Source: an uncultured Bacilli bacterium (GTDB taxonomy: Bacteria > Bacillota_I > Bacilli_A > RF39 > UBA660). Taken from it: a DNA stretch of 64,000 nucleotides. The position numbers were made by a program, and so were the translations under genes. Shown here piece after piece: positions 1 through 64,000 of this stretch (positions within the stretch are counted from its first letter, which is position 1; each line of letters starts with the position of its first letter). The stretch is from the NCBI GenBank assembly GCA_934090935.1, contig CAKOKD010000003.1, positions 92,604 through 156,603 on the forward strand, read 5' to 3'. The notes under the pieces are model-generated. The model worked only from the letters and a program-made list of their open reading frames with translations, was not told where the DNA came from and searched no databases.

Positions 1-545
1 ATTTGATGAGTTCTTTCTTTAACACTTAACTCTTTTTTCATTATTTTAGTATTAAGCGGTTTATTGAGTTTTTGTCTTGATAAGAAAAGTTCAAAAGCGT
101 TTATTAAATCGTCTAAATCGTTTTCTCCAAAAAGAATGGTTTCTTCTTTTTTATATTCGCTTAAATCACTTGGAAGTTTTGTATAAAATTCACTTCTCTT
201 ATCCTCAAGTTCTTTAAAAGAATCCGTTATTCCTTTTATTTTTTCATATTCAAGCAAACGTATCTTTAAGTCTTCTTCAGAGTTGAATTCATATTCACTT
301 TCTTCATCCTCATCCTCTTTATTTAAAAGAAGTTTACTTTTTAAATGGATTAGCTCTGCAGCCATAACCAAATACTCACTTGAATCATCCATCGATAAGT
401 CTTTATTGTTATTAATAAAATCTAAATATTGACGGGTAATGCTTTCAATGTTGATATCATATATATCCATTTTACTGCTTCTTATTAGATGTAGAAGTAA
501 ATCAAGTGGACCTTCAAAATCATTTATACTAAAATTGGGAATCAT
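1..545 (-). CDS. scpA: Segregation and condensation protein A (ScpA), N-terminal part; the gene runs off the window start
   Basis: Reverse-strand translation from ATG at 545 gives MIPNFSINDFEGPLDLLLHLIRSSKMDIYDINIESITRQYLDF...EYLVMAAELIHLKSKLL. This matches the kleisin ScpA N-terminal signature (FEGPLDLLL, EYLVMAA). The ATG overlaps the stop of the upstream ORF as ATGA. Confidence 0.7.
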   Translation of the reverse strand, partial: MIPNFSINDFEGPLDLLLHLIRSSKMDIYDINIESITRQYLDFINNNKDLSMDDSSEYLVMAAELIHLKSKLLLNKEDEDEESEYEFNSEEDLKIRLLEYEKIKGITDSFKELEDKRSEFYTKLPSDLSEYKKEETILFGENDLDDLINAFELFLSRQKLNKPLNTKIMKKELSVKERTHQ

Positions 546-1510
546 TCACAATCAAATCCTTTTCCTATCATAGAATAAGTTACACGTTTTACATTTGTAG
601 ATGCATCATAATAGTTATAATCATTGATATCCTCAGGTAAGCTTGTTTTTTCAAGGTCGATGTCTGCCTTATAAAGAATACCATCACTTGTTTCTTCAAC
701 ACTAGCAATGCTTCCTAATTTAGAAGCTTTTAAGCGATAACTTTCCAAAGTACTTAAATACTTTTCTGTGCTTAAATTAGCCGATGATATAACTTCATTG
801 TCTTTTATTTCAATTAGTTTATCATTCGCGAAAACATATTCAATTTTTCTTGAATCGTTTTTACAAGTAACACTTCCAATACCTGATTCATCAGTTGTAA
901 GAGCATATTCTGGATAATCCTCTTCATTCATAAGAACGATTTTCCCTAAATACGTGATATTACTATTAAAGTTTGCTGATGTTTTAAATTCTACTTCTTT
1001 TTCTTGGTAATCATATGTACCTGTTAGTTTTATATATGCAATTTTATTATTGTTTTTGCTGGATAGAACCTCGAAATAATACTCTTTTTCATCTAAATTA
1101 ATGACATTATTGTAACTTGATATCGTCATCTTTATCGTATTATTATAAAGAGAAAAATCTTTTAAAACAATATTTCCACTTTTTAATGTAGTAGTTCTAA
1201 GAAGTGATTGAGCTTTATTTCCGTCAAGATAAGTTTTGTTTGTTGTGATATTTACGTCGTTGGATGAATTGCCATTTAAAAATTTATAAAGAACACTGTT
1301 CTCATCATTCATCATGCTAGTTACAATCGGTAAACCGATCAAAACTATAATAAATAGGATACCAAGTTCAATGACAATCATCGGTCTTCCTATTTTTTCT
1401 TTTCGAAGTTCGCCTATTACTACCGGTTCAACATCTTTTGGGCTTGTATAAGTAGTTTCTTCTACATTATTTTGATTTTTATCTTGCATATATATCCCCT
1501 CTATCCTCAA
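542..1510 (-). CDS. hypothetical membrane-anchored protein (single N-terminal TM, Asn/Lys-rich ectodomain)
   Basis: 322-aa ORF with hydrophobic segment MIVIELGILFIIVLIGLPIV. No recognisable family. Translationally coupled to scpA. Confidence 0.45.
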   Translation of the reverse strand: MRIEGIYMQDKNQNNVEETTYTSPKDVEPVVIGELRKEKIGRPMIVIELGILFIIVLIGLPIVTSMMNDENSVLYKFLNGNSSNDVNITTNKTYLDGNKAQSLLRTTTLKSGNIVLKDFSLYNNTIKMTISSYNNVINLDEKEYYFEVLSSKNNNKIAYIKLTGTYDYQEKEVEFKTSANFNSNITYLGKIVLMNEEDYPEYALTTDESGIGSVTCKNDSRKIEYVFANDKLIEIKDNEVISSANLSTEKYLSTLESYRLKASKLGSIASVEETSDGILYKADIDLEKTSLPEDINDYNYYDASTNVKRVTYSMIGKGFDCE

Positions 1511-1544
1511 GAATAATTATATCAAAAAAAGAAGAAAAGTAAAA

Positions 1545-2966
1545 CTACTTTTCCACTACACCATCTAAACTAAAGCTTTTTGCTTCAGTAATTTTTACAT
1601 CAACAATTTGACCTACTAAAGATTTATCACAAGAAACATTTACAAGCTTTTGAGTTTCAGTATATCCAAATAATTTGTTTTCATCCTTTTCACTTGTTCC
1701 TAAAAGTAAAACTTTAACCGTTTGATTTAAATATTTTTGATTGTTCATATTTGAATATTTATTAACAATTTCATTTAATCTATGAAGTCGATCCTCTTTA
1801 ACACTTTTAGGTACTTTATCCTCCATACGAGCTGCAGGAGTTCCTTCCCTTGGAGAATATATGAATGTAAATGCTCCATCATACTTACATTTTTCTACAA
1901 CATCCAAAGTTTCTTGAAAATCCTCTTCAGTTTCATTTGGGAATCCGACAATTATGTCTGTTGTTATTGCAGCATCTTTTACACGATTTTTTATCTTCTC
2001 ATAAAGGCTTAAGTATTCTTCTTTTGTATATCTTCTTCCCATAAGTCTTAAAATATTATTTGATCCACTTTGTAAGGGTAGATGAATGTATGGCATTATG
2101 TTATCATATTTAGCAATAATATCTATCATTTCATCTGTAAAGTTCCATGGATGACTGGTAACAAAACGAACACGTTCTATTCCTGTTTTGGCAACACTCT
2201 CTAAAAGAGATGCAAAACTTATCTCTTCTTCTCTATCAGATCCATAAGCATTAACATTTTGTCCAAGCAAAGTAATCTCTTTATAACCTTTTTCTTTTAA
2301 ACAATTTACCTCTCTTAGGATATCTTCACTTTTTCGGCTTCTTTCTTTTCCTCTAGTGTATGGAACTATGCAATAAGTACAGAATTTATCACATCCATAA
2401 GATATATTTACCCAAGCAACATATTTTGAATCTCTTTTATAAGTTTCACCGATTTCAAAAACATTTCCTTCATTACTTTTAACTTCAATATTTAAACCAT
2501 CACTTAAATTCATTAAATAGTTAGGAAGTTCATGAATATTATGAGTTCCAAATACTAAATCAATATATTTATGATGATCCATTATTTCTTTTACAACACT
2601 TTCTTCTTGAGCCATACATCCACAAAGAATTATTTTCAAATCTGGTTTTGATTCTTTCAAATGTTTACATAAGCCAAGGAATCCAAAAACTTTATCATGA
2701 GCATTTTCTCTAATTGCACAAGTATTTAAAACAATGATATCAGCATTTTCATATTCCAAAACAGGTTCAAATCCTAAGTTTTCTAAAAGAGCACTTATTT
2801 CCTCCGAATCATGCACATTCATTTGACAGCCATAAGTTCTAATAAAGTATTTTTTACCATTAAATTTATTACTAACTATTGGGTCATTATAAACAAATTC
2901 AACTTTTTCTTGATTTCTAGATTTTTCTTTTTTCATATCCGGTATATTCATAAACTTCACTTCCAT
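1545..2966 (-). CDS. miaB: tRNA-i6A37 methylthiotransferase MiaB (radical SAM + TRAM)
   Basis: N-terminal MTTase motif YFIRTYGCQMNVHDSE. Radical-SAM cluster motif GCDKFCTYCIVPYTRGKERSR, which is MiaB-type CDKFC-TYC. C-terminal TRAM-like end. Confidence 0.85.
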   Translation of the reverse strand: MEVKFMNIPDMKKEKSRNQEKVEFVYNDPIVSNKFNGKKYFIRTYGCQMNVHDSEEISALLENLGFEPVLEYENADIIVLNTCAIRENAHDKVFGFLGLCKHLKESKPDLKIILCGCMAQEESVVKEIMDHHKYIDLVFGTHNIHELPNYLMNLSDGLNIEVKSNEGNVFEIGETYKRDSKYVAWVNISYGCDKFCTYCIVPYTRGKERSRKSEDILREVNCLKEKGYKEITLLGQNVNAYGSDREEEISFASLLESVAKTGIERVRFVTSHPWNFTDEMIDIIAKYDNIMPYIHLPLQSGSNNILRLMGRRYTKEEYLSLYEKIKNRVKDAAITTDIIVGFPNETEEDFQETLDVVEKCKYDGAFTFIYSPREGTPAARMEDKVPKSVKEDRLHRLNEIVNKYSNMNNQKYLNQTVKVLLLGTSEKDENKLFGYTETQKLVNVSCDKSLVGQIVDVKITEAKSFSLDGVVEK

Positions 2967-3038
2967 TTAAAGATTATAACATAAGAAAATAAAAATCTCT
3001 ACATATAATTAAGTAAAGATTTTTATTCAATTAAACCA

Positions 3039-3179
3039 CTATTTTTCATAGATTGTTGCTTGTTTTATATCACTTGCATTCTCAATCATTCGAACATTTA
3101 TCGACATAAGAGAAAAACCTATGAATAAAACAAGTAGAACTAAAATCACCCCACGATACTCATATAAAAGTTTTTGCAT
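3039..3179 (-). CDS. small SOS-type membrane protein divergent from lexA (SosA/YneA-like candidate cell-division inhibitor); start chosen at internal Met with RBS
   Basis: The 75-aa ORF 3039..3266 contains TM GVILVLLVLFIGFSLM. Internal ATG at 3179 is preceded by GAAAGGAAG RBS (7-nt spacing). A canonical Cheo box lies about 36 nt upstream. It is divergent from lexA, as sosA is in Staphylococcus and yneA in Bacillus. Confidence 0.4.
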   Translation of the reverse strand: MQKLLYEYRGVILVLLVLFIGFSLMSINVRMIENASDIKQATIYEK

Positions 3180-3214
3180 ATCAACACTTCCTTTCGACAA
3201 ATCAATCATATCAA

Positions 3215-3227
3215 GAACATTTGTTCG
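3215..3227. promoter_or_regulatory. LexA/DinR operator (Cheo box GAACATTTGTTCG)
   Basis: Exact GAAC-N4-GTTC palindrome in the lexA divergent intergenic region. Confidence 0.6.
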
Positions 3228-3260
3228 TGTCAATAATAAAAAAGTTATTTTTGTAATATT

Positions 3261-3273
3261 AAACATTTGTTTG
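3261..3273. promoter_or_regulatory. degenerate second LexA box (AAACATTTGTTTG) overlapping the lexA -35 (TTGACA 3270..3275)
   Basis: 10/12 symmetric. Sits on a TTGACA-17-TAAAGT promoter facing lexA. Confidence 0.3.
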
Positions 3274-3319
3274 ACATTTCATGTTTTTTTTGATAAAGTT
3301 TTAGTAGGAGGAATAAAAT

Positions 3320-3940
3320 ATGACTCAAGAATTAACTAAAAAACAAAATGAAACATTGACATTTATAAAAAAATATATTGTATCTCATGGATATGCTCCA
3401 AGTGTAAGAGAAATATGTGCCGGTATGAATCTTTCAAGTCCAGCTACTGCACATACTCATTTAAAAGAACTTGAAAAAAAAGGTTTTATTAGAAAAGAAG
3501 AAAATAAGTTTAGAACAATCGAGCTTTTAGTCGACAATGAATATGATAAAAAGGAAGAGGATGTTGTTTCAGTTCCCCTTCTTGGTAAGATATCTTGCGG
3601 TAATCCAATTGAAGCAATCGAAAATCCTAATGAATTCTTTACTCTACCAGCAAGTTTAATCCCTGCGAAGGAATCAATTTTTACTTTAAAGTGTTCTGGA
3701 GATTCAATGATTAATGTTGGTATATATGATAAAGATATTGTTATTATAAAGAAACAAAGTGTTGCTCATAATGGTGATATTGTTGCTGCTATGACTGAAG
3801 AAAATGAAGTTACTTTAAAAACTTTTTATAAGGAAAGCGACCATATTAGACTTCAACCTGAAAATGATGAATTATCCCCTATTATAGTTAAAAATTGTAC
3901 TATTTTAGGTGTTGCTATCGGACTTTATAGAAAATTATAA
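3320..3940 (+). CDS. lexA: LexA transcriptional repressor (SOS regulator)
   Basis: N-terminal wHTH (GYAPSVREICAGMNLSSPATAHTHLKELEKKGFI). Cleavage region CGNP. S24 peptidase Ser/Lys dyad context (SGDSM ... K). 206 aa. Confidence 0.9.
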   Translation: MTQELTKKQNETLTFIKKYIVSHGYAPSVREICAGMNLSSPATAHTHLKELEKKGFIRKEENKFRTIELLVDNEYDKKEEDVVSVPLLGKISCGNPIEAIENPNEFFTLPASLIPAKESIFTLKCSGDSMINVGIYDKDIVIIKKQSVAHNGDIVAAMTEENEVTLKTFYKESDHIRLQPENDELSPIIVKNCTILGVAIGLYRKL

Positions 3941-3959
3941 AAAAAGGAAACTGTGTTTC

Positions 3960-4820
3960 CTATAGACCAAGAGTTTTCATAAACTCTTTTTTCTTTTTAT
4001 CAAAATTCTCATAATAACTAACAAAATCCGTTGGTATATTTATTCCGTGTTTTTCTTCAATTCTTGAAAGTATGCTAGTTATGCTATAATTCAATATCAT
4101 ATTCAAATATTCTTCAAAGTATTCATTGTTTTCCTTTATATAAGCTGATGATTCGGGATTGAATGAATAATTTATTAACGGATCTATATAGGTTTCTTCA
4201 TCCAACTTTATAAATGACGATTCATAGTCAAATGTTGGAGTAAAGACTAATTTTCCATCAGATATTCCATAATATGTATTTTCGCTACGATCATTTAAAG
4301 ATGTATAGAAATGTTTAATCAACATGGCTGTGTAGTTTCTTCTTAAAGATTCATCACATTCATAGGATTTGTCGGTTAGTATTTTTCTTATTTCTAACAA
4401 AGTATTTTTACTGGCATGAATACCTTTGTGATAATTATAGGTACCGTCTAAAAAGTTTTCTGAAAATACACCGATGATATCATCGTCGTCTGTTGCAAGG
4501 CTATAGTGGATAGTAGGAATACCCATTAATATAGCTAGTTCTTCACCTATTAATTCATTTAATATAGCAAAATTGTTTACACGTTTTTTTAAATAATATG
4601 TTTTTTCATCAATAAAGTACCATGTGTTATAACGTTTTATAGTCTCCAATGGAGTTCTTGTTAGCTTTTCTGTTCTATCATCAGCTGGTAGCTTTATTCC
4701 AGAATTTATATCAATCGTTTTAGTTTTGTCCGTTTTTAACATAGACGTATCTATAATTCTAGAGTCATCTTTATATTTAAATTCAGCATCCAATATACTA
4801 CAATCATAAACTTTTCCCAT
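3960..4820 (-). CDS. hypothetical protein
   Basis: 286-aa ORF, no recognisable motif. A GGAAAC-tgtg-GTTTCC hairpin plus U-run (3938..3962) lies at its 3' end. Confidence 0.45.
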   Translation of the reverse strand: MGKVYDCSILDAEFKYKDDSRIIDTSMLKTDKTKTIDINSGIKLPADDRTEKLTRTPLETIKRYNTWYFIDEKTYYLKKRVNNFAILNELIGEELAILMGIPTIHYSLATDDDDIIGVFSENFLDGTYNYHKGIHASKNTLLEIRKILTDKSYECDESLRRNYTAMLIKHFYTSLNDRSENTYYGISDGKLVFTPTFDYESSFIKLDEETYIDPLINYSFNPESSAYIKENNEYFEEYLNMILNYSITSILSRIEEKHGINIPTDFVSYYENFDKKKKEFMKTLGL

Positions 4821-4939
4821 AAAACCCCCATTTGTCTTTTTGTAAAAGTATCTAGATTATAGCATAAAGAGGTGTTTTTTTCAAATTTTAAGGTATTAAT
4901 TTTTTTTAGCCAATAATGCAATTTTATAAAAATTTTTTA

Positions 4940-6193
4940 TTAAGATATTTTAAACGCTGGAGAAATACCATAGATCGCGATAGTGTTTGTATATGAAAGC
5001 TTACCTGATTCACTAACGTTACAGAATCCTTGAGCATCCTTTGCAGCAGCAGTTCTAAGCCAATAACTAGTGTTTGTTCCTTGATAAGTCTTTATGGCTG
5101 GAGAGTACTCTGTTAAAGTAACTGAAGCATTCTTATAATAGTCAAGTTGTCTTGTTGAAGCACCTGATGAATCATAGAATGTTGAATTTTCTCCCCAAAT
5201 CTCTTTTGGTGAAAACAAATATATTTTGTCGCTTGATTGAAAATCCATTTCTCCCCTTGTTGGACCATGTCCCGATATTATTTTGGTTGTAGTTATAACA
5301 TTTTGTAACTCACTTGGAAGAGCAGAATAAATAGTGTCATTAAGATAAAGTTTTAAATATGTTGAATTCCAACCTCCTACGTTAGTAGCTGTGCTATTTA
5401 CATATATTTTATCTATAATATCTACAATTTCAAATACAAAACCACAGGCCGTTTCACTTCTTTCAGTAGTACATGCACTTGTATTCATAATGCGAACTTG
5501 AACAGTTTGAGATGGAATAACGGCAGATTTACATGTATAAGAAGTAGTATTCTTTATAATTGTTCCACAGTTATTTGTATAAGAACTTAATGTTATAGTT
5601 TTAGTATCTCCTACTTTATATTCACTTGTATTACCATTTTCGATGTCGTTTTTAATAGTTTCCCAGCTATTCTTTTCAAAAGCACTGGCACCTGTTTCAA
5701 TCTCAGTTCGTTCTGTTGCATTAAATTCTAATGTACAGGTATATTCTTCACTTACCTCTTCTGTTGATGTTTTATTAAGAGTTGTTGTAAGAGTTCCATT
5801 TACTGACTTTTTAGCTTTTACAACATCGGCATTTCCTTCAAGTTCATTCTTGATACTTGTATATTTTGCTGTTGCTCCGTCCTTTGGTACACATGTTACT
5901 TTAACCTCTGCATCATAAATGCTTGAGTTATTAGTTATCGTATATTCTAGAATTGAAGTTTGATTTAATGTCTTTAATTCTGATGTTTCAAAAGTTATAA
6001 CCTTTTTAGTATCATCAATTACATCATCATATACATCTTTACCATCAAGACTAGCAGCAGTAAATGCTACTGAAAAATCATCCTCATTTTCAGATATTCT
6101 TGTATTCGAATTTATTATAAGCGTTGTTGATACGGCAGCAAATCCAATACTCATAATCAATATTACTAAAGCTAACATATTCTTATTTTTCAT
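4940..6193 (-). CDS. variable secreted protein paralog, conserved N-module + C-terminal SPAFRI-type domain; tandem copy without poly-G promoter
   Basis: MKNKNMLALVILIMSIGFAAVSTTLIINSN... N-module is about 75% identical to the other copies. C-terminus has ...WLRTAAA...GISPAFKIS. RBS GAGAGG. Confidence 0.75.
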   Translation of the reverse strand: MKNKNMLALVILIMSIGFAAVSTTLIINSNTRISENEDDFSVAFTAASLDGKDVYDDVIDDTKKVITFETSELKTLNQTSILEYTITNNSSIYDAEVKVTCVPKDGATAKYTSIKNELEGNADVVKAKKSVNGTLTTTLNKTSTEEVSEEYTCTLEFNATERTEIETGASAFEKNSWETIKNDIENGNTSEYKVGDTKTITLSSYTNNCGTIIKNTTSYTCKSAVIPSQTVQVRIMNTSACTTERSETACGFVFEIVDIIDKIYVNSTATNVGGWNSTYLKLYLNDTIYSALPSELQNVITTTKIISGHGPTRGEMDFQSSDKIYLFSPKEIWGENSTFYDSSGASTRQLDYYKNASVTLTEYSPAIKTYQGTNTSYWLRTAAAKDAQGFCNVSESGKLSYTNTIAIYGISPAFKIS

Positions 6194-6240
6194 ATATTTT
6201 CCTCTCTATCAACTTTAGTATGTGTATTATTAACTATTTT

Positions 6241-6269
6241 AAACAAAAAAAGATAGATTTAATCTATCC
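6241..6269 (-). terminator. rho-independent terminator of paralog 6289..7476
   Basis: Minus-strand GGATAGATT-aa-ATCTATC hairpin followed by TTTTTTT. Confidence 0.5.
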
Positions 6270-6288
6270 ATTTATATTTAAACTAGTG

Positions 6289-7476
6289 TTATGCGATTCG
6301 GAATGCTGGAGAGACTCCATTGAAATAGTTTGCATCGTTACTGTACCATCTGCCATCACTGTCGACGCCAAGGAAACCAATGTCATAATCAGAATAAGCC
6401 GAACGAAGCCACCATGTTGTATTTATTCCGTTATGTTGTTTTATTGCTCCTGCGTAACTGCTTGTTGTTACTCCTTGATTTTTATAATAATCTAATTGTT
6501 TTGATGTTCCTATTGATGTATCATGATCATTACCATTCCAAACTTCTTGTGCACTCAATAAGTATAATTTATCTTGGGTTTCAAAATTCGTTTCTCCACT
6601 TGTACTTCCATGACTTGATATTACTTTTGTTATTGTAATCACGTTTTGTAATTCAATTGGAAGTGCATTATATATTGTTCCATTTACATATGTACGTAGT
6701 TCTGAATCTTTCCATCCACCTACATTTGTTGCTGTACTATTTATTTTGTGATCTGCTATATAGCTTGCAAATTCTACTACAAATCCACATGCTGTTTCAC
6801 TTGTTTCTGTTGTACATGAACTCATGTTTGCAATACGCACTGTATGTGTTCCTAAATCCCCCAAGTCTACTTCTTTAGTATCTCCCACATTGTATTTATC
6901 TGTATTTCCTGATTTTACAGCTTTTTGTATTGTTTGCCAACTATCAGTTGAAAATGAGATAGGATCCGGAATGTTTACTCCAACAGTATCTCTTTCTACT
7001 GCATTAAATGTAAGTGTACATACATATTCTTCTCTTACTTCTTCTGTTGCTGTTTTATTAAGTGTTACTGTTAATGTTCCATTAACACTTTCCTTTGCCA
7101 ATACTTTCGTTACATTTCCTTCTAGTTCATTTTTTATACTTGTGTATTTTGCTGTAGTTCCATCTTTTACTTTACAATTTACTTGCACTTCAGCATCATA
7201 GTTTGCTGAATTATTTGTTACTTCATAATTTAACACACTTGTTTGATTTAGTGTTTTTAATTCTGATGTTTCAAATGTTATTATCTTCTTTGTTTCATCT
7301 ACTACAGAACTATATACATCCTTTCCATCTATACTTGCAGCTGTAAAGATAACTGAGAAGTCATCTTGATTTTCACTTACGTTTGCATTTCCATTTATTA
7401 TTAATGTTGTTGAGATCGCTGCAAATCCAATTGACATTAAAATAATTGCTACTATAAGCATACTCTTCTTTTTCAT
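6289..7476 (-). CDS. variable secreted protein paralog (N-module + SPAFRI-type C-domain)
   Basis: MKKKSMLIVAIILMSIGFAAISTTLIINGNA... Conserved blocks NVGDTKEVDLG, CTTETSETACGFVVEF, TNVGGW, LQNVITxTKVIS, QLDYYKN, WWLRSAYS, GVSPAFRIA. Confidence 0.8.
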   Translation of the reverse strand: MKKKSMLIVAIILMSIGFAAISTTLIINGNANVSENQDDFSVIFTAASIDGKDVYSSVVDETKKIITFETSELKTLNQTSVLNYEVTNNSANYDAEVQVNCKVKDGTTAKYTSIKNELEGNVTKVLAKESVNGTLTVTLNKTATEEVREEYVCTLTFNAVERDTVGVNIPDPISFSTDSWQTIQKAVKSGNTDKYNVGDTKEVDLGDLGTHTVRIANMSSCTTETSETACGFVVEFASYIADHKINSTATNVGGWKDSELRTYVNGTIYNALPIELQNVITITKVISSHGSTSGETNFETQDKLYLLSAQEVWNGNDHDTSIGTSKQLDYYKNQGVTTSSYAGAIKQHNGINTTWWLRSAYSDYDIGFLGVDSDGRWYSNDANYFNGVSPAFRIA

Positions 7477-7503
7477 ATTATACCTACTTTCCTTTACTTT
7501 TTT

Positions 7504-7530
7504 ATTTTATAATACCCCCCCGATTTTCAA
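7504..7530 (-). promoter_or_regulatory. phase-variable-type promoter: -35 TTGAAA (7525..7530), G7 tract (7515..7521), -10 TAAAAT (7504..7509); spacer 15
   Basis: The coding strand reads cTTGAAAatcGGGGGGGtattaTAAAATaaaaa. The same element recurs with G8 or G9 at five other loci. Confidence 0.6.
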
Positions 7531-7681
7531 GTCATTTTGGAGGGTTTACACTACTTCTTGTAAATATCCTACTGTATAACTTTATTATACTACATATTTG
7601 TTGTATTTTACTTATTTTATTTTTTTATGTGTAAAGTCAAAAAAAGCACTTAAGTTTTAATCCTTAAATGCTTATTTATTT

Positions 7682-7741
7682 GGAAGTATTTTTACTTCCT
7701 GTTATTATTATGTGTAGTTTTTAAAAAATATACATTATTTT
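7682..7741. repeat. conserved about 60-bp boundary element (GGAAGTA-loop-TACTTCC hairpin + TGTTATTATTATGTG + AAAATATACATTATTTTT) immediately 3' of the rhomboid stop codon; second copy at 19566..19631
   Basis: About 50 nt are nearly identical at the 3' flanks of two unrelated genes (rhomboid and mutM). Each faces the upstream end of a paralog cassette. Confidence 0.5.
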
Positions 7742-8863
7742 TTATCTAAATAACAACATGTAGATTAAAAATCCTATTAAAATAGTTGTTATGATAATTC
7801 CATTAATTGTATCTGTTTTATCAGTTCTTCCTTCAACACCAACTATCATACCAGAGAATAATCCTCCAACAAGTCCACCAATATGACCAAAGTTATCAAT
7901 CATTGGATTCATAAAGCCGATTACTAGGTTTAAGATTATTACAGGAACTATACCAGTCATCATTACATTTCCTAAATATAATCTATAATGATATCCAAAG
8001 TATAATAAAGATCCCATAAGACCAAATATTGCTCCGCTTGCTCCAATTGATGAATAATTACCTAATACTCCACTTAAAAGTGAAGAAACAATTGCACTCA
8101 TTAAATATACAAATATAAATTTTTTCTTCCCTAAAACGTTTTCTAATTCTTTACCAATTATAGCAAGTGAATACATATTGCAAAGCAAATGTATTATATC
8201 TGCATGGAAAAATGCGGCTGTTATTAATCTATAGAATTCATGATTTTGTATTCCTGTTTTATTCATTGAAAAAGCGTTTACATCCAATATTCCTGAAACG
8301 GATAACATAAATATAAGTACATTTATAAATATCAAAACATAAGTGATGATAATTGGCTTTTTCTTAAATGTTTTTTCAAATAATTTGTTTTTTTCTTCTG
8401 TTTTAACATTGATATCATTCGTAACGTTTATGAAGAAATCCATATTATCGCTTGAAGATATTTCATCATTTTTTATATCTGGGAATATCTCAAGAAGTCG
8501 GTTGTTTTCGATTCCTTCATCAACATCTATTTTACATAGATCCATGTTTTTTCGATGCTCATCAAACTTAACATTTTCACCAATATTTAAGAATATATTT
8601 AAAGTTTTACATTTAAATGATAAAGTTTTCTTTTTTATTTGTTTGACTACTGAATTTGTTTTATAGATATCAAAATCCAATTGTTCATTATTATGAATAT
8701 AATTGCTATTGATTCTTACAACTTCGTAGTCTGAATCTAAGTTTTCTAACCATATTTCATTTTCAACACCATTTACAAGTATTGGTTGATAGTTTTCTTT
8801 TGTAATAAAGTAATGCACTAAACGCATCACTAATTGATCAGTATTTGACATGTTCATAACCAT
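7742..8863 (-). CDS. rhomboid-family intramembrane serine protease with N-terminal cytoplasmic extension
   Basis: C-terminal half has GASGAIFGLMGS (catalytic Ser in GxSG) and ...H... in the last TM helix. Multiple TM helices. Confidence 0.75.
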   Translation of the reverse strand: MVMNMSNTDQLVMRLVHYFITKENYQPILVNGVENEIWLENLDSDYEVVRINSNYIHNNEQLDFDIYKTNSVVKQIKKKTLSFKCKTLNIFLNIGENVKFDEHRKNMDLCKIDVDEGIENNRLLEIFPDIKNDEISSSDNMDFFINVTNDINVKTEEKNKLFEKTFKKKPIIITYVLIFINVLIFMLSVSGILDVNAFSMNKTGIQNHEFYRLITAAFFHADIIHLLCNMYSLAIIGKELENVLGKKKFIFVYLMSAIVSSLLSGVLGNYSSIGASGAIFGLMGSLLYFGYHYRLYLGNVMMTGIVPVIILNLVIGFMNPMIDNFGHIGGLVGGLFSGMIVGVEGRTDKTDTINGIIITTILIGFLIYMLLFR

Positions 8864-8868
8864 TCCTC

Positions 8869-9768
8869 CTATTTTTCTTCAAGTGTGTCTAAAAATTCTT
8901 TAAAATATTCTGGTAATTCACATTCAAAATGCATATGTTCTTTTGTTATTGGATGATAAAAATCAATGCTAGATGAATGCAAAAATTGACCAAACTCCGT
9001 TGTTTTATCGTTTGTATAAACTGGATCATTATAAACTGGATAACCAATATATTCCATATGAACTCTTATTTGATGAGTACGTCCTGTATGCAATGATAAA
9101 CGAACTAAAGTATAACCTTTATATCTTTTTAAAACACGCATATCTGTTATTGCATCTTTAGAATTTTCAGCCGTAACTGTCATTTTTTTTCTGTTTAATT
9201 TATCTCGCCCAATTGGTGCATCAATTGTGGCTGTATCACTTAAAAATTCGCCTTTTAAAAGAGCAATATAATCTCTTTTTATCTCATGTCTAGAAAGAGC
9301 ATCAGCAAGAATTTCATGGGCTTTATTATTCTTAGCAACAACCATAAGTCCTGAAGTATCCTTATCTATTCGATGAACTATTCCTGGTCTTACTTCTCCA
9401 TTTACATTAGATAATGCATTTGTATGATATAAAAGAGCATTCACTAAAGTTCCATTATTGTTTCCATTTCCAGGATGAACTACCATTCCAGATTCTTTAT
9501 TTAAAACAATTATATCGTCATCCTCATAAACAATATTTAAAGGAATATTTTCTGGTTTTACATCAAGTGGTTCAATAAAACCATCTTTAATTTCAATCTT
9601 ATCTCCAGATTTTAATACATAGTTGTTTTTAGTTTTCTTACCATTAACTAAAACATATTCATTTTCAATCATTTTAGCTATTAAACTTCTTGAATATTCT
9701 GTATTAGCTGCTAAATATTTATCTATTCTTAAACTTCCTTCTTCTACTAAAAGTTCCATTTTTAACAT
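8869..9768 (-). CDS. rluD: 23S rRNA pseudouridine synthase, RluA/RluD family (S4 domain + catalytic HRIDKDTSG)
   Basis: S4-like N-terminus (IDKYLA...SRSLIAKMI). Catalytic motif HRIDKDTSGLMVVAKN. Confidence 0.85.
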   Translation of the reverse strand: MLKMELLVEEGSLRIDKYLAANTEYSRSLIAKMIENEYVLVNGKKTKNNYVLKSGDKIEIKDGFIEPLDVKPENIPLNIVYEDDDIIVLNKESGMVVHPGNGNNNGTLVNALLYHTNALSNVNGEVRPGIVHRIDKDTSGLMVVAKNNKAHEILADALSRHEIKRDYIALLKGEFLSDTATIDAPIGRDKLNRKKMTVTAENSKDAITDMRVLKRYKGYTLVRLSLHTGRTHQIRVHMEYIGYPVYNDPVYTNDKTTEFGQFLHSSSIDFYHPITKEHMHFECELPEYFKEFLDTLEEK

Positions 9769-10201
9769 CTCCTTTAACGGTTGCTATAACAAGTAATATA
9801 ACTCCAATTACTATTGACATATCTGCTATATTAAATATTGGAAAATGATAACCAAATATATTTATACCTATAAAATCTCTTACATAACCATAAAATATTC
9901 TATCAATTAAGTTACCAAGTATTCCACCAAATAAAAGACCAAATGATGTATCATTATACTTATTTGATGGATAAGAAAACATTAAGCTATAAACAATAAC
10001 TAACATAACTATTGAGATAGCAATCAATAAAGTTACTTTTCCCTCTAAAATAGACCATGATGCACCTGTATTTTTACTATATGTGAAATAAAGTACATTA
10101 CTTATGATATTAACACTTGTATTAGCCATTTGAACCACTAACTTAGTGATTTGATCAAGCAACAATACTATAATTGATATAATAACTATTCTTTTATTCA
10201 T
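9719..10201 (-). CDS. lspA: lipoprotein signal peptidase (signal peptidase II)
   Basis: NTGASWSIL and FNIADMSI motifs. 4 TM helices. 160 aa. Confidence 0.85.
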   Translation of the reverse strand: MNKRIVIISIIVLLLDQITKLVVQMANTSVNIISNVLYFTYSKNTGASWSILEGKVTLLIAISIVMLVIVYSLMFSYPSNKYNDTSFGLLFGGILGNLIDRIFYGYVRDFIGINIFGYHFPIFNIADMSIVIGVILLVIATVKGDVKNGTFSRRRKFKNR

Positions 10202-10234
10202 ATATCAACACCCATAAAGATTATAACTTATAAA

Positions 10235-10459
10235 TCATAAATCTACAAGTATTACATCCTCTCCTATTTTAACAACTTGATTCAATTTTATACTTGTTTC
10301 ATTATTATATATATTAAGTTTTTTTAATATTTTTTTTGGTTCAACTACAAAAAAGTTAATCATACCACTTTCTAGGATGTCCACATCTATAATTCTCCCG
10401 ATATTTCTTCCATCATTTTTATTAACAACATCTTTTGTTTGTAAATCACTTATACGCAT
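10235..10459 (-). CDS. YlmC/YmxH-family PRC-barrel protein
   Basis: MRISDLQTKDVVNKNDGRNIGRIIDVDILE... resembles the YlmC/YmxH consensus (RxSELxxKEVINxxDGxRLG). Confidence 0.55.
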   Translation of the reverse strand: MRISDLQTKDVVNKNDGRNIGRIIDVDILESGMINFFVVEPKKILKKLNIYNNETSIKLNQVVKIGEDVILVDL

Positions 10460-10503
10460 ATAAACACCCATTAAATTATACGGGAAAAATTATTTTTTTA
10501 TAC

Positions 10504-10923
10504 TTAAAACTTCCAAGTAGATTGATCACTTAATTTGAAATGGTCATTTACTTCAAAATTAATATTAAATCGTTTTATAAATTCATCGATTTCTTCCCTG
10601 CTTATAAAACAGTTATCATGGCTTGTAACTTCTTCAATTGCTGAAAGTATTGGAACACATTGATAAATGTATAAAATAATGTTCATGAATTCAATATTTT
10701 CATTAAACTTAATTTCATGGTAATTTTTTTCTACCAAAGTCAAAAGTTCACTTAAATCTCCACCATCAAAATAATCATTTTCAAAATTTTTTAAACTCAA
10801 CTTAGGTATATCTTTTATATTAGAATTTTTGTATTCAATGTCAAAATAAATTATGTATGTATTATTATTAATTGTAATTTTTCTTTTTACTTGCATAGTA
10901 TTCTCCTTTATCAATTCATACAA
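10504..10923 (-). CDS. hypothetical protein
   Basis: 139-aa ORF, no motif. Confidence 0.4.
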   Translation of the reverse strand: MYELIKENTMQVKRKITINNNTYIIYFDIEYKNSNIKDIPKLSLKNFENDYFDGGDLSELLTLVEKNYHEIKFNENIEFMNIILYIYQCVPILSAIEEVTSHDNCFISREEIDEFIKRFNINFEVNDHFKLSDQSTWKF

Positions 10924-10982
10924 GATTATACCACTAAGGACTAAATAAAAATACCTAGAATAAATATTCTAAGTATTAATTA

Positions 10983-13391
10983 TTATTTTACAACTATATT
11001 AACAATTCTACCCTTTATTACAATAACTTTAACTATTTCTTTTCCTTCAATATGCTTTTTAACGTTTTCTTCATTTAAGGCTTTTTCTTTTATTTCATCT
11101 TCAGTTTCATCAGCTGAAACAGTAATTGTTCCTCTTACTTTACCATTAACTTGAACACCTATAGTTGTTTCATTTTCAACAAGTTTAGATTTATCAGCTA
11201 CTGGCCAAGAAGATTTACAAATTGTATCTCCTAAAGCATAATATTCATTCAATTCCTCCGTAATATGTGGAGCAATTGGATTTAAAAGAGTTAACAATAA
11301 TCTATATTCGTCTTTAGTAATTGATTCATAAGAATCAAGTTCATTAAGCAAAATCATTAAAGCGGATACTGCTGTATTATATTTCAAAGTTACTAAATCA
11401 TTTGAAACCTTATCAATGGTTTTATTTATCAACACTTCATTTGAATAACCAGTCTTATCGTTAAGTTTTTCTCCTAATTTAATAACACGATCAATGAAAC
11501 GTTTACATCCTTTTAATGAATCAGTATTCCATGGAGCATCCATTTGATAATCTCCCATAAACATTTCATATGTTCTTAAAGTATCAGCACCATATTCATT
11601 TACTATGTCATCTGGATTGATAACATTACCTTTACTCTTGCTCATCTTTTGATTATCTGAACCTAAAATCATACCATGACTTACACGTACATCAATCATC
11701 TCTTTATTAGGAACATACCCGAAATTATAAAGCATTTGAACCCAGAATCTTGCATAAAGTAAATGTCTAGCTGTATGTTCCATACCACCATTGTACCAAT
11801 TTACTTTACCCCAATATTTCATTGCATCCATCGAAGCAAATTCATGAGTGTTATGGGCATCCATAAATCTTAAGAAATACCAACTAGATCCTGCCCATTG
11901 AGGCATTGTATCTGTTTCTCTTGTGGCATCCCCACCACATTTTGGACATTTTGTATTTACCCAAGTTGTGATTTTTGCTAAAGGGGACTCTCCATCATCT
12001 GTTGGTTCATATTCAGCTACATCAGGAAGCACTAGAGGTAGGTCGCTTTCATTCATTGGAACCCATCCACATTTTGGACAATTAATCATTGGAATTGGTT
12101 CACCCCAGAATCTTTGTCTTGAGAAAATCCAATCACGCATTTTATAATTATTTACACGTCTTGCAATTCCTTCATTCTCTAGTTTCTTAGTTATTGCTTC
12201 TTTTGCATCCTCTACAGTTAAACCAGTGAATTCTTCAGAGTTGATAAGTTTACAACGCTTACCTAAATAATCTTGTTTTTCAAAAGCATGCTCACTTACG
12301 TCAGCTCCATCTATAACTTGAATCATCTCAAGATCATGAGCAACAGCATATTCAAAATCTCTTTGATCATGACTAGGAACTGCCATAACAGCACCTGTTC
12401 CATAAGAACCTAAAACAAAGTCTCCTAAGAATACTGGAACTTCACGGCCATTTACTGGATTAATTGCTTTAATTCCTTTTAAGATACAACCCGTTTTTCC
12501 CTTATTAAGTTCTGTTCTATCCATTGCACTTTTCTTAGCTGTTTCATTGATATAAGCTAAAGCTTCATCCTTATTTTCAACTCTTGGAAGAAGTTCTTTT
12601 ATAAGTTTACCATCTGGTGCAATTACAAAGAAAGTAATACCATAAACTGTTTCAATACAAGTTGTAAATATTGAGAATTTACCGCCACCGACAATATTAA
12701 TATCCATTTCAACACCAGTTGATTTACCTATCCAATTTATTTGACCTAATTTTACTTTTTCAGCAAAGTGAGTATCCTCAAGTCCAGTAAGCAAATCTTC
12801 AGCATAATCACTCATTCTAAGCATCCATTGACTTTTTTCTTTTTGAACAACATTTGTTCCACATCTTTCACAAACTCCACCAGCAGCATCCTCATTTGAT
12901 AAAACACTTTTACATTTTGGACACCAGTTAACAGGAACTGTATCTTTATAAGCCATACCATGTTTATAGAATTGTAAGAATTGCCATTGAGTCCACTTAT
13001 AATATTCAGGATCAGTTGTTGAAAATTCTCTACTCCAATCAAAAGACATTCCTAAACTCTTCATTTGTTCTCTAAAGTGATCTATATTTATTTTTGTTGC
13101 TTCTTTAGGATGAACATGATTCTTTATAGCATATTCTTCAGCAGGTGCTCCAAAAGCATCAAATCCCATTGGATATAAAACATTATAACCTTGCATTCTT
13201 TTCATTCTAGCCATCGCATCTTGAGCAGTATAACTTCTTACATGCCCAACATGAAGACCAGCACCACTTGGATAAGGAAACTCAACCAATATATAATAAG
13301 GGTTTGCTCCTTCATTTTTTACTTCAAAAGTATGATTTTCATCCCAATACTTTTGCCATTTTTTTTCAATATTTTTAAAATTATATTCCAT
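10983..13391 (-). CDS. leuS: leucyl-tRNA synthetase
   Basis: HVGH-type motif PYPSGAGLHVGH, KMSKS motif KMSKSKGN, editing CP1 domain. About 800 aa. Start trimmed to MEYNFKNIEKKWQ. Confidence 0.95.
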   Translation of the reverse strand: MEYNFKNIEKKWQKYWDENHTFEVKNEGANPYYILVEFPYPSGAGLHVGHVRSYTAQDAMARMKRMQGYNVLYPMGFDAFGAPAEEYAIKNHVHPKEATKINIDHFREQMKSLGMSFDWSREFSTTDPEYYKWTQWQFLQFYKHGMAYKDTVPVNWCPKCKSVLSNEDAAGGVCERCGTNVVQKEKSQWMLRMSDYAEDLLTGLEDTHFAEKVKLGQINWIGKSTGVEMDINIVGGGKFSIFTTCIETVYGITFFVIAPDGKLIKELLPRVENKDEALAYINETAKKSAMDRTELNKGKTGCILKGIKAINPVNGREVPVFLGDFVLGSYGTGAVMAVPSHDQRDFEYAVAHDLEMIQVIDGADVSEHAFEKQDYLGKRCKLINSEEFTGLTVEDAKEAITKKLENEGIARRVNNYKMRDWIFSRQRFWGEPIPMINCPKCGWVPMNESDLPLVLPDVAEYEPTDDGESPLAKITTWVNTKCPKCGGDATRETDTMPQWAGSSWYFLRFMDAHNTHEFASMDAMKYWGKVNWYNGGMEHTARHLLYARFWVQMLYNFGYVPNKEMIDVRVSHGMILGSDNQKMSKSKGNVINPDDIVNEYGADTLRTYEMFMGDYQMDAPWNTDSLKGCKRFIDRVIKLGEKLNDKTGYSNEVLINKTIDKVSNDLVTLKYNTAVSALMILLNELDSYESITKDEYRLLLTLLNPIAPHITEELNEYYALGDTICKSSWPVADKSKLVENETTIGVQVNGKVRGTITVSADETEDEIKEKALNEENVKKHIEGKEIVKVIVIKGRIVNIVVK

Positions 13392-13393
13392 AA

Positions 13394-13732
13394 TTACCAA
13401 CCTTTCTTCTTTAAGATATAACCTATCAAATTATAACTAACAAGTATTAATATAATAAATAAACAAATAGAAATAACTGCTAAAACTAAATAGTTTATAT
13501 TTAATCTTATAATAAGTTCAAGTGCGATACTTATTATAAGTGTATTATCAACTATCAATATCTTTGACAGTAAGTTTATTCTTTTATCATTCAGTTTTAA
13601 CTTATATTTCTTCTGAATATATAATAATGCTTTATTGCTTATAAGAGCATCATTTTTCTTCATATGAACATAGTTTATAAGATAATTAATTATAAATATA
13701 ATAAATGCGATTATTACAAATTCTAAAATCAT
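13394..13732 (-). CDS. small hydrophobic membrane protein between the T-box leader and leuS (start at internal Met with GGAGG RBS)
   Basis: GGAGGUAAU-AUG lies directly after the T-box terminator U-run. Product MILEFVIIAFIIFIINYLINY... (112 aa). Confidence 0.4.
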   Translation of the reverse strand: MILEFVIIAFIIFIINYLINYVHMKKNDALISNKALLYIQKKYKLKLNDKRINLLSKILIVDNTLIISIALELIIRLNINYLVLAVISICLFIILILVSYNLIGYILKKKGW

Positions 13733-13741
13733 ATTACCTCC

Positions 13742-14077
13742 AAAAAAAAGATGATACCAAAAGGACGAAATGACTCGTGGTACCACCTTAAATTTATTCT
13801 TATAAGACTTTAAAGGGTCAAACCTAACACATCCAAAAACAAGTTCATAAATATCTTATTGTTTATTTTCACCAACCATAAACTCTCTTCAAATAAGTTT
13901 ATTTATTACTACTTTTTCTTCATCTGCTTAAATGTATTATACAAAAAAGATGATTAATTGTAAATATTTTTTTATCTAATCAATTCTAAAGGTTAAAGAT
14001 ACCGAGAATAATTCCATAACTATATGAACCACCTATGCATTCATTAGACTTAAAATAGAGTCTAAAAGTTTAATACA
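13742..14077 (-). promoter_or_regulatory. T-box riboswitch leader (Leu-type by context) preceding the small ORF and leuS
   Basis: Minus-strand AAUUUAAGGUGGUACCACGAG (13777..13797 region) matches the T-box consensus AAnnnGGGUGGnACCGCG. A terminator hairpin plus UUUUUUUU follows (13744..13790). An AGAGA-containing Stem-I-like region lies upstream. Located 5' of an aminoacyl-tRNA synthetase gene. Confidence 0.5.
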
Positions 14078-14106
14078 ACAAAAAATAGGCAACTTAATTG
14101 CCTATT
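14078..14106 (-). terminator. rho-independent terminator of surface protein gene 14110..16269
   Basis: Minus-strand AATAGGCAATT-aag-TTGCCTATT plus UUUUUUG. Confidence 0.5.
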
Positions 14107-14109
14107 TCT

Positions 14110-16269
14110 TTAATCAAATATGCTTTTACACTTAGTTACTTCGCCATCTAAATGCCATCCGTCATTAGTGTTATATTTTAATACATACCATTCAAATTGA
14201 CAGTCTTTCTTTAAAAAGTTTTTCTTTTCATACTTTTTAATAGCTTGTTCTTCTATTGATTTTAGCTCTATCTTTGATTCAGCAGTCATATAATTATATA
14301 TTTCATCTTGATTTAATGATAAAACGGCTTCATGTTTTTTATTTTTCTTAGCCTCTGCTATTATATTGCTGATTCTGTTTGACGATAAAACAAATTTAAT
14401 TTTTTTATTCTTTCCTAATTCTTCATACCAAATAGGATTTCTACCTGCTCCATTGCTTGGTCTGTTAAGTACTTTTAATCTATATAGTCTTGTTGTTGCA
14501 ATTCCAAGTTTTTCATATACAGCTTCAATATTTGTATTCTCTTTTATATTTTTTAAAGATTTATTCCATTTTTTAAACTCTAAATAATAAGGATTTTCTC
14601 CATCAACATATACTAAAGAATCATATTTAGGTTCTTCTACAGCTTCATCATATTTAACTTTCTTTTGAGTTTCTACTAAAGCATTATTTTGATAATATTT
14701 AAATGTAACAATAAACTCTTTTTTGCTTGTAGTTGCATAATATGATGTATCCTTAGAAGGCATTGTTTCATCAACCTTCCAAGAACTAAATGTATATCCT
14801 TCTTTTACTTTATAATCAGGTAGTTTTATTTTCTCTCCATATTTATAATTTTCTTCTTTATATAAATCATTATCTATAAAGAATTTTGCTTTATAAGTTT
14901 CTAAATCATAAGTGATAGTTAGTACTAAACTTCCATCTGCTTTAATAATACCAGTTAGAATAGATTTTTCTTTGTTGATTTTATAACCAGACTTTTTATC
15001 ATTTAAAGTTATTTTTTCATTTGTTTTGCCAGTTTTAACTTTCTCATTTTCTTTATAAGTACCATCTAGATTTTCTAATCTTTCAATTATTTTATACTTA
15101 GTGTTTTCACTTTCTTTGAAAAGTGCTTTTAAAGATAAATCGCCTGTTGTTCCTCGTTTTATCTCATCCACTTTTTTTCCGGATTCATCCTCCCATGAAA
15201 CAAATACATATCCTTGTTTTTCTATTTTGTTTAATTTAAATGTCTTTGTTTCTATAGTATATGAAGTTTTATTATCAGTTTTACTTCCACCATTTAAATC
15301 ATATTCAATCTTATAAGTAATTAGATTATATTCAGCTTTGATAACTAAATCACTTTTAATATTTTTTTCACTTTTATTCCATGATTTAAAAGTATAACCT
15401 GTTCTTTCTTTTACTTCAGGAATTGTTGCATCATTTCCATATTTAACAGTTTGTTCACTTATAATAGTATCATTATAATCAACAAATTTAACTTTAAAAG
15501 TCATATTATTTATCTTTTCGATAATCTCTTCTATTTTCTTAGTTTCTTTATCGATTTCTTCTTGAGTTGACTTTTCATTATCAATAATTTTTTCAGCTGA
15601 TTTTATCTCTTTTTCTAAATCAGCAAGTATTTTTTTTGCCTTTGAATCATCAGTTGAATAAAGATATTCTTTTGATCTTTTAATAGCGTTTTTTAATTCT
15701 GTATCATCAACGACTGTAATAGTTCTTGTAACTGTTAATGCTGCGTTTTTACTTGAATCTGTTACATCATAAGTTACTTTATAAACTCCTTTTTTAGAAG
15801 TATCAACCATATTTTTAGTAACAATCTTTTTTGTTAAATCACCATCATAGTTGTCACGTGCTTTAGCTTTTAAATCATTGTAAACTGTATTAATTCTAAT
15901 TATTTCATCACTTCCATTTAAAGTGATAACTGGTGCAGTTGTATCAACAACAAGGAATTCTTTTTTTATTTCATTTGATAATCCAGCTTCATCAGTAGCA
16001 ATAAATGTTACTTCATATTTTCCTACCTTTTTATTGTTGATATTGTTTTCGATTTTTAAAGTAACATTATCTGCAACTTTTCCGTTAAATTTTGGAATGT
16101 TATCAAATACTTCTATTTTAAATTTATTACCTGTTATATCTATATCAGGTTTTGTAGAAGTTGATATTAAAGTTTCACTTCCATTTTCTTCACTTGGATT
16201 AGCAAATGAGAATGCAAAGAATCCAAAGAAAACAAATATTATAAGTGCAAGTAATTTCTTCTTATCCAT
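14110..16269 (-). CDS. secreted surface protein with Ig-like (DUF5011-type) domain and Listeria-Bacteroides (flg_new) repeats
   Basis: Signal peptide present. DTTAPVITLNGSDEI...YDGDLT is Ig-like. Repeated modules have the pattern YxVxFxxNGG...GYTFxxW (e.g. VKFVDYNDTIISEQTVKYGNDATIPE...GYTFKSWN). Confidence 0.7.
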   Translation of the reverse strand: MDKKKLLALIIFVFFGFFAFSFANPSEENGSETLISTSTKPDIDITGNKFKIEVFDNIPKFNGKVADNVTLKIENNINNKKVGKYEVTFIATDEAGLSNEIKKEFLVVDTTAPVITLNGSDEIIRINTVYNDLKAKARDNYDGDLTKKIVTKNMVDTSKKGVYKVTYDVTDSSKNAALTVTRTITVVDDTELKNAIKRSKEYLYSTDDSKAKKILADLEKEIKSAEKIIDNEKSTQEEIDKETKKIEEIIEKINNMTFKVKFVDYNDTIISEQTVKYGNDATIPEVKERTGYTFKSWNKSEKNIKSDLVIKAEYNLITYKIEYDLNGGSKTDNKTSYTIETKTFKLNKIEKQGYVFVSWEDESGKKVDEIKRGTTGDLSLKALFKESENTKYKIIERLENLDGTYKENEKVKTGKTNEKITLNDKKSGYKINKEKSILTGIIKADGSLVLTITYDLETYKAKFFIDNDLYKEENYKYGEKIKLPDYKVKEGYTFSSWKVDETMPSKDTSYYATTSKKEFIVTFKYYQNNALVETQKKVKYDEAVEEPKYDSLVYVDGENPYYLEFKKWNKSLKNIKENTNIEAVYEKLGIATTRLYRLKVLNRPSNGAGRNPIWYEELGKNKKIKFVLSSNRISNIIAEAKKNKKHEAVLSLNQDEIYNYMTAESKIELKSIEEQAIKKYEKKNFLKKDCQFEWYVLKYNTNDGWHLDGEVTKCKSIFD

Positions 16270-16570
16270 ATTTTACCTCCTGTTTTTCCATTCCTATAAA
16301 AAATGGTGAAAATTGACTTTTAATTTTAATTGAATCACGATGATATGTATATACTTTGTATCCAAGTCCAACACATTCGTCAACTGTTCCATCATCAAAT
16401 TTATGTTCAATACGCTTTACACAGAATATTGGTTTTTCTGAATTTCTTGTCTTTACAAAATCTGTTATCCAAGTTGCAAATAAAACAACTATTATTACCC
16501 AGAACAATACATTTCCAATTATTTTTAATAATCCACCTCTTTTTTTCTTCACGCTTTTTTCTTCTTCCAT
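16262..16570 (-). CDS. small membrane protein, translationally coupled to the surface protein gene
   Basis: RBS GUAAGGAGG. TM segment NVLFWVIIVVLFATWI. 102 aa. Confidence 0.45.
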   Translation of the reverse strand: MEEEKSVKKKRGGLLKIIGNVLFWVIIVVLFATWITDFVKTRNSEKPIFCVKRIEHKFDDGTVDECVGLGYKVYTYHRDSIKIKSQFSPFFIGMEKQEVKYG

Positions 16571-16602
16571 AAAATATCCTCCTTACAAAAAAAAGCATTC
16601 AT
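16571..16602 (-). terminator. rho-independent terminator after sipS
   Basis: Minus-strand GCATTTATA-cgcgag-TATGAATGC plus UUUUUUUU. Confidence 0.5.
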
Positions 16603-16722
16603 ACTCGCGTATAAATGCAACTGACTACCTTTATTTCATATGAAATAATAAGGCTCTTGAGCTTTGCGTCACTACATTTCTATAGTTTTGCCCTAATCTA
16701 CTTTAATAAAATATAACATAAT

Positions 16723-17265
16723 TTAGTTTATTAGTAAATTAAAATTTTTAAATATTTGAAATTTGTTTATTGGGAATATACGTAGATTAACCTTACCTAT
16801 AATGTTTTCTTTTTTTACTAGACCAAATTCACGGCTATCGCTTGAGTTTGTACGATTATCACCTAAAACAAAATACATGTTATCAGGTATTTTATCGTAT
16901 CCAATGTCCTCTAGTTTAAAGTTTTTTGTTGACTCTTTTATGTTTTTTTCTTTATACATCTGTCCATCTATATATAATATATTATCTTTATACTCAATAT
17001 GTTCTCCTGGTAAGCCAATTATTCTTTTTACCATTACTTTATCGTTTTGTTTAATGGATACAATTTCATTTCTTTTAATTTTTCTTAAATGATATATAAG
17101 TTTATTGACTACTGTGACATCACCACTTTTTAAAGTAGTATTCATAGAAGGACCGATAACCTCTTGAAATGATACGACATATATTGCAATAAATAAAATG
17201 ATAGCGATCGCGGCCAAATATTTAAATGCATCACGAAAAAATTCTTTTATATCTCTTAGATCCAT
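16723..17265 (-). CDS. signal peptidase I (LepB/SipS type, Ser/Lys dyad)
   Basis: N-terminal TM. Box B GPSM, box D GDNRTNSSDSR, KRIIGLPGE. 180 aa. Confidence 0.85.
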   Translation of the reverse strand: MDLRDIKEFFRDAFKYLAAIAIILFIAIYVVSFQEVIGPSMNTTLKSGDVTVVNKLIYHLRKIKRNEIVSIKQNDKVMVKRIIGLPGEHIEYKDNILYIDGQMYKEKNIKESTKNFKLEDIGYDKIPDNMYFVLGDNRTNSSDSREFGLVKKENIIGKVNLRIFPINKFQIFKNFNLLIN

Positions 17266-17361
17266 AATTATACCTCTACCATGATTATATCATATCGGTA
17301 TAATAATTTATATTTTAAATTACTTATTTTTATGATAAAATTATTTTTAAGAGGGATATTT

Positions 17362-17751
17362 ATGGCTTATGTAAAATATAAAGAACTTACAAAATATTTT
17401 AATTTTAATAAAGAAATACCTATTGATGATTTACCTAAATATGTTTTAGATTATGTATCGGATACAGAAAATATTTTTAAAGCTTATAAAACTATTAGAG
17501 ATAAAGCGGTTTTTACTGATAAAAGAATGATTTTATTTGATGTATCAGTTTTAGGAACAGAAAAAAAGATTCATATCATTCCATATAAATCTATTTCAAC
17601 TGCTGCTATTCATTTTAAGCCAACTAAATCAAGTATTTTTATTTCATTTGATAGTGGCTATCAAATGAGATTAGACTTTGTTAATCAAAATGCAGAAAGT
17701 AAAACTGAACTTAGAAAACTATATTGTAAAATAATGGATAGTATTTTATAA
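17362..17751 (+). CDS. bacterial PH-domain protein (YokE-like)
   Basis: AGAGGGA RBS. MAYVKYKELTKYFNF...TDKRMILFD...IPYKSISTAAIH... This is the only clear plus-strand gene in the first 39 kb. Confidence 0.55.
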   Translation: MAYVKYKELTKYFNFNKEIPIDDLPKYVLDYVSDTENIFKAYKTIRDKAVFTDKRMILFDVSVLGTEKKIHIIPYKSISTAAIHFKPTKSSIFISFDSGYQMRLDFVNQNAESKTELRKLYCKIMDSIL

Positions 17752-17791
17752 CATATTAAAACGTTTAAGAACTAACTTAAACGTTTTTATT

Positions 17792-18970
17792 TTATACTAT
17801 TCTAAATGCTGGGGAAACACCTTTAGAGACGTTCGCATCGAAAGCGGAGTTGACGCCGCTGCTACTGACGCAAAGAAACCAGTAATTAACGCCAGAATAA
17901 GCCGAACGTAACCACCAATAGTCATTTCTTCCTTTATATTGTTTTATTGCTCCTGCATATTTATCAGCTGTTATTCCTTGATTTTTGTAATAATCTAATT
18001 GTCTTGACGTTCCTACTGATGTATCATGATCATCACCATTCCATACCTCTTGTGCATTTAATAAATATAATTTATCTTGTGTTTCAAAATTTGTTTCTCC
18101 AGAATTTTTTCCATGGCTTGATATTATTTTTGTTGAAGTTATTACACTTTGTAAGTCACTTGGAAGTGCATTATATATTGTTCCATTTATATATGTACGT
18201 AACTCTGAATTTTTCCATCCACCAACATTTGTTCTTGTACTGTTAAATGCTCGCATTGTTATTATATCTGCAAACTCAACTACAAATCCACATGCTGTTT
18301 CACTTGTTTCAGTTGTACATGCACTCATGTTTGCTATACGCACTGTATGTGTCCCTAGATTACCTAATTCTACTTCTTTAGTGTCTCCTACATTATATTT
18401 GCTTGTATTTCCATTCTTTACGTTTGATGCTATTGCTGACCAACTATCCTTTTGGAATTGAGTTAATTCTACACCAACTGTGTCCCTTTCTACTGCATTG
18501 AATTCTAACTTACATGTATATTCTTCACTTACTTCTTCTGTTGATGTTCTATCAAGTGTTACTGTTAATGTTCCGTTTAATGAAGTCTTTGCTTTTACAA
18601 CTGTGGCATTATTTTCAAGTTCATTCTTGATACTTGTATATTTTGCTTTTGTTCCGTCCTTTGGTACACATGTTACTTTAACCTCTGCATCATAGTTTGC
18701 TGAGTTATTTGTTACTTCGTAATTTAATATACTTGTTTGATTTAATGATTTTAATTCTGATGTTCCAAATGTTATTATCTTCTTTGTATCATCTACTACA
18801 GAACTATATACATCCTTTCCATCTATACTTGCAGCTGTGAAGATAACTGAGAAGTCATCTTGATCTTCGCTTACTTTAGCATTTCCGTTTATTATTAATG
18901 TTGTTGAGATCGCTGCAAATCCAATTGACATTAGTAATATTGCTACTATAAGCACACTCTTCTTTTTCAT
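17792..18970 (-). CDS. variable secreted protein paralog (N-module + SPAFRI-type C-domain)
   Basis: MKKKSVLIVAILLMSIGFAAISTTLIINGNAKV... C-terminus ends ...WWLRSAYS...GVSPAFRIV. Confidence 0.8.
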   Translation of the reverse strand: MKKKSVLIVAILLMSIGFAAISTTLIINGNAKVSEDQDDFSVIFTAASIDGKDVYSSVVDDTKKIITFGTSELKSLNQTSILNYEVTNNSANYDAEVKVTCVPKDGTKAKYTSIKNELENNATVVKAKTSLNGTLTVTLDRTSTEEVSEEYTCKLEFNAVERDTVGVELTQFQKDSWSAIASNVKNGNTSKYNVGDTKEVELGNLGTHTVRIANMSACTTETSETACGFVVEFADIITMRAFNSTRTNVGGWKNSELRTYINGTIYNALPSDLQSVITSTKIISSHGKNSGETNFETQDKLYLLNAQEVWNGDDHDTSVGTSRQLDYYKNQGITADKYAGAIKQYKGRNDYWWLRSAYSGVNYWFLCVSSSGVNSAFDANVSKGVSPAFRIV

Positions 18971-18997
18971 ATTCTACCTACTTTCCTTTACTTTTTT

Positions 18998-19025
18998 ATT
19001 TTATAATACCCCCCCCGATTGTCAA
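18998..19025 (-). promoter_or_regulatory. phase-variable-type promoter: -35 TTGACA (19020..19025), G8 tract (19009..19016), -10 TAAAAT (18998..19003); spacer 16
   Basis: The coding strand reads TTGACAatcGGGGGGGGtattaTAAAAT, then the leader with AAGGAAAG RBS and ATG at 18970. Confidence 0.6.
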
Positions 19026-19069
19026 ATTTTTCTGTTGAAAAGTTGTAAAGTTCGTGTTATATTTTATTT

Positions 19070-19151
19070 AGTGAGAAGCAAAGTTTCTTTAGGACGCGAT
19101 GCTTACCACCATTGGTGTTTGCACCTTTTTCAAAAGAAAAGGTGCTTTTTT
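19070..19151 (+). ncRNA. candidate antisense small RNA (type I antitoxin-like), promoter TTGAAA-17-TATATT at 19035..19063, intrinsic terminator 19121..19151
   Basis: Promoter, repeat motif A (GTGAGAAGCAAAGTTTCTTTAGGACGCGATGCTTACCAC), then GCACCTTTT-tcaaaag-AAAAGGTGC plus TTTTTT. No ORF. Convergent with the peptide ORF. Confidence 0.4.
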
Positions 19152-19156
19152 ATAGT

Positions 19157-19252
19157 TTATATTCCTTTTTTACAAAGTAGATATAATAATATAAAAATTA
19201 TAACGAATAAACTTACAATTAAAACATCTGTTTTAAATGATTTCTTAAACAT
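19157..19252 (-). CDS. 31-aa hydrophobic peptide (type I toxin-like): MFKKSFKTDVLIVSLFVIIFILLYLLCKKGI
   Basis: AAGGGAG RBS 9 nt before ATG. Single TM helix with charged ends. 5' UTR contains the reverse complement of motif B (19304..19339). Its 3' end overlaps the sRNA terminator. Confidence 0.4.
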   Translation of the reverse strand: MFKKSFKTDVLIVSLFVIIFILLYLLCKKGI

Positions 19253-19565
19253 TATAAATCACTCCCTTACTACAGCCTTTGCTGAAATTTACGTCCTACA
19301 TATAAGAAAGTGATAAGCATCTTTCCCTTGCTTCTCGAGTATTTATTTAAACATAATTTTTTTATATTTCAAAACTACAAAATTTTAAATTTGGAGTCTC
19401 AGATTTTTAATATCTGTAGCGATTTATATGCAAATCGTTAAAATCTGTCAAAAAAAAGCTACCAATTTTTAAGTTTAGTAGTTTTAACACTTTTTTTATA
19501 AAAAAAGAGTATTGAATAATCAATACCCTAAGCAAATTAAGTAAAATCTTAAATGCTTTAATATC

Positions 19566-19631
19566 GGAAGTATAAATTAACTATTTATCTACTTCCTGTT
19601 ATTATTATGTGCAATAATTTTAAAATATACA
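19566..19631. repeat. second copy of the conserved boundary element (GGAAGTA-loop-ACTTCC + TGTTATTATTATGTG + AAAATATACATTATTTTT) directly 3' of the mutM stop
   Basis: See 7682..7741. 21/21 identical core ACTTCCTGTTATTATTATGTG. Confidence 0.5.
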
Positions 19632-20441
19632 TTATTTTTGACAGTTTTCACAAAAATAAGTTCCACGTCCGCCTACTCTTATTTTCTTTATTTTATTTTT
19701 ACAGTTTGGACATATTTCTTTTGTATGAACTTTTAAATAATCTTGATAATGACCAGTTACTCCTAAAGATGAAGTATAGCTTCTTATTGTTGAACCTCCA
19801 AGTTCTGTTGCTTTTTCAATAATAACTTTTGAAGAAATACGTATTTTATCACATTCATCTAAAGTGATACTTGATCCACTTCTATTTGGATTTATGTTTG
19901 AGGCAAATAAAACTTCATCAACATATATGTTTCCTAAACCATTTATAATTGATTGATCTAAAAGAAGTGTCTTTATCGGTTTATTTTTATTATGAATAGA
20001 TTTGTAGATATATTCTTTTGTTAAAGAATCATTATCGGGTTCTATTCCTAATTTCTTTATTTCCTTTGAAGAATATACATCTTTAGTTTTTAAAACTCGC
20101 ATACGACCAAATTTTCTTGTATCATGATATCTTAAAGTGAATTCATCAAATATGAATATCACATGTTCATGTTTTTCTATTGGCTCTTCTGCTTTCTTTA
20201 TAAAATATTTTCCTTCCATACGTAGATGAGATATTAACGTATATTCTCCTAAATTAAATAGTAAATATTTTCCAAAGCTACTAACACTTTCAATCGTTTT
20301 TCCAATTAATATATTTTTAAATTCGTTTATATCTTGATCAATTATACGATCATATATAACATTTATATCCTTTATTTTATTTCCTGGTAGACTTTTATTT
20401 AAAGTTCTTGCTACTGTTCTTACTTCAGCGATTTCAGGCAT
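19632..20441 (-). CDS. mutM: formamidopyrimidine-DNA glycosylase (Fpg/MutM)
   Basis: N-terminal MPEIAEVRT (catalytic Pro2/Glu3). C-terminal zinc finger CPNCKNKIKKIRVGGRGTYFCENCQK. Confidence 0.9.
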   Translation of the reverse strand: MPEIAEVRTVARTLNKSLPGNKIKDINVIYDRIIDQDINEFKNILIGKTIESVSSFGKYLLFNLGEYTLISHLRMEGKYFIKKAEEPIEKHEHVIFIFDEFTLRYHDTRKFGRMRVLKTKDVYSSKEIKKLGIEPDNDSLTKEYIYKSIHNKNKPIKTLLLDQSIINGLGNIYVDEVLFASNINPNRSGSSITLDECDKIRISSKVIIEKATELGGSTIRSYTSSLGVTGHYQDYLKVHTKEICPNCKNKIKKIRVGGRGTYFCENCQK

Positions 20442-20455
20442 AACCTCACCTTTTT

Positions 20456-21277
20456 CTAATGTTTTTTTCTAACTTCATTGTAGTTAATTTCACTTAAATT
20501 TTTTAATGTAAGTGAATAACATAATTCATTAAATTTTTTTGTTGAATAAATCGGAAGTCCATGCGTAATAATTTCTTCAGGAGAAATGTTACTAGTATCT
20601 ATGTTTTCGTTAATTCTTAAATATTTGAATGTTTTTTCCATCGGTGAAACATACGAATTATCCTTTAATTCATACCCAGAAAATAAATTAGAATTGTATA
20701 AAAAAGTTATTAAATTTTTTAATTCAGTATCTTCATATATTCTTCTATTTTCTCTAAAAGCAATTACATTCGCGCTTCTTTCATAAAACATTTTATATTT
20801 CATAATCTTATAAACAATGCAGGAATATACTGGAGAAGATTCCACTTTACTAAATGCTAAATTATATACTCTACCTAATAAATCATCACATTTTCTTGCA
20901 AGTGAAAGTTGATATAAGTGAGCAGTTTCATGTAAAAGAATTGTCATTATAAATAACAGATCTATCTCTAATTTATCTACATTCGAAAAATCTTTATAGA
21001 AATTAGCAGCTAGTCTTTTAGCATGTGCTTCAATTCCACTCACACCTCCGTATATAGTATAATCAATGTCACTATTTAAAGACGTCTTTACTTTAGCAGA
21101 TGATCTTGACTTCAATACTATTTCACTTTTTACTATATCATCTAGTATATGATTTCTATTTATTATTTCAATATAATAATTAATTAAATTTTCATAATCA
21201 TGACTTTTACTAATCATTTCTTTTAAATCAGAAAGTTCTGCAATGCATTTTTCGTTTAATTCCATGACCCACCTCAA
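20456..21277 (-). CDS. hypothetical protein with HExxH (LHETAHLYQ) zinc-metallopeptidase-like motif
   Basis: 273-aa ORF between polA and mutM. Only the HExxH motif is recognisable. Confidence 0.45.
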   Translation of the reverse strand: MRWVMELNEKCIAELSDLKEMISKSHDYENLINYYIEIINRNHILDDIVKSEIVLKSRSSAKVKTSLNSDIDYTIYGGVSGIEAHAKRLAANFYKDFSNVDKLEIDLLFIMTILLHETAHLYQLSLARKCDDLLGRVYNLAFSKVESSPVYSCIVYKIMKYKMFYERSANVIAFRENRRIYEDTELKNLITFLYNSNLFSGYELKDNSYVSPMEKTFKYLRINENIDTSNISPEEIITHGLPIYSTKKFNELCYSLTLKNLSEINYNEVRKKH

Positions 21278-21314
21278 CGATTTATATATTAATATTTAAA
21301 AGTATTCTTGTCAA

Positions 21315-23873
21315 TTATTTTGTTTCATATAAATTGATTCCAAAATCAGTTGATACTTTTAGAGGTACTTTTAATGTAACTGTATGTTCCATAATATCTT
21401 TTACTATCTTTCCAACCTCTTCTTTTTCACTTTCAACAATATCAAACACAAGTTCATCGTGAATTTGTAAAATCATTTTAGATTTGATATTATGTTTTTC
21501 AAATTCATTATCAATTTCAATCATGGCTTTTTTTATTATGTCAGCACTTGATCCTTGAATTGGAGTATTTAAGGCAATACGCTCCCCAGCACTTCTTACC
21601 ATAAAATTCGAATTAAATAATTCATCAATTGCCCTTTTTCTTTTAAACATCGTTCTGACATATCCACAGTCATAGGCATCCTTAATAGTTAAATCCATAT
21701 AATTTTTTACTCCTGGATAAAGAGATAAATACATATCAATAAACTTCTTTGCTTCTTTTGGAGAAACTCCAATGTTTTCACCTAAACCAAAACCACTTAT
21801 TCCATAAACTATTCCAAAGATAACAGCTTTTGCTGTACGTCTTTCTTGTGGAGTAACTTCATTCATTGGTTTTTTGAATATGTCTGATGCAACTTTAGTA
21901 TGAATATCATCTCCATTAACGAAAGCTTTTATTAAAGCTTCACTTCCAGAAAGATGAGCTAAAATACGTAGTTCAATTTGAGAATAATCGCTTGATAAGA
22001 ATAAATCATTAACAGGAACAAAGGCTTTACGAATTAATTTACCTAAATCATCACGTGCAGGAATGTTTTGTAAGTTAGGATCAGCACTTGAAAGACGACC
22101 AGTACGTGTTAAAGTTTGTTTATAAATAGTGTGTATTTTTCCATCTTCATGAATGAATTCTTTTAAACCTTTTAAATAAGTTGAATTTATCTTTGTTAAG
22201 TTACGATATTTTATTATTTGTTCAATAATTGGATGTAAGCCAAGAAGCTTTTCCAAAGTTGCAGCATCAGTTTTATAAGCATTTGTTAATTTCTTTCCAT
22301 GTGGAAGATTTAATTTTTCAAACAAAACTTCACTTAATTGAATACGAGAAGCTATATTAAACTCACAGCCAGAAAGTTCATATATAACTTTACTAACTTC
22401 TTCGATTTCACCTTCAATAGCTTGTTGCATTTCATTTAAAACGTTAATGTCACACTTTATTCCTTCAATTTCCATCTTAGCTAATACTTTTGATAGAGGA
22501 AGTTCAATATCAGTATAAAGTTCATACATATCCTCAGATTTGATATCTATAATATTTTTGTCATGAGTATCATAAATATATTTAGCTTTCTCAGCAACAA
22601 TGCTTTTTATATCCATTTTATTTTTTATAATATCATGTATTAGAGGTATAGAAGCAGAATCATTATTCATAAGAACAGCAACATCATCTTTAACAACCTT
22701 ATTTAAAAGATAAGCAATTAAATTTAAATCATAGATAACGTTTAAATCAAATCTATTTAAAAGCACATAAGCCTTCTTAACATCAAATGTATATTTCTTT
22801 ACATCTTTTGTATAATCAAATACTTGATCAATATCTTTTGCTTCTACAAAGAAAGCATTTGTTCCATCAAAAAGTCCCATTCCTAATATATTTGCCATAT
22901 GATAGTTTTCATTGTCACATTCAATATAGAAACTTATCTCTTTTGATCTGTCTATTTCATAAACACTTTCTAACTTTTTAAACTCAAATTCATGAGTACT
23001 CTCTTTTACTTCATGAGAAGTCATAAGTGAATAAAATTCTAAATCACGATAAAAATCATTTAAAGTATTTTTTGGACCAGTGTATCTCATATCTTCAAAA
23101 GAAAAGGGAATCGGAACTTCACGATATATAGTTGCAAGTTTCTTTGAAAAGTATGCAGAATCTTTTCCGTTTTCAAGTTTTTCTTTTAACTTTCCTTTTA
23201 TAGAATCAATATTTTCATAAACACCATCTAAAGAACCATAATCTTGTAAAAGTTTTAAAGCTGTTTTTTCGCCTATTCCAGCAACTCCTGGAATATTATC
23301 ACTTGAATCTCCCATAAGAGCTTTTAAATCTATTACTTTAATTGGTTCAATTCCATACTCTTCTTTAAAGTTCGTTGGATTATATCTCGTAAAATCTTTT
23401 GATTTTAAAAGTTTTACTTCTACAACATTAGAAATAAGTTGTAAATAATCATGGTCACTTGTTATAACTGTTGCATCCCATTCAGGATCTTCATCAGCTC
23501 TTTTAGCGAGAGTTCCAATTATATCATCAGCTTCATAATCCTCTATACCAATATTTTTTATTCCCATATGATCTAACATCACACGAGCAAGTGGCATTTG
23601 GCTTTTTAATTCTTCTGGCGTTTTAGCACGTCCTGCTTTATAATCTGCATATTCCCTGTGTCTAAAAGTTTTACCGATATCAAAAGCAACCAACATATAA
23701 TCCGGATTTTCTTCTTTGATTATTTTATTAATCATTGTTGCAAATCCATATAAAGCATTTGTTACTACTCCCTTAGAATTTTTCATCAAATTTCCTGTAT
23801 AAGCAGTTGCATAATAACTTCTAAACATTAAGTTATTTCCATCAATTAAGACTATTTTTTTCACGTTTATCAC
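21315..23873 (-). CDS. polA: DNA polymerase I
   Basis: 5'-3' exonuclease N-terminal domain. Polymerase motifs DYSQIELR (motif A), RRTAKAVIFGIVYG (motif B), QIHDELVF (motif C). 852 aa. Confidence 0.95.
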   Translation of the reverse strand: MINVKKIVLIDGNNLMFRSYYATAYTGNLMKNSKGVVTNALYGFATMINKIIKEENPDYMLVAFDIGKTFRHREYADYKAGRAKTPEELKSQMPLARVMLDHMGIKNIGIEDYEADDIIGTLAKRADEDPEWDATVITSDHDYLQLISNVVEVKLLKSKDFTRYNPTNFKEEYGIEPIKVIDLKALMGDSSDNIPGVAGIGEKTALKLLQDYGSLDGVYENIDSIKGKLKEKLENGKDSAYFSKKLATIYREVPIPFSFEDMRYTGPKNTLNDFYRDLEFYSLMTSHEVKESTHEFEFKKLESVYEIDRSKEISFYIECDNENYHMANILGMGLFDGTNAFFVEAKDIDQVFDYTKDVKKYTFDVKKAYVLLNRFDLNVIYDLNLIAYLLNKVVKDDVAVLMNNDSASIPLIHDIIKNKMDIKSIVAEKAKYIYDTHDKNIIDIKSEDMYELYTDIELPLSKVLAKMEIEGIKCDINVLNEMQQAIEGEIEEVSKVIYELSGCEFNIASRIQLSEVLFEKLNLPHGKKLTNAYKTDAATLEKLLGLHPIIEQIIKYRNLTKINSTYLKGLKEFIHEDGKIHTIYKQTLTRTGRLSSADPNLQNIPARDDLGKLIRKAFVPVNDLFLSSDYSQIELRILAHLSGSEALIKAFVNGDDIHTKVASDIFKKPMNEVTPQERRTAKAVIFGIVYGISGFGLGENIGVSPKEAKKFIDMYLSLYPGVKNYMDLTIKDAYDCGYVRTMFKRKRAIDELFNSNFMVRSAGERIALNTPIQGSSADIIKKAMIEIDNEFEKHNIKSKMILQIHDELVFDIVESEKEEVGKIVKDIMEHTVTLKVPLKVSTDFGINLYETK

Positions 23874-23904
23874 CTAAAAAAATTATACCACAAATTGGGT
23901 ATAA

Positions 23905-24672
23905 TTACTCTTTAATTAAATCAATTAAATCAACTATCTCTAAATTGTTATATTTCAATTTACTTAAATATACTTTAAATTCATTTAATGTAAGATTATT
24001 ATCAATCTTAATAATTGATCCTCCTTTAGTATTATTTACATAAGAAGAAATATTAGAACTTTTTAATTCTATTGTTGGTTTTATTATAAATGATTTTGTA
24101 CTTATACAAGCTGAATGATTGGATACATCAACAACACATATATTTTTATTTAAACTATTTTTCTTTAAAAAACGACGAATATCATTAAAATCATCTTCAT
24201 TAGAAGCACCGTTTATATATGTGATTTCTTTCTTATTTATTTCATCTTGTTCTTTTACTATTTTAGAAAACTTTATTTTTTCAGTTAATAAATATTCTTC
24301 AATAGTTTTATTATCAACTACTAAAGCAACATCCGTTTCACTTACATTTCCAATTATTACTTTATCTAAATGATCCATTACAGAAATTTCAGGTTTTATG
24401 TAATCATAGACAAAGAAAGTTTCATTAAACGATCCAAAATCATTCATTTTTAAATAACTTTCACGTTTATTTAATTCTCTTCCCCTTTTTCCAGTTATTA
24501 TTGTATTATCTTCAATAATGGCATTAACGGGACTTTCATATAAGGAATCTTCATACATCTTTATTTCTTTCATAAGAGGGCTTAAATTTTCAACATAAAG
24601 TATTAGTCTATCCGATGCATAAAAGGATAGAACACATAAAGCTATTACAAGAGCATATTTAACATATTTCAT
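23905..24672 (-). CDS. hypothetical secreted or membrane-anchored protein
   Basis: N-terminal signal or anchor MKYVKYALVIALCVLSFYA. No family assigned. Confidence 0.4.
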   Translation of the reverse strand: MKYVKYALVIALCVLSFYASDRLILYVENLSPLMKEIKMYEDSLYESPVNAIIEDNTIITGKRGRELNKRESYLKMNDFGSFNETFFVYDYIKPEISVMDHLDKVIIGNVSETDVALVVDNKTIEEYLLTEKIKFSKIVKEQDEINKKEITYINGASNEDDFNDIRRFLKKNSLNKNICVVDVSNHSACISTKSFIIKPTIELKSSNISSYVNNTKGGSIIKIDNNLTLNEFKVYLSKLKYNNLEIVDLIDLIKE

Positions 24673-24749
24673 ATTTTCACCTATTTAATATATATGATAA
24701 ATGCTCATTTAAATAACTAAATTATCAGCAAAGTTAAAACTAAAATATA

Positions 24750-24772
24750 CAAAAAAAATCACATAAGTGATT
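24750..24772 (-). terminator. rho-independent terminator of paralog 24786..26153 (AATCACTTATGTGATT + U8); direct repeat of the whiA terminator
   Basis: Hairpin plus TTTTTTTT on the minus strand. 22/23 identical to 26341..26362. Confidence 0.55.
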
Positions 24773-24785
24773 CTTTATTATTTTA

Positions 24786-26153
24786 TTATTTTATTAATGT
24801 TATACGTGCATATCCATTTCCTTGTTTAGAACAGTTTTCGGTTGGTGTTTCGCTTGTGCATGTAGTTGATATGGTTTTTGTTGACTCTTCACTAGATTCA
24901 GTACAGTTGTAACAATACATCGATTTTTCGGATAAAAGTGAATTTCCTATGTATCCTGAACCTCCGCCAGCGGTATATCCAGCAACAGTTCCACCATAGA
25001 AACCTCCACCGCCTCCAGCCCAGGCCAAAGTGCCTCCACCGCCTTGACCAAATGTTCCAAAATTAGGATTATTTTTATTTGAAGACTCATTCACTGAATT
25101 ATATATTCTTTTGCCTCCATTTGTTTGGGTTCCTCCAAATCCTTGATAGGGTTTGCCTGAAGATGCTGCTATATAAGATCCCGAGTTTCCTCCAATATAA
25201 CCACCACCGGATCCAGAAACTATTTTATAATTATGGTCGTTATTACCACCACCGGCTCCTCCTCCAGAAACAATTAATACATCATCAATGTTATTATTAA
25301 AAGCATATAGTAAACCAGATTCTAATGCTATGTGTGTCGCACCACCTCCACTTGCATTATATGAATTAGTAGCCGAATTAAATGATGCAGATCCTCCTCC
25401 ATTATAGCCGCCTTCTTTGTTTACCCAAGTTAATTCTCCAAGGCCTTGTCCTCCAATATTAATATAAAACTTATTATTCTTTTCTAAATAAATTATTCCT
25501 TGAGAATACCCTCCATATCCACCAGAAATATTTACAGTTTTTCCACCTTCTGCTCCCCAAGTTTCAAGCTTATATGTTCCATTTACTGGAACTTCAAATG
25601 TTTGTTCATCTCCAGTATAATCAAATGTCCATTCTGTTGGTCCATCGTAACTAACACCTAATTCTGTTCTTTCTACGGCATTAAATTCTAATGAACATGT
25701 ATATTCTTCAGTTGTTTCTTCTATTGATTGTTTATCTAAGGTAACAGTTAATGTTCCATTTAATGTTTCGTTTGCTTTTACAACTGTTGCATTTCCTTCT
25801 AATTCATTTTTGATACTTGTATATTTTGCTGTTGTTCCGTCCTTTGGTACACATATAACACGCACTTCTGCATCATAGTTTGCTGAATTGTTTGTTACTT
25901 CATATGTTAGTACTGATGTATCATTTAGTTTTTTTAGGTCTTTACTTTTAAATGTTATTGTCTTCTTTGTATCATCTGTTACTTCATCATATACATCTAT
26001 TCCATCTAATGTTGCTGCTGTAAATATTACTGAATAATCATCTGTATTTTCATTTACTTTTGCATTTCCATTTATTATCAATGTTGTACTTACTGCTGCA
26101 AATCCAATTGACATCAATATTATTGCTACTACTAACATGCTCTTCTTTTTCAT
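24786..26153 (-). CDS. variable secreted protein paralog: conserved N-module + ALK/LTK-like glycine-rich (poly-Gly) domain + Cys-containing C-terminal tail
   Basis: N-module MKKKSMLVVAIILMSIGFAAVSTT... Then PTEWTFDYTGDEQTFEVPVNGTYKLETWGAEGG...GGYGGYSQG...GGGATHIALESGLL...LIVSGGGAGGG... Tail YCYNCTESSEESTKTISTTCTSETPTENCSKQGNGYARITLIK. Confidence 0.8.
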   Translation of the reverse strand: MKKKSMLVVAIILMSIGFAAVSTTLIINGNAKVNENTDDYSVIFTAATLDGIDVYDEVTDDTKKTITFKSKDLKKLNDTSVLTYEVTNNSANYDAEVRVICVPKDGTTAKYTSIKNELEGNATVVKANETLNGTLTVTLDKQSIEETTEEYTCSLEFNAVERTELGVSYDGPTEWTFDYTGDEQTFEVPVNGTYKLETWGAEGGKTVNISGGYGGYSQGIIYLEKNNKFYINIGGQGLGELTWVNKEGGYNGGGSASFNSATNSYNASGGGATHIALESGLLYAFNNNIDDVLIVSGGGAGGGNNDHNYKIVSGSGGGYIGGNSGSYIAASSGKPYQGFGGTQTNGGKRIYNSVNESSNKNNPNFGTFGQGGGGTLAWAGGGGGFYGGTVAGYTAGGGSGYIGNSLLSEKSMYCYNCTESSEESTKTISTTCTSETPTENCSKQGNGYARITLIK

Positions 26154-26180
26154 ATTCTACCTACTTTCCTTTACTTTTTT

Positions 26181-26208
26181 ATTTTATAATACCCCCCCCG
26201 ATTTTCAA
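26181..26208 (-). promoter_or_regulatory. phase-variable-type promoter: -35 TTGAAA (26203..26208), G8 (26192..26199), -10 TAAAAT (26181..26186); spacer 16
   Basis: Same element as the other copies. Followed upstream by an about 130-bp block shared with 31835..31960. Confidence 0.6.
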
Positions 26209-26340
26209 GGGCATTATCTTGTTTTACATTACTTTTGTCGTCTTTTTTATTTTGTTCTCCTATTGTTTCTTATATTATACAACATTTTTATTGTGCTTTG
26301 TATATTCATTTTTATTATGTGTAAAATATTTGTTTTAAAT

Positions 26341-26362
26341 AAAAAAAATCACAAAAGTGATT
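26341..26362 (-). terminator. rho-independent terminator of whiA (AATCACTTTTGTGATT + U8)
   Basis: Hairpin plus TTTTTTTT immediately after the whiA stop at 26365. Confidence 0.55.
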
Positions 26363-26364
26363 AT

Positions 26365-27276
26365 TTAAACATTATCCTTATTTTTATTTTTTTCAACTAA
26401 TTCTTTTATCTTTCTAAAATGATGATTAATTCCTGATTTGGTTATATTTATATCAGTTTCTAAAGAAATTATTTCAGCTAATTCACTCATTGTTGTTTCT
26501 GGATATTTAATTCTATAAGAAATGATTAATTTTGTTTTATCATCCAATAAAGATTCTAAATCATTTTCTTTTAAATAATTAATATTCTCAAGTTGTTCAT
26601 TGCAGGTTTTCATCGATTTTTCAACATTTGCTTGCTCACAGTTATTAAGTCTATTAACCATATTTTTATGATCTCTATAGATTCTTATATCCTCAAAATA
26701 GAACAAAGCATTTATCGCACCAATCAATTTTATGAAGTCGCTTATCTCCTCTGCTTGTTTTAAATAAACCATATATCCTTTTTCTCTTTTTAAAATTTTA
26801 CTAGAAAATCTAAAATGTTTAAGCAATTTGTCTATTGTCTTTGAATTCTTTTCATCACCAATTAAAAATTCAAGATGATATTTACTTTTAGCTGGATCGT
26901 TTATGGAACCTACTGCTAAAAAAGTTCCTTTAAGATATGATGCTTGTTCTTCATCAGTTAAATCATTTATTGATCTATATACACTTTCAATATCATTTTT
27001 TATAATATTAACCTTCTCAACAACATTCAAATAATATATTTTTTTGTTAAAAAACTTTTTTTGAGTACGCACGGTAAGATTGATATTTACTCCATAAATT
27101 CTTTTTAGTAAATTAAATATTCTTCTTGCTACGCTTGGATTTTCTGTTTTTACAGTTAAAATGTTATCCATTGCATCATTATATTTTAAAAATGCACATA
27201 GTTCACTTATAGACTCAAGTTTATTTGTTTCTATTTTAGTTATCTCATCTTTTATTTGAGTTGTAAATGATGCCAT
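26365..27276 (-). CDS. whiA: DNA-binding cell-division/sporulation regulator WhiA
   Basis: MASFTTQIKDEITKIE...LCAFLKYN (LAGLIDADG-like N-terminal domain). C-terminal HTH (MSELAEIISLETDINITKSGINHHFRKIKEL). Confidence 0.85.
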   Translation of the reverse strand: MASFTTQIKDEITKIETNKLESISELCAFLKYNDAMDNILTVKTENPSVARRIFNLLKRIYGVNINLTVRTQKKFFNKKIYYLNVVEKVNIIKNDIESVYRSINDLTDEEQASYLKGTFLAVGSINDPAKSKYHLEFLIGDEKNSKTIDKLLKHFRFSSKILKREKGYMVYLKQAEEISDFIKLIGAINALFYFEDIRIYRDHKNMVNRLNNCEQANVEKSMKTCNEQLENINYLKENDLESLLDDKTKLIISYRIKYPETTMSELAEIISLETDINITKSGINHHFRKIKELVEKNKNKDNV

Positions 27277-27291
27277 ATATATTTTCCTCTC

Positions 27292-27810
27292 TTAAGCTTT
27301 TATAAAATTCATGTTTAAAGTAAAACTATATATATATCCTTCAATATCAGAAGGATTTTTATTTTCTATTTTCAATTTTATTCTTTTTTGGCTTTGTTTA
27401 CTTATTATATCACCAATCTCTACCTTTTTTCCATCTTCCCATTCAATAACATAATCAATATTTTCACATAAATCTAAATCATCAGTTTTTTTATTTTTAG
27501 AATACATAAATTGATTTAGTTTAACATCAAATGTTCCATCATTTGCTACATCTATTGTATATTCATAGATATCTTCATTTTTTAAAGGAATTTCAAAGGA
27601 AATTGTTGTTTTACTTGTTTTGAAATCCAATCCTTGAACTGAGGCCGTATTATCTTTTAAGTTTATTGGATTTTCAAAATGTACATCATATTTTTCACTT
27701 TTAACAGTAGTTTTTTCTTTAAAATTATAGATATATACTCCATATCCAATAGATAATATGATTATCATAACTCCTAAAAATATAATTATTTTATTTAAAC
27801 CACTTTTCAT
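27292..27810 (-). CDS. hypothetical membrane-anchored protein
   Basis: N-terminal TM IIIFLGVMIIILSIGYGVYIY. 172 aa. Confidence 0.4.
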   Translation of the reverse strand: MKSGLNKIIIFLGVMIIILSIGYGVYIYNFKEKTTVKSEKYDVHFENPINLKDNTASVQGLDFKTSKTTISFEIPLKNEDIYEYTIDVANDGTFDVKLNQFMYSKNKKTDDLDLCENIDYVIEWEDGKKVEIGDIISKQSQKRIKLKIENKNPSDIEGYIYSFTLNMNFIKA

Positions 27811-27861
27811 AATTCACCTACTATTAACATAAATATGGAAATGCATATGCATTTCCATTAT

Positions 27862-29508
27862 CTAAAATAATTCTTTTAATTCGTGTTTTATATCCTTTAT
27901 AGTGTTAACTATATCTGGATTATATTTGTTTTCTTCAACCATAAGAATATTCTTCATCGCGATGTTGAAAGATTTGCTTAAAGTATATTGCAATATTTTT
28001 ACAGAAATATTTGTTATTTGAGCTTCTATTGGAATATTTTCTCCTGTTAAAGCATTTGGGTATCCAGCTCCATTATACATCTCAAAACTATAATTAATGA
28101 TATTGCTTGCAACTTTAAAATGTAAATTATCCTTTATATAGTTTTGAATTAAAATATGTCCATAGTCTATTTCTTCTTTAATGGAATCACTTGTTATAAC
28201 CGAATCCTTTGATATCGCGATTGATCCAACATTATATAATGCACATGATTTAACTATATTATCTATATATTTTGAATCTAAATTATATTTTGGATATTTA
28301 TTAGCAAGACTTACACTTACTAGTCTAACTATTTTCTTTAAAAGCATGGATTCTTTTGATGTCTCAATATTTGTAATAATTTTATTTATGATTAACTCCA
28401 ATGATTTATTATCATTTACAGTTTTTAATTCCTCATTTTGAACTTCAACTATATTTTGTAAACTATTACTAGATTGATATAGGTTAATAATTTTTCCAAA
28501 TCTTCTTCTAATATTTTCTGTATTAAATGGTTTTTCAAGCATATCTACTATGTCATATTGATATACTCTCTTTCTCGTCTCTCTTGTTTCATCCCCACTT
28601 ATTATGGCAACAGGAATTCTATTGAATAAGTCATTAGATTTCATAAATTCAAGAACGTCGAAGCCATCAGATTCAGGCATCACTAAATCAAGAAGCATAC
28701 CTACAATATTTTCATGATTTCCACTTACTGATGATGTTAAAACATTATCAGTAATAATGTTTATCGCTTCTAAACCATTTTTAGCAACTAATATCTCAAA
28801 ATCATTAGAGAATATTCTTTTTAACGAGTTTCTAATTATTGAAGAATCATCTACGATTAAAATTGATGGCTTTTTATAACTGCTCATCTCCGCCATTCTA
28901 TTTAAGATGGCTTTATTTAACTCAGGATGTTCTTCTGTTACTTTGTTGAATATCGAATTTATATAGTTTCTTGTTTGTTCACTTCCATTAGATGTGTCAA
29001 GAGCATGATTTATAAGATAGATTGCATCACTTATGCTCTTGTTTTCCTTATCCAATCTCTTCTTATAATCAGTAACTTCAGTTTCAAGTTTATCATTTTC
29101 ACTTTCAATATCAGTTAAACGATTGCTTATATCTTCACTCATCATAAATATAAGTTTTTTGCCTTCAAATGGCAAATAATTGATTATATTTACAAACCAT
29201 TTATACTCTCCAGTTTCACATAGTTTACGATATTTTATTTTTGTTTCATTGTTTCCCTTTTGACTTTCTTCTTCTAATTTATTAATTGATAAAGCATCAA
29301 AATAGTTTGATAAATCAGCAGAATTTACAAAACGTTTAGCTACATCTATGAAAGATGTATATGATGTAGTTTCTTTAATGATTAGATTATTGCTTATTGT
29401 AAAATCAAATTTGTATACTTTATCAGCTATTACATCGATTACATATATATTAGAGTAATTAGCATTTATAATTCTTGATACTTGTTCAATTAAACCTGAT
29501 TCGTTCAT
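27862..29508 (-). CDS. response-regulator receiver protein with N-terminal coiled-coil region and C-terminal degenerate HD-GYP-like domain
   Basis: REC domain (SILIVDDSSIIRNSLKRIF...LLDLVMPESDGFDVLEFM...). C-terminal ...YNGAGYPNALTGENIPIEAQI matches the GYP signature, but the upstream HHE metal motif is not evident. Confidence 0.5.
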   Translation of the reverse strand: MNESGLIEQVSRIINANYSNIYVIDVIADKVYKFDFTISNNLIIKETTSYTSFIDVAKRFVNSADLSNYFDALSINKLEEESQKGNNETKIKYRKLCETGEYKWFVNIINYLPFEGKKLIFMMSEDISNRLTDIESENDKLETEVTDYKKRLDKENKSISDAIYLINHALDTSNGSEQTRNYINSIFNKVTEEHPELNKAILNRMAEMSSYKKPSILIVDDSSIIRNSLKRIFSNDFEILVAKNGLEAINIITDNVLTSSVSGNHENIVGMLLDLVMPESDGFDVLEFMKSNDLFNRIPVAIISGDETRETRKRVYQYDIVDMLEKPFNTENIRRRFGKIINLYQSSNSLQNIVEVQNEELKTVNDNKSLELIINKIITNIETSKESMLLKKIVRLVSVSLANKYPKYNLDSKYIDNIVKSCALYNVGSIAISKDSVITSDSIKEEIDYGHILIQNYIKDNLHFKVASNIINYSFEMYNGAGYPNALTGENIPIEAQITNISVKILQYTLSKSFNIAMKNILMVEENKYNPDIVNTIKDIKHELKELF

Positions 29509-29564
29509 ATCACACTCACCTTACTATTGTAATTATAACATGTATATCTTTAGTTGTAAATTAA

Positions 29565-29594
29565 TGAAAAAGAAAAAAGTTCATTTGAACTTTT
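29565..29594 (-). terminator. rho-independent terminator of 29601..31772
   Basis: Minus-strand AAAAGTTCA-aa-TGAACTTTT plus TTTTC. Confidence 0.5.
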
Positions 29595-29600
29595 GAATTG

Positions 29601-31772
29601 TTATTTTATTAAAGTTATACGTGCGTATCCATTTCCTTGTTTTGAACAATTTGCTGTTGGCGTTGCACTTGTGCATGTAGTTGAAATTGTTTTTGTGGAC
29701 TCTTCAGTAGATGTAGCACAGTTATAACAATACATCACTTTTTCGGATAATTTTGAATTACCGATGTATCCTGAACCACCGGCTGCTGAAGAACCATTAT
29801 AATAAGCTCCGCCTCCACCATAAAGTCCACTTCCGCCTCCAGATGCGCTTTGAGTTTTCTCGTAATTTCCTCCATAACCGAATCCTCCATTAGAAATCGT
29901 TAAAGCTGTACTTCCATTAGTTCCATATTTGCTTTGTGAACCTCCAGTTGCTAAACTATCTTTCTCTGTTATTCCATTAGATCCTAAATAACCTCCACCA
30001 GATCCTCCTGAATGTGGATTGTATGGAGATTGGGGAGTTGTTAGATACTTTTTATAGTGCCAACCGGCTCCTCCGCCTCCACCAGAAACAATAAGAACAT
30101 TTTCAATATTATTGCTATAATTTTTTAACTGACCATCATCTATCAATAAGTTCTGAATGGAAGTTGCTCCGCCTCCAGCTCCCCAGACTGTTCCTCCATC
30201 TGATTTTGCGTTTCCTCCTCCATTATAGCCACCATCATATATTTTAACTGTAGAATAATCATCTCCATCAGTTCCTTTTCCTCCAACTATAATATATAAA
30301 ATATCATTTTTATTTAAAGTAACTACTCCTTTTGAATATCCACCATATCCACCAAGAGCCTCGCTTGTTTGAGCATAACCACCTTGTGCTCCCCATGTCT
30401 CTAACTTATATGTTCCAGATACTGAGGCAGTAAATGTTTGCTCGCCTCCTGTATAATCAAATGTCCATTCAGTTGGACTTTTATATGCTTTTTCTGTTCT
30501 AGATATTTTATTAACCTTTAACTTACAAGTAAAATTCTCCATATTGATATTCTCTAGTGTTATAGTCTTCCTATCTTGAGCTTCAATAGTTATTGGATCT
30601 GTTGATATTTTACTATCTTTATCATTTAAAACTAAAGTAATACGTGCATATCCGTTTCCTTGTTTTGAACAGTTTTCGGTTGGTGTTTCATTTGTACATG
30701 TTGTTGATATGGTTTTTGTTGACTCCTCACTAGATTCAGTACAGTTATAGCAATACATCACTTTTTCGGATAATTTTGAATTTCCAATGTAACTTGAACC
30801 ACCTCCAGCTCCTTGTAAAGTACCTGATGTACCGCCATATAAACCGCCTCCGCCACTAATTGTACCAGTATTTATATTTGTTCTTCCTGTACCAAATGAA
30901 CCATTATACTTGCCGCTTGTGTCAAGTGAATTATAGCTTTCTGTTTGAGTTCCACCTACTCCACAAACATAGCCTTTTTTACCATTATATGCATCATGAC
31001 AATCATAAGCGGAAACACCGATATAACCACCAGCATGTCCACCTTTTCCGTTCCAACCACCATGGTTAGAACAACCGCCTCCGCCTCCAGAGACAATAAT
31101 TAAATTTTCAAGACTATTTTTAAACGTAGTTAATAATCCAGAAGATGTTGCTATATGTGTTGCACCTCCGCCTGATGACACTCTTCCAGAGGTATCCGCG
31201 CTTCTTTTGGAATGACCTCCTCCATTATATCCTCCATTGACTAAATTTTTATCACTTGTTCCATTGTTAGCTTTGCCTGAACCGCCAACATTTATATATA
31301 AAACGTCATCCTTATTAAGTGTTGTTGTACCAGACGAATATCCACCGTAACCTCCAAAGTATGTTGAATCGATTACTCCACCTTGTGCTCCCCATGTCTC
31401 TAACTTATATGTAGCAGACATTGGTGCTGTAAATGTTTGTTCAGCACCTGTATAATCAAATGTCCATTCAGTTTTATCTGGTACTATATTATTTTCACAT
31501 TCAATATAACTTTCTGTGTCATATTCTGTTGAATCATTTACTATATCTATACTTATATTTCCATCTATATTGCTTAAAGTAAATTCATCTTTTGTTGCAT
31601 TTATTCCTGTATTTTCTGTATCATTTACTTTTAAATTATCTAAATATACCTTAAAATCACTTATGTTTTCTGATATTTTACCTAATCCATATATATTTAC
31701 TGTTGCATTATATGCTGCATACCCTATTATCATAAATAAAACAGTAACTAGCATTATTGTCGTCTTTTTCAT
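29601..31772 (-). CDS. large secreted protein with two ALK/LTK-like glycine-rich domains, each followed by the Cys-containing tail
   Basis: Signal MKKTTIMLVTVLFMIIGYAAYNATVNIYG. Two copies of TEWTFDYTGxEQTFTAxxSxTYKLETWGAQGG...GGYGGYS...GGGAT...SGGGGG...YCYNCxxSxEESTKTISTTCT..PT.NCSKQGNGYARITL. Confidence 0.75.
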   Translation of the reverse strand: MKKTTIMLVTVLFMIIGYAAYNATVNIYGLGKISENISDFKVYLDNLKVNDTENTGINATKDEFTLSNIDGNISIDIVNDSTEYDTESYIECENNIVPDKTEWTFDYTGAEQTFTAPMSATYKLETWGAQGGVIDSTYFGGYGGYSSGTTTLNKDDVLYINVGGSGKANNGTSDKNLVNGGYNGGGHSKRSADTSGRVSSGGGATHIATSSGLLTTFKNSLENLIIVSGGGGGCSNHGGWNGKGGHAGGYIGVSAYDCHDAYNGKKGYVCGVGGTQTESYNSLDTSGKYNGSFGTGRTNINTGTISGGGGLYGGTSGTLQGAGGGSSYIGNSKLSEKVMYCYNCTESSEESTKTISTTCTNETPTENCSKQGNGYARITLVLNDKDSKISTDPITIEAQDRKTITLENINMENFTCKLKVNKISRTEKAYKSPTEWTFDYTGGEQTFTASVSGTYKLETWGAQGGYAQTSEALGGYGGYSKGVVTLNKNDILYIIVGGKGTDGDDYSTVKIYDGGYNGGGNAKSDGGTVWGAGGGATSIQNLLIDDGQLKNYSNNIENVLIVSGGGGGAGWHYKKYLTTPQSPYNPHSGGSGGGYLGSNGITEKDSLATGGSQSKYGTNGSTALTISNGGFGYGGNYEKTQSASGGGSGLYGGGGAYYNGSSAAGGSGYIGNSKLSEKVMYCYNCATSTEESTKTISTTCTSATPTANCSKQGNGYARITLIK

Positions 31773-31799
31773 TTCTACACCTTCGCATCTTACTTTTTT

Positions 31800-31827
31800 A
31801 TTTTATAATACCCCCCCCGATTTTCAA
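31800..31827 (-). promoter_or_regulatory. phase-variable-type promoter: -35 TTGAAA (31822..31827), G8 (31811..31818), -10 TAAAAT (31800..31805); spacer 16
   Basis: Identical architecture to the 26181..26208 copy. Confidence 0.6.
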
Positions 31828-31998
31828 GGGCATTGTCTTGTTTTACATAACTTTTGTCGTCTGTTTTATTTTGCAGTTGTATTATATCTTATATTATACA
31901 ACATTTTCGTTGTATTTTGCATATTCATTTTTATTATGCGTAAAGTGTATTTATTTATTATCATTGTAATTTATATTGAAAAATGTTATATTTATTTT

Positions 31999-32089
31999 AG
32001 TGAGAAGCAGAAGTTTTCTTTTGAGGCTGATGCTTACCACGTGTTATGTGTACGCATCCTTATTCAGTAGAATAAAGATGCTTTTTTTT
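31999..32089 (+). ncRNA. candidate antisense small RNA copy 2 (promoter TTGTAA-17-TATATT at 31964..31992; terminator 32054..32089)
   Basis: Motif A (GTGAGAAGCAGAAGTTTTCTTTTGAGGCTGATGCTTACCAC), then GCATCCTTATTC-agta-GAATAAAGATGC plus T8. Convergent with the 27-aa peptide ORF, whose stop lies in the U-tract. Confidence 0.4.
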
Positions 32090-32171
32090 ATTGCCATAAT
32101 AATTTTAAAATTATTACTAGCAATATAAAAACGATTAGATAAAGTAATCTTATATGATTATCTTTTTTCAT
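32088..32171 (-). CDS. 27-aa hydrophobic peptide (type I toxin-like): MKKDNHIRLLYLIVFILLVIILKLLWQ
   Basis: AGAGGAAG RBS 7 nt before ATG. Near-consensus promoter TTGACA(32289..32294)-16-TATAAT(32267..32272) fires directly into the reverse complement of motif B (32229..32261). Confidence 0.45.
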   Translation of the reverse strand: MKKDNHIRLLYLIVFILLVIILKLLWQ

Positions 32172-32344
32172 CGTATCACTTCCTCTCGTACTCCTTAACC
32201 AAAACCCTGAATATTTAGCCTCTAGTTTGGAAGTGATAAGCACCTTTTTCTGCTTCTCGAGTTTGTATTATATATGCTAAATTTTTCTTGTCAATAAATC
32301 CGACAAATGTCGACAAAATTAGAACCTAAAAAAAATAAAATATA

Positions 32345-32369
32345 TAAAAAAAATCGCATTCTTGCGATT
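32345..32369 (-). terminator. rho-independent terminator of 32368..34497 (stop codon lies inside the hairpin)
   Basis: Minus-strand AATCGCAAGAATGCGATT plus TTTTTTTT. Confidence 0.5.
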
Positions 32370-34497
32370 ATTTTATTAAGGTAATACGTGCGTATCCGTT
32401 TCCTTGTTTTGAACAGTTTGCTGTTGGAGTTTCATTTGTACATGTAGTTGATATAGTTTTTGTTGCCTCTTCACTAGACTCGGTACATTTATAACAATAC
32501 ATTGATTTTTCACTTAATTGTGAATTTCCTATATATCCTGAGCCTCCACCAGCTCCAGCATAATGTGAAAAACCGCCTCCATAAAAGCCAGCACCTCCTC
32601 CGGCTCCAGAAGTTCCTGTATCATATCCACCAATTCCAAAGACTCCATAATTAGTTGTTCTTATACCATGATCTGTACTAGAGTTATATCCATTTCCATA
32701 AACTACAGTTCCACCACTTGTTTGACTTCCTCCAAAGCCTATCCAATAGTAATCACCACTGTTGGTTCCATCGTTACCTTTGTATCCACCACCGGCTCCT
32801 CCAGATCCACTATAAGATGAAGAGTCATTTGTTCGATATCCAAAAGCTGCTCCTCCGCCTCCGGAAACCATTAAGATGGAATCAAGATCGTTTTGTAGAT
32901 TTTCTAGTCTTTCACTTTTTAGTAAAATATAACTAGCATCTCCTCCATCACTACTTCCTTTATAAACTTCATTTCCTTGACCTCCACCAAAGACTTTGTT
33001 TTGTCCACCAACAGTTATATATAAATTATCTTTTTTGTTTAGATAAATTTCTCCAATAGAATATCCTCCATATCCTCCGATATAGGAAACTCCCGCCTTT
33101 GAAGTTGCATTACCTCCTTGTGCTCCCCATGTCTCTAACTTATATGTTCCACTTGTTGGTGCTGTAAATGTTTGCTCTAATCCAGTATAATCAAATGTCC
33201 ATTCAGTTGAGCCTGTATATATTTCTTCTTTTGTCGTTCTTGATATCTTGTTAACTTTTAATTTACAAGTGAAATTCTCCATATTAATATTCTCTAATGT
33301 TATTGACTTCTTATCTTGTGCTTCTATTGTTACCACTTCTGTTGAAGTAATTTCTTTTGAATTACTTGAAACTAGAGTAATACGAGCGTATCCATTGCCT
33401 TGCTTTGCACAATTTTCAGTTGCTGTTGATGAAGTACATGTAGTTGAAATGGTTTTTGTTGACTCTTCATCTGACTCAGCACAGTTATAGCAATACATTG
33501 ATTTTTCACTTAATTGTGAATTACCAATATATCCTGAGCCACCTCCAGCGCCTCCATGGAAACTACCTCCGCCTCCATAAAAGCCAGCACCTCCGCCACA
33601 AGCAACATAATTTGCCACAGTTGATCCAAATCCTTTACCAAATGTACCAATACATGCTCGATATCCGCTTGATGTTCCTTTTATCCAGACCATATCTCCT
33701 CCAGTTGTTTGACTACCACCTGTTCCATAACCATATCCATATCCGTTAGTATGGTTAACTGACTCTCCGTTGTTTCCTTTTATTCCTCCGGCAGATCCTC
33801 CGTTTCCATCTCCATAACCTGAGCCTCTGTTTGCTGCTCCGCCTCCACCTCCAGAAACAATCAATATGTTTTCTTTTTTAGTTTCAAAAGTGGATAATAA
33901 TCCCGATAAATCTGCTATATGTGTTGCTCCGCCGCCAGCTTTTCCGTAATTGCCATTATTAACGTACCCACCGCCATTATATCCTCCGGTAAGAGCAACT
34001 CCTTGACCACCTGCATTTATATATAGAATTTTTCCACCTTCTAAGGTCATTTTACCAGAAGAATATCCGCCATAGCCTTCAAAATAATTTGATGAATAAG
34101 ACCCACCTTGTGCTCCCCATGTTTCAAGCTTGTATGTTCCACTTATTGGTGCTGTAAATGTTTGCTCCGATCCTGTGTAATCAAATGTCCATTCAGTTTT
34201 CTCCGGTGTTACATTGCTTTCACACTCAAGATAACTTTCTGTGTCATATTCTGTTGAATCATTTACTATATCTATACTTATGTTTCCATTTATATTGCTT
34301 AAAGTAAATTCGTCTTTTGCATCATTTATTCCTGTACTTTCCGTATCATTTACTTTTAAATTATCTAAATATACTTTAAAGTCACTTATGTTTTCTTCTA
34401 GTTTACCCAATCCATATATATTCACTGTTGCATTATAAGCAGAAAAACCTATCACCATAAACAATATTGTTAAAAGCAAAATGATTCCTTTCTTCAT
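32368..34497 (-). CDS. large secreted protein with two ALK/LTK-like glycine-rich domains (tandem paralog of 29601..31772)
   Basis: MKKGIILLLTILFMVIGFSAYNATVNIYG... Same two-domain organisation and the same C-terminal tail. No poly-G promoter upstream. Confidence 0.75.
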   Translation of the reverse strand: MKKGIILLLTILFMVIGFSAYNATVNIYGLGKLEENISDFKVYLDNLKVNDTESTGINDAKDEFTLSNINGNISIDIVNDSTEYDTESYLECESNVTPEKTEWTFDYTGSEQTFTAPISGTYKLETWGAQGGSYSSNYFEGYGGYSSGKMTLEGGKILYINAGGQGVALTGGYNGGGYVNNGNYGKAGGGATHIADLSGLLSTFETKKENILIVSGGGGGAANRGSGYGDGNGGSAGGIKGNNGESVNHTNGYGYGYGTGGSQTTGGDMVWIKGTSSGYRACIGTFGKGFGSTVANYVACGGGAGFYGGGGSFHGGAGGGSGYIGNSQLSEKSMYCYNCAESDEESTKTISTTCTSSTATENCAKQGNGYARITLVSSNSKEITSTEVVTIEAQDKKSITLENINMENFTCKLKVNKISRTTKEEIYTGSTEWTFDYTGLEQTFTAPTSGTYKLETWGAQGGNATSKAGVSYIGGYGGYSIGEIYLNKKDNLYITVGGQNKVFGGGQGNEVYKGSSDGGDASYILLKSERLENLQNDLDSILMVSGGGGAAFGYRTNDSSSYSGSGGAGGGYKGNDGTNSGDYYWIGFGGSQTSGGTVVYGNGYNSSTDHGIRTTNYGVFGIGGYDTGTSGAGGGAGFYGGGFSHYAGAGGGSGYIGNSQLSEKSMYCYKCTESSEEATKTISTTCTNETPTANCSKQGNGYARITLIK

Positions 34498-34596
34498 TAT
34501 TCATCACCATATTCTATTATACTTTTATTATATAATATCTTCATTTTTCTTTCAATAAGTTAAAAGCATAAAAAAAACACGTTTTTTATAAACGCG

Positions 34597-36579
34597 TTAT
34601 TTTACTTCGTATAAACCATATTTATCATTGTTGTCTTTAGTTTGTTTTACAATTAAGAAGATTTTTTCTTCATCATCATTTCTTTTCAATTTAGATAACT
34701 CTACTTTATCTATTTTTTTCAACACTTTTCCTTTAAAATTAATTACTTTTACATATTTATCAGTGCTATTATTTATTATAATTGTATCTTTATATGGATT
34801 AATCATTGATCCACTAGCATCATTCATTTTTTCATTTTCTTTTAAAGAATATGTGTTTGTTTTATTTTTATCAATATCATATATATTAAGTTTATTATCA
34901 CTCATGTAAACATAGTAGTTATCAATAGCTTTGAAATAATCTTTTCTACCAACTTTAATTATTTCTTTTCCATCTTTATTTAATACATAGATATTATCAT
35001 CATCATTATATTTGTAAAGAATATTTTTAAAATCATCAACTATTGAAACTGTTTGTTCAGTTAAAGCTTTGTTTTCTTTAGATGAATAAAGTATTGCTGA
35101 ATAACTTGGTTTATCTCCAAAAAGCATTTCTGAATCAACTAGCAATACACTATATTTTGATGAATATAAATTTTTATTATCTTTATTCAATACAGAATAC
35201 TTATCATCAGTATTTGATAAACCTATAACTTTATATCCATTTTCATATTCAGAATAACTTGTTACATAATTATCTCCCTCATAACTATATAGTTCCTTAT
35301 TGTTTTTAATATCATAAACAACGGATTCATTTTTTTCACAGTAATATGTACAAGTAATTTTGATAATCGGTGCACTTTCATCTTTTTGATTAGTTACTTT
35401 ATACACGTTAGATGAGAAATAACTCTTTTCTTGATTGTATTTGTATAATTCTTTAAATTCATTTGATTTTACATTATATATACCGATTGATTTATCCTTT
35501 TTATTATCAACTAATATATTTTCTTGATCTTTAGAATATAAACTACGACTATATATAGCATAAGCATCCTTATCAACTTTGTCTTTAAATACTTTATATA
35601 AGTCATCACTTGTTTCATTTGTTTCTTCAGTATCCTCTATTTTAGTTTGTTTTCCATCTTTAGTTAAAGTATATTTTACTGTTTTATCATTTTCTTTTTT
35701 AGAAATAATGTATGTTCCGGTTTCGTCTGATGAAGTATAGCTGTTGAAACTATCACCTACTACTTGAGCTTTAATTAAATCAAAATAGTAGTATACTTTG
35801 TCTTTTTCATTTCTTACGATTGCATATAGATATAAATCAGATTCATCTTTTACCATCTTAGATATTGAGTAATCTGTTAGGAATTTTTCTCCTACTTCAT
35901 TTAATAAAGCATATGTTCCATCAACGTCAACTTCTATAATTTTTCCAAAAAGATATGGATTCATATCACTTATATTGCTGTAAATTGCTTTTCCTTTTTT
36001 ATCATATAAAGTTATTTTGCTAGTTTCTGAATCATCAATATAAACTAAATTATTGTTTAAAATATTTATCTTGTTTTTAGAATTAAGTAAAACTTTTCCT
36101 TTTTTGTTTTTCATATTGTATGATGATTCACTTAATTTTTCTAGATTTGCAACACTTGTTAGATAGAAATCTTTACCTACAGCATAAGGTATTTCTGTTG
36201 CTTTTTTAGATGCATCATATACTTCTTTGTAATCAGCAACTTTTTCTCCATTTACATTGAAAAGGACAACTTTATATTTAGTAAGTTTATCTCCTTCAAT
36301 CGCCATAAAACCATTACAGTCTGAATCAATACATGTTATTGAATCAGACTTAGTATCTAAAAGTTTGGTTACACCTTTAGTACTTGATCCTTTACTTATT
36401 CCTTTTACAACACTTATGATTATAATCAAGACTACTAAAACTGCTATAACAGCAAGAAGAAATTTGGTAGTTTTATCTTTATCAAAGCGTCCAAGAAATA
36501 AATCTTTTTTTGCTTCATTTGAAACTTGTTCTTTTATTTCATTAGAACTATCATTTTCTTTTTTCATATAAACTCTCAC
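34597..36579 (-). CDS. hypothetical single-pass membrane protein with large Asn/Lys/Tyr-rich ectodomain
   Basis: TM FLLAVIAVLVVLIIIISVV. 660 aa. A terminator hairpin overlaps the stop codon. Confidence 0.45.
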   Translation of the reverse strand: MRVYMKKENDSSNEIKEQVSNEAKKDLFLGRFDKDKTTKFLLAVIAVLVVLIIIISVVKGISKGSSTKGVTKLLDTKSDSITCIDSDCNGFMAIEGDKLTKYKVVLFNVNGEKVADYKEVYDASKKATEIPYAVGKDFYLTSVANLEKLSESSYNMKNKKGKVLLNSKNKINILNNNLVYIDDSETSKITLYDKKGKAIYSNISDMNPYLFGKIIEVDVDGTYALLNEVGEKFLTDYSISKMVKDESDLYLYAIVRNEKDKVYYYFDLIKAQVVGDSFNSYTSSDETGTYIISKKENDKTVKYTLTKDGKQTKIEDTEETNETSDDLYKVFKDKVDKDAYAIYSRSLYSKDQENILVDNKKDKSIGIYNVKSNEFKELYKYNQEKSYFSSNVYKVTNQKDESAPIIKITCTYYCEKNESVVYDIKNNKELYSYEGDNYVTSYSEYENGYKVIGLSNTDDKYSVLNKDNKNLYSSKYSVLLVDSEMLFGDKPSYSAILYSSKENKALTEQTVSIVDDFKNILYKYNDDDNIYVLNKDGKEIIKVGRKDYFKAIDNYYVYMSDNKLNIYDIDKNKTNTYSLKENEKMNDASGSMINPYKDTIIINNSTDKYVKVINFKGKVLKKIDKVELSKLKRNDDEEKIFLIVKQTKDNNDKYGLYEVK

Positions 36580-36641
36580 TTTCTAAAACAAATATATCAT
36601 ATTGAAATAAACTTTACAAGAAATGTTATTTAAATAAAGTA

Positions 36642-37217
36642 TCATAGTTTTTCCTTTATTTCCTTTAATAAATCAGCAAATAATTTTTCTCTGTTGAAAG
36701 ATGTATCAATATACTTTATGTTATATTTCTTACATTGATCAATTATTTTATTTTCAAATTCTTTGGCCTTTTTTATATGATTTAATAGGTTTTCATCAGT
36801 TCTTCTTTTCGTCCATGCAGATTCATCATCATAAAGTCTACAGTTTTCTAAGATTTCTTCAATCGTTAATTTTGAATTTACAAAAAAGTAAACTAAAGTA
36901 TTTGAAGTGTCAAAATAGTTGATTATATCTTCTGGCATTATTGAATCTGAATTGATTATATAACCTAATTCATTTCCTAATCTATTTTTATTTTTTTCAA
37001 GCAATGTATTTATAAATTTGGATAATTTGTTATCCTTTAAATCATCGTGAGCAAAACCGATTTGAATTCCTTCAAAAGTACTTTGTAAAGCTGAGATGAT
37101 GGAATCAACTTCAATTATTTCAAAGTTATTTAATTCTCTATATAACAGTTTAGAAAATGTTGTTTTTCCTGTTCTGCAAGTTCCTAATATCATTATATTT
37201 TTCATGCTATTCACCAC
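36642..37217 (-). CDS. P-loop NTPase / kinase-like protein
   Basis: Walker A ILGTCRTGKTT. 191 aa. Confidence 0.45.
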   Translation of the reverse strand: MVNSMKNIMILGTCRTGKTTFSKLLYRELNNFEIIEVDSIISALQSTFEGIQIGFAHDDLKDNKLSKFINTLLEKNKNRLGNELGYIINSDSIMPEDIINYFDTSNTLVYFFVNSKLTIEEILENCRLYDDESAWTKRRTDENLLNHIKKAKEFENKIIDQCKKYNIKYIDTSFNREKLFADLLKEIKEKL

Positions 37218-37245
37218 TCTTTGGATTATAAAATATATTTATGAG

Positions 37246-37965
37246 TTATTTTTGAATTAAATTTTTATTATAATGGTTAAGTAAATAATCATATAATCTT
37301 GGGCATATATTTTCTAAATCAAGTGTTGAATTCTTTATTGTGTAATCAAAGATAGCATTTAATTTATACGAATTGTCTAAATAACATAGTTTTATTTTAT
37401 CACTGCTGATGATATGATTAGATAAGCAATGCATATTCCACTTATCCATATAATTATTATCAAGTGAAGAATATTTTTTAGAGTAACCCATTAATTCTAA
37501 ATGTCTTTTTTTATAGTTTTTTGATTTTATTTCATCTATATCATTATATTGAAAATCGATATTTTCTTTTAAATCCAATTTAAGTAAAACCGACTCATTT
37601 ATTATTTTATCAAAGACTTTGTATGCTCTTTTTCGATGAACTTTTGTTTCCTTTAATACTCCAAAATATACATCTGCAATAATTTGTGGAAACCATTTTT
37701 GTTTTAAAAGACGCGCGCCTAAAGCGTAAATAAAGGTTATTCTTGGAATGTAATAATAACAATTTATCCAACAATCAAATAGAATCAATAAATTGTCTAA
37801 TCCTTCAACAAAGAAAACTTTTTCCGATTTTTCTATAAATCTAGCATTCTTTCCGATTTTTGGGATGAGACCATTTTGTTTAATCGATTGTAAATTTTTG
37901 CTTGAAGTAAAATGAAAATAATTATGTTTTATATCATCAATTGTTATCTTATATTCTTCTGGCAT
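37246..37965 (-). CDS. hypothetical protein with N-terminal HxT...GLIP motif (ART-fold, DarT/Tpt1-like?)
   Basis: HNYFHFTSSKNLQSIKQNGLIPK resembles the YHFTHxxNLxSILxxGLL (DarT) and YHGTxxxxLxxIxxxGL (Tpt1/KptA) motifs. 239 aa. Weak. Confidence 0.35.
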   Translation of the reverse strand: MPEEYKITIDDIKHNYFHFTSSKNLQSIKQNGLIPKIGKNARFIEKSEKVFFVEGLDNLLILFDCWINCYYYIPRITFIYALGARLLKQKWFPQIIADVYFGVLKETKVHRKRAYKVFDKIINESVLLKLDLKENIDFQYNDIDEIKSKNYKKRHLELMGYSKKYSSLDNNYMDKWNMHCLSNHIISSDKIKLCYLDNSYKLNAIFDYTIKNSTLDLENICPRLYDYLLNHYNKNLIQK

Positions 37966-38232
37966 TATGAACTTCCCTCACTAATAAATTTATTATTTCT
38001 AAAAGAATTTTACCATAAAATCAAACTTATTAAAACTTAAAACGAAGTTGAATTTCATATCTTTAACTTTTTACAACATATATCTAGTATAATGAAATTT
38101 ATAAAAATTAAAAAAATGATATAAAGCATTAAAGCCCGATATCATCATCTTATGTTAATCAAATTTTTTGAATTATTAAAATACCAATAATATTTTATGA
38201 TTTTAACTACTTAATTATCAATTTCTTAAAAA

Positions 38233-38547
38233 TCACATATGTTTTCTTGATGAAACCATTTTATCAGGAATATAATCTTGAACAAATGAAAGTGCTTGAT
38301 CAGCTGAATTAACAACAGCAGATGAAGTATGTCCAAGCCTATCTTGATATTGAACAGTGACGTGATCAGTGGCACTTAAACCAGATTGCTTTGATATAAA
38401 ATCAAATGTTAAACTACAATCTTCTGAGTAAACGATAACTCTTTTACACCCTGGAGCTAAATCTTGTTCTCTACAACTGGATAATCCATTTGTAAGTCCT
38501 TCATATATTTCATTTAAATTTGTGTTAGTTTCAACACTCATATTCAT
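38233..38547 (-). CDS. small soluble hypothetical protein (104 aa), compositionally foreign (about 40% GC), driven by a poly-G promoter copy
   Basis: MNMSVETNTNLNEIYEGLTNGLSSCREQDLAPGCKRVIVYSEDC... No signal peptide. GAGAGG RBS. Confidence 0.45.
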   Translation of the reverse strand: MNMSVETNTNLNEIYEGLTNGLSSCREQDLAPGCKRVIVYSEDCSLTFDFISKQSGLSATDHVTVQYQDRLGHTSSAVVNSADQALSFVQDYIPDKMVSSRKHM

Positions 38548-38573
38548 AATATATTTACCTCTCTTTCTCCCTT

Positions 38574-38601
38574 ATTTTATAATACCCCCCCCGATTTTCA
38601 A
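38574..38601 (-). promoter_or_regulatory. phase-variable-type promoter copy: -35 TTGAAA (38596..38601), G8 (38585..38592), -10 TAAAAT (38574..38579)
   Basis: Same element. Here it is upstream of a non-paralog cargo gene. Confidence 0.55.
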
Positions 38602-38747
38602 GTCATTTTGGATGATTTACATTTTGTTGTCAATCCATGATTGTAAATTTAAAGGAGATAACTAAAAGAAATAAATAAACTATAAAAGATACTTTCTAGA
38701 ATAAATAATAATTATTTATATTTAATTGAATATATTCCTATCATTTT

Positions 38748-39338
38748 TTAGATGGTATGGCCATAATCTTTGATCATACTTCTTTTCAAATTTATTGCGT
38801 CTGCTGTTTGCTTATTTTTTATTTGATTGTTTAAGTCACTTTGTTCCAGATTATATAACCTTTCTTTAGCGCTAAATAAAGTATAGGCATCACGAATACT
38901 TAATTCTGTGTAGCAGCCATCTTTGGATGCTATATATCTTTTTAAATCATCTACTGTTCTAAGCTCATCTAAAATTAAAGAAACTTCATTCTTTACTTCT
39001 TCTGAAATCATGCTGTTTACTAAACTTTTTAAGGAAGTACTACGCATAAAAATGACCACTCTATCATGTTCCTCTTGAGTACATTCTCTATTTTTATATT
39101 TAATTAATAATTTAGATAATTCCATTCTTTCTCTTATTTTTAAATATTCTTGTATCTTATCAGTTTGCATTAAACTAAGTGGAGTTTGATTAAGTTCATT
39201 TATATAGTTAATTTCTTCCTCAGAAAAAATGCTAGTAAATTTTATCCATATTTCTAAGGCATTGCTAATATTTGGGTATGAATCACATATAACAGGATAT
39301 GATAAAGTTACACTTTTAGGTATTATAATTTTACTCAT
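38748..39338 (-). CDS. hypothetical protein
   Basis: 196-aa ORF, no motif. Confidence 0.4.
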   Translation of the reverse strand: MSKIIIPKSVTLSYPVICDSYPNISNALEIWIKFTSIFSEEEINYINELNQTPLSLMQTDKIQEYLKIRERMELSKLLIKYKNRECTQEEHDRVVIFMRSTSLKSLVNSMISEEVKNEVSLILDELRTVDDLKRYIASKDGCYTELSIRDAYTLFSAKERLYNLEQSDLNNQIKNKQTADAINLKRSMIKDYGHTI

Positions 39339-39783
39339 TGGTAAACCTCCTATATTTTATTTTTTTCTCGATAATTAATTGTTGATTATTCTATGTATGC
39401 GATGACTTGGATAAATAATCTCTTAACATTTTCAAAAACCACTTCATAATTTATGAGGTAAAAAATCAATAAATTATCACTTTCATCTACAAAGATTATA
39501 TCAATTTTTTAAATAAAAAAAAGTCTTAGAAAAATAATTCAAGACTTTTTTAAGAAAGCTGTCTTATAATAAATCAATTAGCTTTGTATCATGCATTTAT
39601 GGTGCCTGTGAAGAAGAAGTCGAATAACTTTTCCTACAAACAATTAATAGGTAGCAATAACTTACTAACTAATATAAGTATATCACAATATTTAGCATTT
39701 TTAACAAAAAAATTGATAACATAGTATTTCAAATAATAGAATTTATAAAAAAGATGATATAATTAAAAAGGAAGTGATTAATT

Positions 39784-40704
39784 ATGCAAGAAATTATTAA
39801 TAAAATAATACAACAAAATCAAAATTTATTTAGAGAAAATTCAACAGTAAGTAAAATTAATGTTGGATTTACCAATACTTTATATAGTGTTAATGATTCT
39901 TTTATTATCAAAATATGTACTGATTTAAATAATGAACCTAAATTCAATAAAGAAATAGAATTTTATAATGCAAATAACAATAATGATTTAATACCAAAGT
40001 TATATTATGCTAACACTGATAAAGCTGATATTCCATTTTTCTATGAAATATTAGAAAAAATTAATGGAGTTTCATTATATGATGTTTGGCATACTTTTAA
40101 CGAAGAACAACGAGAAGACATTATTAAACAATTATGTGAAGCAATGAAACAATTTCATAGTAATAAAGGGCAAAGTTATGATTGGGTAAAAAGAACTAGC
40201 TATTTATTTATAAATTCGTATAACAAAGCAAAAGAATTGAATTTACTTACTAGCGAGGAACAAGAATTGTTAGAAAGTGCTTATTCAAAATTTGATGGAT
40301 ACTTACAATCTGATGAATTTGTTTTAATCCATAATGATTTGCACTTTGATAATGTATTTTATGATAATGGAAAAATAAAATTAATTGATTTTGAAAGATC
40401 AATATATGCACCAAGAGATTTTGAATTAGATATTCTTTATAGAATGATCAGAAAACCTTGGAAGTTTGCAAGTGAAGAAAATGAGCGATATACAAAACTA
40501 GAAGATTATGAAAATATAATGTCTTATATTGAAAAATATTATCCAGAATTAATACATATTGATAATTTATATCAAAGACTTGCAATATATGATATTGTTT
40601 ATTTCTTGAAACAATATGTTAATGCACCACAATATGATGAATTAAAACAAGATGTATTAAATGCAGCCAAGATTGTTGTAGGAAATCAAAAAGTAAAATT
40701 ATAG
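39784..40704 (+). CDS. aminoglycoside/choline-kinase (APH) family phosphotransferase
   Basis: Brenner motif HNDLHFDNVFYDNGKIKLIDFE (catalytic HxDxxxxN ... D). 306 aa. Confidence 0.65.
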   Translation: MQEIINKIIQQNQNLFRENSTVSKINVGFTNTLYSVNDSFIIKICTDLNNEPKFNKEIEFYNANNNNDLIPKLYYANTDKADIPFFYEILEKINGVSLYDVWHTFNEEQREDIIKQLCEAMKQFHSNKGQSYDWVKRTSYLFINSYNKAKELNLLTSEEQELLESAYSKFDGYLQSDEFVLIHNDLHFDNVFYDNGKIKLIDFERSIYAPRDFELDILYRMIRKPWKFASEENERYTKLEDYENIMSYIEKYYPELIHIDNLYQRLAIYDIVYFLKQYVNAPQYDELKQDVLNAAKIVVGNQKVKL

Positions 40705-40717
40705 GAAGTGATGATTA

Positions 40718-41245
40718 ATGGATAGTTTTGTATGTAAAATTGCTACTCGAGATGAAATTATAAAAAGAATGAACTATTTAATAGAAACTCATCCTAACAA
40801 TAATGTATGGATAGAGGCAAAAGAAAATGCTCTTAAAGGATTTGATGAACAAAGTAAAATAATGTATATAGGCGTTCTTAATGATGAAATAATTTGTGAA
40901 GCAACCACTTATATAAAAGAATCCGCATTCATAGGAGATGTAAAAGAACCAGAAGGCTTATTAAGTAAAACTATGGCATATTTTAGTGGTTTTAGAACAA
41001 ATAAAGAGTACGAAGGTAAAGGTTATTTTGGTAAATTGTATAACTTTATGGAAGATGATTTAAAAAAAAGAGGATATACTGAATTTTGTTTAGGGGTTAA
41101 ACCTCGTAATGTTAGAAATATGGAAATATACTTTCATTTAGGATTTAGAGAATTTATTAAATCAATTATTGAATATGAACCAGTAAAAAATAACAAATCT
41201 AAAACAGAATTAGTGGTTATAAACTATTTTAAAAAGAAGATATAG
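40718..41245 (+). CDS. GNAT-family N-acetyltransferase (putative)
   Basis: 175 aa. EYEGKGYFGKL (motif A, Q/RxxGxG/A-like). Immediately downstream of the APH-family gene. Confidence 0.5.
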   Translation: MDSFVCKIATRDEIIKRMNYLIETHPNNNVWIEAKENALKGFDEQSKIMYIGVLNDEIICEATTYIKESAFIGDVKEPEGLLSKTMAYFSGFRTNKEYEGKGYFGKLYNFMEDDLKKRGYTEFCLGVKPRNVRNMEIYFHLGFREFIKSIIEYEPVKNNKSKTELVVINYFKKKI

Positions 41246-41529
41246 CAAAATAAAAATCGTGGCACGTTATGAACTTACAAAGTAATTTTGTAAGTGGCGA
41301 TAGATTTTTATAATTTATTTTCATTACGAAGTTTTGAAAATAAACAATTGCAATTTATTACAATTCAAAAAAACATAATTTGCTTGAACGAATTGTTCTT
41401 GCTTAATTATGTTTTAGGGTTTCAAAAGGGAATATTCCCTTTGCACACACCTATTGGCTCTGCCAATAGAGAAGTGTGTTTTATCTATTGGAAATAAATA
41501 TTACTGACAAGCGAATGCTTGTCTTTTTA

Positions 41530-42357
<828 letters not shown>

Positions 42358-42557
42358 TCAAAAATACTAGTAGTTCAAACTAATACTCTTGACTCCTCAA
42401 TAATACTAATATAATAAGTTTTTAAATGTTTTCGTTTACTTTTAACCATAGAAGTACCTCGCTTTCTAATAAAAGACTAGATACTGCTTGCTTTTATTGG
42501 TTTACTATATTATACTTTTATCTTTGATTTGTCAATTCCTTATTTAGGGAATGAATA

Positions 42558-42875
42558 TTAGTTTGATTTAATATATTCTAATAAATCTTTAAACTTAATC
42601 TTTTTATCATGGCCATTAATATAAATATCATCACATTCATCAAACATTAAATAATCAATTTTATTAATAGTTATTATGTGGGGTTTTACATAAGCAATAT
42701 TTGTTCCTTTAATATTTCTAATATTACCATTTTTGTATGTCGGTTTAGCATAAGCAAACTTACATATCATATCGACTTTCTTTCTTAATTCCTCACTTAT
42801 ATTTAATTCTTTAGTTTCTATTGTTAACATATAATCACTCTCACTTTCTTTCTTAAATAACAAAAAAACTAACAT
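42558..42875 (-). CDS. hypothetical protein
   Basis: 105-aa ORF between the recombinase remnant and the tRNA. Confidence 0.3.
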   Translation of the reverse strand: MLVFLLFKKESESDYMLTIETKELNISEELRKKVDMICKFAYAKPTYKNGNIRNIKGTNIAYVKPHIITINKIDYLMFDECDDIYINGHDKKIKFKDLLEYIKSN

Positions 42876-42931
42876 TTCTGTTAGTAATTTATTACTCTCG
42901 AAACTTTAAAAGTTCGAGTTTCCTATCAATA

Positions 42932-43006
42932 TGGTGTCCTAGATGAGAATCGAACTCATATCTAAGCTTTAGGAGAGCCTTGTACTATCCATTGTACTAC
43001 CAGGAC
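42932..43006 (-). tRNA. tRNA-Arg (anticodon CCU), CCA-encoded
   Basis: Reverse complement GTCCTGG-TA-GTAC..GTAC-A-AGGCT-CTCCTAA-AGCTT-AGAT-ATGAG-TTCGATT-CTCAT-CTAGGAC-A-CCA. Cloverleaf with 7-bp acceptor stem (one G-U), TPsiC GTTCGATTC. Anticodon loop CU-CCU-AA. Confidence 0.8.
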
Positions 43007-43049
43007 GTATATTCATTATAACACAAATTCATGTAAATAAAAACAATGG

Positions 43050-43598
43050 TTATTTTCTTCCCATTGTTAATATATTAAATGCAAATATTAAAGATAAACT
43101 TATCGCAGTATTTACTCTTCCAGTTAGTTTTGTATAATTAAATTTATAACTTGCATATTCATAAATCGCAACTGCTTTGTCCACTAGAGTTAATATCCAA
43201 GATTCTTTATATCTTGGTAAAGTCATACATAAAGGAAACATATGAGCTGCAATCGCATTTTGTTCTTTTTCATTAAGATCAAATTCGCCTAAAGCATTTG
43301 TAAGTGCTATATCAGGATGAACTACACCTTGAATCAATCCATGATTGCTTCCAAATTCTTCATTGGTAAAGAAATCATGCAATATCGCGGCACGTGTTGC
43401 AGATACATAATCCATATTCATCTTTTTTGATATCTTGTAAACATGTTTAGCAACTCTCATAGAATGCATATATCTAGTTATTCCATGATGAGATTCTTGT
43501 TTTAATTTTAAAAACTTTTTATTTACAATAATATCTTTAGCTATATCATCAAAACTTAAATCAGTTTTCATTTCATCACTCCATTGTTTTGTATTCAT
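43050..43598 (-). CDS. HD-domain phosphohydrolase
   Basis: H...HD motif (ITRYMHSMRVAKH ... AAILHDFF). Confidence 0.6.
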   Translation of the reverse strand: MNTKQWSDEMKTDLSFDDIAKDIIVNKKFLKLKQESHHGITRYMHSMRVAKHVYKISKKMNMDYVSATRAAILHDFFTNEEFGSNHGLIQGVVHPDIALTNALGEFDLNEKEQNAIAAHMFPLCMTLPRYKESWILTLVDKAVAIYEYASYKFNYTKLTGRVNTAISLSLIFAFNILTMGRK

Positions 43599-43647
43599 CG
43601 CTGAACACTATATAAGTATAGCAAATAAAAGGAAAAATTTCAATTCA

Positions 43648-44391
43648 TTAGCTATGGATATAAGTAATTCCATTGTAAAGTAAATCATCGCCTTTTTTGC
43701 TAAACTTTTTATCACCTATCGTTATACTTTCGTCATCTTCTAAAAAGGTATCACTTGTAACGTTTGATGATGTGACTATATAAGCATTTTGAAATTCACT
43801 TGATGCGTTTATAAGAATAATTTCATCGGCACTTGTATAATATTTAAATTCGGAATCATCGATTATTAATTCTTCATCGTTCTTTAGTCCATTTTTAGTA
43901 AAATAATAGTCTTTTAACTCATTATCATATAATATGCTTATTTTATCACTCATTATATTATATGTTCCATAAGTTGAACTTATTAGTGAGAATGTTTGAA
44001 TATCTATCGAAACAACTAAATTATTCGTATTTGCAGGGAATAAAAACATTATTTCTTTATCATTTTTTAACTTTCTAACTCGATTTATATTGTTGATATA
44101 TGTTTTAACACTATCATCGTTTTTTAAAGTTGTTGTTGAAGTTGATGTTATCTCATCCATTTTTTTATTTATATATTTTACACCATAATATGTTAAAGAT
44201 ATAGCTACTATCAAGCATAATATTATTATCAATATTTTTAGGAAAGGATTTTTCTTTTTAACCTTTATTCGATTGTTGACATCATTCACTTTAGATTCAT
44301 CAATACTTTTATTGGCATTATTTGTTGCAACAATAATATTTTCTCTTTCTCTTGCTATAAATGACTCTTGTTCGTTATTCATGATTTTCAC
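43648..44391 (-). CDS. hypothetical single-pass membrane protein
   Basis: TM FLKILIIILCLIVAISLTYYGV. 247 aa. Confidence 0.4.
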   Translation of the reverse strand: MKIMNNEQESFIARERENIIVATNNANKSIDESKVNDVNNRIKVKKKNPFLKILIIILCLIVAISLTYYGVKYINKKMDEITSTSTTTLKNDDSVKTYINNINRVRKLKNDKEIMFLFPANTNNLVVSIDIQTFSLISSTYGTYNIMSDKISILYDNELKDYYFTKNGLKNDEELIIDDSEFKYYTSADEIILINASSEFQNAYIVTSSNVTSDTFLEDDESITIGDKKFSKKGDDLLYNGITYIHS

Positions 44392-45784
44392 TCATCTGTT
44401 CTTTATTGTTAATTACTTGTCTATTTATTCCATTAGTGTTGATTGTTTTTATTACTTTTACTTGAGGAGATGGAGTACTATTAATTAAGTTTTCTCTTTC
44501 ATTTACATTATGACTGTTTATAACTTTTGTTGGAATTACTACTCTTCTTCCCACTCCAATACTGTTTTCACCATTGATACTAGCTTGAACACTTGTATTA
44601 CGAATCAGATTTTCTCTTTTCTCATCAGCTATTTCTTTTACCACTTCATCTTTTACTTCGCCTTTTTTCTTTCTTGTAAAGAAAGCATATAAACCAAATG
44701 ATAATGAAGTCATAGAAAACAATATTATAAATATCAAACTTGTATAGTTTCTTTTTATGTTTATCGTATATTTTGTCTCTGAAAGATCTCCATAAGAAGA
44801 TGTAACAACTATTGTATTTTTTCCTTTGCTTAAAACTTGAAGACCAGCGTTTTTAACAACTACATCTTCACTTTTAGGAAGTGCCATTATATAGATTTCT
44901 TTTACATTATAAGGAACTGTTATGCTATAGCTTAATGTTTCTGGATTAAAAGTAAAATCATAGTTAACAACTTTTAAAGATGATAATTTAGTGTCTATGT
45001 CTTTATTTCCTTCTGGTTTTGTTATTACTACATTGATTGTAGCTGTTTGATCAAATTCATTTTTTAATACCAAATCAACGACGTTTTTACCGTCTGAAAG
45101 AGTTCTCTTTCCAAGACCAATGATTGTTATACCAGCTCCAGCAGTCGCGTTTATATTAACCTCTGTAGTATCTTGATTTACAGTTACATAGTATATTTCG
45201 TTTTCATAAGTTACATTAAAATCATCCACTGTTAAACTTGTTAATTTTAAAGGAGCAATATATTGAGTAGTCGTGCTTGTTACTCTTTCAGTTGCTCTTG
45301 TTTGGGTAGCTGTTGTTATCTTTTTTGTTGTCGTTGTTGTTGTTACATGATCTAGAATCTTAAAGCTTCCTGTTGCATTGTTGATACCGCTTATATTTTC
45401 AAAGTTAGAATCACTTGCTTCAATTCCTGATAAGGTGATAGATGCAGATCCAACGGATGATGTTTTTAAAGTTATTGTTCCGATAGAAAATGTACCTGTT
45501 TTCATCGTATCAGTATATAAATCGATTACTCCATTGCTTCCCTCACCTAACCAGCCTGAAGCGGTTTGAAAGCTTTCAAAAGTTGCATTAGTTACATTTA
45601 TCTTACCATGGAAACTTGAAATGTCTGTTCCACTAGATGTTCCTGTTAATGTACATTTAGTGATAGCACCTACTTCAACATTGTTACACTTTACCGATAC
45701 TCTAAATGTTCCAGCTGCAAATACTTTGAATGGTATAAATAGAGAAAGTGCAACTATAATCAATACAAAACTTTTTCCTTTCAT
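44375..45784 (-). CDS. membrane-anchored cohesin-like + cadherin-like beta-sandwich protein (scaffoldin-like anchor)
   Basis: Signal peptide. N-terminal module FRVSVKCNNVEVGAITKCTLTG...VIDLYTDTMKTGTFSIGTITLK has cohesin-like spacing. Thr-rich linker. LSSLKVVNYDFTFNPETLSYSITVPYNVKEIYI...GDLSETKYTINIKR (cadherin-like/CHB domain). C-terminal TM plus basic tail. Confidence 0.5.
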   Translation of the reverse strand: MKGKSFVLIIVALSLFIPFKVFAAGTFRVSVKCNNVEVGAITKCTLTGTSSGTDISSFHGKINVTNATFESFQTASGWLGEGSNGVIDLYTDTMKTGTFSIGTITLKTSSVGSASITLSGIEASDSNFENISGINNATGSFKILDHVTTTTTTKKITTATQTRATERVTSTTTQYIAPLKLTSLTVDDFNVTYENEIYYVTVNQDTTEVNINATAGAGITIIGLGKRTLSDGKNVVDLVLKNEFDQTATINVVITKPEGNKDIDTKLSSLKVVNYDFTFNPETLSYSITVPYNVKEIYIMALPKSEDVVVKNAGLQVLSKGKNTIVVTSSYGDLSETKYTINIKRNYTSLIFIILFSMTSLSFGLYAFFTRKKKGEVKDEVVKEIADEKRENLIRNTSVQASINGENSIGVGRRVVIPTKVINSHNVNERENLINSTPSPQVKVIKTINTNGINRQVINNKEQMSENHE

Positions 45785-46224
45785 AAACTTTTCCTCCTTT
45801 TAATTAACAAAATAACTATAAATAATATAACAATGGTAACTATGGGTATAAATATATAACAATATGTATGATTATTTTCTTTATTATATATTACTACTTC
45901 TTGAAAAGATTCATCTCCATAGCTTAAATATGTTTCTTTTAACTTGCCTTTATAGGTTATCTTTCCTATCTCAAACCTTCCTTCTTTAAACGAATCTGTA
46001 TAGAGAAGGATTGAATTAGAATCATAATCTCCTTGAAAATCATTTGATGGTTCAAAATTTATAACGTCTCCTTTTATATGATATTCAATTGCTGATACTA
46101 AGAAGTTTGAATTAGCATACATCGTACATGTGTGTTCACTTTTTTTATCCTCGCATTCATAGTCAATATTCTCTGCAAGAACAAGCGTTGGAAGAAGTGA
46201 TAACATAACAATTATCATTTTCAT
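45781..46224 (-). CDS. small membrane-anchored protein with a mini cohesin-like module
   Basis: Signal peptide. LLYTDSFKEGRFEIGKITYKGK parallels LYTDTMKTGTFSIGTITLK of the neighbour. C-terminal TM plus RRKSL. Confidence 0.4.
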   Translation of the reverse strand: MKMIIVMLSLLPTLVLAENIDYECEDKKSEHTCTMYANSNFLVSAIEYHIKGDVINFEPSNDFQGDYDSNSILLYTDSFKEGRFEIGKITYKGKLKETYLSYGDESFQEVVIYNKENNHTYCYIFIPIVTIVILFIVILLIKRRKSL

Positions 46225-49200
46225 TATATACCACTTATCCTATTCCTTACAAAACTATATAGTTTTGATACATCAGCAACTTTTATTTCATTTTGTTTTC
46301 TTATATGAGCCGATGCTAAACTGTATTTATCAAGTTCAGTTTTGCCTCTTACATAATTGTATAACATGGATACATCAAAGACATTGATTTTGCCATCCTT
46401 GTTTAAGTCTCCAATTATTACAATTGCATATGTTTCTTCACCGTTTTGTAAATACATACCTGTACCGATTTCATTTACTTTTGATGTGATATCTGAATGA
46501 TTTTTATCAAGAATCTTATAGTCAGTTACAACTCCATTTAAATTCGATAAGAACTCAGATTTAGTTAAACTTTTTTTATTCATGCTTAAGACATTTATTA
46601 TTGTTTCATCATAATTTATGCTATAAACATTTGATGTTAATCTTTGTCTAGCAGTTATTTTTATTTTTTTAACAACGTCATTATGAGTGAATACAAGTTC
46701 ACATGAACCTATACCATTTACTTTAATTCTTCCATCATCAAGCACTTTAACAATCGCTTCATCAGTTGAAGTAACAGTTACTGAATTATCAGTATGATTA
46801 CTTGGATTTAAAACGTAATTATAAGGTTTGAATTCCCCATAAAATAAAGTTAAATTATCATCAACTTCAACATTATCGATAATCACCTTTAATTCATCAA
46901 CTTTGATATATTTTTTTACAGGTGAACTTATACGCGTATATGGTAAACCATTTATACATAGATAGAAATCAAGATTTCCTTCTTTTAAAGCATTAGTTTT
47001 AAAATCTATTTTTTTGAATGTATTTCCATATAAATCTTCAGAAGTATATGATACTTTTATTTCATCAACTAAAGTAAGTGAATCGAATACTTTAATCGAA
47101 TAAACATCAGTATCCACATCATCATAAGTAGTCATAAAATAATATGTTCCCTTTGCTCCATCGATATCATATATCGAGTTATCTCCATAGTTTTTAACCG
47201 GTTCAACTTTAGAATATCCGCTTAAACTAACATTATAGTAGTTTTTCTCGATTATGAATGAAAGCATATTAGAAGCGGAATAAGATCCATCACTTTCATA
47301 GTAATATAGTTGTACACGATACTCCCCAACTCTTGCTTTAAATGGAATGATATTGATATAGTATTTTCCTTCATCCGCAATTTTATTTTCTAGATTAAAG
47401 GCATTGGTAACATTATCCTCTTTGATATCACTATAAAGAATATTATCTTCAGCGTCATAGATTCTTGCTTTGATGTTATTTAAATCATTTCCTGTTAAGA
47501 CAGTACTTACATCAAATGTATATCCCATATTTTCTTGGTCTGCATAAACAATAGAATTTAATGAAATCATATTTGATAGAATTATGCTCTTATATGAAGA
47601 ATTCATTTCATAATCAACATTTTTTGTAATGCTCTTCAGTGGATTTTCTTGATAAGTTAAACTTATGACATAATTATCAGCTTGGATAGAAGAATTCTTA
47701 TCATATTTTATTCTAATTTGATTGTCATATTTCTCAACTGTGAATTTATCAGTAACATCAACATTTTTAGATGAAGTTATCTTAACTAACATGTCAGATG
47801 CAAATAGCTCATAATCACTTTTTATAAATATTGTGAAAACACTGTCGACATTATTATGAAGTCTTCCATCCATTGCATCAGTCATAATCTCTGTTTTTTC
47901 TATTTCAAAATCTTTTACATAATTACCTATGTCAAATGTTTGAGTTTTTTCTACTCTATATCCATCCATGTCATAGTATGTTACTAATCGATAAGTTCCT
48001 GGTTCTACCGAGTTTTTAGCATATTCAACATTTAAAATAAATGATGTTAAAGAAGTACTTGAATTAGTTGAATAGATTTTAAAGTTCGAAGTAACATCAT
48101 TATCCTCAGCATCAAATATTTTAGAGTTTTTACTGAATACATGCTTGTTAGAATCTCTGTCGATATGAGATGAACTTATTTGAATATCAGGAATGTCTAC
48201 TGTGCTTATATCATACTCTATTTTTCCACCATTTTCTGCATTTGGATAAAGTGGATTTGGATCAGTTTTATATGAATCAAAATAGAAATTGAAATAAGTT
48301 TTATTTACTGTAAACGTTAAGGAATCTTTTATCGTTTTTTTGCTATTTGAATAGCTAACTTCAACCATATATTTTCCTGATTCAATTTGTTTTAGAGTTG
48401 GATCGTAATTTATCTCTAGATTATGACTTGCTACAAATTCACTTCTGTTGAAATTGAAATATGAAGTGTAGTCTCTTAAACCATCCTCAGATAAAACTTT
48501 AATTTGAATATCTTCATTACTATAATCTATTCCATATATACGAACAGGTATATATATTTTACCAACCTTGTTTGTAAACAATCCATCAGATACTTGATTA
48601 TTCGATATTTTAGAGTATATAAGTGTATTATCTTTATCAAAAATGATATCTGCATATTCATCTTGAACATCAAAAGTATATGTTTTATAATCCGAACTAT
48701 TATAATATAAAGTTAATGCATATTTTCCTTCTTCTAATTTTAAATTCGAATCCAGATTATCTTTAAGAGTTAACTTCAATTTTTGATTATCTTTAGTTGT
48801 ATTTAAATCGTTAAAACGATTATTATAGTTTGTTCCACTTGTTGGATCACATACACCATTTATGCAGTCTTTATTGATAACCCAAGATGCATTTTTTTCA
48901 TATGGAGATGAAAGAGTTACATCGATTGTTACATCATTTAAATTATTGTAGAATCCTGGTACATCAATGTAATTTCCATTATCATTATATTTGGATGTGA
49001 TAACTACGTCGCTTATCTTCCACTCGAATAGAGACTTCAATGTCTTTCCGTAATCGGTTAATTCATATTCAACATTTCTTGTAGCATAGGAAGCAAGAAG
49101 TGTATAAGTTCCTTTCATATCAACCGTATTTTGAATAAGCTCAATAATCAATTTTCCTTTGAAATCAGGACCTGTACTTAAATCCCAGTTATCTCTTATC

Positions 49201-52200
49201 TTAAACATACGTGTGCTTGCATCTACACTTGAAACATCAACGTATTTCTTTTCATTTGTATCATAATAATAGATAAAGTACTCAATCTTATCTAGCTCAT
49301 TTTCAGCGATATTTTTTGTTGAAATGTCATAATATATGAACATTCCATCATCATTTACCTTTGGAGTTCTATTAGTTAACTCTATAAGATATTCTTCTTT
49401 AGTTACATTAAAAGTCAAATTAGAAGTTATAAGTTCATTATCACCCTCTTGATATGATAAACCTAAGACATATTCACCTACTTCAGCGGCATTTTTTACA
49501 TTTGTTAACAAGAATTGATAATAAGTTAATTCACTATCTTGTTGATGATAGACATAATCGTATCTAAATATAGTTTCTCCAGCTATGTTTTTGAATGCTT
49601 TATTTTGTTTATCTAAAATAAAGTTTTCATCAGTACTTCCAGGGATTTTTCTTGTGATACTTGGAACTATATTCTCCGGTGAAGATACAAAATGAAGATT
49701 CGCGTTTATTGATGCGTTTTTTTCAACATTTCTAGCGAAAGCAAGAGGTGTTTCATCAGTTAGTTCAATGTCATAATATTTTCCAGAGATAGTAAATTCT
49801 TTTTCACATTGTCCAGTTACACCATTATTTTTATATTCAACGACTAATTTATAATCACCAGCATTTACTCTTCCTGGTATAGTTTGTAAGTTAACTGTTC
49901 CTGATGATTCTATTGAGTCAACAGGATTAACAAATTTTGATTTTATAACAAATTTTGATGTCGCATCAACATAAGATCCTTCAACTTTTTCTAATACTTT
50001 AATATCAAATCTACTCTTTTGATTTTCATCATCCACTGAATAGATATATTTAGTTTTAATCGTAAAATCAAGATTTCCATCAACATTATAATAAACAACA
50101 TGTTTATCATTTCTCTCATTTGTTGCATCTACGTCGCTTACTTCAAGATTATATATAGGATCATTATAAGAAATGGATGTCATATGAACATTTTGAAGCC
50201 ACATCTCAGGATATAAATCTTTGCTGATTGTTGCTTCAATCGTTTCTCCAGTTATTGGATCTACACTATTTTGGTTGATATAACCTATAGCATCCATTGT
50301 TTCATATTTTGTATATACATAATATGTTCCTTTATCAACTTCAGTTTTAGGTAAAATAGTAACTGCTTTTTCAACGTTTGTTAAATCGTCGTAGTCAACT
50401 GTAATATTAAATTTGTTAGTGACTTCATTACCTTTAATTGCATCCCCATTTATGCTATATACTTTATATTCACCCATGAATGTTCCACGGATGATATTTC
50501 CTGATGCATCAAAGATAAATTTTGTTATTAAGTAGTTATAGATATCTGGATATTGTACTTTGAATGTAGTCAAAGGCATTGATTTGTTTTTTGTCTGTAA
50601 AACGTTTGATTCGTTATAGAAGTCAAAAACCACATCAACATCTGTTCCCTCAGCATTTGATTTAAATGATTTTATAACCATTTTATAATTCTTACCTGAT
50701 GGATCAGTATGATAGAAGTTGTCATCATCAGTTATAATATTGTTGTTTTGATCATACTTATAGCATTCTAAAAAGTTGTTATTTCCGCAAGTTGGAAATC
50801 TTTCATCTATTTGATATCTGCTTGCAAACTCCGCATAAGTAAGCTCATTTGTTAAAGTTTGACCTCCATTTATAGTTACATCAAAATTTACTTTTGTTGT
50901 TGCTTTATTATAACTATTTATTTTTATTTGATAAGAATCAACATCATAATATTTTAAAATGTTTTGTCCTTTTGAATCTTTCTTCAAAGCCCCAGTTTCA
51001 TCAGTTTCATATTCAACATGATGGTCAAATATTCTAGTCGAAATAGATCCTGCAGTTCTTGTATCAACTTTCTTTCCACCTTTGATCAAATATAATCCTA
51101 AATAGTATTCATATCTTTGGTTTGATGGAGGTAAAATTGAAGATGGAAGTTCATCTTCTTTTTCGGCATGTGTATCAAACATACTAGTTAAGTAGTAATC
51201 TGTGTTTTGATCATAAATTTCAAATTTAATCGATTGCTCCTCTGCATCCTCAAAAGGTAAAACTATTTTATAGACTCCCGTATATTTCTCTTTTGTATTA
51301 TCATAATCGACACTGCAAGTTATTTGACCAGTAGAATCATCAACTGGGCTATATTTACAAGTAAGAGTAAAACCATCTGCTGATGCACAAATTCCATTTT
51401 GACAAGTATCAGGGTTTTCCGCTTTAACTATATATGGACTAAAATTATCAAATTCTTCACTTCTCACTCCGTCATAAGATATCGTTTTTGTAATAATACC
51501 ACCGGATAAAGCAAATACATTTTGATTTTTAGGATCAATTGTTTTATTTTCTTCAGGAACTGCATAAATCAAATTATAGATCAAATATCCATTTGCATCA
51601 TATTCATAATTATTAACTAAGAATTGATAAGCATCTTGGTATTTTGCTTTAAAGTCAGCCACCATTAAAGTGTTGGAAGTTCCTCCTAGAGTATAAGTTA
51701 TGTTTGTACCATTATAGTTTGTGATGATTAAATCATCCGAATATTTATAAGTTATGTGTCCTTCTTCATCGCTTGTTAAAACATCAATATTAGCTGTTTC
51801 ATAAGTTTTTTTAAAATCAGCAATTGTAGTAGTTTTACCTGTTCCAGATATAATATAAGTTATATTTTGACTAGTTAGAGATGTTATCTTCATAGAATAT
51901 TTTTTATCAACAATTTGTCTTATATATCTATGAGATTCAGCATCAACATCCGTAAGCCTTATATAACGTTTACCAATCTTAAATGTAGTTTTTTGACTAT
52001 AAGTAGTTTCTTTAAAGTCAGATGATGTATGAGTTATTGTCACTTCATAAGTACCTGATTTGGGTATATTGAAAAATGATCTTTTATTAGTTATATATAT
52101 TTTATTCTTTTCTTGTGTTACATCAAATTTAGATGTAGTTACATCCTTATCGTTATATTTAATGGAGATTGATATTCCGCTTATATCACCCGAGCCTACT

Positions 52201-52811
52201 ATCTTATTGTACATTTGATCAGCAAGACCAGTTAAGTCTATTTCAAAGCGGTTTGTTTCATTTGCATATCCATGTGTTCCATTTATTATTTTAGGTTCAG
52301 TTAATTCGAAGTAATTATAGTATCCTTCAACTGTGAAAGATACACTCGTCTTAGATGAAGTAACACGGTTATTAGTTACTTGAACTTTGTATGAACCAGG
52401 TATTGGATAGCTTCCACTTCTTCTAAATCTTATAGTTAACTTATTTCCAGTTTTGCTCTTTTCATATATATTCCAGTTTCCAGTATCATCAGTATTGTTT
52501 GGATTCAAGATTTTAACCGTATAAGCACTTTCAACACTAGTGGCATTATTAACAGTCACTTCTACATATTGGATTTTATCACGATATAAAGTCGATGAAT
52601 TCATGTTGTTCATCGTTTTTACGCTTGATGTAAGGGATGCACCTACAAGCTCTTCGTTTGAATTTAAAGATGCATTAAAAAAATTACTTACTTTAGAATA
52701 ATAAGCAAACGAAAAATCATATCTATCACTTAAATTGCCTAAAAACATAAACATAAAGGCAAAAGATAAAAGCGCTAAAGTTTTAACTATATTCCCTTTC
52801 ATATCATACAC
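46224..52811 (-). CDS. giant (2195 aa) secreted multi-beta-sandwich adhesin with Big_2 domain and C-terminal dockerin-like module
   Basis: Signal peptide, dozens of Ig-like repeats. VTVTSTDEAIVKVLDDGRIKVNGIGSCELVFTHND (Big_2). C-terminal GDLNKDGKINVFDVSMLYNYVRGK (canonical Ca-binding dockerin repeat) plus a degenerate second repeat KVADVSKLYSFVRNR. Confidence 0.75.
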   Translation of the reverse strand: MYDMKGNIVKTLALLSFAFMFMFLGNLSDRYDFSFAYYSKVSNFFNASLNSNEELVGASLTSSVKTMNNMNSSTLYRDKIQYVEVTVNNATSVESAYTVKILNPNNTDDTGNWNIYEKSKTGNKLTIRFRRSGSYPIPGSYKVQVTNNRVTSSKTSVSFTVEGYYNYFELTEPKIINGTHGYANETNRFEIDLTGLADQMYNKIVGSGDISGISISIKYNDKDVTTSKFDVTQEKNKIYITNKRSFFNIPKSGTYEVTITHTSSDFKETTYSQKTTFKIGKRYIRLTDVDAESHRYIRQIVDKKYSMKITSLTSQNITYIISGTGKTTTIADFKKTYETANIDVLTSDEEGHITYKYSDDLIITNYNGTNITYTLGGTSNTLMVADFKAKYQDAYQFLVNNYEYDANGYLIYNLIYAVPEENKTIDPKNQNVFALSGGIITKTISYDGVRSEEFDNFSPYIVKAENPDTCQNGICASADGFTLTCKYSPVDDSTGQITCSVDYDNTKEKYTGVYKIVLPFEDAEEQSIKFEIYDQNTDYYLTSMFDTHAEKEDELPSSILPPSNQRYEYYLGLYLIKGGKKVDTRTAGSISTRIFDHHVEYETDETGALKKDSKGQNILKYYDVDSYQIKINSYNKATTKVNFDVTINGGQTLTNELTYAEFASRYQIDERFPTCGNNNFLECYKYDQNNNIITDDDNFYHTDPSGKNYKMVIKSFKSNAEGTDVDVVFDFYNESNVLQTKNKSMPLTTFKVQYPDIYNYLITKFIFDASGNIIRGTFMGEYKVYSINGDAIKGNEVTNKFNITVDYDDLTNVEKAVTILPKTEVDKGTYYVYTKYETMDAIGYINQNSVDPITGETIEATISKDLYPEMWLQNVHMTSISYNDPIYNLEVSDVDATNERNDKHVVYYNVDGNLDFTIKTKYIYSVDDENQKSRFDIKVLEKVEGSYVDATSKFVIKSKFVNPVDSIESSGTVNLQTIPGRVNAGDYKLVVEYKNNGVTGQCEKEFTISGKYYDIELTDETPLAFARNVEKNASINANLHFVSSPENIVPSITRKIPGSTDENFILDKQNKAFKNIAGETIFRYDYVYHQQDSELTYYQFLLTNVKNAAEVGEYVLGLSYQEGDNELITSNLTFNVTKEEYLIELTNRTPKVNDDGMFIYYDISTKNIAENELDKIEYFIYYYDTNEKKYVDVSSVDASTRMFKIRDNWDLSTGPDFKGKLIIELIQNTVDMKGTYTLLASYATRNVEYELTDYGKTLKSLFEWKISDVVITSKYNDNGNYIDVPGFYNNLNDVTIDVTLSSPYEKNASWVINKDCINGVCDPTSGTNYNNRFNDLNTTKDNQKLKLTLKDNLDSNLKLEEGKYALTLYYNSSDYKTYTFDVQDEYADIIFDKDNTLIYSKISNNQVSDGLFTNKVGKIYIPVRIYGIDYSNEDIQIKVLSEDGLRDYTSYFNFNRSEFVASHNLEINYDPTLKQIESGKYMVEVSYSNSKKTIKDSLTFTVNKTYFNFYFDSYKTDPNPLYPNAENGGKIEYDISTVDIPDIQISSSHIDRDSNKHVFSKNSKIFDAEDNDVTSNFKIYSTNSSTSLTSFILNVEYAKNSVEPGTYRLVTYYDMDGYRVEKTQTFDIGNYVKDFEIEKTEIMTDAMDGRLHNNVDSVFTIFIKSDYELFASDMLVKITSSKNVDVTDKFTVEKYDNQIRIKYDKNSSIQADNYVISLTYQENPLKSITKNVDYEMNSSYKSIILSNMISLNSIVYADQENMGYTFDVSTVLTGNDLNNIKARIYDAEDNILYSDIKEDNVTNAFNLENKIADEGKYYINIIPFKARVGEYRVQLYYYESDGSYSASNMLSFIIEKNYYNVSLSGYSKVEPVKNYGDNSIYDIDGAKGTYYFMTTYDDVDTDVYSIKVFDSLTLVDEIKVSYTSEDLYGNTFKKIDFKTNALKEGNLDFYLCINGLPYTRISSPVKKYIKVDELKVIIDNVEVDDNLTLFYGEFKPYNYVLNPSNHTDNSVTVTSTDEAIVKVLDDGRIKVNGIGSCELVFTHNDVVKKIKITARQRLTSNVYSINYDETIINVLSMNKKSLTKSEFLSNLNGVVTDYKILDKNHSDITSKVNEIGTGMYLQNGEETYAIVIIGDLNKDGKINVFDVSMLYNYVRGKTELDKYSLASAHIRKQNEIKVADVSKLYSFVRNRISGI

Positions 52812-52973
52812 ATCCTATATTAAAATTATAGCATTACAAATAATTGATGTAAACTATATTATGACAAATTTCGACATTTTAACCATTAATTAGTTTAACC
52901 AAATTTAAAAAATTTACTCGCTTTTTACTTGTGATTAATTCAATCGTATTTTATAATTAGTTTAGGTGATGAT

Positions 52974-53585
52974 ATGTATTGTAAAAATTGTAATAAACTT
53001 TTAAAAAACAATGAAAAAATATGTTCTGAATGTGGTTTTAACAATGATATCACCGATAATAAACTTATCGAAAAGAAAAAATATAAAAAGGAAAAGGATA
53101 ATTCTAAAGGAGCTATTACGATAATCGTATTTCTTTTAGTAATAACAGCTTCATTTGCTTTTATCTATACAGTAAGAGATATGAAAAAGCAAGACGAAGC
53201 CGGTATAAATGGTACATTAACAACGACTGAAGAGGTTAAATTAAAAAAATTTAAATACGATAATTTGATTTTGGAATATCCACCATCTTTTGGTGTTTCT
53301 TCAAGCGTTATATTTCTTAAAGAAAACTCTAATATCAATATCGAATTATCAAAAGTAAGTTTAGATGAATATAATAGTTTAATTGAATTAAATGATACGC
53401 TTGATAACAAAGTTGGAGAATTTTCTAGTAAAACTTTTGCTGATGAAAACGCTTATTTTAATTTAATAGCTTTAAACGATAAATATTATGTAATAAAAGT
53501 AAATTATATAAGTGATACAAACGTATATACTGAAAGTGTTCAATTACAAATATCCAATATATTAAACACATTAAAAAAGAAATGA
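52974..53585 (+). CDS. zinc-ribbon (CxxC...CxxC) single-pass membrane protein
   Basis: MYCKNCNKLLKNNEKICSECGF. TM ITIIVFLLVITASFAFIY. Confidence 0.5.
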   Translation: MYCKNCNKLLKNNEKICSECGFNNDITDNKLIEKKKYKKEKDNSKGAITIIVFLLVITASFAFIYTVRDMKKQDEAGINGTLTTTEEVKLKKFKYDNLILEYPPSFGVSSSVIFLKENSNINIELSKVSLDEYNSLIELNDTLDNKVGEFSSKTFADENAYFNLIALNDKYYVIKVNYISDTNVYTESVQLQISNILNTLKKK

Positions 53586-53594
53586 AACAAAAAA

Positions 53595-54242
53595 TCATTT
53601 CTTTTTTAGTTCATAGATCTCATCCGCATATTTGCATACATTCTCTGAATGAGTTACAATTATCACACATTTTCCAGACTTAGCTTGTTTTTTAAATATT
53701 TGCATTATCTCATTTTCAGTTAAAGTATCAAGATTTCCTGTCGGTTCATCAGCAATAATAATTTTAGGATTATAAGAGATGCTTCGCGCGATAGAAATCC
53801 TTTGTTGTTCTCCACCGGAGAGTTTAAGTATTCTTCTTGTAGCATAGCTTTCATCAAGTCCAACTGCTTTCATAAGCTCAAGTGCTTTTTTCTTTTTATC
53901 AGTTTTTATTCCATTTATATCCATCGATAAAATAATATTTTCTGATGCATTTAAAGATGGTAAAAGATTATAACTTTGAAAAACTATACCTATGTCGTGA
54001 TTTCTATATCTATCAAGATTTATTTTCTTAAGTTCATTGTTTTCATATAATATGCTTCCTTCATAACCAGTTTCTAGTCCACTTATAAGGGATAGAAAAG
54101 TCGTTTTTCCACTTCCGCTTCTACCCTTTATAATATATAATTTCCCCGTATCAAATCGATAGTCTATATCTTTAAGCACATATTCATCAAGTGATGCATC
54201 CTTATATCTATAGGATACATTTTTTAGTTCAAGTATAGTCAT
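53595..54242 (-). CDS. ABC transporter ATP-binding protein (FtsE/MacB-type)
   Basis: Walker A GRSGSGKTT, signature LSGGEQQRISIARS, Walker B IIIADEPTGNLD. Confidence 0.85.
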   Translation of the reverse strand: MTILELKNVSYRYKDASLDEYVLKDIDYRFDTGKLYIIKGRSGSGKTTFLSLISGLETGYEGSILYENNELKKINLDRYRNHDIGIVFQSYNLLPSLNASENIILSMDINGIKTDKKKKALELMKAVGLDESYATRRILKLSGGEQQRISIARSISYNPKIIIADEPTGNLDTLTENEIMQIFKKQAKSGKCVIIVTHSENVCKYADEIYELKKK

Positions 54243-55756
54243 TATCCTCTCTCCTTTAATATTGTAAGTGGTTTGAATCTATTGATTGAGAATACCGCGA
54301 CAGCGGATGATGTAATGGTTAAAATTATCAAAGATTCCATCATCGAAATAATTACACGAATATCAACAATTGCATTGATAGAATCAATTTTTTGAACACC
54401 ATTCTTTTTAAAAGTACGCATATTTTCTCGATTACCAAAATTATCATTTATTTTATTGTTTTCTTCAGTTGATGCGCTTATTTCATCTTTAAGCAAATTA
54501 TTAGCAACATTTACACTTAATGATGAACCTACTGCTGTTCCAATAATAAATGAAATAATAGCTACGATAAATATTTCTGATACAAATTGAAGAGATACTA
54601 AAGATTTTTTCATACCAATTGTTCTTAATACTCCAATTTCATACTTTCTCTCACGAATAATAAGAGTGTTGATTAAAATTAATATGGATCCACCAATAAT
54701 CATAGTTATTATTAAAAAGGTATTAGCAAAATTTTCTAGATTTTTTATAGATGATAAACTTTCTTCTATTTCATCCTTATTAGTAGTTATTGTGTAATAT
54801 TCACTCAATCCCTTTTCACTTACTTCTTCAGTAAAGGCATCTATTACTTCACTTGATGTAAGAATAAATGTTGGAGTTATTGTTGCATTTAATTTAGAAT
54901 CATTTTCAATTATATTATTAACAAAGTTAGCATTAGTTATAATTGAGTTTGCTGAATCAGAAAACATCTTAGTTAAATCATTTGCAGAAGAACTTACTTC
55001 TTCATATATACCAGTAATAGTTAAAGTATAAGTTTTTTTACTGCTTTTAGGATCAACAATAGTTATTTCTTCACCTACACTTAAATCATTTAGTTCAGCA
55101 AGTTCACTAGAAATAACACAAGTTGAACTTTCAAAATCATCACTTATTGAACCTTCTTTAATTTGATATTTTCCATTTATAAATTCACTCATTGAGGAAT
55201 AATCACTGTAACCTATTAAGCTAAAAGCTCCTTCTTCAGCTTTTTCATTATAAATTTTTTCAACACTTTTAGTTGTTGTTTTCTTTTGTTCAGTTGGAGG
55301 CATTCCACCAAATCTTTCACCAAAATTTTTTGTTTCAACTTTTGTCTCAGTTGTTTCTTTCACTAAAGAATCTGTTGCTGATTCCAAATCCTTAGCATTA
55401 ACCCTTAAGTTATAAGTATAAAAGTATGAAGATACATAGACACTGTTGGCATAATTTTTAATCTCATCTAATGTAACACTTTCAATTTCATTAAATGCTT
55501 TAATCTTATCTTCACTGGTATCTTCATTATTTAAGTTTTCCATAAGTTTTTCCCTATTCATACTTATATTTGCTTCAGTATTATTTTCACTTTCATAAGA
55601 TTTTACTATATTATTTGCACTTTTCTTAATCGCAAAAGTTATAGATAATATCGAAGCAATAACAATAGATATTAAACTTAATAATATATTACGCATCTTA
55701 TTTCTACTTATATTCTTACAAGCATTCTTAAATATATACATTCTTTCATCTCCCAA
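54242..55756 (-). CDS. ABC transporter permease, FtsX/MacB-like
   Basis: N-terminal TM, large extracytoplasmic domain, C-terminal 3-4 TM FtsX-like (GVLRTIGMKKS...). ATGA-coupled to the ATPase gene. Confidence 0.65.
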   Translation of the reverse strand: MGDERMYIFKNACKNISRNKMRNILLSLISIVIASILSITFAIKKSANNIVKSYESENNTEANISMNREKLMENLNNEDTSEDKIKAFNEIESVTLDEIKNYANSVYVSSYFYTYNLRVNAKDLESATDSLVKETTETKVETKNFGERFGGMPPTEQKKTTTKSVEKIYNEKAEEGAFSLIGYSDYSSMSEFINGKYQIKEGSISDDFESSTCVISSELAELNDLSVGEEITIVDPKSSKKTYTLTITGIYEEVSSSANDLTKMFSDSANSIITNANFVNNIIENDSKLNATITPTFILTSSEVIDAFTEEVSEKGLSEYYTITTNKDEIEESLSSIKNLENFANTFLIITMIIGGSILILINTLIIRERKYEIGVLRTIGMKKSLVSLQFVSEIFIVAIISFIIGTAVGSSLSVNVANNLLKDEISASTEENNKINDNFGNRENMRTFKKNGVQKIDSINAIVDIRVIISMMESLIILTITSSAVAVFSINRFKPLTILKERG

Positions 55757-56057
55757 ATAAAATATATTAAAAATATTTGAAATACTTATGAAAAATAAAA
55801 GAAGATATTATGAAATAAAAAACTTAACTAAATTAGTTAAGTTAAAAATTATTATGTTTGATATCAATTATACCATTATTTTGTTACAATTACTTTTTAT
55901 AAATAATTGTAACTATTAATTGTTTTTTCTTTATAACGTTATTTATACTGGCTTTACTCGCGTTGCTCGTAGTGCGCCTACGTATAAATAACTATCGGTT
56001 TAGTGTGTATCTCCACTTATGCTCATCTAAATTTATAGTTTTCTACATCTACATTGC

Positions 56058-57263
56058 TTATGCGATTCGGAAAGCTGGAGAGACTCCGCAGGAATCGCTC
56101 GCACCGTAGCTGCCCCAGTTGCCGATGAAGATGACATTAAGGAAGCCGGACGTATTGAGAGAATAAGCCGAACGAAGCCACCAATTAGAGTTAGCTCCTT
56201 TATATTGTTTTATTGTTCCTGCCTTATTACTTGTTGTTACTCCTTGATTTTTATAATAATCTAGTTGTTTCGATGTTCCTACTGCTGTATCATATTGAGC
56301 GCTAGAAGAACTTGCAAAGTCTCCATATATCTCTTCATTTGATAATAAATATAATTTATCTTGTGTTTCAAAATTTGTTTCTCCACTTGTACTTCCATGT
56401 CCTGATATTACTTTTGTTGTTGCTATTACGTTTTGTAAGTCACTTGGAAGTGTATTGTATATTGTACCATTTACATATGTGCGTAATTCTGAATCTTTCC
56501 ATCCTCCTACATTTGTTTCTGTACTATTAAATGATTGTTTAGTTATTATATTTGCAAACTCAACTACAAATCCACATGCTGTTTCACTTGTTTCAGTTGT
56601 ACATGCACTCTTATTTGCTATTCTTACTGTATGCGTTCCAAGAGAACCTAAGTCTACTTCTTTTGTATCTCCCACATTATATTTACTTGTGTTTCCTATT
56701 TGTACTGCTTTTTGAATTGTTTTCCACGAATCTGTTGCAAATGATACTGGATCTAGAATATCTTCTCCTATAGTATCTCTTTCAACTGCATTAAATGTAA
56801 GTGTACATACATATTCTTCTCTTACTTCTTCTGTTGCTGTTTTATTTAATGTTACTGTTAATGTTCCATTTAAGCTTTCTTTTGCTTTGACAACTGTGGC
56901 ATTATTTGCTAATTCATTTTTAATACTTGTATATTTTGTTGTTATTCCAGTCTTTGGTACACATGTTACTTTAACCTCTGCATCATAGTTACTTGAGTTG
57001 TTTGTTACTTCATAATTTAAGATACTTGTTTGATTAAGTGTTTTTAAATCACTTGTTTCAAATGTAATTATTTTCTTTGTACCATCTATTACATTTGCAT
57101 ATACATCTTGTCCATCTAAGGTTGCTGCAGTGAAAATAACACTAAAATCATCTGTATTTTCTCCTACTTTTGCATTTCCATTTATTATTAATGTTGTTGA
57201 TACAGCCGCAAATCCTATTGCTAATAATAGTATAGTAACTGCTATAATCGATTTTCTTTTCAT
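56058..57263 (-). CDS. variable secreted protein paralog (N-module + SPAFRI-type C-domain)
   Basis: MKRKSIIAVTILLLAIGFAAVSTTLIINGNAKV... C-terminus ends ...WWLRSAYS...CGVSPAFRIA. Confidence 0.8.
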   Translation of the reverse strand: MKRKSIIAVTILLLAIGFAAVSTTLIINGNAKVGENTDDFSVIFTAATLDGQDVYANVIDGTKKIITFETSDLKTLNQTSILNYEVTNNSSNYDAEVKVTCVPKTGITTKYTSIKNELANNATVVKAKESLNGTLTVTLNKTATEEVREEYVCTLTFNAVERDTIGEDILDPVSFATDSWKTIQKAVQIGNTSKYNVGDTKEVDLGSLGTHTVRIANKSACTTETSETACGFVVEFANIITKQSFNSTETNVGGWKDSELRTYVNGTIYNTLPSDLQNVIATTKVISGHGSTSGETNFETQDKLYLLSNEEIYGDFASSSSAQYDTAVGTSKQLDYYKNQGVTTSNKAGTIKQYKGANSNWWLRSAYSLNTSGFLNVIFIGNWGSYGASDSCGVSPAFRIA

Positions 57264-57294
57264 TGTTCACAACTCCTCTATTTTTTACATTTTT

Positions 57295-57321
57295 AGTATA
57301 TCATCCCCCCCCGATTTTCAA
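57295..57321 (-). promoter_or_regulatory. phase-variable-type promoter: -35 TTGAAA (57316..57321), G9 tract (57304..57312), -10 TATACT (57295..57300) preceded by TG; spacer 15
   Basis: The coding strand reads TTGAAAatcGGGGGGGGGatgTATACTaaaa. Longest G tract, and a different -10 from the other copies. Confidence 0.55.
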
Positions 57322-57450
57322 GTCGTTTTGTTGAAAAAACTTAATTTTACAAATTTTTTTACACTTTTTGCAAATTATTTTATACAATATAAAAAAAATT
57401 ATTATATTGTATACTTGCGTAAACTATTTCATTTGAAAAGACTTATTTTT

Positions 57451-58254
57451 TTATAAGTCTTTAAGTCTTATTATATCCTCTTTAGAATAAATACTTTTAT
57501 ATAGTAGATTTGATAAGGATTCAAAATCATTTAAACTGATTAGTTCATCAGGTATATTTATCTTTTTTAAATACCAATATATTGTTTCACATAATTCTTT
57601 AATAAAAAATTTTCTTTGATTACCAATCATTTTTCTTCTTTTTTCAATATCAATTATTCTTTTTTCTGGAGATATTACTCCATTTTCTGATGCCATTAAA
57701 TCAGCTAAATTTAAAATTCTATCATAATCAGTATAAGTATATGTTGAAAGAAATTTATATACTTCATTCTCTTTAACTTCTTCACTTATATAAATAATGT
57801 TTAAATCATCATCAACCTTATATTCATCACTTGGGCTATAACAAGCAAAGTAATTGCCATTTAAATATGAATGTGTAAGGCAACCAATTGATTCAGTAAT
57901 ATAACCTAATGAAAAAAGATTATTAAAACCTAAAGTTACATGTAATCCACCATGATTATATTTTCTTCCATAATCATGAAGTAAACCCATTTTAAAAGAT
58001 TTATCAGTATCTAAATTTGCTTTTTCTGCCATAAGACTACATAATCTCGCTTCTTCTAGAGAATGCGATAAAAAAGCAGATTTATTAAAACCATATTGAT
58101 TAATTCCGCTTCCAAGTGTTTTATGATTGTCAATACATTCGTATGCTAAATCAAATACTTTAATTTTTAACTCTTTTAAAGTATCTTTATTTTGGATTAT
58201 TTTATAACTATCATTTTTACTTAAATTAAATCTTTCTTGCATTAACTCTATCAA
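57451..58254 (-). CDS. hypothetical HD-motif protein
   Basis: LLHDYGRKYNHGGLH. Weak HD-domain resemblance only. Confidence 0.35.
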   Translation of the reverse strand: MIELMQERFNLSKNDSYKIIQNKDTLKELKIKVFDLAYECIDNHKTLGSGINQYGFNKSAFLSHSLEEARLCSLMAEKANLDTDKSFKMGLLHDYGRKYNHGGLHVTLGFNNLFSLGYITESIGCLTHSYLNGNYFACYSPSDEYKVDDDLNIIYISEEVKENEVYKFLSTYTYTDYDRILNLADLMASENGVISPEKRIIDIEKRRKMIGNQRKFFIKELCETIYWYLKKINIPDELISLNDFESLSNLLYKSIYSKEDIIRLKDL

Positions 58255-58398
58255 ATTATCTAAAAAATCTATATCTAGTGAATTTATTAATTCAAAAAAG
58301 CAATCATATCTATCATGATAAGTTTCATTTTTTTATCTCTCATTTATTTCATCTATAAGTTGCATAGTTTACCTCTACAAGAAATAATTATAATATTT

Positions 58399-59478
58399 TT
58401 ATTTATCTTTGGCAATATTTAGAATTATTCCAATCATGATTAAACAAGTAAGCAAACTTGAACCTCCATAGCTTAAAAAAGGAAGTGTTACCCCAGTAAC
58501 TGGGATAAGTCCAACTACAACAAGTAGATTTAATAAAGTTTGCAAGATTAGTTCTAAGATAAGACCAAATGATAAATATTTTCCAAATAGATCCTTAGTT
58601 TCTAAAGATATTTTTACAACATTATAAAACAGGGTTATATAGCAAGCGGTTATTATTAAGATACCAATAAATCCTAGTTCTTCTGAAATGATTGCAAAGA
58701 TAAAATCAGTTTGAGGTTCTGGCAGATAAAAATGTTTTTGAATTGAGTTACCGAGACCTAATCCAAATAAACCTCCTGGACCAATCGCATATAAACTTTG
58801 AATTATTTGAAAGCCACTTCCTAAGGGATCACTCCAAGGATTAAGGTAAGCAACTATTCTAGCAACTCGATATGGAGCAGCTATTATTAAACCGACTATT
58901 CCAACAACACCTAAGAACCCTAGTTTTACAAAAAAAGATATCTTAATTTTAGATGTAAATATTAAAGCAATAAGCGATAAAACTAAAATCGCACCACTTC
59001 CAAAGTCTGGTTCTAATAAAATGAGAAGAAAGCATATTATAACTAATCCTAAAATAGGAAGAGAATATTCTTTGATATTATCCATATATGAATCGTGTTT
59101 GGACAAATACTTTGATACAAATATAATCATAGCAATTTTCGCGATTTCACTAGGTTGAATACCAAATGGACCTATACCAAACCAACTTCGGCTTCCATTT
59201 CTTACAATTCCTATTCCAGGAATGAGCACCAATACAAGCAGTATAAAAGATCCAATAAGTATCTTATTTGCCCAATTTTTATAGTATCTATAATCTATTT
59301 TGCTTATAAAAAACATTAAAACTATACCAATTAAAGCAAATAAGGATTGATGAATCATATATTTATAAGGATTGTTAAACTTATATTCCGCCCATATACT
59401 TGAGGATGAAGAAATCATAATGATTCCAAATATAGTTAAAAATATTGAGATAAATGTTATTATAAATTTTCTATTCAT
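58399..59478 (-). CDS. ftsW: SEDS-family peptidoglycan glycosyltransferase (FtsW/RodA/SpoVE)
   Basis: 10-TM protein with the conserved SEDS periplasmic loop (...RSWFGIGPFGIQPSE...) and C-terminal block PVTGVTLPFLSYGGSS. Confidence 0.8.
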   Translation of the reverse strand: MNRKFIITFISIFLTIFGIIMISSSSSIWAEYKFNNPYKYMIHQSLFALIGIVLMFFISKIDYRYYKNWANKILIGSFILLVLVLIPGIGIVRNGSRSWFGIGPFGIQPSEIAKIAMIIFVSKYLSKHDSYMDNIKEYSLPILGLVIICFLLILLEPDFGSGAILVLSLIALIFTSKIKISFFVKLGFLGVVGIVGLIIAAPYRVARIVAYLNPWSDPLGSGFQIIQSLYAIGPGGLFGLGLGNSIQKHFYLPEPQTDFIFAIISEELGFIGILIITACYITLFYNVVKISLETKDLFGKYLSFGLILELILQTLLNLLVVVGLIPVTGVTLPFLSYGGSSLLTCLIMIGIILNIAKDK

Positions 59479-59508
59479 AATACATTTTATGAAAAAAAAT
59501 ATGGAGTA

Positions 59509-60501
59509 TTACAACCATACTCCATATATAACACCAAACATCGCTAGTAAGAATCCAGCTACCCAGAACACTTTTACAATGTCGGTTTCACTCCATCCTA
59601 ATTCTTCAAAATGATGATGAAGAGGTGCCTTTAAGAAAACTTTTTTATTGAATTTTCTTATCGCGATTATTTGAATAAAGCTTGATAATGTTTCAATAAC
59701 ATATACTCCACCGATTATTACCAATGAAAATTCATGATGTGTTAAAATTGCTATACTAGCTAGCGCTCCACCTAAAGCAAGGGAACCAGTATCACCCATG
59801 AATACTCTTGCAGGATGTGTGTTGAATAGTAAGAATCCTAGTATTGAGCCTACCAATACAAATGAGAATATTGCCATTGTATCATATCCAGGAATCCAAT
59901 TGCTACCCCATGATATAACTCCATAAGCTAAGAATGCCATCGCTGAAAGACCTCCGCATAAACCATCTAGTCCATCAGTAATATTAACTGCATTAGTTGT
60001 TCCAACAAGCACGAATAGAATAAAAATTCCATATACAAATCCTAACTCCCATTTGATTCCAAAAAGAGTTACTTCTAGAGTTGTTGAACCACCATTACAT
60101 TTATATATTGTATAAAATACAACTGCTATAAATATTTGAAATATTAGTTTTGTTAAAGTTGATAATCCTTTATTGTTATGAAACTTAATCTTTAAAAAGT
60201 CATCCACAAATCCTAAACATGCATAAGCAATAAACACAAACAACACAATTATTATATTTGTTGATAAAGCAATACTTCCTTTCAAATATAAAAGGAGCAT
60301 TGTTATTATCGGAGGTATTATAAAAATAAGTCCTCCTATAGTCGGCGTACCATTTTTTAATTGATGCCTTTTATTTATTAAATTACTTACTGTTTGACCA
60401 GCTTTTAACTTTCTTAACACAGGAATAATTAGCAATCCAACTATGATTGATAATACAAAACCTAGTGTTAATCCTAAAATCGATTTTGCTAAAATAAGCA
60501 T
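59509..60501 (-). CDS. mraY: phospho-N-acetylmuramoyl-pentapeptide transferase
   Basis: MraY signature blocks (KxGTPTIGG, DDxxKI, NAVNxTDGLDGL, HHHFE). Confidence 0.9.
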   Translation of the reverse strand: MLILAKSILGLTLGFVLSIIVGLLIIPVLRKLKAGQTVSNLINKRHQLKNGTPTIGGLIFIIPPIITMLLLYLKGSIALSTNIIIVLFVFIAYACLGFVDDFLKIKFHNNKGLSTLTKLIFQIFIAVVFYTIYKCNGGSTTLEVTLFGIKWELGFVYGIFILFVLVGTTNAVNITDGLDGLCGGLSAMAFLAYGVISWGSNWIPGYDTMAIFSFVLVGSILGFLLFNTHPARVFMGDTGSLALGGALASIAILTHHEFSLVIIGGVYVIETLSSFIQIIAIRKFNKKVFLKAPLHHHFEELGWSETDIVKVFWVAGFLLAMFGVIYGVWL

Positions 60502-60638
60502 AAAACCACCACCATTGATATTATTATACTATAAAACTATAATTTATATAGAGTTTTATACATTTGATTTACATAATATTTATATATAATTATATTCATA
60601 ATAAGAATTTATATAATAAAAAAAGAAAATAAACTTAA

Positions 60639-61271
60639 TTATTTTCTTAAAGTTCTATCTTCTCTATCTTGTTCTTGATAGAATTCATCTTCAAATTTAT
60701 TGTTACGGTTTATTTCAATAGCTTTAAATACTCCGATAGTTCCAGCTATAACCATAGCGCTTCCAAGTGATATAAGAATATATCTAGATGCATCTCCAGT
60801 TTTAGGAATAGGTGTTGTTTCTTCTTTAGTTGCAACCTCTGGTGTTGGAGTAGTTATTTCAACAACTGTTTCTGGCGTTGGCTCAGGATTAACTGGTGTT
60901 GGAGTTGGTGTTGGAGTATCTGGAGTTGGCGTAGGTGTTGGTGTTGGTTTAATACCTTTTCTTTCAGCTTCTGTTTCTACAGTATCAGGTATGTATTTAC
61001 CAGCATCTGGATCCTTATCAGTTTCTGGACTCCAATTTGTGTCATCTAGTGTTATTTGTGGTTCTTTAACCTCTTCAGTTTTTTCCTCTTCTTTAATAGA
61101 GTTATCAGGATTTACATTGTTTATATCCTCTTCTTTATGATCATCTTTATCACTTTCCCAAAGAATTTCTTCTTCCTCAGCATAAACATTTACTGGTGTT
61201 ATAGCTACTAAAGATGCTGCAAGTCCAATCGTTGATGCAAATAATTTTAAATTTTTTACTACTTTCTTCAT
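60639..61271 (-). CDS. cell-wall sorting-signal protein (IPKTG) with Pro/Thr-rich stalk
   Basis: Signal peptide. PTPTPTPTPDTPTPTPTP linker. IPKTGD, then a hydrophobic segment and a charged tail. Confidence 0.5.
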   Translation of the reverse strand: MKKVVKNLKLFASTIGLAASLVAITPVNVYAEEEEILWESDKDDHKEEDINNVNPDNSIKEEEKTEEVKEPQITLDDTNWSPETDKDPDAGKYIPDTVETEAERKGIKPTPTPTPTPDTPTPTPTPVNPEPTPETVVEITTPTPEVATKEETTPIPKTGDASRYILISLGSAMVIAGTIGVFKAIEINRNNKFEDEFYQEQDREDRTLRK

Positions 61272-61280
61272 AATTTTCTC

Positions 61281-62216
61281 CTATCTTATCAATTTATAGT
61301 CTTTTGTTTCTTCTAATTGTTCTATTTTTGTATATTGTTTTTCTAGTTTAAAATAAACTATACATCGAGCATTTTCTTTTTCATATGTACATGTTACGAG
61401 TGCTAAAATCTTATCTCCAGGTTTTATTTCTTCTTCAGTCTTTATAAGCGATTCATCTCGAATAAGGTCCATATATTTTAAAAACTCCTCATCACTTTGG
61501 AAATTGTTTTTAAAGACCTCAGTTTCATCTTTACCATCGACAACCATCGATGCAACAACGCTTAATTTATAAGCATATCCATCAGGTGTGTACATGACTC
61601 CAAAGGGATGATTATCAGCATATTCTTGATTTTTGTAGTTGCATATACTTGCAAGCATTCTTCCACCCTTCATATGATGTCCATATATAAATGTTATATC
61701 GTCAGGGTTTTCACTTGTAAGTTTTTCATTACGATAATCCGTAAACAACGTTCCTGATGAACTTTTATTGCCTTCAATATCATGATGTAAATAAAATTCA
61801 TTGTCAGGTGCACTTACTACTGGAAGATCTATCTTGGTATCAGAAAATACCATCCAACCCTCTGCATCCGAATTGATTTTTTGTAATGAATCAAAATCAA
61901 TTGTTTCAAAATTGTAACCACTTTCTAATAATTCTGTACTTATGTATTGGCTTTCTATCTCTTCTACCTCTTCAGGTATATCTTCGATCGGTTCTTCAAT
62001 ATGAATGTTTAAATCAGGATTTTTATCAATAGAAGATATTATTTCATCTTTGATATCATTTTCCGTTATATCATCCTTAATCGAAGATATCTTTTCATCA
62101 GTTTCAAATATGCTTTTGGAATCAACTAAGACATATGTTGCTGATAAAGACAGAACTAATAAATATGGTGCAATTGTGAGCGACCTTTTTAGATGTCGTT
62201 TTCTCCTAGCATTCAT
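61281..62216 (-). CDS. sortase (class B-like)
   Basis: N-terminal TM. GHHMKGGRM. LALVTCTY (TLxTC active-site Cys) ...R. 311 aa. Confidence 0.55.
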   Translation of the reverse strand: MNARRKRHLKRSLTIAPYLLVLSLSATYVLVDSKSIFETDEKISSIKDDITENDIKDEIISSIDKNPDLNIHIEEPIEDIPEEVEEIESQYISTELLESGYNFETIDFDSLQKINSDAEGWMVFSDTKIDLPVVSAPDNEFYLHHDIEGNKSSSGTLFTDYRNEKLTSENPDDITFIYGHHMKGGRMLASICNYKNQEYADNHPFGVMYTPDGYAYKLSVVASMVVDGKDETEVFKNNFQSDEEFLKYMDLIRDESLIKTEEEIKPGDKILALVTCTYEKENARCIVYFKLEKQYTKIEQLEETKDYKLIR

Positions 62217-62283
62217 AAATAATTCCCCCTAATTATCCTTTTTATGTGCTATATAATAGCAAATTATTGTCATTTAGTCAAAT

Positions 62284-62754
62284 CTATATGGCTGCATCAA
62301 TATTTATGCTATATCTACATGATACTTCATTTGTTGGATAAGTCCCTTCATATTGATTAGATATGTATATATACACAGTTTCATCTTTATCAATTTTTAT
62401 GCTTTCATACTTATGAATCTTATCTTTAGAGTAAAGCACTTTGATTTTGATGTTTTTTTCAACTAATGCTTCATCGTCCTCTTTATTTTCACCAGAACCA
62501 TTACACTTTATCTTGATGTTAGACTCATTCAATGTCAAAGAATATTTGTATTCGTTCTTATAAGTTATGATGTTTTCTTTACTTTTAGATTCATTAGTAA
62601 ATGATGTATCATCCAGATTATATGATATTTCATTTTTTGATGAAGAACTATTATCGGCAATTTCACTGAATGATTTTCCATCAATATACTTATTTGAAAC
62701 AAAGATAACTGCTAGCAATGATAGAATAACCCCTAAACTTCTATACATTTTCAT
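62284..62754 (-). CDS. hypothetical secreted protein
   Basis: Signal peptide MKMYRSLGVILSLLAVIFVSN. 156 aa. Confidence 0.4.
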   Translation of the reverse strand: MKMYRSLGVILSLLAVIFVSNKYIDGKSFSEIADNSSSSKNEISYNLDDTSFTNESKSKENIITYKNEYKYSLTLNESNIKIKCNGSGENKEDDEALVEKNIKIKVLYSKDKIHKYESIKIDKDETVYIYISNQYEGTYPTNEVSCRYSINIDAAI

Positions 62755-62821
62755 AATCCAAATCCCCCTTGAATTGCCGTATATACTAACACTTTAATTG
62801 CTTTTTGTCAAATTTGAAGCA

Positions 62822-62852
62822 TAAAAAAAACTAGTGAAATAATTCACTAGTC
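62822..62852 (-). terminator. rho-independent terminator after hsp20
   Basis: Minus-strand ACTAGTGAA-ttat-TTCACTAGT plus TTTTTTTT. Confidence 0.5.
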
Positions 62853-63239
62853 AATACTGATATGTTTGATTTCGTCTTTTTTATCTTCTTCTTTTGGAAC
62901 ACTTATTGTTAAGATTCCATCTTTGAAAGAAGCTTTGATTGATGATTCATCAATATCACCAACATAGAAATCTCTTGTACATTCGCTTACAGATCTTTCA
63001 CGACGAATGTATTTTTTATCCTCATTTTCTTCAACTACATTTTTTGCTGATACTTTTAAGTATCCGTCCTTATAGTCTAGATTGATATTTTCTTTTTTAA
63101 ATCCAGGTAAGTCCATCTCGATATTATAAAGTCCATCCTTTTCATAAATATCGCATTTCATCATTTTATCTAATTTTTTTGGAGTATCTAAATCATCAAA
63201 GAAATTATCGAAGAATAATTTGCTTGGTAACATACTCAC
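62847..63239 (-). CDS. small heat-shock protein, Hsp20/alpha-crystallin family
   Basis: Alpha-crystallin domain (DIYEKDGLYNIEMDLPGFKKENINLDYKDGYLKVSAK ... GILTISVPK). 130 aa. Confidence 0.85.
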   Translation of the reverse strand: MSMLPSKLFFDNFFDDLDTPKKLDKMMKCDIYEKDGLYNIEMDLPGFKKENINLDYKDGYLKVSAKNVVEENEDKKYIRRERSVSECTRDFYVGDIDESSIKASFKDGILTISVPKEEDKKDEIKHISID

Positions 63240-63277
63240 ACTTCCTTTCTTTTACAATTATAACTATACTACTTTAA

Positions 63278-63304
63278 TTAGCACTTGTCAATAGCAAGTG
63301 CTAA
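63278..63304. promoter_or_regulatory. CIRCE element (HrcA operator) TTAGCACTT-N9-AAGTGCTAA overlapping the hsp20 promoter
   Basis: Matches CIRCE consensus TTAGCACTC-N9-GAGTGCTAA at 16/18 arm positions. A TTGACA sits in the spacer, 17 bp from TATAGT, about 40 nt upstream of the hsp20 ATG. Confidence 0.65.
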
Positions 63305-63345
63305 TTCTTTTATATTTTATGTAAATTTTTTTAATTTATACGTTT

Positions 63346-64000
63346 TTAACCTAACATTAGCTTTATTTTTTCTCCCTGTTTTACAAATTCACCTTCTTTT
63401 GGAGATTGATATATTACTTTTTCGCCAGTACCTGAGTATTCAATTTGATAGTTAATACCAATTGCTGCTCTTGCTTCTTTTTTAGTCATGCCAATTACAT
63501 TAGGCACTTCATAATACTTAATATCCCAAAGTTCATATTCCCTTTCAATATCACTTTTGCTCTTTTTAATATTTAGAGCATTAGCACTTGCTTCGAGCAC
63601 TCTTTTAGCAATTGGCGCAGCAACTGTTCCTCCATACTGAACAACACCTTTAGGATTATCGACAGCAACATAAACAACAACTTCAGGATCATTGGCTGGC
63701 ATAAATCCAATAAATGATAAGATATAATTACCATCCATATATCTTCCATCTTTAACCTTTTGAGCTGTTCCGGTTTTTCCGCCTACTCGATAACCATTAA
63801 GATAAGCATTTCTTCCTGTTCCTTTAGCAACAACACTTTCTAAAGCATATCTTACAAGTTTAGATGTTTCTTCAGATATAACATCTCTTTTTAGTTTTGG
63901 TTTATTTACTAAAACAGTATCTAAAGTATTGGCATTCGAGATTGATGAAACTAGATAAGGAGTATATAAATGTCCTCCATTAACCGCAGCTGATACTCCC
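63346..64000 (-). CDS. class B penicillin-binding protein (transpeptidase) C-terminal part with PASTA domain; continues beyond the window end
   Basis: KTG motif (GGKTGTAQ) upstream of the annotated Met. PASTA domain (VPNVIGMTKKEARAAIG...KIKLMLG). The reading frame is open to position 64000. Confidence 0.75.
   Translation of the reverse strand, partial: GVSAAVNGGHLYTPYLVSSISNANTLDTVLVNKPKLKRDVISEETSKLVRYALESVVAKGTGRNAYLNGYRVGGKTGTAQKVKDGRYMDGNYILSFIGFMPANDPEVVVYVAVDNPKGVVQYGGTVAAPIAKRVLEASANALNIKKSKSDIEREYELWDIKYYEVPNVIGMTKKEARAAIGINYQIEYSGTGEKVIYQSPKEGEFVKQGEKIKLMLG

What the first reader, a model, noticed from the sequence alone, without database searches (positions are those of the whole stretch)
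3039..3290. SOS regulon core: canonical Cheo box in front of a SosA/YneA-like small membrane protein transcribed divergently from lexA
GAACATTTGTTCG (3215..3227) is an exact GAAC-N4-GTTC LexA operator. It lies about 36 nt upstream of a 46-aa single-TM peptide (RBS GAAAGGAAG), on the strand opposite lexA. A second degenerate box overlaps the lexA -35. Divergent lexA plus a small membrane division inhibitor is the arrangement of yneA in Bacillus and sosA in Staphylococcus. The gene is unannotatable by homology because these inhibitors are lineage-specific.
Basis: partly seen in the sequence, partly recalled or inferred. Interest (0 to 1): 0.5.

Follow-up and report, generated by a model that had tools for sequence, protein, structure and literature searches.

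The report
LexA-controlled 46-residue membrane peptide beside lexA
Next to the DNA-damage repressor gene lexA, an uncultured gut bacterium carries a tiny, unannotated membrane-peptide gene whose promoter holds a LexA binding site, so it is probably a new, very small counterpart of the proteins that pause cell division during DNA repair.

Summary
GAACATTTGTTC (3215-3226) is the only exact GAAC-N4-GTTC in the 64 kb. It fills the 17-nt spacer of a strong minus-strand promoter (TTGACA 3233-3228, TGnTATGAT to 3205). That promoter drives a 46-aa single-pass membrane peptide (3179..3039) transcribed away from lexA (3320-3940). A weaker box, AAACATTTGTTT (3261-3272), overlaps the lexA -35.

Comparative data show the gene and the operators are real. 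The peptide belongs to an unannotated family: 191 clusters at 50% identity, 34-51 aa. In all 28 loci examined it sits upstream of and divergent from lexA. The downstream neighbour varies, and the same "-35 plus Cheo box" layout recurs.

The 75-aa gene call is an artefact. Its "conserved" LTRTNV motif is the translated promoter and operator.

The peptide is not YneA. It has no LysM domain, no hit to the YneA model, and no detectable sequence similarity. True YneA occupies the same slot behind the same promoter geometry in Bacillales.

LexA repression is well supported in silico. Division inhibition, probably through FtsW (present in the window), is inferred by analogy only.

Verdict: a new, minimal member of a known kind. 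Moderate interest.

The parts
3039..3179 (-). Gene for the 46-aa membrane microprotein MQKLLYEYRGVILVLLVLFIGFSLMSINVRMIENASDIKQATIYEK (stop included). It has a short, positively charged N-terminus, a TM helix at about residues 10-26, and a polar C-terminal tail of about 20 residues.
   Evidence: The ORF and its SD are conserved in 23 loci with LexA identity of about 71-96%. Codon-position differences run 3>1>2. Family size: 104 clusters at 90% identity and 191 at 50%. Hydropathy peaks at residues 10-25. AF2 predicts helices 2-7 and 9-42, with pLDDT about 90 over residues 11-30.
3187..3195 (-). Shine-Dalgarno GAAAGGAAG, 7 nt upstream of the ATG at 3179.
   Evidence: Read directly. An SD at the same spacing is present in all 23 relatives.
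3205..3233 (-). Promoter of the peptide gene: -35 TTGACA (3233-3228), 17-nt spacer, extended -10 TGATATGAT (3213-3205). The predicted transcription start is near 3198, giving a 5' UTR of about 19 nt.
   Evidence: 11 of 12 matches, TG present. The -35 is invariant in the 23-locus alignment.
3214..3227 (-). LexA operator (Cheo box) CGAACAAATGTTCT on the gene's strand. The core GAAC-N4-GTTC is at 3215-3226. It abuts the -35 and fills the spacer.
   Evidence: The same position is occupied in relatives and in five distant family members. Over-extended gene calls across the family carry the translated motif LTRTNV(L/F)D, which is TTGACA plus CGAACAAATGTT.
3260..3273 (+). Autoregulatory LexA box TAAACATTTGTTTG (core AAAC-N4-GTTT), overlapping the lexA -35.
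   Evidence: AAACATTTGTTTGACA is almost invariant in 23 loci. It corresponds to CGAACGAATGTTTG in the Bacillales loci.
3271..3299 (+). lexA promoter: TTGACA, 17 nt, TG-n-TAAAGT.
   Evidence: 10 of 12 matches, TG present. Conserved.
3320..3940 (+). lexA, 206 aa. It has a winged-helix DNA-binding domain and an S24 self-cleaving domain. The Ser (GDSM) and Lys (TLKTF) dyad is present. The scissile bond is Cys-Gly (ISCGNP).
   Evidence: TIGR00498, 220 bits. Alignment to solved LexA structures.
2987..3028 (-). AT-rich 16-bp hairpin followed by a U-run. This is the probable intrinsic terminator of the peptide transcript, upstream of miaB (1545-2966).
   Evidence: dG -16.1 kcal/mol, z = -2.86, 1 of 200 shuffles as stable. 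The paired arms AAAATCT(C/T)TAC ... GTA(A/G)AGATTTT recur in relatives.
58399..59478 (-). ftsW (SEDS peptidoglycan polymerase), directly downstream of mraY. This is the inferred target and is not part of the locus itself.
   Evidence: Pfam FTSW_RODA_SPOVE, E = 2.6e-109. TIGR02614 ftsW scores 396 bits against a 337.5 cut-off, while RodA falls below its cut-off.

Best explanation
This is a LexA-repressed, DNA-damage-inducible microprotein gene. It occupies the yneA/sosA slot of an uncultured gut Bacilli lineage (closest named genome: Firmicutes bacterium CAG:582).

Shown in silico:
- Two back-to-back sigma-A-type promoters lie between lexA and the peptide gene, and each carries a Cheo-type LexA box.
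- On the peptide side the 14-bp box fills the spacer between -35 and -10, so a bound LexA dimer would exclude RNA polymerase.
- On the lexA side a weaker box overlaps the -35, giving autoregulation.

Inferred:
- After DNA damage, RecA-stimulated self-cleavage of LexA frees the strong promoter. The Ser/Lys dyad is present and the cleavage site is Cys-Gly.
- A monocistronic mRNA of about 220 nt is made, with a 5' UTR of about 19 nt, a strong SD and its own terminator.
- The 46-aa peptide inserts N-in/C-out as one long helix: TM residues 10-26 continuing into a conserved juxtamembrane N-x-R-x3-4-N motif.

By analogy with YneA, SosA and SidA, and least certain: the helix binds the late divisome, most likely FtsW/PBP2B, which are encoded in this window. 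This would delay septal wall synthesis until LexA is restored.
For: **Operator in the spacer of an 11/12 promoter:**

**Conserved architecture:** seen in 23 relatives and 5 distant family members. Seventeen of 28 loci have at most 1 mismatch to the box, against about 1% of shuffles.

**Real coding gene:**
- The start, SD and length are conserved.
- Substitutions are biased to the third codon position.
- The 5' extension is closed by a stop in 17 of 23 loci.
- The family holds 191 clusters at 50% identity.

**Linkage is to lexA only:**
- Every HMM hit in all held DNA is the ORF next to lexA.
- Downstream neighbours differ: miaB, an MGDG synthase, an uncharacterised 153-aa protein followed by transketolase, an M16 peptidase, a GTPase.

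**Same slot as yneA:** Bacillales loci hold true YneA in the same slot with the same promoter geometry.

**Topology and fold:** net charge is +1.7 on the N-terminal side and about 0 on the C-terminal side across 116 members. AF2 predicts a continuous helix over residues 9-42.

**LexA looks competent for self-cleavage:**

**Target genes are present:** ftsW, mraY and a class B PBP fragment are in the window.

**Literature:**
- SOS division inhibitors of Gram-positives are small single-pass membrane proteins encoded divergently from lexA, with little mutual homology (PMC6851548).
- YneA was shown experimentally to bind FtsW TM7 through its TM helix. SosA, ChiZ and SidA are only predicted to do so, from low-confidence AlphaFold 3 models (PMC13396833).
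Against: - There is no expression or phenotype evidence of any kind. Induction and division arrest are both inferred.
- There is no sequence similarity to YneA. No comparison with SosA was possible because no SosA sequence was held.
- For YneA, the TM helix alone localises to the division site but does not inhibit division; the LysM domain is needed (PMC13396833). This peptide has no such domain, and a 34-aa subfamily has almost no extracytoplasmic part. A mechanism copied from YneA therefore cannot apply unchanged.
- In one clade (L011, L013, L016, L030) the box lies upstream of the -35 rather than in the spacer.
- In several clades the distal half-site is degenerate, so the strength of repression probably varies.
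Confidence: 0.55

Rival explanations
1. It is an SOS-induced membrane toxin of the TisB type. The peptide would permeabilise or depolarise the membrane to induce dormancy or persistence, rather than target the divisome.
For: It is a small, very hydrophobic, LexA-controlled single-helix peptide. No accessory domain would be needed for this role, which also fits the 34-aa subfamily.
Against: - No plus-strand promoter for an antisense RNA is predicted across 3039-3200, and there is no Rfam match.
- The 5' UTR is about 19 nt with an exposed strong SD, not a long occluding leader.
- The conserved features are polar juxtamembrane residues (N-x-R-...-L-N) and a Y-(K/G)-G motif, typical of specific protein contacts.
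- The strict linkage to lexA in the yneA slot matches division inhibitors. In my recollection it does not match the known type I toxins.
Confidence: 0.12
2. It is a LexA-regulated membrane microprotein with a different SOS-related job. Examples would be modulating a membrane protease, a wall hydrolase or a transporter, or feeding back on the SOS circuit. It would have no direct role in division.
For: Regulation is well supported, while function is inferred only from position. The family has no annotated relative. Related lineages place unrelated genes in the same slot, including another ~50-aa TM peptide in L025/L026 and a 274-aa protein in L027/L028.
Against: Every experimentally studied small membrane protein encoded divergently from lexA in Gram-positives has turned out to be a division inhibitor (PMC6851548). 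Nothing in the sequence points to another partner.
Confidence: 0.2
3. It is a YneA orthologue by descent. It would have lost its LysM domain and diverged beyond recognition, rather than being an independently recruited peptide.
For: It has the same slot, orientation and promoter-operator geometry as yneA in Tuberibacillus, Caenibacillus and Pullulanibacillus. The topology is also the same: N-terminal TM helix with the C-terminus outside.
Against: There is no hit to NF010723 or LysM. The family HMM scores YneA sequences at 3 bits or less, no better than an unrelated TM peptide. No intermediate forms with a partial LysM domain were found among 191 clusters.
Confidence: 0.08
4. The ORF is not translated. 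The LexA-controlled promoter would make a small RNA, or would drive miaB.
For: Gene callers disagree on the start (75 aa against 46 aa). miaB lies downstream on the same strand in this lineage.
Against: - The ORF, SD, start and length are conserved down to about 20% identity, with substitutions biased to the third codon position.
- A terminator hairpin separates the ORF from miaB.
- The downstream neighbour differs in five other lineages while the peptide stays.
Confidence: 0.03

Closest known systems
YneA (Bacillus subtilis, Listeria; NCBIfam NF010723)
   Same: - The gene is divergent from lexA, with a Cheo box inside the promoter spacer next to TTGACA.
- It is a single N-terminal TM helix with the C-terminus outside.
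- In Bacillales loci recovered here, YneA sits in exactly this slot.
- The YneA TM helix binds FtsW TM7 (PMC13396833).
   Different: - YneA is about 105 aa and needs its C-terminal LysM domain to inhibit division.
- This peptide is 46 aa with no LysM domain and no model hit.
- There is no detectable sequence similarity.
SosA (Staphylococcus)
   Same: - It is LexA-controlled and divergent from lexA.
- It has no LysM domain.
- Its TM helix lies near residues 10-30, and a conserved membrane-proximal extracellular segment is modelled as an extension of the TM helix (PMC6851548; PMC13396833).
- Here AF2 gives one helix over residues 9-42, and the conserved motif lies just outside the membrane.
   Different: - SosA is 77 aa, with about 45 extracellular residues that are needed for activity and for CtpA turnover.
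- This family has about 20 such residues, and only 6-8 in the 34-aa subfamily.
- Homology to SosA was not tested because no SosA sequence was available.
SidA (Caulobacter crescentus)
   Same: It is an SOS-induced, very small (29 aa) membrane peptide that acts on the late divisome (FtsW/FtsN) without any extra domain. In size and minimalism it is the closest analogue.
   Different: It comes from a different phylum with a different LexA motif. As far as I recall it is not encoded next to lexA. No homology is expected.
DivS (Corynebacterium) and ChiZ/Rv2719c (Mycobacterium)
   Same: Both are SOS-induced single-pass membrane division inhibitors encoded next to lexA. DivS also lacks a LysM domain (PMC6851548).
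   Different: Both are actinobacterial and larger, and ChiZ has a LysM domain. They are not similar in sequence as far as is known. This was not tested here.
TisB (E. coli type I toxin)
   Same: It is a LexA-box-controlled hydrophobic peptide of similar size.
   Different: TisB has a long structured leader and the IstR antisense RNA, and it acts by depolarising the membrane (my recollection). None of the RNA features is seen here.

Membership tests
YneA (NF010723 / TM + LysM) | C-terminal LysM peptidoglycan-binding domain (PF01476) | tested here: not met
   There was no Pfam hit at E<=10 for the window peptide or for three other family members. LysM was found in the L031 and L033 proteins in the same run.
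YneA (NF010723 / TM + LysM) | Score above the NCBIfam equivalog cut-off (60 bits) | tested here: not met
   There was no hit for the peptide family. The positional counterparts in L031 and L033 score 76.5 and 83.8 bits. The family HMM against YneA sequences scores 3.7 bits or less.
YneA (NF010723 / TM + LysM) | Divergent from lexA with a LexA box in the promoter | tested here: met
   The promoter geometry is identical to that of Bacillales yneA.
SosA (staphylococcal) | 77-aa protein with TM at about residues 10-30 and an extracellular C-terminal domain of about 45 residues | tested here: not met
   The TM position is similar (residues 10-26). The protein is 46 aa, and the family ranges from 34 to 51 aa.
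SosA (staphylococcal) | Sequence homology to SosA | not tested
No library searched returned a SosA model.
SOS-induced small membrane division inhibitors (functional class: YneA, SosA, DivS, ChiZ, SidA) | LexA operator positioned to repress the promoter | tested here: met
   The box fills the spacer of an 11/12 promoter. It is conserved in 28 loci.
SOS-induced small membrane division inhibitors (functional class: YneA, SosA, DivS, ChiZ, SidA) | Single-pass membrane protein, N-in/C-out | tested here: met
   Hydropathy and charge bias support this: +1.7 on the N-terminal side against about 0 on the C-terminal side, and 77% of members have the more positive N-terminus. AF2 predicts a helix over residues 9-42. 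The topology is predicted, not measured.
SOS-induced small membrane division inhibitors (functional class: YneA, SosA, DivS, ChiZ, SidA) | Transcript induced by DNA damage in a RecA/LexA-dependent way | not testable with these tools
   This needs RNA-seq or qPCR after mitomycin C or UV treatment.
SOS-induced small membrane division inhibitors (functional class: YneA, SosA, DivS, ChiZ, SidA) | Blocks septation on expression and acts on the late divisome (FtsW/PBP) | not testable with these tools
   Only the presence of the presumed target could be shown: ftsW (TIGR02614, 396 bits), mraY and a PBP fragment in the window.
Type I toxin-antitoxin (TisB/IstR-like) | Cis-encoded antisense or divergent sRNA antitoxin, and a long translation-occluding 5' leader | tested here: not met
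   No plus-strand promoter is predicted over 3039-3200. The predicted UTR is about 19 nt with a free SD. There is no Rfam hit. These consensus scans cannot exclude a weak antisense promoter.
LexA (TIGR00498) | LexA DNA-binding domain plus S24 domain with the Ser/Lys dyad and a cleavage-site Gly | tested here: met
   The protein scores 220 bits against a cut-off of 111 and has both Pfam domains. The Ser in GDSM and the Lys in TLKTF align to E. coli S119 and K156. The cleavage site is Cys-Gly instead of Ala-Gly.

The most novel reading that the evidence does not exclude
This family would be a minimal, domain-less SOS checkpoint effector of Firmicutes. A 34-46-aa helix would by itself shut down the FtsW-PBP2B septal synthase. 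YneA, in contrast, needs its LysM domain in addition to its TM helix. If true, it is the smallest natural FtsW-directed inhibitor in a Gram-positive lineage. The N-x-R-x3-4-N juxtamembrane motif would then mark a new inhibitory contact on a SEDS polymerase.
Probability: 0.3. Interest if true: 0.6.

Novelty: new member of a known kind. Interest (0 to 1): 0.35.

Why it matters
- **Annotation.** It assigns a regulatory context and a testable function to an unannotated microprotein family of uncultured gut Bacilli (at least 191 clusters at 50% identity). Gene callers either miss it or start it wrongly.
- **Evolution.** The lexA-divergent "checkpoint slot" and its promoter-operator cassette are conserved from Bacillales to these lineages, while the effector is replaced or diverged beyond recognition.
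- **Mechanism.** A natural 34-46-aa variant without any wall-binding domain would be a useful probe of how small membrane peptides inhibit FtsW, a current question after the YneA-FtsW TM7 work.
- **Limits.** It does not overturn anything. A specialist would expect such a gene at this position.

Tried and rejected
1. **The 75-aa gene call (3266..3039), used by public gene callers.** Rejected.
   - The in-frame extension is closed by a stop within 1-10 codons in 17 of 23 relatives, including those with 96% identical LexA.
   - It has no SD and would start inside the lexA promoter.
   - Its "conserved" LTRTNV(L/F)D and MSNKCL motifs are translations of the -35 plus Cheo box and of the lexA -35/box.
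2. **Homology to YneA.** Pfam, NCBIfam and a local hmmsearch were all negative. A planned profile-profile comparison failed because the YneA query returned only itself.
3. **The ~50-aa TM peptides in the same slot in L025/L026.** They are not recognisably related to the family (5.9 bits or less).
4. **Other SOS boxes in the window.** A relaxed scan (RAAC-N4-GTTY) found 8 sites against 4.7 expected. Only the two lexA-region sites and one at 19221 are intergenic by the >=120-aa ORF map, and the 19221 site lies inside a 31-aa ORF, so it is probably chance. No regulon can be defined from 64 kb.
5. **Known RNA families in 2850-3450.** Nothing credible was found.
6. **Named or cultured hosts for the family.** Two database searches and a cluster look-up gave only "hypothetical protein" from MAGs and metagenomes.
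7. **A fused FtsW-linker-peptide AlphaFold run.** Considered and not attempted. No paired alignment was available, and chimeric input is not accepted.

Full report
**1. What is in the sequence**

The window is AT-rich DNA from an uncultured gut member of the class Bacilli. Its LexA is 96% identical to that of "Firmicutes bacterium CAG:582". It is 63-95% identical to LexA from about 25 MAGs, labelled Bacilli, Erysipelotrichaceae, Tenericutes, Bacillota, Firmicutes or, probably wrongly, Muribaculaceae.

Between miaB (1545-2966, minus strand) and lexA (3320-3940, plus strand) lies a small minus-strand ORF.

- GAACATTTGTTCG is at 3215-3227.
- A 46-aa ORF starts at ATG 3179 and ends with the stop at 3041-3039.
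- The SD GAAAGGAAG is at 3195-3187, 7 nt from the ATG.
- A weaker box, AAACATTTGTTT (3261-3272), overlaps the lexA -35 TTGACA at 3271-3276.

The exact GAAC-N4-GTTC is unique in the 64 kb. The count alone is not significant: 0.41 are expected and 33 of 100 shuffles have at least one. Placement is what matters. The promoter scan finds a near-consensus minus-strand promoter: TTGACA (3233-3228), 17 nt, TG-n-TATGAT ending at 3205, 11 of 12 matches. The 14-bp operator (3214-3227) abuts the -35 and fills the spacer, which is the textbook position for repression by steric exclusion. Transcription should start near 3198, giving a leader of about 19 nt.

A 16-bp AT-rich hairpin with a U-run (3028-2987; dG -16.1 kcal/mol, z = -2.9) lies between the ORF and miaB. 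This suggests a monocistronic transcript of about 220 nt.

**2. The gene is real, and its start is 3179**

The same small ORF is present, divergent from lexA, in 23 of the loci held, counting the window. It is 34-49 aa long and always has an SD at the right distance. Differences between close relatives are biased to the third codon position (for example 186/102/247 and 27/10/53 at positions 1/2/3).

Public gene callers give a 75-aa product for this lineage. That extension is closed by an in-frame stop within 1-10 codons in 17 of 23 loci, including the three with 95-96% identical LexA.

The extension's apparent conservation is an artefact. LTRTNV(L/F)D is the translation of TTGACA plus CGAACAAATGTT, the -35 and the Cheo box. 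MSNKCL or MFN... is the translation of the lexA -35 and its box. This artefact is useful. It shows that the operator sits in front of family members for which only protein sequences were retrieved.

**3. A large unannotated microprotein family tied to lexA**

- A profile of 20 sequences found 104 clusters at 90% identity.
- An exhaustive HMMER search of 1.84 billion representatives found 191 clusters at 50% identity with E<=1e-3. Nearly all are 43-51 aa or over-extended calls.
- None has a Pfam or NCBIfam match, nor any name other than "hypothetical protein".

The consensus is M-x-K-x-L-x-x-Y-(K/G)-G-V-I-L-F-Y-L-V-I ... L-L-N-x-R-(F/V/I)-x-x-L-N, followed by an N/Q/E-rich tail that often ends in (A/I)-Y-Y-E-K. 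One subfamily stops after 34 residues, just past the juxtamembrane motif. The window's subclade carries the motif as S-I-N-V-R-(K/M)-(L/I)-E-N.

Five distant members were looked up in their contigs. All five lie 122-136 nt from a divergent lexA, but the downstream gene differs each time:

- an MGDG synthase
- an uncharacterised 153-aa protein followed by transketolase
- an M16 peptidase
- an unknown gene
- a GTPase

All five show TTGACA followed directly by CGAAC-N4-GTTy on the peptide side. Four also show CAAAC-N4-GTT over the lexA -35; in L042 this box is degenerate.

A six-frame HMM scan of the window and all 45 loci hits only the lexA-adjacent ORF, once per locus. In 28 loci, 17 have at most 1 mismatch to GAAC-N4-GTTC within 75 nt of the peptide ATG, against about 1% of shuffled controls.

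There are exceptions. In one clade (L011, L013, L016, L030) the box has moved upstream of the -35. In several clades the distal half-site is degenerate.

**4. Relation to YneA and SosA**

The same LexA query also retrieved three Bacillales genomes: Tuberibacillus, Caenibacillus and Pullulanibacillus. In two of them (L031 and L033) the slot holds a 104-108-aa protein that passes the NCBIfam YneA equivalog (76.5 and 83.8 bits against a cut-off of 60) and has a LysM domain. In Caenibacillus (L032) the ORF in that slot is only 64 aa and was not scanned against these models. All three promoters have the same geometry: TTGACA immediately followed by a 14-bp box filling a 17-nt spacer. The lexA-side box CGAACGAATGTTTG corresponds to the AAACATTTGTTTG seen here. 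The regulatory cassette is therefore positionally orthologous.

The coding parts are not recognisably related:

- There is no YneA or LysM hit for the peptide family.
- The family HMMs score YneA sequences at 3.7 bits or less, no better than an unrelated 31-aa TM peptide from the window.
- The ~50-aa TM peptides in the same slot in L025/L026 are also unrelated by this test.

This fits the literature. Gram-positive SOS division inhibitors (YneA, SosA, DivS, ChiZ) share synteny with lexA, one membrane span and an extracellular C-terminus, but little homology (PMC6851548).

**5. Structure and topology**

Hydropathy peaks over residues 10-25. Across 116 members the N-terminal flank has a mean net charge of +1.7 and the C-terminal part about 0, and 77% of members have the more positive N-terminus. 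This predicts N-in/C-out, as reported for YneA and SosA.

AlphaFold2 with the family alignment gives a short helix (residues 2-7), a break at Y8-G10, and one continuous helix over residues 9-42. pLDDT is about 90 for residues 11-30. The TM helix therefore runs on into the conserved juxtamembrane motif, reminiscent of the "extended helix" described for SosA (PMC13396833).

**6. Is the rest of the circuit there?**

- LexA has the Ser (GDSM) and Lys (TLKTF) dyad aligned to E. coli S119 and K156. Its cleavage site is Cys-Gly rather than Ala-Gly. From my own knowledge, UmuD also uses Cys-Gly.
- The window encodes a dcw fragment. mraY is at 59509-60501. A SEDS protein at 58399-59478 passes the FtsW equivalog (396 bits against 337.5) but not the RodA one. 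The end of a SpoVD/PBP2B-like class B PBP is also present.
- The organism therefore makes septal peptidoglycan, and the target proposed for YneA, SosA, ChiZ and SidA (TM7 of FtsW; PMC13396833) exists.

**7. Mechanism and rivals**

*Best-supported model.* LexA represses the peptide gene by occupying the promoter spacer, and represses itself through the box on its own -35. DNA damage leads to RecA-stimulated LexA cleavage and a burst of a small bitopic peptide. The peptide binds the late divisome, probably FtsW/PBP2B, and division is delayed. The regulatory half is well supported by computation (about 0.9). The division-inhibitor half is analogy only. Overall I put it at about 0.55.

One caveat is real. 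YneA's TM helix alone localises to the division site but does not inhibit division. A 34-46-aa peptide must therefore inhibit differently, more like SidA, or through the extended helix as proposed for SosA.

*Rivals.*

- **A TisB-like depolarising toxin (0.12).** No antisense promoter, no long leader and no Rfam hit were found, and the conserved polar motifs suggest specific contacts.
- **Another SOS-linked membrane role (0.2).**
- **A YneA descendant that lost LysM (0.08).** This concerns origin rather than function.
- **A non-coding transcript or a miaB promoter (0.03).** Coding conservation, the terminator and the changing downstream genes all contradict this.

**8. Novelty and verdict**

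The arrangement is the known yneA/sosA arrangement, and a specialist would expect a gene of this kind here. What is new is the family itself:

- It is unannotated and widespread in uncultured gut Bacilli.
- It is half the size of SosA and lacks any wall-binding domain.
- It has a family-wide LexA operator.

I classify it as a new member of a known (functionally defined, non-homologous) kind. Interest is moderate, at 0.35. The most novel reading still open is that it is a minimal, domain-less FtsW inhibitor (probability about 0.3).

Noticed in passing
window 16613-16702 (-): A c-di-GMP-I riboswitch (Rfam RF01051, 59.6 bits against a gathering score of 35). It lies upstream of a 719-aa surface protein (14110-16269) with Ig-like and Listeria-Bacteroides repeat domains.
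   Followed up: no
window 19156-19251 (-): A second small hydrophobic ORF, MFKKSFKTDVLIVSLFVIIFILLYLLCKKGI (31 aa). It has a good SD and a strong GC-rich terminator just downstream. A box-like AAAACATCTGTTTT (19221) lies inside the ORF, not in a promoter, and is probably chance. The ORF is unrelated to the lexA-linked family (5 bits).
   Followed up: partly
window 3320-3940 (+), residues around ISCGNP: The LexA scissile bond is Cys-Gly rather than the usual Ala-Gly. The catalytic Ser and Lys are intact. I did not check whether this holds across the whole clade.
   Followed up: partly
window 3180-3266 (-), and proteins P0009, P0084, P0125, P0171, P0200 and others: Public gene calls over-extend the microprotein across its own promoter. 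The peptide motifs LTRTNV(L/F)D and MSNKCL in these "proteins" are translated -35/LexA-box DNA. This could mislead protein clustering, but it serves as a handy marker of the operator.
   Followed up: yes
window 24786-26153, 29601-31772, 32368-34497 (-): Three paralogous large proteins carry the ALK/LTK glycine-rich domain (PF12810, E down to 5e-74). They sit close to a response-regulator-domain protein at 27862-29508.
   Followed up: no
window 4940-6193, 6289-7476, 17792-18970, 56058-57263 (-): Four paralogous proteins of about 400 aa, each with an N-terminal TM or signal segment. Three were scanned and carry a C-terminal DUF6273 domain; the fourth (6289-7476) resembles them by sequence but was not scanned. 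Two of them are in tandem right after the lexA locus.
   Followed up: no
window 3960-4820 (-) and 542-1510 (-): The conserved neighbours of the lexA/peptide/miaB block (286 aa and 322 aa) have no Pfam or NCBIfam family.
   Followed up: no
L027/L028 (about 157 nt upstream of lexA) and L025/L026: In related lineages the lexA-divergent slot holds other genes behind LexA-like boxes: a 274-276-aa protein of unknown function in L027/L028, and an unrelated 48-51-aa TM peptide in L025/L026. This suggests repeated turnover of the effector in this slot.
   Followed up: partly
window 46224-52811 (-): A 2195-aa ORF, presumably a giant surface protein. It was not characterised.
   Followed up: no

What the first reader, a model, noticed from the sequence alone, without database searches (positions are those of the whole stretch)
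4940..7476. Eight-member secreted protein family: a shared N-terminal about 165-aa module fused to unrelated C-terminal domains
All eight genes begin M-K-K-(K)-x, then an about 20-aa hydrophobic stretch ending IGF(A/S)A(Y/I), with no lipobox. The genes are 4940..6193, 6289..7476, 17792..18970, 24786..26153, 56058..57263 and, more divergent, 29601..31772 and 32368..34497. Five of them then share a 75-90% identical beta-rich module (DDFSVIFTAAS...YDAEV.V.C...EEYxCTLxFNAxER). The C-terminal domain varies. Four carry an about 230-aa domain with blocks NVGDTK, CTTExSETACGFV, TNVGGW, LQNVITxTKxIS, QLDYYKN, WWLRSAYS and a strictly conserved terminal G(V/I)SPAF(R/K)I. Four carry ALK-like Gly-rich domains. 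Within the SPAFRI domain, the last about 25 residues before the terminal motif are hypervariable between copies and locally GC-richer. The two copies at 4940..7476 are in tandem, and only the upstream one has the poly-G promoter. Modular shuffling, tandem arrangement and promoter switching are hallmarks of antigenic or phase-variable surface systems. No described Bacillota family matches.
Basis: partly seen in the sequence, partly recalled or inferred. Interest (0 to 1): 0.75.

Follow-up and report, generated by a model that had tools for sequence, protein, structure and literature searches.

The report
Retroelement-diversified surface lectin gene family
Seven genes of an uncultured human-gut Bacilli bacterium encode surface proteins with one shared membrane-anchor-plus-stalk module and interchangeable binding heads; the hypervariable tip of the lectin-type heads carries the signature of a known targeted-mutation machine, a diversity-generating retroelement (DGR), rather than of an unknown mechanism.

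Summary
The family is real, but it has seven members, not eight, and all are on the minus strand. Each protein starts with a hydrophobic helix and a 120-aa Ig-like sandwich that no Pfam or NCBIfam model covers. This N-module tops 539 protein clusters elsewhere. The C-terminal heads are described domains: DUF6273 in four genes and ALK_LTK_GRD in three.

The hypervariable patch is a DGR variable region. In 115 homologues, 16 columns reach 2.7-3.2 bits. Of their residues, 99.6% are ones that adenine mutagenesis of AAY codons can produce. Near-identical genes have variable regions (VRs) that are either about 100% or about 50% identical. In relatives the family gene sits beside a template repeat (TR) and a reverse transcriptase (RT), and 0-1 of the VR/TR mismatches fall outside adenines.

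The window holds no TR or RT. Gene 56058-57263 keeps the 3' recognition hairpin and fits a relative's TR (21 adenine and 3 other mismatches). Genes 6289-7476 and 17792-18970 carry frozen, decaying VRs, and 4940-6193 has lost the pattern.

Head swapping is supported: some N-modules are 100% identical on different heads. The G-tract lies in the promoter spacer. It is G8 in 65 of 78 promoters, so phase variation is unproven.

Verdict: a new member of a known kind.

The parts
6289..7476 (-). Family gene B (395 aa): TM helix, Ig-like N-module, DUF6273 head. It is the upstream gene of the tandem pair.
   Evidence: ORF. DUF6273 E 2e-22. AF2 pLDDT 84 with helix 2-28, sandwich 42-161 and head 180-395.
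4940..6193 (-). Family gene A (417 aa): N-module plus a divergent DUF6273 head. It is the downstream gene of the tandem pair and has no poly-G promoter.
   Evidence: Its VR-equivalent shows no adenine bias (21/37 against 38/70, p=0.49).
17792..18970 (-). Family gene C (392 aa): N-module plus DUF6273 head.
56058..57263 (-). Family gene E (401 aa): N-module plus DUF6273 head. It is the copy most like a live DGR target.
24786..26153 (-). Family gene D (455 aa): N-module plus one ALK_LTK_GRD head.
   Evidence: E 2e-34.
29601..31772 (-). Family gene F (723 aa): divergent N-module and two GRD copies. The first GRD appears to be inserted into the N-module.
32368..34497 (-). Family gene G (709 aa): same layout as F. 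It has no poly-G promoter.
56070..56176 (-). VR of gene E (107 nt).
   Evidence: Against TR variant T2 (L018), 21 of 37 adenine sites are changed and 3 of 70 other sites (p=1.5e-9).
55937..55993 (-). Inverted repeat (11-bp stem, GC-rich interior) downstream of the E VR. It matches the 3' flank of the cis DGR target in L002.
   Evidence: The fold has an energy of -17.4 kcal/mol.
6301..6407 (-). VR-equivalent of gene B: a frozen, decaying VR.
   Evidence: 17/37 adenine against 15/70 other mismatches (p=0.008). It is identical or nearly so across samples while the rest of the gene drifts.
17804..17910 (-). VR-equivalent of gene C: a decaying VR.
   Evidence: 25/37 against 17/70 (p=1.6e-5). It contains W and K and has lost the invariant W.
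4952..5058 (-). VR-equivalent of gene A: the DGR pattern is lost.
7504..7530 (-). Shared promoter of gene B: TTGAAA, ATC, G7, TATTATAAAAT.
   Evidence: The orthologous locus L001 has G8.
18998..19025 (-). Shared promoter of gene C, with TTGACA and G8.
26181..26208 (-). Shared promoter of gene D, G8.
31800..31827 (-). Shared promoter of gene F, G8.
57294..57321 (-). Shared promoter of gene E, G8, with a variant -10 region.
38574..38601 (-). The same promoter cassette (G8) before an unrelated 104-aa ORF (38233-38547).

Best explanation
The seven genes encode cell-surface proteins built on one plan. An N-terminal hydrophobic helix acts as a signal-anchor or a signal peptide. A 120-aa Ig-like beta-sandwich stalk with two conserved cysteines follows. 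An exchangeable C-terminal binding head completes the protein.

In four genes the head is a DUF6273 (C-type-lectin-fold) domain. Its last roughly 107 nt form the variable region of a diversity-generating retroelement. In a DGR, a reverse transcriptase copies a template repeat, miscopies its adenines, and the cDNA overwrites the variable region. AAY codons therefore become any of 15 residues.

What is shown in close relatives: the family gene is followed by a 179-aa accessory gene, the TR and the RT. The VR differs from the TR only at adenines, and it is replaced wholesale between otherwise identical genes.

What is inferred for the window: the four copies are paralogues at different stages. 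Gene E (56058-57263) keeps the target-recognition 3' element and fits a relative's TR, so it is a probable remote target. Genes B and C carry frozen VRs that are drifting. Gene A has lost the signature. The RT and TR lie outside these 64 kb.

The conserved 5' cassette (promoter plus N-module) also lets heads be swapped between paralogues by recombination.

The G7/G8 tract in the promoter spacer may add slipped-strand tuning of expression. This step is the weakest.
For: Family and domains:
- ORFs, alignment and Pfam hits.
- The N-module always occupies residues about 24-165 of 539 clusters at 50% identity, in proteins of 150-1900 aa.
- Its partner heads elsewhere are GRD, DUF6273, DUF285, Flg_new, LRR/BspA, F5/8-C and GDSL.

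Structure:
- AF2 pLDDT is 84, with a helix at 2-28, a sandwich at pLDDT above 90, and then the head.
- The best PDB match is 9qa6, the Thomasclavelia ramosa IgA peptidase (E 2e-5). Its N-terminal domain is DUF6273 (PMC12402451).

DGR signature:
- 16 columns reach 2.7-3.2 bits and are interleaved with invariant columns.
- 1849 of 1856 residues at those columns belong to the AAY-derived set, with no E, Q or W.
- Pairs at least 98% identical outside the VR are either about 100% or about 50% identical inside it.
- L002 and L003 carry target, 179-aa gene, TR and an RVT_1 RT in that order.
- At TR adenines, 18 of 19 VR/TR mismatches fall in L002 and 12 of 13 in L003. The TR is identical in the two loci, and 25 of the 33 differences between them lie in the VR.
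- The cis VRs of L007 and L029 have 23 and 28 adenine mismatches and no other mismatch.
- The literature names DUF6273 as a C-lectin-like DGR target with the VR at its C-terminus (PMC10743442, PMC11792537).

Window copies:
- Mismatch tallies and Fisher tests.
- The promoter-to-flank region of E aligns to the L002 target locus up to the ribosome-binding site of the 179-aa gene.
- The B-type VR is unchanged while 34-40 residues change elsewhere in the protein.

Head swapping: N-modules are 100% identical between third-head-type (283-289-aa) and DUF6273 proteins.

Cellular, not phage: the genes lie among housekeeping genes, and no viral contig carries the TR.
Against: - No TR, RT or homologue of the 179-aa gene is in the window (blastn word 7, tblastn, YxDD scan).
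- The window's genome is not in the genome collection, so current activity on E is not shown.
- E still has 3 non-adenine mismatches to the nearest TR known, which comes from another species.
- Only one sequence of E was seen, so no variation of E itself was observed.
- The 179-aa gene is not recognisable as Avd (the usual DGR accessory protein) by sequence.
- Whether the N-terminal helix is cleaved was not tested.
- The G-tract is G8 in 83% of promoters.
Confidence: 0.8

Rival explanations
1. Variation arises from recombination between paralogues (cassette shuffling, gene conversion) together with promoter switching, with no retroelement involved.
For: - N-modules are up to 100% identical on different heads.
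- The same VR peptide occurs on backbones less than 96% identical.
- The tandem pair sits next to a different upstream gene in L001.
- The 5' cassette is shared.
Against: Recombination does not explain several observations.
- 99.6% of residues at the variable columns belong to the AAY-derived set.
- Hypervariable and invariant columns are strictly interleaved.
- VR/TR mismatches are adenine-only, next to an RT, in relatives.

Recombination probably acts as well, but it is not the source of the hypervariable patch.
Confidence: 0.1
2. The G-tract is a fixed feature of a family-specific promoter, such as spacer geometry or a regulator site. It is not a contingency switch, and the rare length differences are neutral variants or assembly errors.
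For: - 65 of 78 promoters have exactly G8 across several species.
- 5 of the 7 G6 cases lie in frameshift-ridden VOFC01 contigs.
- Only one orthologous pair differs in length.
- The whole 60-nt cassette, including the 5' UTR, is conserved.
Against: - All G/C runs of 8 or more in a 28% GC window are these promoters.
- The tract lies exactly in the -35/-10 spacer, so one G changes the spacing from 16 to 15 nt.
- Window gene B has G7 where the 99.8% identical L001 has G8.
- G7, G6 and G9 also occur in short-read assemblies.
Confidence: 0.5
3. All four DUF6273 copies in the window are fossils. The lineage has lost its DGR, and the VRs are only relics that drift.
For: - There is no DGR machinery in 64 kb.
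- The B-type VR is frozen across samples.
- B, C and A have 15, 17 and 38 non-adenine mismatches.
- Only one E sequence was seen.
Against: - E keeps the end of the VR, the hairpin and the terminator nearly as in an active cis target.
- E has only 3 non-adenine mismatches to a TR from another species.
- Related genomes with one TR hold remote copies with 1-6 non-adenine mismatches.
Confidence: 0.3
4. The N-terminus is an ordinary cleaved Sec signal peptide (cleavage after IGFA), and the proteins are released or bound to the wall rather than anchored in the membrane.
For: - The layout is MKKK followed by a hydrophobic run, with G at -3 and A at -1 of 'GFA|A' (sequence).
- A type I signal peptidase gene lies at 16723-17265.
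Against: - The hydrophobic stretch is about 22 residues long and is modelled as one helix, 2-28.
- G17, F18, A19, L25 and G29 are at least 90% conserved at 30-45% overall identity. That is unusual for a signal peptide that is discarded.
- No prediction tool or proteomic data was available.
Confidence: 0.35

Closest known systems
DGR variable proteins with a C-type-lectin fold (Bordetella phage BPP-1 Mtd, Treponema denticola TvpA, Legionella LdtA). The general properties are from my own knowledge and from PMC5758913 and PMC6328139.
   Same: - The VR lies at the C-terminal end of a CLec-type domain.
- AAY-rich TR codons and adenine-only mismatches.
- An RT and an accessory gene stand next to the cis target.
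- Additional remote targets exist in the same genome.
- There is a hairpin 3' of the VR.
   Different: - The head is carried on an undescribed TM-helix plus Ig-like N-module that many other head types share.
- The targets form a dispersed paralogue family with frozen VRs.
- All copies share a promoter with a G-tract.
- The accessory gene (179 aa) is not recognisable as Avd.
DUF6273 DGR targets of gut phages (tentaclins, PMC10743442; Faecalibacterium prophages, PMC11792537).
   Same: They share the same Pfam domain, and the VR maps to the C-terminus of DUF6273.
   Different: - Those are phage tail or receptor-binding proteins.
- Here the genes lie among housekeeping genes, beside rplQ in relatives.
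- The products have an N-terminal membrane or secretion signal.
- No viral contig holds the TR.
N-terminal DUF6273 domain of the Thomasclavelia ramosa IgA peptidase (PDB 9qa6; PMC12402451).
   Same: It is the best structural match to the model (E 2e-5, 279 columns). It also comes from a gut Bacillota surface protein.
   Different: That protein is a sortase-anchored M64 protease with DUF6273 at its N-terminus. No hypervariation is reported for it.
Phase-variable promoters with a homopolymer in the -35/-10 spacer (Neisseria meningitidis porA and opc, Mycoplasma hyorhinis vlp). From my own knowledge.
   Same: A G-run sits between -35 (TTGAAA or TTGACA) and -10 (TAAAAT), so one base changes the spacer length. 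The same promoter heads a multigene surface family.
   Different: Tract length is strongly modal (G8 in 83% of promoters). No expression data exist, and only one orthologous length difference was seen.
ALK/LTK glycine-rich domain (Pfam PF12810).
   Same: Three genes match at E 2e-34 to 5e-74. GRD is also the commonest partner of the N-module elsewhere, in 21 of 104 proteins.
   Different: This is a bacterial surface context, and no hypervariable patch was seen in these heads.

Membership tests
Pfam DUF6273 (PF19789) | HMM match above the gathering score (23.5 bits). | tested here: met
   58-84 bits in genes 4940, 6289, 17792 and 56058.
Pfam ALK_LTK_GRD (PF12810) | HMM match above the gathering score (24.5 bits). 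| tested here: met
   120-250 bits in genes 24786, 29601 and 32368, the last two with two copies each.
DGR target (variable protein) | Variable region at the C-terminal end of a C-type-lectin-fold domain. | tested here: met
   The entropy peak lies at residues 361-386 of 395, inside DUF6273. The fold assignment comes from PMC10743442 and from the match to 9qa6.
DGR target (variable protein) | Residues at variable positions are limited to those reachable from AAY codons by adenine substitution. | tested here: met
   1849 of 1856 residues (99.6%) in 116 sequences. All variable positions of window copies B and E comply.
DGR target (variable protein) | A template repeat in the same genome that differs from the VR only at adenines. 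| tested here: inconclusive
   There is no TR in the 64-kb window, and the rest of the genome is not available. The feature is met in relatives L002, L003, L007 and L029, with 0-1 non-adenine mismatches. Window copy E against a relative's TR gives 21 adenine and 3 other mismatches.
DGR target (variable protein) | A DGR reverse transcriptase in the genome. | tested here: inconclusive
   None is in the window. An RVT_1 RT of 355 aa stands 1.2 kb downstream of the family gene in L002 and L003.
DGR target (variable protein) | Target-recognition element at the 3' end of the VR (conserved VR end plus downstream inverted repeat). | tested here: met
   This is met for E only: the hairpin at 55937-55993 and the flank match the L002 cis target. 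It is absent after A, B and C.
DGR target (variable protein) | VR replaced between otherwise identical genes (ongoing diversification). | tested here: inconclusive
   This is seen in relatives: P0151 and P0191 are 100% identical outside the VR and 53% inside it, and L002 and L003 behave the same way. It is not seen for the B type, which is frozen. No close variants of E were found.
Phase-variable promoter (repeat tract in the spacer) | Homopolymer between the -35 and -10 hexamers. | tested here: met
   TTGA(A/C)A, ATC, G7-8, TATTA, TAAAAT. The spacer is 16 nt with G8 and 15 nt with G7.
Phase-variable promoter (repeat tract in the spacer) | Tract length varies at one locus among cells or strains. 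| tested here: inconclusive
   Window gene B has G7 and the orthologous L001 has G8. Overall the counts are G8 65, G7 5, G6 7 (5 of them in error-prone contigs) and G9 1.
Phase-variable promoter (repeat tract in the spacer) | Expression changes with tract length. | not testable with these tools
   This needs reporter fusions or transcript data.
Type IV pilin / class III signal peptide | A short charged leader ending in a conserved G, followed by the hydrophobic helix, with E at +5. | tested here: not met
TasA/camelysin (SipW-type signal, Peptidase_M73) | A match to the family models or to the TIGR04088 signal motif. | tested here: not met
   Neither Pfam nor NCBIfam gives a hit on the N-module.
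Bacterial lipoprotein | A lipobox L-x-x-C at the end of the signal peptide. | tested here: not met
   There is no cysteine in residues 1-90 of any member.

The most novel reading that the evidence does not exclude
An uncultured human-gut Bacilli lineage (the group of 'Firmicutes bacterium CAG:582') may run a layered surface-variation system on one gene family. The layers would be:
- a single chromosomal DGR that rewrites the lectin tips of several dispersed paralogues in trans;
- a conserved 5' cassette (promoter plus an undescribed anchor/stalk module) that lets heads be exchanged by recombination;
- a G-tract in each copy's promoter spacer that switches or tunes each paralogue independently.

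No such combination of DGR hypermutation with contingency-locus expression control has been described, as far as one literature search showed.
Probability: 0.25. Interest if true: 0.7.

Novelty: new member of a known kind. Interest (0 to 1): 0.5.

Why it matters
- It replaces an unexplained hypervariable patch with a specific, testable mechanism.
- It shows a cellular, non-phage DGR acting on a multi-paralogue surface-protein family in a barely known human-gut lineage.
- The copies range from live targets to frozen relics, which gives a natural series for studying how DGR targets are gained and lost.
- It defines an undescribed N-terminal anchor/stalk module that heads hundreds of putative adhesin families.
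- It flags a conserved G-tract promoter that could be tested as a second layer of variation.

Tried and rejected
- TR or RT inside the window: blastn with word 7, a YxDD scan and tblastn with the L002 RT and 179-aa protein all found nothing.
- An eighth member: the HMM scan of all six frames found only the seven genes. ORF 27292-27810, which has a TM segment and a beta-rich body, scores E=1 and BLASTP 0.66, so it is not a member.
- The AlphaFold-database fold library (afdb50) was unavailable.
- Pilin, TasA and lipoprotein readings of the N-terminus were rejected on sequence motifs.
- Rfam found nothing in the conserved 5' leaders.
- Locating the window's own genome: it is not in genome contigs, where the best match is L012 at 91%. 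The exact E protein, P0395, could not be looked up.
- A template repeat for the third head type was not found in any held locus.
- The TR is not present in viral contigs.
- The 179-aa gene as Avd: no Pfam, NCBIfam or PDB sequence match.
- The rhomboid gene next to gene B as a processing partner was dropped, because the adjacency is not kept in L001.
Full report
**Observation.** They are 4940-6193, 6289-7476, 17792-18970, 24786-26153, 56058-57263, 29601-31772 and 32368-34497. An HMM built from the shared module finds no eighth copy in any frame. Five genes share a collinear N-terminal 165 aa at 70-84% identity. Two more diverge, and in them the first Gly-rich domain seems to be inserted into the module. 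That last point has only weak support: adding the second segment raises the score by 4-5 bits, more than any of 20 shuffled controls.

**The heads are described families.** Four genes match Pfam DUF6273 (E 1e-15 to 2e-23). Three match ALK_LTK_GRD (E 2e-34 to 5e-74), two of them with two copies each. The N-module has no Pfam or NCBIfam match.

**The N-module.** A phmmer search of residues 24-167 against 1.84 billion representatives finds 539 clusters at E up to 1e-3, of which 275 are at E up to 1e-10. The match always lies at residues about 24-165 of proteins that are 150-1900 aa long. Across 104 such proteins the partner heads are GRD (21), DUF6273 (15), DUF285 (12), Flg_new (12), LRR/BspA, CarboxypepD_reg, F5/8 type C and GDSL lipase. 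These are the domains of adhesin-like surface proteins.

**The hypervariable patch is a DGR variable region.** I aligned 115 full-length homologues from gut metagenomes. Column entropy is 0.1-0.6 bits along most of the protein. Sixteen columns between WWLRSA and GVSPAFRI reach 2.7-3.2 bits, and they are interleaved with invariant columns. Of the 1856 residues at those 16 columns, 1849 (99.6%) belong to the 15 amino acids that adenine substitution of an AAY codon can give. There is no E, Q or W. Pairs of proteins at least 98% identical outside the patch are either about 100% or about 50% identical inside it, which means all-or-none replacement.

Fetching the DNA of one such pair settled the mechanism. 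In L002 and L003 the family gene follows rplQ. After it come a 179-aa gene, a 107-nt A-rich repeat and a 355-aa RVT_1 reverse transcriptase. The repeat is identical in both loci. At repeat adenines, 18 of 19 (L002) and 12 of 13 (L003) VR mismatches fall. Of the 33 differences between the two loci over 3.7 kb, 25 lie in the VR. A scan of reference genomes found the same VR plus TR arrangement in 'Firmicutes bacterium CAG:582' and in uncultured Bacilli MAGs from Hadza guts. Their cis VRs show 23 and 28 adenine mismatches and none elsewhere. Further copies in the same genomes show 1-14 non-adenine mismatches.

The literature already names DUF6273 as a C-lectin-like DGR target with the VR at its C-terminus, but in phages (PMC10743442, PMC11792537). 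Here the context is chromosomal, and no viral contig carries the TR.

**The window's own copies.** The window contains no TR, no RT and no homologue of the 179-aa gene, and its genome is not in the reference collection. Against the three TR variants found, the four copies form a series.

| Gene | Adenine sites changed | Other sites changed | p |
|---|---|---|---|
| E (56058-57263) | 21 of 37 | 3 of 70 | 1.5e-9 |
| C (17792-18970) | 25 of 37 | 17 of 70 | 1.6e-5 |
| B (6289-7476) | 17 of 37 | 15 of 70 | 0.008 |
| A (4940-6193) | 21 of 37 | 38 of 70 | 0.49 |

E alone keeps the 3' flank of the active cis target, including an inverted repeat at 55937-55993. Its homology to the L002 locus runs from the promoter up to the ribosome-binding site of the missing accessory gene. 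The B-type VR is unchanged in proteins that differ at 34-40 other positions. So E is a probable remote target, or a locus that lost its cassette. B and C are frozen VRs that are now drifting. A is a relic.

**Shuffling.** N-modules are up to 100% identical over 148 aa between proteins that carry DUF6273 and proteins that carry a third, Cys-rich head. The mean identity within one head type is 83%. Identical VR peptides also occur on different backbones. The tandem pair has a different upstream neighbour in L001, with the homology starting at a hairpin at window position 7645. Recombination through the conserved 5' cassette is therefore supported.

**The promoter.** A roughly 60-nt cassette is shared by five family genes and one unrelated 104-aa ORF. 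It reads TTGA(A/C)A, ATC, G7-8, TATTATAAAAT, followed by the 5' UTR and ribosome-binding site. These promoters account for every G/C run of 8 or more in the 28% GC window. The tract lies in the -35/-10 spacer, which is 16 nt with G8 and 15 nt with G7.

Gene B has G7, whereas the 99.8% identical locus L001 has G8. Across 78 promoters from genomes and metagenomes, however, the counts are G8 65, G7 5, G6 7 and G9 1. Five of the G6 cases sit in frameshift-ridden contigs, and only one orthologous pair differs in length. Slipped-strand switching is possible but not shown. A fixed promoter feature is about equally likely.

**Verdict.** The family and its variability are real. The main mechanism, a DGR acting on a CLec-type head, is known. 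The context is new: an undescribed anchor/stalk module, a dispersed series of paralogues from live to fossil, and a shared G-tract promoter. I rate it a new member of a known kind, of moderate interest.

Noticed in passing
window 16613-16702 (-): A c-di-GMP-I riboswitch (Rfam RF01051, 59.6 bits) lies upstream of the 719-aa surface protein gene 14110-16269, which has Bact_surface_Ig-like and Listeria-Bacteroides repeats. Another surface protein here may therefore be under c-di-GMP control.
   Followed up: partly
window 38233-38547 (-), promoter 38574-38601: A 104-aa ORF with no signal peptide and no family match is driven by the same G8 promoter cassette as the surface family. In metagenomes the cassette also precedes a roughly 200-aa membrane protein (MVECMKKVMNKRNMIIFGVIL...) and a 24-aa peptide (MMQNEENDNTYNSSFIYGNRICSI).
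   Followed up: partly
window 29601-31772 and 32368-34497 (-): The N-module looks split. Residues 1-100 match its first half. A GRD follows, and then 'ITIEAQD(R/K)K(T/S)ITLENINMENFTCKLKVNKISRT' matches its last two strands, including the second conserved Cys. This would be a domain insertion into a stalk loop. Support is weak: 4-5 bits above the N-half alone, and above all 20 shuffled controls.
   Followed up: partly
P0001-P0120; loci L033, L036, L039, L047, L051, L054, L056, L062, L096: A third head type is not present in the window. These 283-289-aa proteins have a Cys-framed tail in which invariant columns alternate with columns of 3.0-3.7 bits. 95.5% of the residues there are AAY-type. This may be a second kind of DGR variable region, but no template repeat was found in the loci held.
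   Followed up: partly
window 7644-7673 and L001 9831: The tandem pair plus the downstream 286-aa gene is 99.8% identical in a Hadza metagenome contig. There it follows a cation ATPase gene instead of the rhomboid gene. The breakpoint coincides with a terminator-like hairpin.
   Followed up: partly
L002 14018-16322: Type IV pilus or competence genes (T2SSF and prepilin peptidase A24) lie just downstream of the DGR cassette in relatives. No link to the family was found, and its N-termini lack the prepilin motif.
   Followed up: partly
window 46224-52811 (-): A 2195-aa putative surface protein has a weak dockerin-type repeat at its C-terminus (Dockerin_1, E 6e-4, below the gathering score). It is followed by a 469-aa cadherin-like protein at 44375-45784.
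   Followed up: no
window 27292-27810 (-): A 172-aa protein has an N-terminal TM helix and a beta-rich body, with a layout like the N-module. There is no detectable sequence relation (E about 1).
   Followed up: yes
P0391-P0394: Proteins of 630-638 aa cover the whole of gene E at 69-79% identity. They are longer family variants and were not examined.
   Followed up: no

Follow-up and report, generated by a model that had tools for sequence, protein, structure and literature searches.

The repeated element that follows a rhomboid protease gene and mutM in the window, by which we mean the whole 64,000-nucleotide stretch of DNA that was analysed, is most probably the native 3' untranslated region and terminator of mutM, and the copy behind the rhomboid gene a passenger of one duplicative insertion of 1474 bp (we put the probability of this reading at approximately 0.8). 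This reading rests on the homology of the two copies, on sites that are empty in relatives, on the direction in which the block was copied, on its junctions and on hairpin predictions, each of which is described below. The result removes a candidate recombination site and puts in its place an ordinary explanation with junctions resolved to the base pair. It also provides a clean, dated example of how a putatively phase-variable surface-protein family spreads in an uncultured gut Bacilli lineage.

The repeat and the hairpins behind mutM

The window is AT-rich (~28% GC) and nearly all its genes lie on the minus strand, including the two that carry the repeat directly 3' of their stop codons, encoding a rhomboid protease (7742-8863; an ORF of 373 aa, the called gene beginning two codons later) and Fpg/MutM (19632-20441). 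The 21-mer ACTTCCTGTTATTATTATGTG occurs in the window at exactly two places, 7694-7714 and 19591-19611 (plus strand), and no third copy was found there even with three mismatches allowed, whereby shuffled sequences give an expectation of 0. The palindrome GGAAGTA-N-TACTTCC is likewise confined to 7682-7699 and 19566-19596 within the window. The near-identical element that the first-pass annotation had described behind both genes is thereby confirmed. Its length had been given as about 60 bp; the similarity really extends over approximately 100 nt (~7637-7742 versus 19530-19639) and includes a second hairpin, AAGCAtTTAAG...CTTAAnTGCTT. Read in the gene sense, both copies consist of the stop codon, AAAAATAATGTATATTTT..CACATAATAATAACA, hairpin 1, a short A-rich link and hairpin 2. 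The rhomboid copy, copy A (7637..7742, minus strand), runs from AAAAATAATG... through a spacer, hairpin 1 and hairpin 2 to U7, and the mutM copy, copy B (19530..19639, minus strand), from the last codons CAA AAA TAA through hairpins 1 and 2. They are identical at 74 of 80 aligned bases, with 23 gap positions, which is in line with the divergence of the coding sequence (86%) and the leader (90%), so that no special conservation of copy A needs to be assumed. In homologous copies of 80-85% identity, a perfect run of 21-22 nt has a probability of ~0.1-0.3, thus the run in itself is not unusual.

Exact matches were scanned for in one genome per species and in the JGI metagenomes. Outside the window, all eight loci with an exact 21-mer match are mutM 3' ends, and they belong to uncultured gut Bacilli or Firmicutes CAG:582-like genomes; three related representative genomes contain exactly one match each, at mutM. 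The element is also present in the contigs with an identical MutM (L004-L009), and it follows mutM in L036, L037 and L043 (MutM at 83%, 80% and 78%), where the gene has the same ...TGT CAA AAA TAA ending. In L042 (MutM at 70%) the C-Q-K-stop ending is alike, but an unrelated terminator stands in place of the element. No copy was found elsewhere in the 44 fetched loci, and no match in viral contigs. Since every match outside this species, whether to the exact 21-mer or to the hairpin-1 pattern, lies at a mutM 3' end, the motif is not the widespread REP-like sequence that the first-pass annotation had named as the observation that would overturn it. A 437-aa 'mutM fusion' (P0124) comes from a coverage-1 contig (L041) that diverges inside the gene; it is probably chimeric and was ignored.

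The repeat starts inside the mutM coding sequence, its first 8 nt being mutM codons. In L011, mutM and the element are followed by ~0.9 kb and then priA, and in L036, 113 bp separate mutM from a convergent bPH gene; a paralog of the DUF6273 family is present in neither. At both loci the element thus borders no family member, and it is a native mutM tail that is independent of the paralog family.

At mutM, hairpin 1 (copy B, 19566-19596, minus strand) is built of two stems, an outer one of 7 bp and an inner one of 5 bp, with a bulge between them. Neither stem differs between any of the six mutM versions, in contrast to the 5-nt loop and the spacer in front of the hairpin, which do. In hairpin 1 of copy A (7682..7699, minus strand; GGAAGTA-AAAA-TACTTCC) a 13-nt loop deletion has removed the inner stem and loop, and the 7-bp outer stem survives. 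Hairpin 2 of copy A (7644..7673, minus strand; AAGCATTTAAGG...CTTAAGTGCTT, 11 pairs, with T7 at 7637-7643) is predicted to be an intrinsic terminator. In this clade, the hairpin 2 at mutM (copy B, 19530-19558, minus strand) has lost its U-run, and the terminator-like hairpin 3 immediately downstream (19499..19529, minus strand; AGGGTATTGA..TCAATACTCT plus T7, 10 pairs), with its stem at 19529-19506 on the minus strand followed by the T7, takes over as the predicted mutM terminator. A stem-loop with a U-rich tract 3' of the stop codon on the coding strand is thus found as hairpin 2 in copy A, as hairpin 3 at mutM and as hairpin 2 in L036, L037 and L043, and hairpin 2 with its U-run scores as an intrinsic terminator in copy A and these three loci. 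At one position of the hairpin 2 stem, L036 has U-A, copy A has U-G and L037 has C-G, and the stem of L043 is a different one (AACGCUUAAG/CUUAGGCGUU); between species, the stem is kept by compensatory change. Hairpin 2 of L036 is preceded by an A-run and followed by a T-run, and lies between the convergent mutM and bPH-domain genes; it is therefore a predicted bidirectional terminator. It is probable that hairpin 2 really ends transcription. The earlier claim that the copies are not independent terminators was right insofar as they are homologous, but the element does contain a predicted terminator.

The invariance of hairpin 1 across species and its survival in copy A suggest that it has a function, and we favour a role as a protective 3' stem-loop or as a stop for antisense transcription. 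The same features (7-bp and 5-bp stems unchanged while loop and spacer vary, an outer stem that outlives the 13-nt deletion), together with folding z-scores of -3 to -5.3, could also mean that the copies have been kept similar as a functional regulatory RNA of ~100 nt, be it a 3' UTR small RNA or an antisense promoter/terminator. We consider this unlikely, as hairpin 1 shows no covariation, the identity between copies A and B is no higher than the age of the duplication predicts, promoter-like matches occur at background frequency, and the rhomboid genes of relatives do without the element. No Rfam family matches either copy (nothing better than E ~1), and the only Rfam hits in the window that pass the gathering threshold are tRNA and a c-di-GMP-I riboswitch. 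The candidate promoters within the element, TGTTATTAT (extended -10-like; plus strand) and TATATT (minus strand), were rejected because such motifs occur at this frequency by background in AT-rich DNA.

The block inserted at the rhomboid locus

In relatives with a rhomboid protein of 85-88% identity (L018-L031, more than 10 contigs), neither a paralog nor the element is found behind the rhomboid gene. There, the end of the gene (...TTT AGA TAG) is followed by a terminator (AGATAG-n-CTATCT plus T8), a promoter of ~50 bp and a gene for a protein of 286 aa. In the window, the native rhomboid terminator (GATAGAT-TAA-ATCTATC plus T7; 6245..6268, minus strand) is displaced and now lies downstream of DUF6273 paralog A. 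The empty site in relatives and the recovery of the native terminator at 6245-6268 together indicate that the 1474 bp from 7742 to 6269 (minus strand), between the rhomboid stop codon and this terminator, are an insertion. The comparison of synteny with relatives lacking the paralog, proposed as a check in the first-pass annotation, thus yielded empty sites from which the whole block is absent. The block comprises the mutM tail, a promoter module (7540-7637), a poly-G core promoter with leader (7477-7539), the coding sequence of paralog A (6289-7476, minus strand) and a 20-nt tail. The idea of co-duplicated cassette ends therefore holds for the rhomboid copy, which is the outermost part of the inserted block, but not for the mutM copy, which is native.

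A second paralog, A2 (4940..6193, minus strand), is an older resident of the rhomboid locus. Its leader, which resembles that of L032, follows the displaced terminator, and both lie within 6194-6268, between paralogs A and A2. In L032 (rhomboid at 82%) the terminator is kept and one DUF6273 gene is placed after it. The spacer between the rhomboid gene and the gene for the 286-aa protein thus contains a DUF6273 gene in L032 and in this genome and is empty in the closer relatives (85-88%), which implies loss or repeated gain at the same spot; the stretches concerned are 5117-5190 in L032 and 6194-6268 in the window.

The block begins with AAAAATAA, which corresponds to the last codons of mutM, and the start of copy A, AAAAATAATG, matches the mutM sequence CAA AAA TAA TG; the copying therefore went from mutM to the rhomboid gene. 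The same direction is indicated by L006, which we read as a second strain of this species, its mutM region being 99.8% identical: at its mutM locus the element, the promoter module, the poly-G leader and the paralog follow each other in the order seen in the inserted block, with a middle block behind the element. Thus, as in a segmental duplication, there is an empty site with intact native flanks and a collinear homology with the donor that extends beyond the short repeat. The tetranucleotide GATA is present on either side of the block, at 7743..7746, where it overlaps the rhomboid stop codon, and at 6265..6268 (both minus strand). This possible 4-bp target duplication hints at a staggered-cut insertion; a random duplication would not require one. 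The rhomboid stop codon is TAA here versus the ancestral TAG. For the right junction, where paralog A meets the native terminator, this window is the only source, and the right end of the donor was not recovered, as the contigs of L006 and L012 end inside the paralog. No convincing terminal inverted repeats were found for the block, and its right end has neither a hairpin nor an inverted-repeat partner.

We propose the following history. The ancestral arrangement was compact, with hairpin 2 between mutM and the convergent gene, and one copying event brought the last codons of mutM, its tail, the paralog promoter and a DUF6273 paralog into the rhomboid locus, precisely at the point where the stop codon of the rhomboid gene is followed by its terminator. 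Termination of the rhomboid transcript would now fall to the copied hairpin 2 and its U-run, and the displaced rhomboid terminator would now serve the new paralog. A block copied along with its neighbour's terminator was in this way dropped between a gene and its own terminator without damage to either gene, the terminators having swapped clients. Because the block lacks both terminal inverted repeats and a hairpin at its other end, the window contains neither a transposase nor a tyrosine recombinase, and the homology boundaries of the other paralogs are different, we infer a one-off illegitimate event, such as staggered-break capture, microhomology or template switching. Against a simple copy speaks that at its 3' end paralog A is more similar to paralog C than to paralog B and that the paralogs are mosaic, so that the history is more complex than a single clean copy.

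Paralogs, leaders and neighbouring modules

Paralog A shares 77% protein identity with paralog B, the family member downstream of mutM (17792..18970, minus strand); paralog C is located at 56058-57263. The identity of A to B is 86-97% over the first ~300 alignment columns, which cover the leader and the start of the coding sequence, but in its middle and at its 3' end A is closer to C. The closest pair changes along the gene: A and B are 97% identical at columns 200-300, A and C 90% at columns 500-600, and B and C 88-89% at columns 300-400 and 800-900. This pattern suggests gene conversion among the DUF6273 copies, which blurs the history of the duplication. The DNA homology between the paralogs stops ~63 bp upstream of the ATG, at 7539, 19034 and 57330, and is not contiguous with the element.

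The 63-bp leader is a predicted promoter (TTGA[AC]A, a spacer with G7-G8, and TAAAAT) and is found at no fewer than three further genes (26208, 31827 and 38601), of which two encode ALK_LTK_GRD-domain proteins. The element is missing from paralogs A2 and C and from the other genes that have this leader. Poly-G tracts occur on the minus strand at 7508-7530, 19003-19025, 26186-26208, 31805-31827 and 38579-38601; a poly-G spacer thus precedes at least five genes, and those that could be typed encode surface-type proteins (DUF6273 or ALK_LTK_GRD-domain). Promoters that vary in phase through their spacer classically have a homopolymer tract in this position, between the -35 and -10 boxes. In the assemblies, however, its length hardly varies: paralog A has G7, L043 has G6 and nearly all others have G8. 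Public contigs of this species (L004-L009, L015-L017) often end inside the element, just behind it or at the paralog leader, indicating that assemblies are systematically fragmented by the repeated promoter and paralog modules. For annotation it is useful to know that the breaks in public assemblies of this organism fall at these modules.

At mutM, a block of ~475 bp (19055-19529, including hairpin 3) is inserted right after hairpin 2. The element had been described as the first sequence beyond the upstream region of a paralog, which is true of the rhomboid copy, but at mutM this other sequence lies in between. Behind hairpin 3, its first part, the middle block (19055..19498, minus strand) carries, besides a second terminator, a short ORF for a hydrophobic peptide and a small-RNA gene in convergent orientation. 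Its presence at mutM is limited to this species and CAG:582-like relatives; copy A, L036, L037 and L043 do not have it. Copy A, in which hairpin 2 is directly followed by the U-run, is as compact as L036, L037 and L043, and either predates the insertion of the middle block or has lost it.

The minus-strand mRNA region at 19055-19400 and a paralogous module at 31970-32290 look like type I toxin-antitoxin loci. Both have a promoter and a structured 5' UTR that starts with GAGAAGCA..TGCTTATCAC, in which a CACTT(T/C)C segment can pair with the Shine-Dalgarno sequence, and each encodes a hydrophobic peptide of 27-31 aa (MFKKSFKTDVLIVSLFVIIFILLYLLCKKGI; MKKDNHIRLLYLIVFILLVIILKLLWQ), the small ORF of the mutM-side module being located at about 19128-19223. 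A bidirectional terminator closes each module, and opposite to it lies a convergent small RNA of ~80 nt under the control of an extended -10 promoter (19035-19063, plus strand). For these modules Rfam yielded no match close to threshold, and all Pfam matches stayed below it.

Further along, the c-di-GMP-I riboswitch (59.6 bits; 16613-16702, minus strand) precedes a 102-aa ORF and the gene for a 719-aa protein that contains Ig-like and Listeria-Bacteroides repeats. The riboswitch adjoins a type I signal peptidase gene (16723-17265) and a bPH-domain gene, and the same gene set follows mutM in L036 and L037. A SipW-type assignment of the neighbouring peptidase was rejected, since it matches ordinary bacterial signal peptidase I. 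In the region 39784-42324, a plus-strand pair of APH-kinase and GNAT genes coincides with a local reversal of the GC skew; together with a 158-aa N-terminal fragment of a serine recombinase (CcrB/XisF-like; 41848-42324) and a nearby tRNA (42935-43006), this region is probably the remnant of an integrated element.

Site-specific recombination, dispersed repeats and known systems

The first-pass annotation had offered a recombination or attachment sequence as one reading, and an attC-, dif- or att-like site for the insertion of DUF6273 cassettes would fit hairpins with a conserved stem and a loop of variable length, the position of the element at the outer edge of the inserted block and the duplicated GATA at the junctions; ATAA-TGTATA in the element presumably also bears a loose resemblance to dif-type sites. 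This reading has largely failed already, and we consider it very improbable. The element is found at mutM with or without a paralog (L011 and L036 having none), the repeat begins inside the mutM coding sequence, and the homology of the mutM paralog ends ~500 bp away from it, at 19034/19055. Two of the paralogs (4940-6193 and 56058-57263) and other genes with the shared leader do without such an element, and there is no matching second end. No integrase or transposase was found near the element and no tyrosine recombinase among the window ORFs scanned, the sole recombinase in the window being the truncated serine recombinase 22 kb away. Finally, the GC skew is monotonic, thus the window is not at the replication terminus.

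A variant would make hairpin 1, which stays invariant across species that differ by about 20% in MutM and is kept in copy A, the cis-acting end for a trans-encoded machinery that moves DUF6273 cassettes by staggered-cut insertion and leaves the GATA duplication behind. If this were true, the mutM tail would not be a passive passenger but would form the donor-side end of a non-autonomous mobile cassette. We give it a very slim chance; the invariant hairpin 1 and the 4-bp flanking duplication remain as residual curiosities.

There is next to no chance, in our estimation, that the element is a small dispersed mobile or REP/MITE-like repeat that reached the two gene ends in separate insertions: its palindromic form, its place after a stop codon and before the next gene and its two copies in 64 kb would fit, but each of the three related representative genomes has exactly one match, at mutM, no copy turned up elsewhere in the 44 fetched loci or in viral contigs, the first 8 nt of the repeat are mutM codons, and copy A is collinear with the neighbouring promoter and paralog in the way of the mutM locus of L006. 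Equally far-fetched is a chimeric join across repeated paralog sequence, for although contigs often break here (L004-L009 and L015-L017 end at or near the repeats), the junction from the rhomboid stop codon to the element is identical in three independent assemblies from different runs (L015-L017), which argues against a chimeric assembly, and the displaced native terminator with the flanking GATA forms a coherent insertion signature.

Returning to the mutM-derived tail and its copy, a comparison with known systems helps to define what they are. With integron attC sites and Xer-dif modules the element shares a folded imperfect palindrome with a variable loop at a cassette border. In integrons, the inverse core and core sites RYYYAAC and GTTRRRY bound each cassette, and an IntI integrase is encoded nearby. 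The element has no GTTRRRY core, as by inspection the only GTT in it is GTTATTA, in which the positions after GTT are not RRR; there is no site for each cassette (paralogs A2 and C lack one) and no integrase among the ORFs scanned. A dif/Xer site is 28 bp long, with two 11-bp inverted arms and a 6-bp centre, and lies at the terminus or flanks an integrated element. Here, the arms around TGTATA are by inspection not inverted repeats, the monotonic cumulative GC skew places the element away from the terminus, a pair of direct repeats would bracket essential genes such as that for LeuRS, and the element exists without any cassette. A dif-like reading based on a resemblance to Firmicute and E. coli dif sites (ACTTCCT..., ATAA-TGTATA) was rejected because of these arms, the absence of a terminus by GC skew and the start of the repeat in the mutM coding end. 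Transposons of the IS200/IS605 type and PATEs have subterminal hairpins at both ends and no target duplication, with a Y1 TnpA in the genome; the inserted block has no right-end partner, GATA is duplicated, and the window contains no transposase.

Like REP/BIME, Correia, BOX and RUP sequences, the element is a short palindromic intergenic sequence beside gene ends. Those repeats occur in many copies at unrelated sites, whereas the element is not dispersed, with two copies in 64 kb and a single one in each of the three representative genomes; it has one ancestral locus, mutM, and one secondary copy, and it includes coding bases of mutM.

Contingency-gene families with a homopolymer in the promoter spacer, such as Neisseria opc/porA and Mycoplasma vlp, resemble the DUF6273 family in their 5' promoter/leader modules with poly-G between the -35 and -10 boxes, in their mosaic coding sequences and in the presence of copies at several loci. 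In contrast, the unit described here was copied together with the terminator and the final codons of an unrelated housekeeping gene. Moreover, phase variation is putative in this case, the tracts being nearly all G8, with G7 at paralog A and G6 in L043.

With intrinsic and bidirectional terminators between convergent genes, the element has in common a stem-loop and U-run directly 3' of the stop codon, the layout of A-run and T-run in L036 and a stem that is maintained by compensatory changes. It differs from them by the additional, sequence-invariant stem-loop of hairpin 1 in front and, at mutM in this clade, by the loss of the U-run of hairpin 2, where hairpin 3 is the predicted terminator instead.

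Follow-up and report, generated by a model that had tools for sequence, protein, structure and literature searches.

A guanine tract in the promoter spacers of a secreted-protein family of uncultured gut Bacilli: a possible slipped-strand switch

Phase variation through promoter repeats has been worked out almost wholly in pathogens (Neisseria, Haemophilus, Bordetella, Campylobacter and the mycoplasmas), and the switches known from gut commensals are mostly invertible promoters. In Bordetella pertussis, the fim2 and fim3 promoters carry a poly-C tract between the activator-binding region and the -10 box, with slippage acting on top of regulator control. The porA gene of Neisseria meningitidis has a poly-G tract in the spacer between -35 and -10, the place where hifA/B of Haemophilus carry a TA repeat (PMC3899988). 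In porA, as in opc and fetA, steps of 1 nt in a poly-G or poly-C tract within the sigma-70 spacer of a surface-protein gene alter how far apart the two boxes lie and how much transcript is made (PMC3899988). Spacer indels likewise toggle vlp of Mycoplasma hyorhinis, maa2 of M. arthritidis and vmm of M. mycoides on and off (PMC2268961). These vlp-type genes belong to multigene surface families in which each member has its own conserved promoter and is switched independently by spacer indels, giving combinatorial expression (PMC2268961; PMC11868660). A promoter-side homopolymer can also occur without switching, as illustrated by the T-tract of vpma in M. agalactiae (PMC2268961). In Campylobacter jejuni, with a GC content of about 30%, poly-G tracts number in the dozens and have a modal length that has been attributed to mutational bias, and a G8 tract was shown to switch at a high rate in this species, mainly by insertion (PMC3401435).

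The window, i.e. the whole 64-kb stretch of DNA analysed here (~28% GC), contains six copies of the pattern TTGAMAATC-G(n)-(T)ATKATAWAMT, all on the minus strand (Table 1). The motif TTGAMAATCGGGGG is matched six times against 0.34 expected after shuffling, and for runs of at least G7, 11 overlapping matches were counted where 0.49 were expected. Besides the six tracts, no G/C run of six or more is present in the 64 kb. An earlier note on this DNA had placed the six elements at these positions, with a perfect TTGACA -35 box at 18998 and a different -10 box at 57295 (TATACT), all of which is borne out. Its tract lengths hold for the G7 at 7504 and the G8 at 18998, 26181, 31800 and 38574, but the G9 described at 57295 is really a G8 without the following T. 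One copy therefore has a G7, five have a G8 and none has a G9, and the spread of 7/8/9 in one genome that had been put forward as evidence for mutability becomes 7/8/8/8/8/8. Similarly, among the spacers of 15, 16 and 17 bp that had been described, 15 bp occurs in two copies and 16 bp in four, but 17 bp is never found in the window. The copy at 57295 reads TTGAAAATC-G8-ATGATATACT and has a TGn extended -10; unlike the other copies, it has no T behind the tract, and its spacer is therefore 15 bp. Two relatives of this copy (L116 and L021) read G8-TATGA-TATACT and have a spacer of 16 bp.

Table 1 Promoter elements, upstream motifs and driven genes in the window
Feature	Position	Strand	Description	Spacer (bp)
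Promoter 7504	7504..7530	-	-35 TTGAAA 7525-7530; G7 7515-7521; -10 TAAAAT 7504-7509	15
Upstream motif of promoter 7504	7545..7564	-	TTTACA-N8-TGTAAA, conserved motif ~15-20 nt 5' of -35	
First gene of promoter 7504	6289-7476	-	DUF6273	
Second gene of promoter 7504	4940-6193	-	DUF6273	
Promoter 18998	18998..19025	-	-35 TTGACA 19020-19025; G8 19009-19016; -10 TAAAAT 18998-19003	16
Upstream motif of promoter 18998	19044-19049	-	equivalent TGTAAA/TTTACA	
Gene of promoter 18998	17792-18970	-	DUF6273, 392 aa	
Promoter 26181	26181..26208	-	G8 26192-26199	16
Upstream motif of promoter 26181	26223-26228	-	equivalent TGTAAA/TTTACA	
Gene of promoter 26181	24786-26153	-	ALK_LTK_GRD (glycine-rich domain)	
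Promoter 31800	31800..31827	-	G8 31811-31818	16
Upstream motif of promoter 31800	31842-31847	-	equivalent TGTAAA/TTTACA	
Gene of promoter 31800	29601-31772	-	ALK_LTK_GRD	
Promoter 38574	38574..38601	-	G8 38585-38592; operon head	16
Upstream motif of promoter 38574	38616-38621	-	equivalent TGTAAA/TTTACA	
38574 operon, gene 1	38233-38547	-	104 aa, non-secreted	
38574 operon, gene 2	37246-37965	-		
38574 operon, gene 3	36642-37217	-	AAA_18	
38574 operon, gene 4	34597-36579	-		
38574 operon, gene 5	32368-34497	-	ALK_LTK_GRD	
Promoter 57295	57295..57321	-	TTGAAAATC-G8-ATGA-TATACT; G8 57305-57312	15
Upstream motif of promoter 57295	57346-57351 plus 57358-57363	-	equivalent TGTAAA/TTTACA	
Gene of promoter 57295	56058-57263	-	DUF6273	

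Its sequence supports the reading of this element as a sigma-70-type (SigA) promoter with the G tract inside its spacer. TTGACA or TTGAAA is followed at 15-16 bp by TAAAAT or TATACT at a suitable distance to the gene (23-32 nt from the end of the -10 box to the start codon), and the elements are among the best matches in a simple promoter scan. In all six copies, the G7 or G8 makes up 7-8 nt of the 15-16-nt spacer, the arrangement of a contingency promoter with a homopolymer between its boxes. TAAAAT and TATACT can be taken as the -10 box because, in unrelated promoters from other taxa with TTGAMAATCGGG, a TGnTAAAAT or TGnTATAAT follows at a spacing of 16-18 bp. In an informal comparison by eye with the consensus motifs of SigB (GGGTAT -10), ECF-type (TGAAAC...CGTA), SigH, SigF/G and sigma-54 promoters, and with those of the regulators CodY (CodY box) and CcpA (cre site), no motif matched in sequence and spacing at once. 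An RNA-level role was also rejected: the start site is predicted to lie 3' of the tract, and the classes do not share a conserved pairing with C-rich stretches upstream. Rfam gave no match at the elements.

A position-wise comparison of 115 copies reveals an invariant core of 28 nt, followed at its 3' side by an A-rich start region and then an extended Shine-Dalgarno sequence. The G run is pure in more than 95% of the copies, in genomes of 28% GC. At the 5' side, TGTAAA(C) is conserved 15-21 nt before the -35 box. Within 101 family promoters there are 93 occurrences of TGTAAA, most of them at a fixed position, where 11 would be expected; for the complement TTTACA the figures are 28 observed and 7 expected, and some family promoters combine both as TTTACA-N8-TGTAAA. 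This motif is a candidate regulator-binding site, and in this respect the element may resemble fim2/fim3. Unlike in fim2/fim3, the -35 box is a good match to the consensus and the need for an activator is not obvious.

As the earlier note had proposed, five of the six promoters drive members of one family. The five proteins have the N-terminus MKKKSxLIVAILLMSIGFAAISTTLIINGNA in common (in its longer form MKKKSxLIVAILLMSIGFAAISTTLIINGNAKVSEN..DFSVIFT), and a C-terminal domain that is DUF6273 in three and ALK_LTK_GRD in two. The reading of the genes behind these promoters as a large family of secreted proteins is supported. The sixth promoter, at 38574, heads an operon that starts with a non-secreted protein of 104 aa and ends with an ALK_LTK_GRD protein. 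In the protein encoded at 17792-18970, taken as representative of the family, the N-terminus is a signal or anchor sequence, the middle region is predicted to be rich in beta structure, and DUF6273 is C-terminal. An AlphaFold2 model of the 395-aa protein is poor, with a mean pLDDT of 56. DUF6273 itself is a very large family, with more than 5260 matches at E<=1e-5. Sequence searches of the Protein Data Bank gave no match, NCBIfam provided no family name, and exact-protein look-ups for 56058-57263, 17792-18970 and 7742-8863 returned no record. The chromosomal context comprises genes for PolA, WhiA, Fpg, signal peptidase I, FtsW, MraY and sortase.

Both large DNA scans accepted only exact flanks with at least a set count of G's. 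Among species-representative genomes, a few Hadza gut assemblies labelled 'uncultured Bacilli' contain the element, as do Firmicutes bacterium CAG:582 and a 'Tenericutes' gut assembly. In the metagenome scan it occurs mainly in human-gut contigs, among the matches listed. One assembly contains at least 19 copies and another at least 18. A family survey anchored on the N-terminal motif yielded 104 non-redundant gene starts, of which 89 are preceded by a pure G tract of at least six, seven are operonic, five have other promoters and three have interrupted tracts. This corresponds to the Vlp-type arrangement of many paralogs, each with its own repeat-bearing promoter.

Across species and samples, approximately 85-90% of more than 100 copies have exactly G8. 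The species-representative genomes gave 56 pattern matches, of which about 50 belong to this lineage and the rest to other taxa: 46 are G8, one is G7, four are G6 (two of them in the lineage), two are G9, one is G11 (in a relative, with a different flank) and two are G5 (outside the lineage). Of 56 family copies among the metagenome matches listed (VOFC01 excluded), 47 are G8, three G7, one G6, two G9 and three interrupted, and in one genome assembly the tract is G8 in 18/18 copies. The VOFC01 contigs were left out because their many G6 and G7 alleles (5/5) go together, in several cases, with A-run indels in coding sequence, and were therefore regarded as long-read homopolymer errors. All these lengths are majority alleles as reported by assemblies, and the variants come from consensus assemblies, some of low coverage.

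Tract lengths are far less dispersed around G8 than lengths are at classic contingency loci, and this is equally what a fixed cis-element would be expected to show. According to such an explanation, G8 and its flanks would be a sequence-specific element of a fixed regulon promoter that involves no programmed switching. It would be read by a repressor or activator whose site overlaps the spacer, or by a dedicated sigma factor or co-factor, together with the TGTAAA site, and the length variants would be rare mildly deleterious mutations or assembly errors. Besides the dominance of G8 in several species and many samples, the conservation of the 28-nt core between diverged sequences on both sides fits this explanation, as does the second conserved motif, TGTAAA/TTTACA, at a fixed distance. 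The spacer bases ATC and TATTA next to the tract are conserved too, and the core also precedes genes that are not homologous to the family, encoding the cytosolic protein of 104 aa, another protein of 236 aa and membrane proteins of ~200 aa; sequence-specific recognition is suggested by these two observations. Moreover, technical homopolymer errors are demonstrated in one assembly. However, no candidate regulator binding a G run was identified, and the comparisons of orthologs and of spacers described below also speak against a fixed promoter. We consider it unlikely, though to be taken seriously.

Tract-length polymorphism between orthologous loci, which the earlier note had suggested looking for, is indeed present, with three of five loci varying by one G on near-identical DNA. 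Orthologs were defined by synteny or identical proteins; a flank-anchored comparison of the G tracts was dropped, since shared flanks pulled in paralogs. With the window included, the census comprises 29 observations at the five loci, namely 26 G8, two G9 and one G7. Locus 38574 has G8 in all seven cases (the window and six other samples) and locus 18998 in all four (L185, L186, L192 and the window). A search anchored on FtsW gave contigs that stop short of the promoter. At 31800, seven orthologs have G8 (L185-L190 and the window) and L191 has G9; its displayed flanks on both sides match the window exactly. At 26181, G8 is again found seven times (L185-L189, L191 and the window) and G9 once (L190); between L188 and L190, 12.1 kb at 99.26% identity contain two indels, one of which is the 26181 tract. 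The G7 of the window at 7504 is a G8 in L064, which encodes an identical 395-aa protein, and here the tract is the sole indel in 1758 aligned nt. L200 and L201, whose protein is 98% identical to that of the 7504 gene, also have G8.

For comparison, control A/T runs were polymorphic in 0/60 cases at length 6, 1/25 at length 7 and 1/6 at length 8. Three of five G tracts thus compare with two of 31 A/T runs of 7-8 nt (Fisher p=0.013). From this control and the changes between near-identical strains, it follows that the G tract is measurably indel-prone. The repeat number thus differs between strains, as in a contingency promoter, though the G8 mode is very strong. In terms of the fixed promoter, one-G differences on near-identical backgrounds in Illumina assemblies are not what is expected.

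The ordinary promoters of the lineage use a 17-bp spacer almost exclusively. In ~0.93 Mb of same-lineage DNA, scanned for non-redundant near-consensus promoters 5' of ORFs with the G-tract promoters excluded, 35 promoters have a spacer of 17 bp against 10 expected from shuffles, compared to 8 against 10 at 16 bp and 8 against 12 at 18 bp. Because of this preference, a G8 tract (16 bp) is one base short and a G9 tract canonical, and the 16-bp spacing would make a fixed promoter an outlier to the rule of its own lineage.

A second line of evidence is provided by interrupted tracts. Three of these, GGGGGTGGG (L073), AGGGGTGGG (the second site of L171) and GGTGTAGGG (L202-L204), are 9 nt long and give a spacer of 17 bp. 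GGGGAGGGGG, of 10 nt and with an 18-bp spacer, is found in both L046 and L147, the latter in an assembly that shows signs of homopolymer error, and GGGGGA in L087 is 6 nt long with a spacer of 14 bp. A length of 8 nt is found in 0/6 interrupted tracts, compared to 77 of the 89 pure tracts in the family survey (Fisher p=2e-5, with a small n of 6). Plain substitution within G8 would leave 8 nt. The stabilised alleles that persist are those with canonical spacing. These lengths fit G9 or G10 as an expressed state that could be locked 'on', with G8 as a resting or weaker state, and they are difficult to square with recognition of G8 itself as a motif. A fixed promoter would lead one to expect interrupted tracts of 8 nt instead of the 9-10 nt with canonical spacing that were found.

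The same two observations bear on the direction of a switch. It might also work with the other polarity, in which G8 (16 bp) would be the usual 'on' state in almost all members of the family, rare slips to G7 or G6 would switch single genes off and G9 would only modulate the level. Selection for an 'on' length would be the simplest account of the dominance of G8, and expansions do not outnumber contractions (to G7 and G6) among the length variants. Transcription of porA changes significantly when a single G is lost or gained in the spacer tract (PMC3899988). However, the ordinary promoters of the lineage show no enrichment at 16 bp, and the interrupted copies lie at 17-18 bp, not at 16 bp. Judged from the 17-bp rule and these copies, 'G8 is on' is probably not the right polarity, and a switch of this kind seems quite improbable.

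That recombination or gene conversion among paralogs keeps the core uniform as a 5' cassette, with the G run as a passenger, is very improbable: the identical protein P0039 behind two promoter contexts (L202-L204 and L206), the frequent contig breaks at the element and the modular N-terminus joined to different C-terminal domains would fit, but conversion should homogenise the flanks, which instead fall into several divergent classes around an invariant core, a passenger G8 should decay by substitution in DNA of 28% GC, and no inverted repeats or recombinase sites lie beside the promoters. An inverton or shufflon was rejected as well, as the window contains only weak AT-rich inverted repeats, none of which brackets a promoter. 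The resolvase gene at 41848-42324 is near just one copy, at a distance of 3 kb.

The reading preferred here, on which our confidence is evenly balanced, is a slipped-strand G-tract promoter switch in which G8 would be a weak or resting state and G9 the full-strength state, with about 20 copies per genome switching independently. The cassette consists of TGTAAA, N13-14, TTGAMA, ATC-G(n)-TATTA, TAAAAT/TATACT and a short leader with a strong Shine-Dalgarno sequence, and would be read by the housekeeping sigma factor (sigma-70/SigA-type). Since the G run lies in the spacer, of which it forms half, a gain or loss of one G by replication slippage would shift the spacing of the hexamers by 1 bp. The comparison with related strains suggests that such a change may alter the expression strength of each gene. 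G8 (16 bp) would then be weak or near-off, G9 (17 bp) would give full strength, and G7 and G6 would be off. As each of the ~20 copies per genome could switch on its own, cells would come to differ from one another in the set of secreted DUF6273 or glycine-rich-domain proteins that they produce, and a factor binding TGTAAA might add a second layer of control.

From the sequence data, we infer frequent reversible slippage within populations, expression that depends on tract length and a polarity of G9 > G8. Near-uniform G8 in consensus assemblies would be expected for such a switch, because only a minority of the cells would carry a given gene at G9. In addition, a related genome (L210) carries a MutS homologue, suggesting mismatch repair and hence slippage rates that may be modest; this could explain the low dispersion compared to C. 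jejuni, where tract lengths are more dispersed. A more far-reaching version of this switch, which we put forward tentatively and as possible rather than probable, is a Vlp-like lottery in which few of many genes are expressed. The ~20 secreted or lectin-like paralogs would sit one slip below canonical spacing and be mostly silent, a +1 slip would fire single genes, the interrupted tracts of 9-10 nt would be 'locked-on' alleles, and the TGTAAA factor would gate the whole set.

PorA, Vlp and Fim are well-known examples of this class of mechanism; the host and the gene family are new. Compared to porA, whose type of tract is longer and much more variable in length, the element described here has a tight G8 mode and occurs as ~20 cassette copies per genome in walled low-GC gut Bacilli, whereas porA is a single gene of a Gram-negative pathogen. 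The family architecture comes closest to Vlp, itself a family of low-GC relatives (Bacilli or Mollicutes), with many paralogs that each have their own variable promoter. As with porA, hifA/B, maa2 and vmm, this is a resemblance in working, not homology. Indeed, vlp promoters contain a long poly-A tract and drive lipoproteins with repetitive C-termini, whereas a G8 tract, a Sec-type N-terminus and Pfam matches to DUF6273 and ALK_LTK_GRD are found here. Neither homology to Vlp lipoproteins nor a lipobox was detected, and the family N-terminus contains no cysteine. Unlike the mycoplasmas, the host also has the cell-wall genes FtsW, MraY and sortase. The likeness to C. jejuni lies in the low GC content and the many poly-G tracts with a modal length, including a G8. 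The tracts of that species, however, act largely by frameshift in reading frames (PMC4965091), whereas all of those described here are in promoter spacers and have a narrower spread.

Literature searches on this lineage and phase variation found nothing relevant. What is new, as far as these searches show, is the lineage of the host, the number of copies and the arrangement of slippery copies one slip below canonical spacing. Slippery copies that are one base off the canonical spacing, together with interrupted copies that are on it, may also provide a general signature for spotting such switches from assemblies. DUF6273 is known, in addition, as a target of diversity-generating retroelements in phage receptor-binding proteins. 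If the proposed switch is true, this uncultured gut Firmicute, found in Hadza and other human gut samples, would have a large homopolymer-switched repertoire, and we know of no precedent in a commensal Firmicute for a variable surface repertoire of such size driven by promoter repeats. Immunoglobulin A (IgA), phages and niche binding are plausible pressures that might act on such variable proteins.

In VOFC01, an error-prone assembly, all five copies (L088, L090, L100, L107 and L141) have G6 or G7. Taken at face value, these short tracts would mimic phase variation, a reading that was rejected because several of the copies also contain A runs of wrong length within their genes; they are a technical homopolymer artefact. 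Longer tracts are found in two close paralogs of a more distant relative (assembly CALVLG bin31), with TTGACAATC-G9-TATATGATAAAAT at locus L006 and TTGACAATC-G11-CATATGATAAAAT at locus L024. This 2-nt difference in tract length comes from low-coverage contigs (about 5x each), and the spacings do not fit cleanly to either hexamer choice. Contigs also frequently start or end at or directly beside the promoter core (L059-L063, L013, L016, L053 and L199), with TTGAAAATC being one exact break point. Such breaks are likely caused by the repetition of the ~30-nt core within a genome. Contig L062 begins directly behind the tract, and here tract heterogeneity may be the cause of the break.

Upstream of the G8 promoters, those with the G tract in their spacer, the motif TGTAAA/TTTACA is conserved 15-20 nt 5' of the -35 box, with 93 occurrences across the family against 11 expected. 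Some copies form the palindrome TTTACA-N8-TGTAAA. The motif is a candidate regulator-binding site.

Two similar small modules lie directly 5' of G8 promoters in the window. Each contains an ORF for a hydrophobic peptide of 27-31 aa (MFKKSFKTDVLIVSLFVIIFILLYLLCKKGI and MKKDNHIRLLYLIVFILLVIILKLLWQ), preceded by its own promoter and a conserved leader, ACTCGAGAAGCA...GCTTATCACTT, together with a predicted convergent small-RNA-like transcript that ends at a shared bidirectional terminator. One perfect TTGACA-16-TATAAT (32267-32294) belongs to this arrangement. No match to the modules was found in Rfam. They look like a type I toxin-antitoxin pair.

Positions of the features in the window and, for MutS, in L210
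Feature	Position	Strand	Remark
Surface protein, 719 aa	14110-16269		Ig-like/Flg_new; downstream of riboswitch
ORF, 102 aa	16262-16570		downstream of riboswitch
c-di-GMP-I riboswitch	16613-16702	-	Rfam RF01051, 59.6 bits
Response-regulator-HD protein	27862-29508
Serine recombinase, 158 aa	41848-42324	-	resolvase domain only
tRNA gene	42935-43006	-
HD protein	43050-43598	-	weak Rep-like Pfam match
Cadherin-like-domain protein	44375-45784		after the 2195-aa ORF
ORF, 2195 aa	46224-52811	-	weak Big_2, dockerin and WxL-interacting-domain matches
TGTAAA/TTTACA sites	7545-7564, 19044-19049, 26223-26228, 31842-31847, 38616-38621, 57346-57363
Module 1	19157-19252 with 19063-19150	- with +
Module 2	32088-32171 with about 31990-32090	- with +
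Perfect TTGACA-16-TATAAT	32267-32294
MutS, full-length	L210 15590-18118		domains I, III, IV and V

Elsewhere in the window, a c-di-GMP-I riboswitch precedes a surface protein gene, and the response-regulator-HD protein may be a c-di-GMP phosphodiesterase. The 2195-aa ORF marks a further large surface-protein locus, this one without a G-tract promoter. The serine recombinase gene adjoins the tRNA and HD protein genes, and at 40-42 kb there is a local sign change in GC skew. The region may be an integrated-element remnant or an invertase; it has no link to the G8 promoters.

The 396-aa protein P0039, identical in loci L202-L204 and L206, has two differing upstream contexts, one with a degenerate 9-nt tract (GGTGTAGGG) and the other with a pure G8 and unrelated upstream sequence (L202-L204 versus L206). 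This suggests exchange of the promoter or 5' region between loci or strains. A related genome with the same promoter family (L210) encodes a full-length MutS, and from this gene mismatch repair is probably present, which bears on the slippage rates to be expected.
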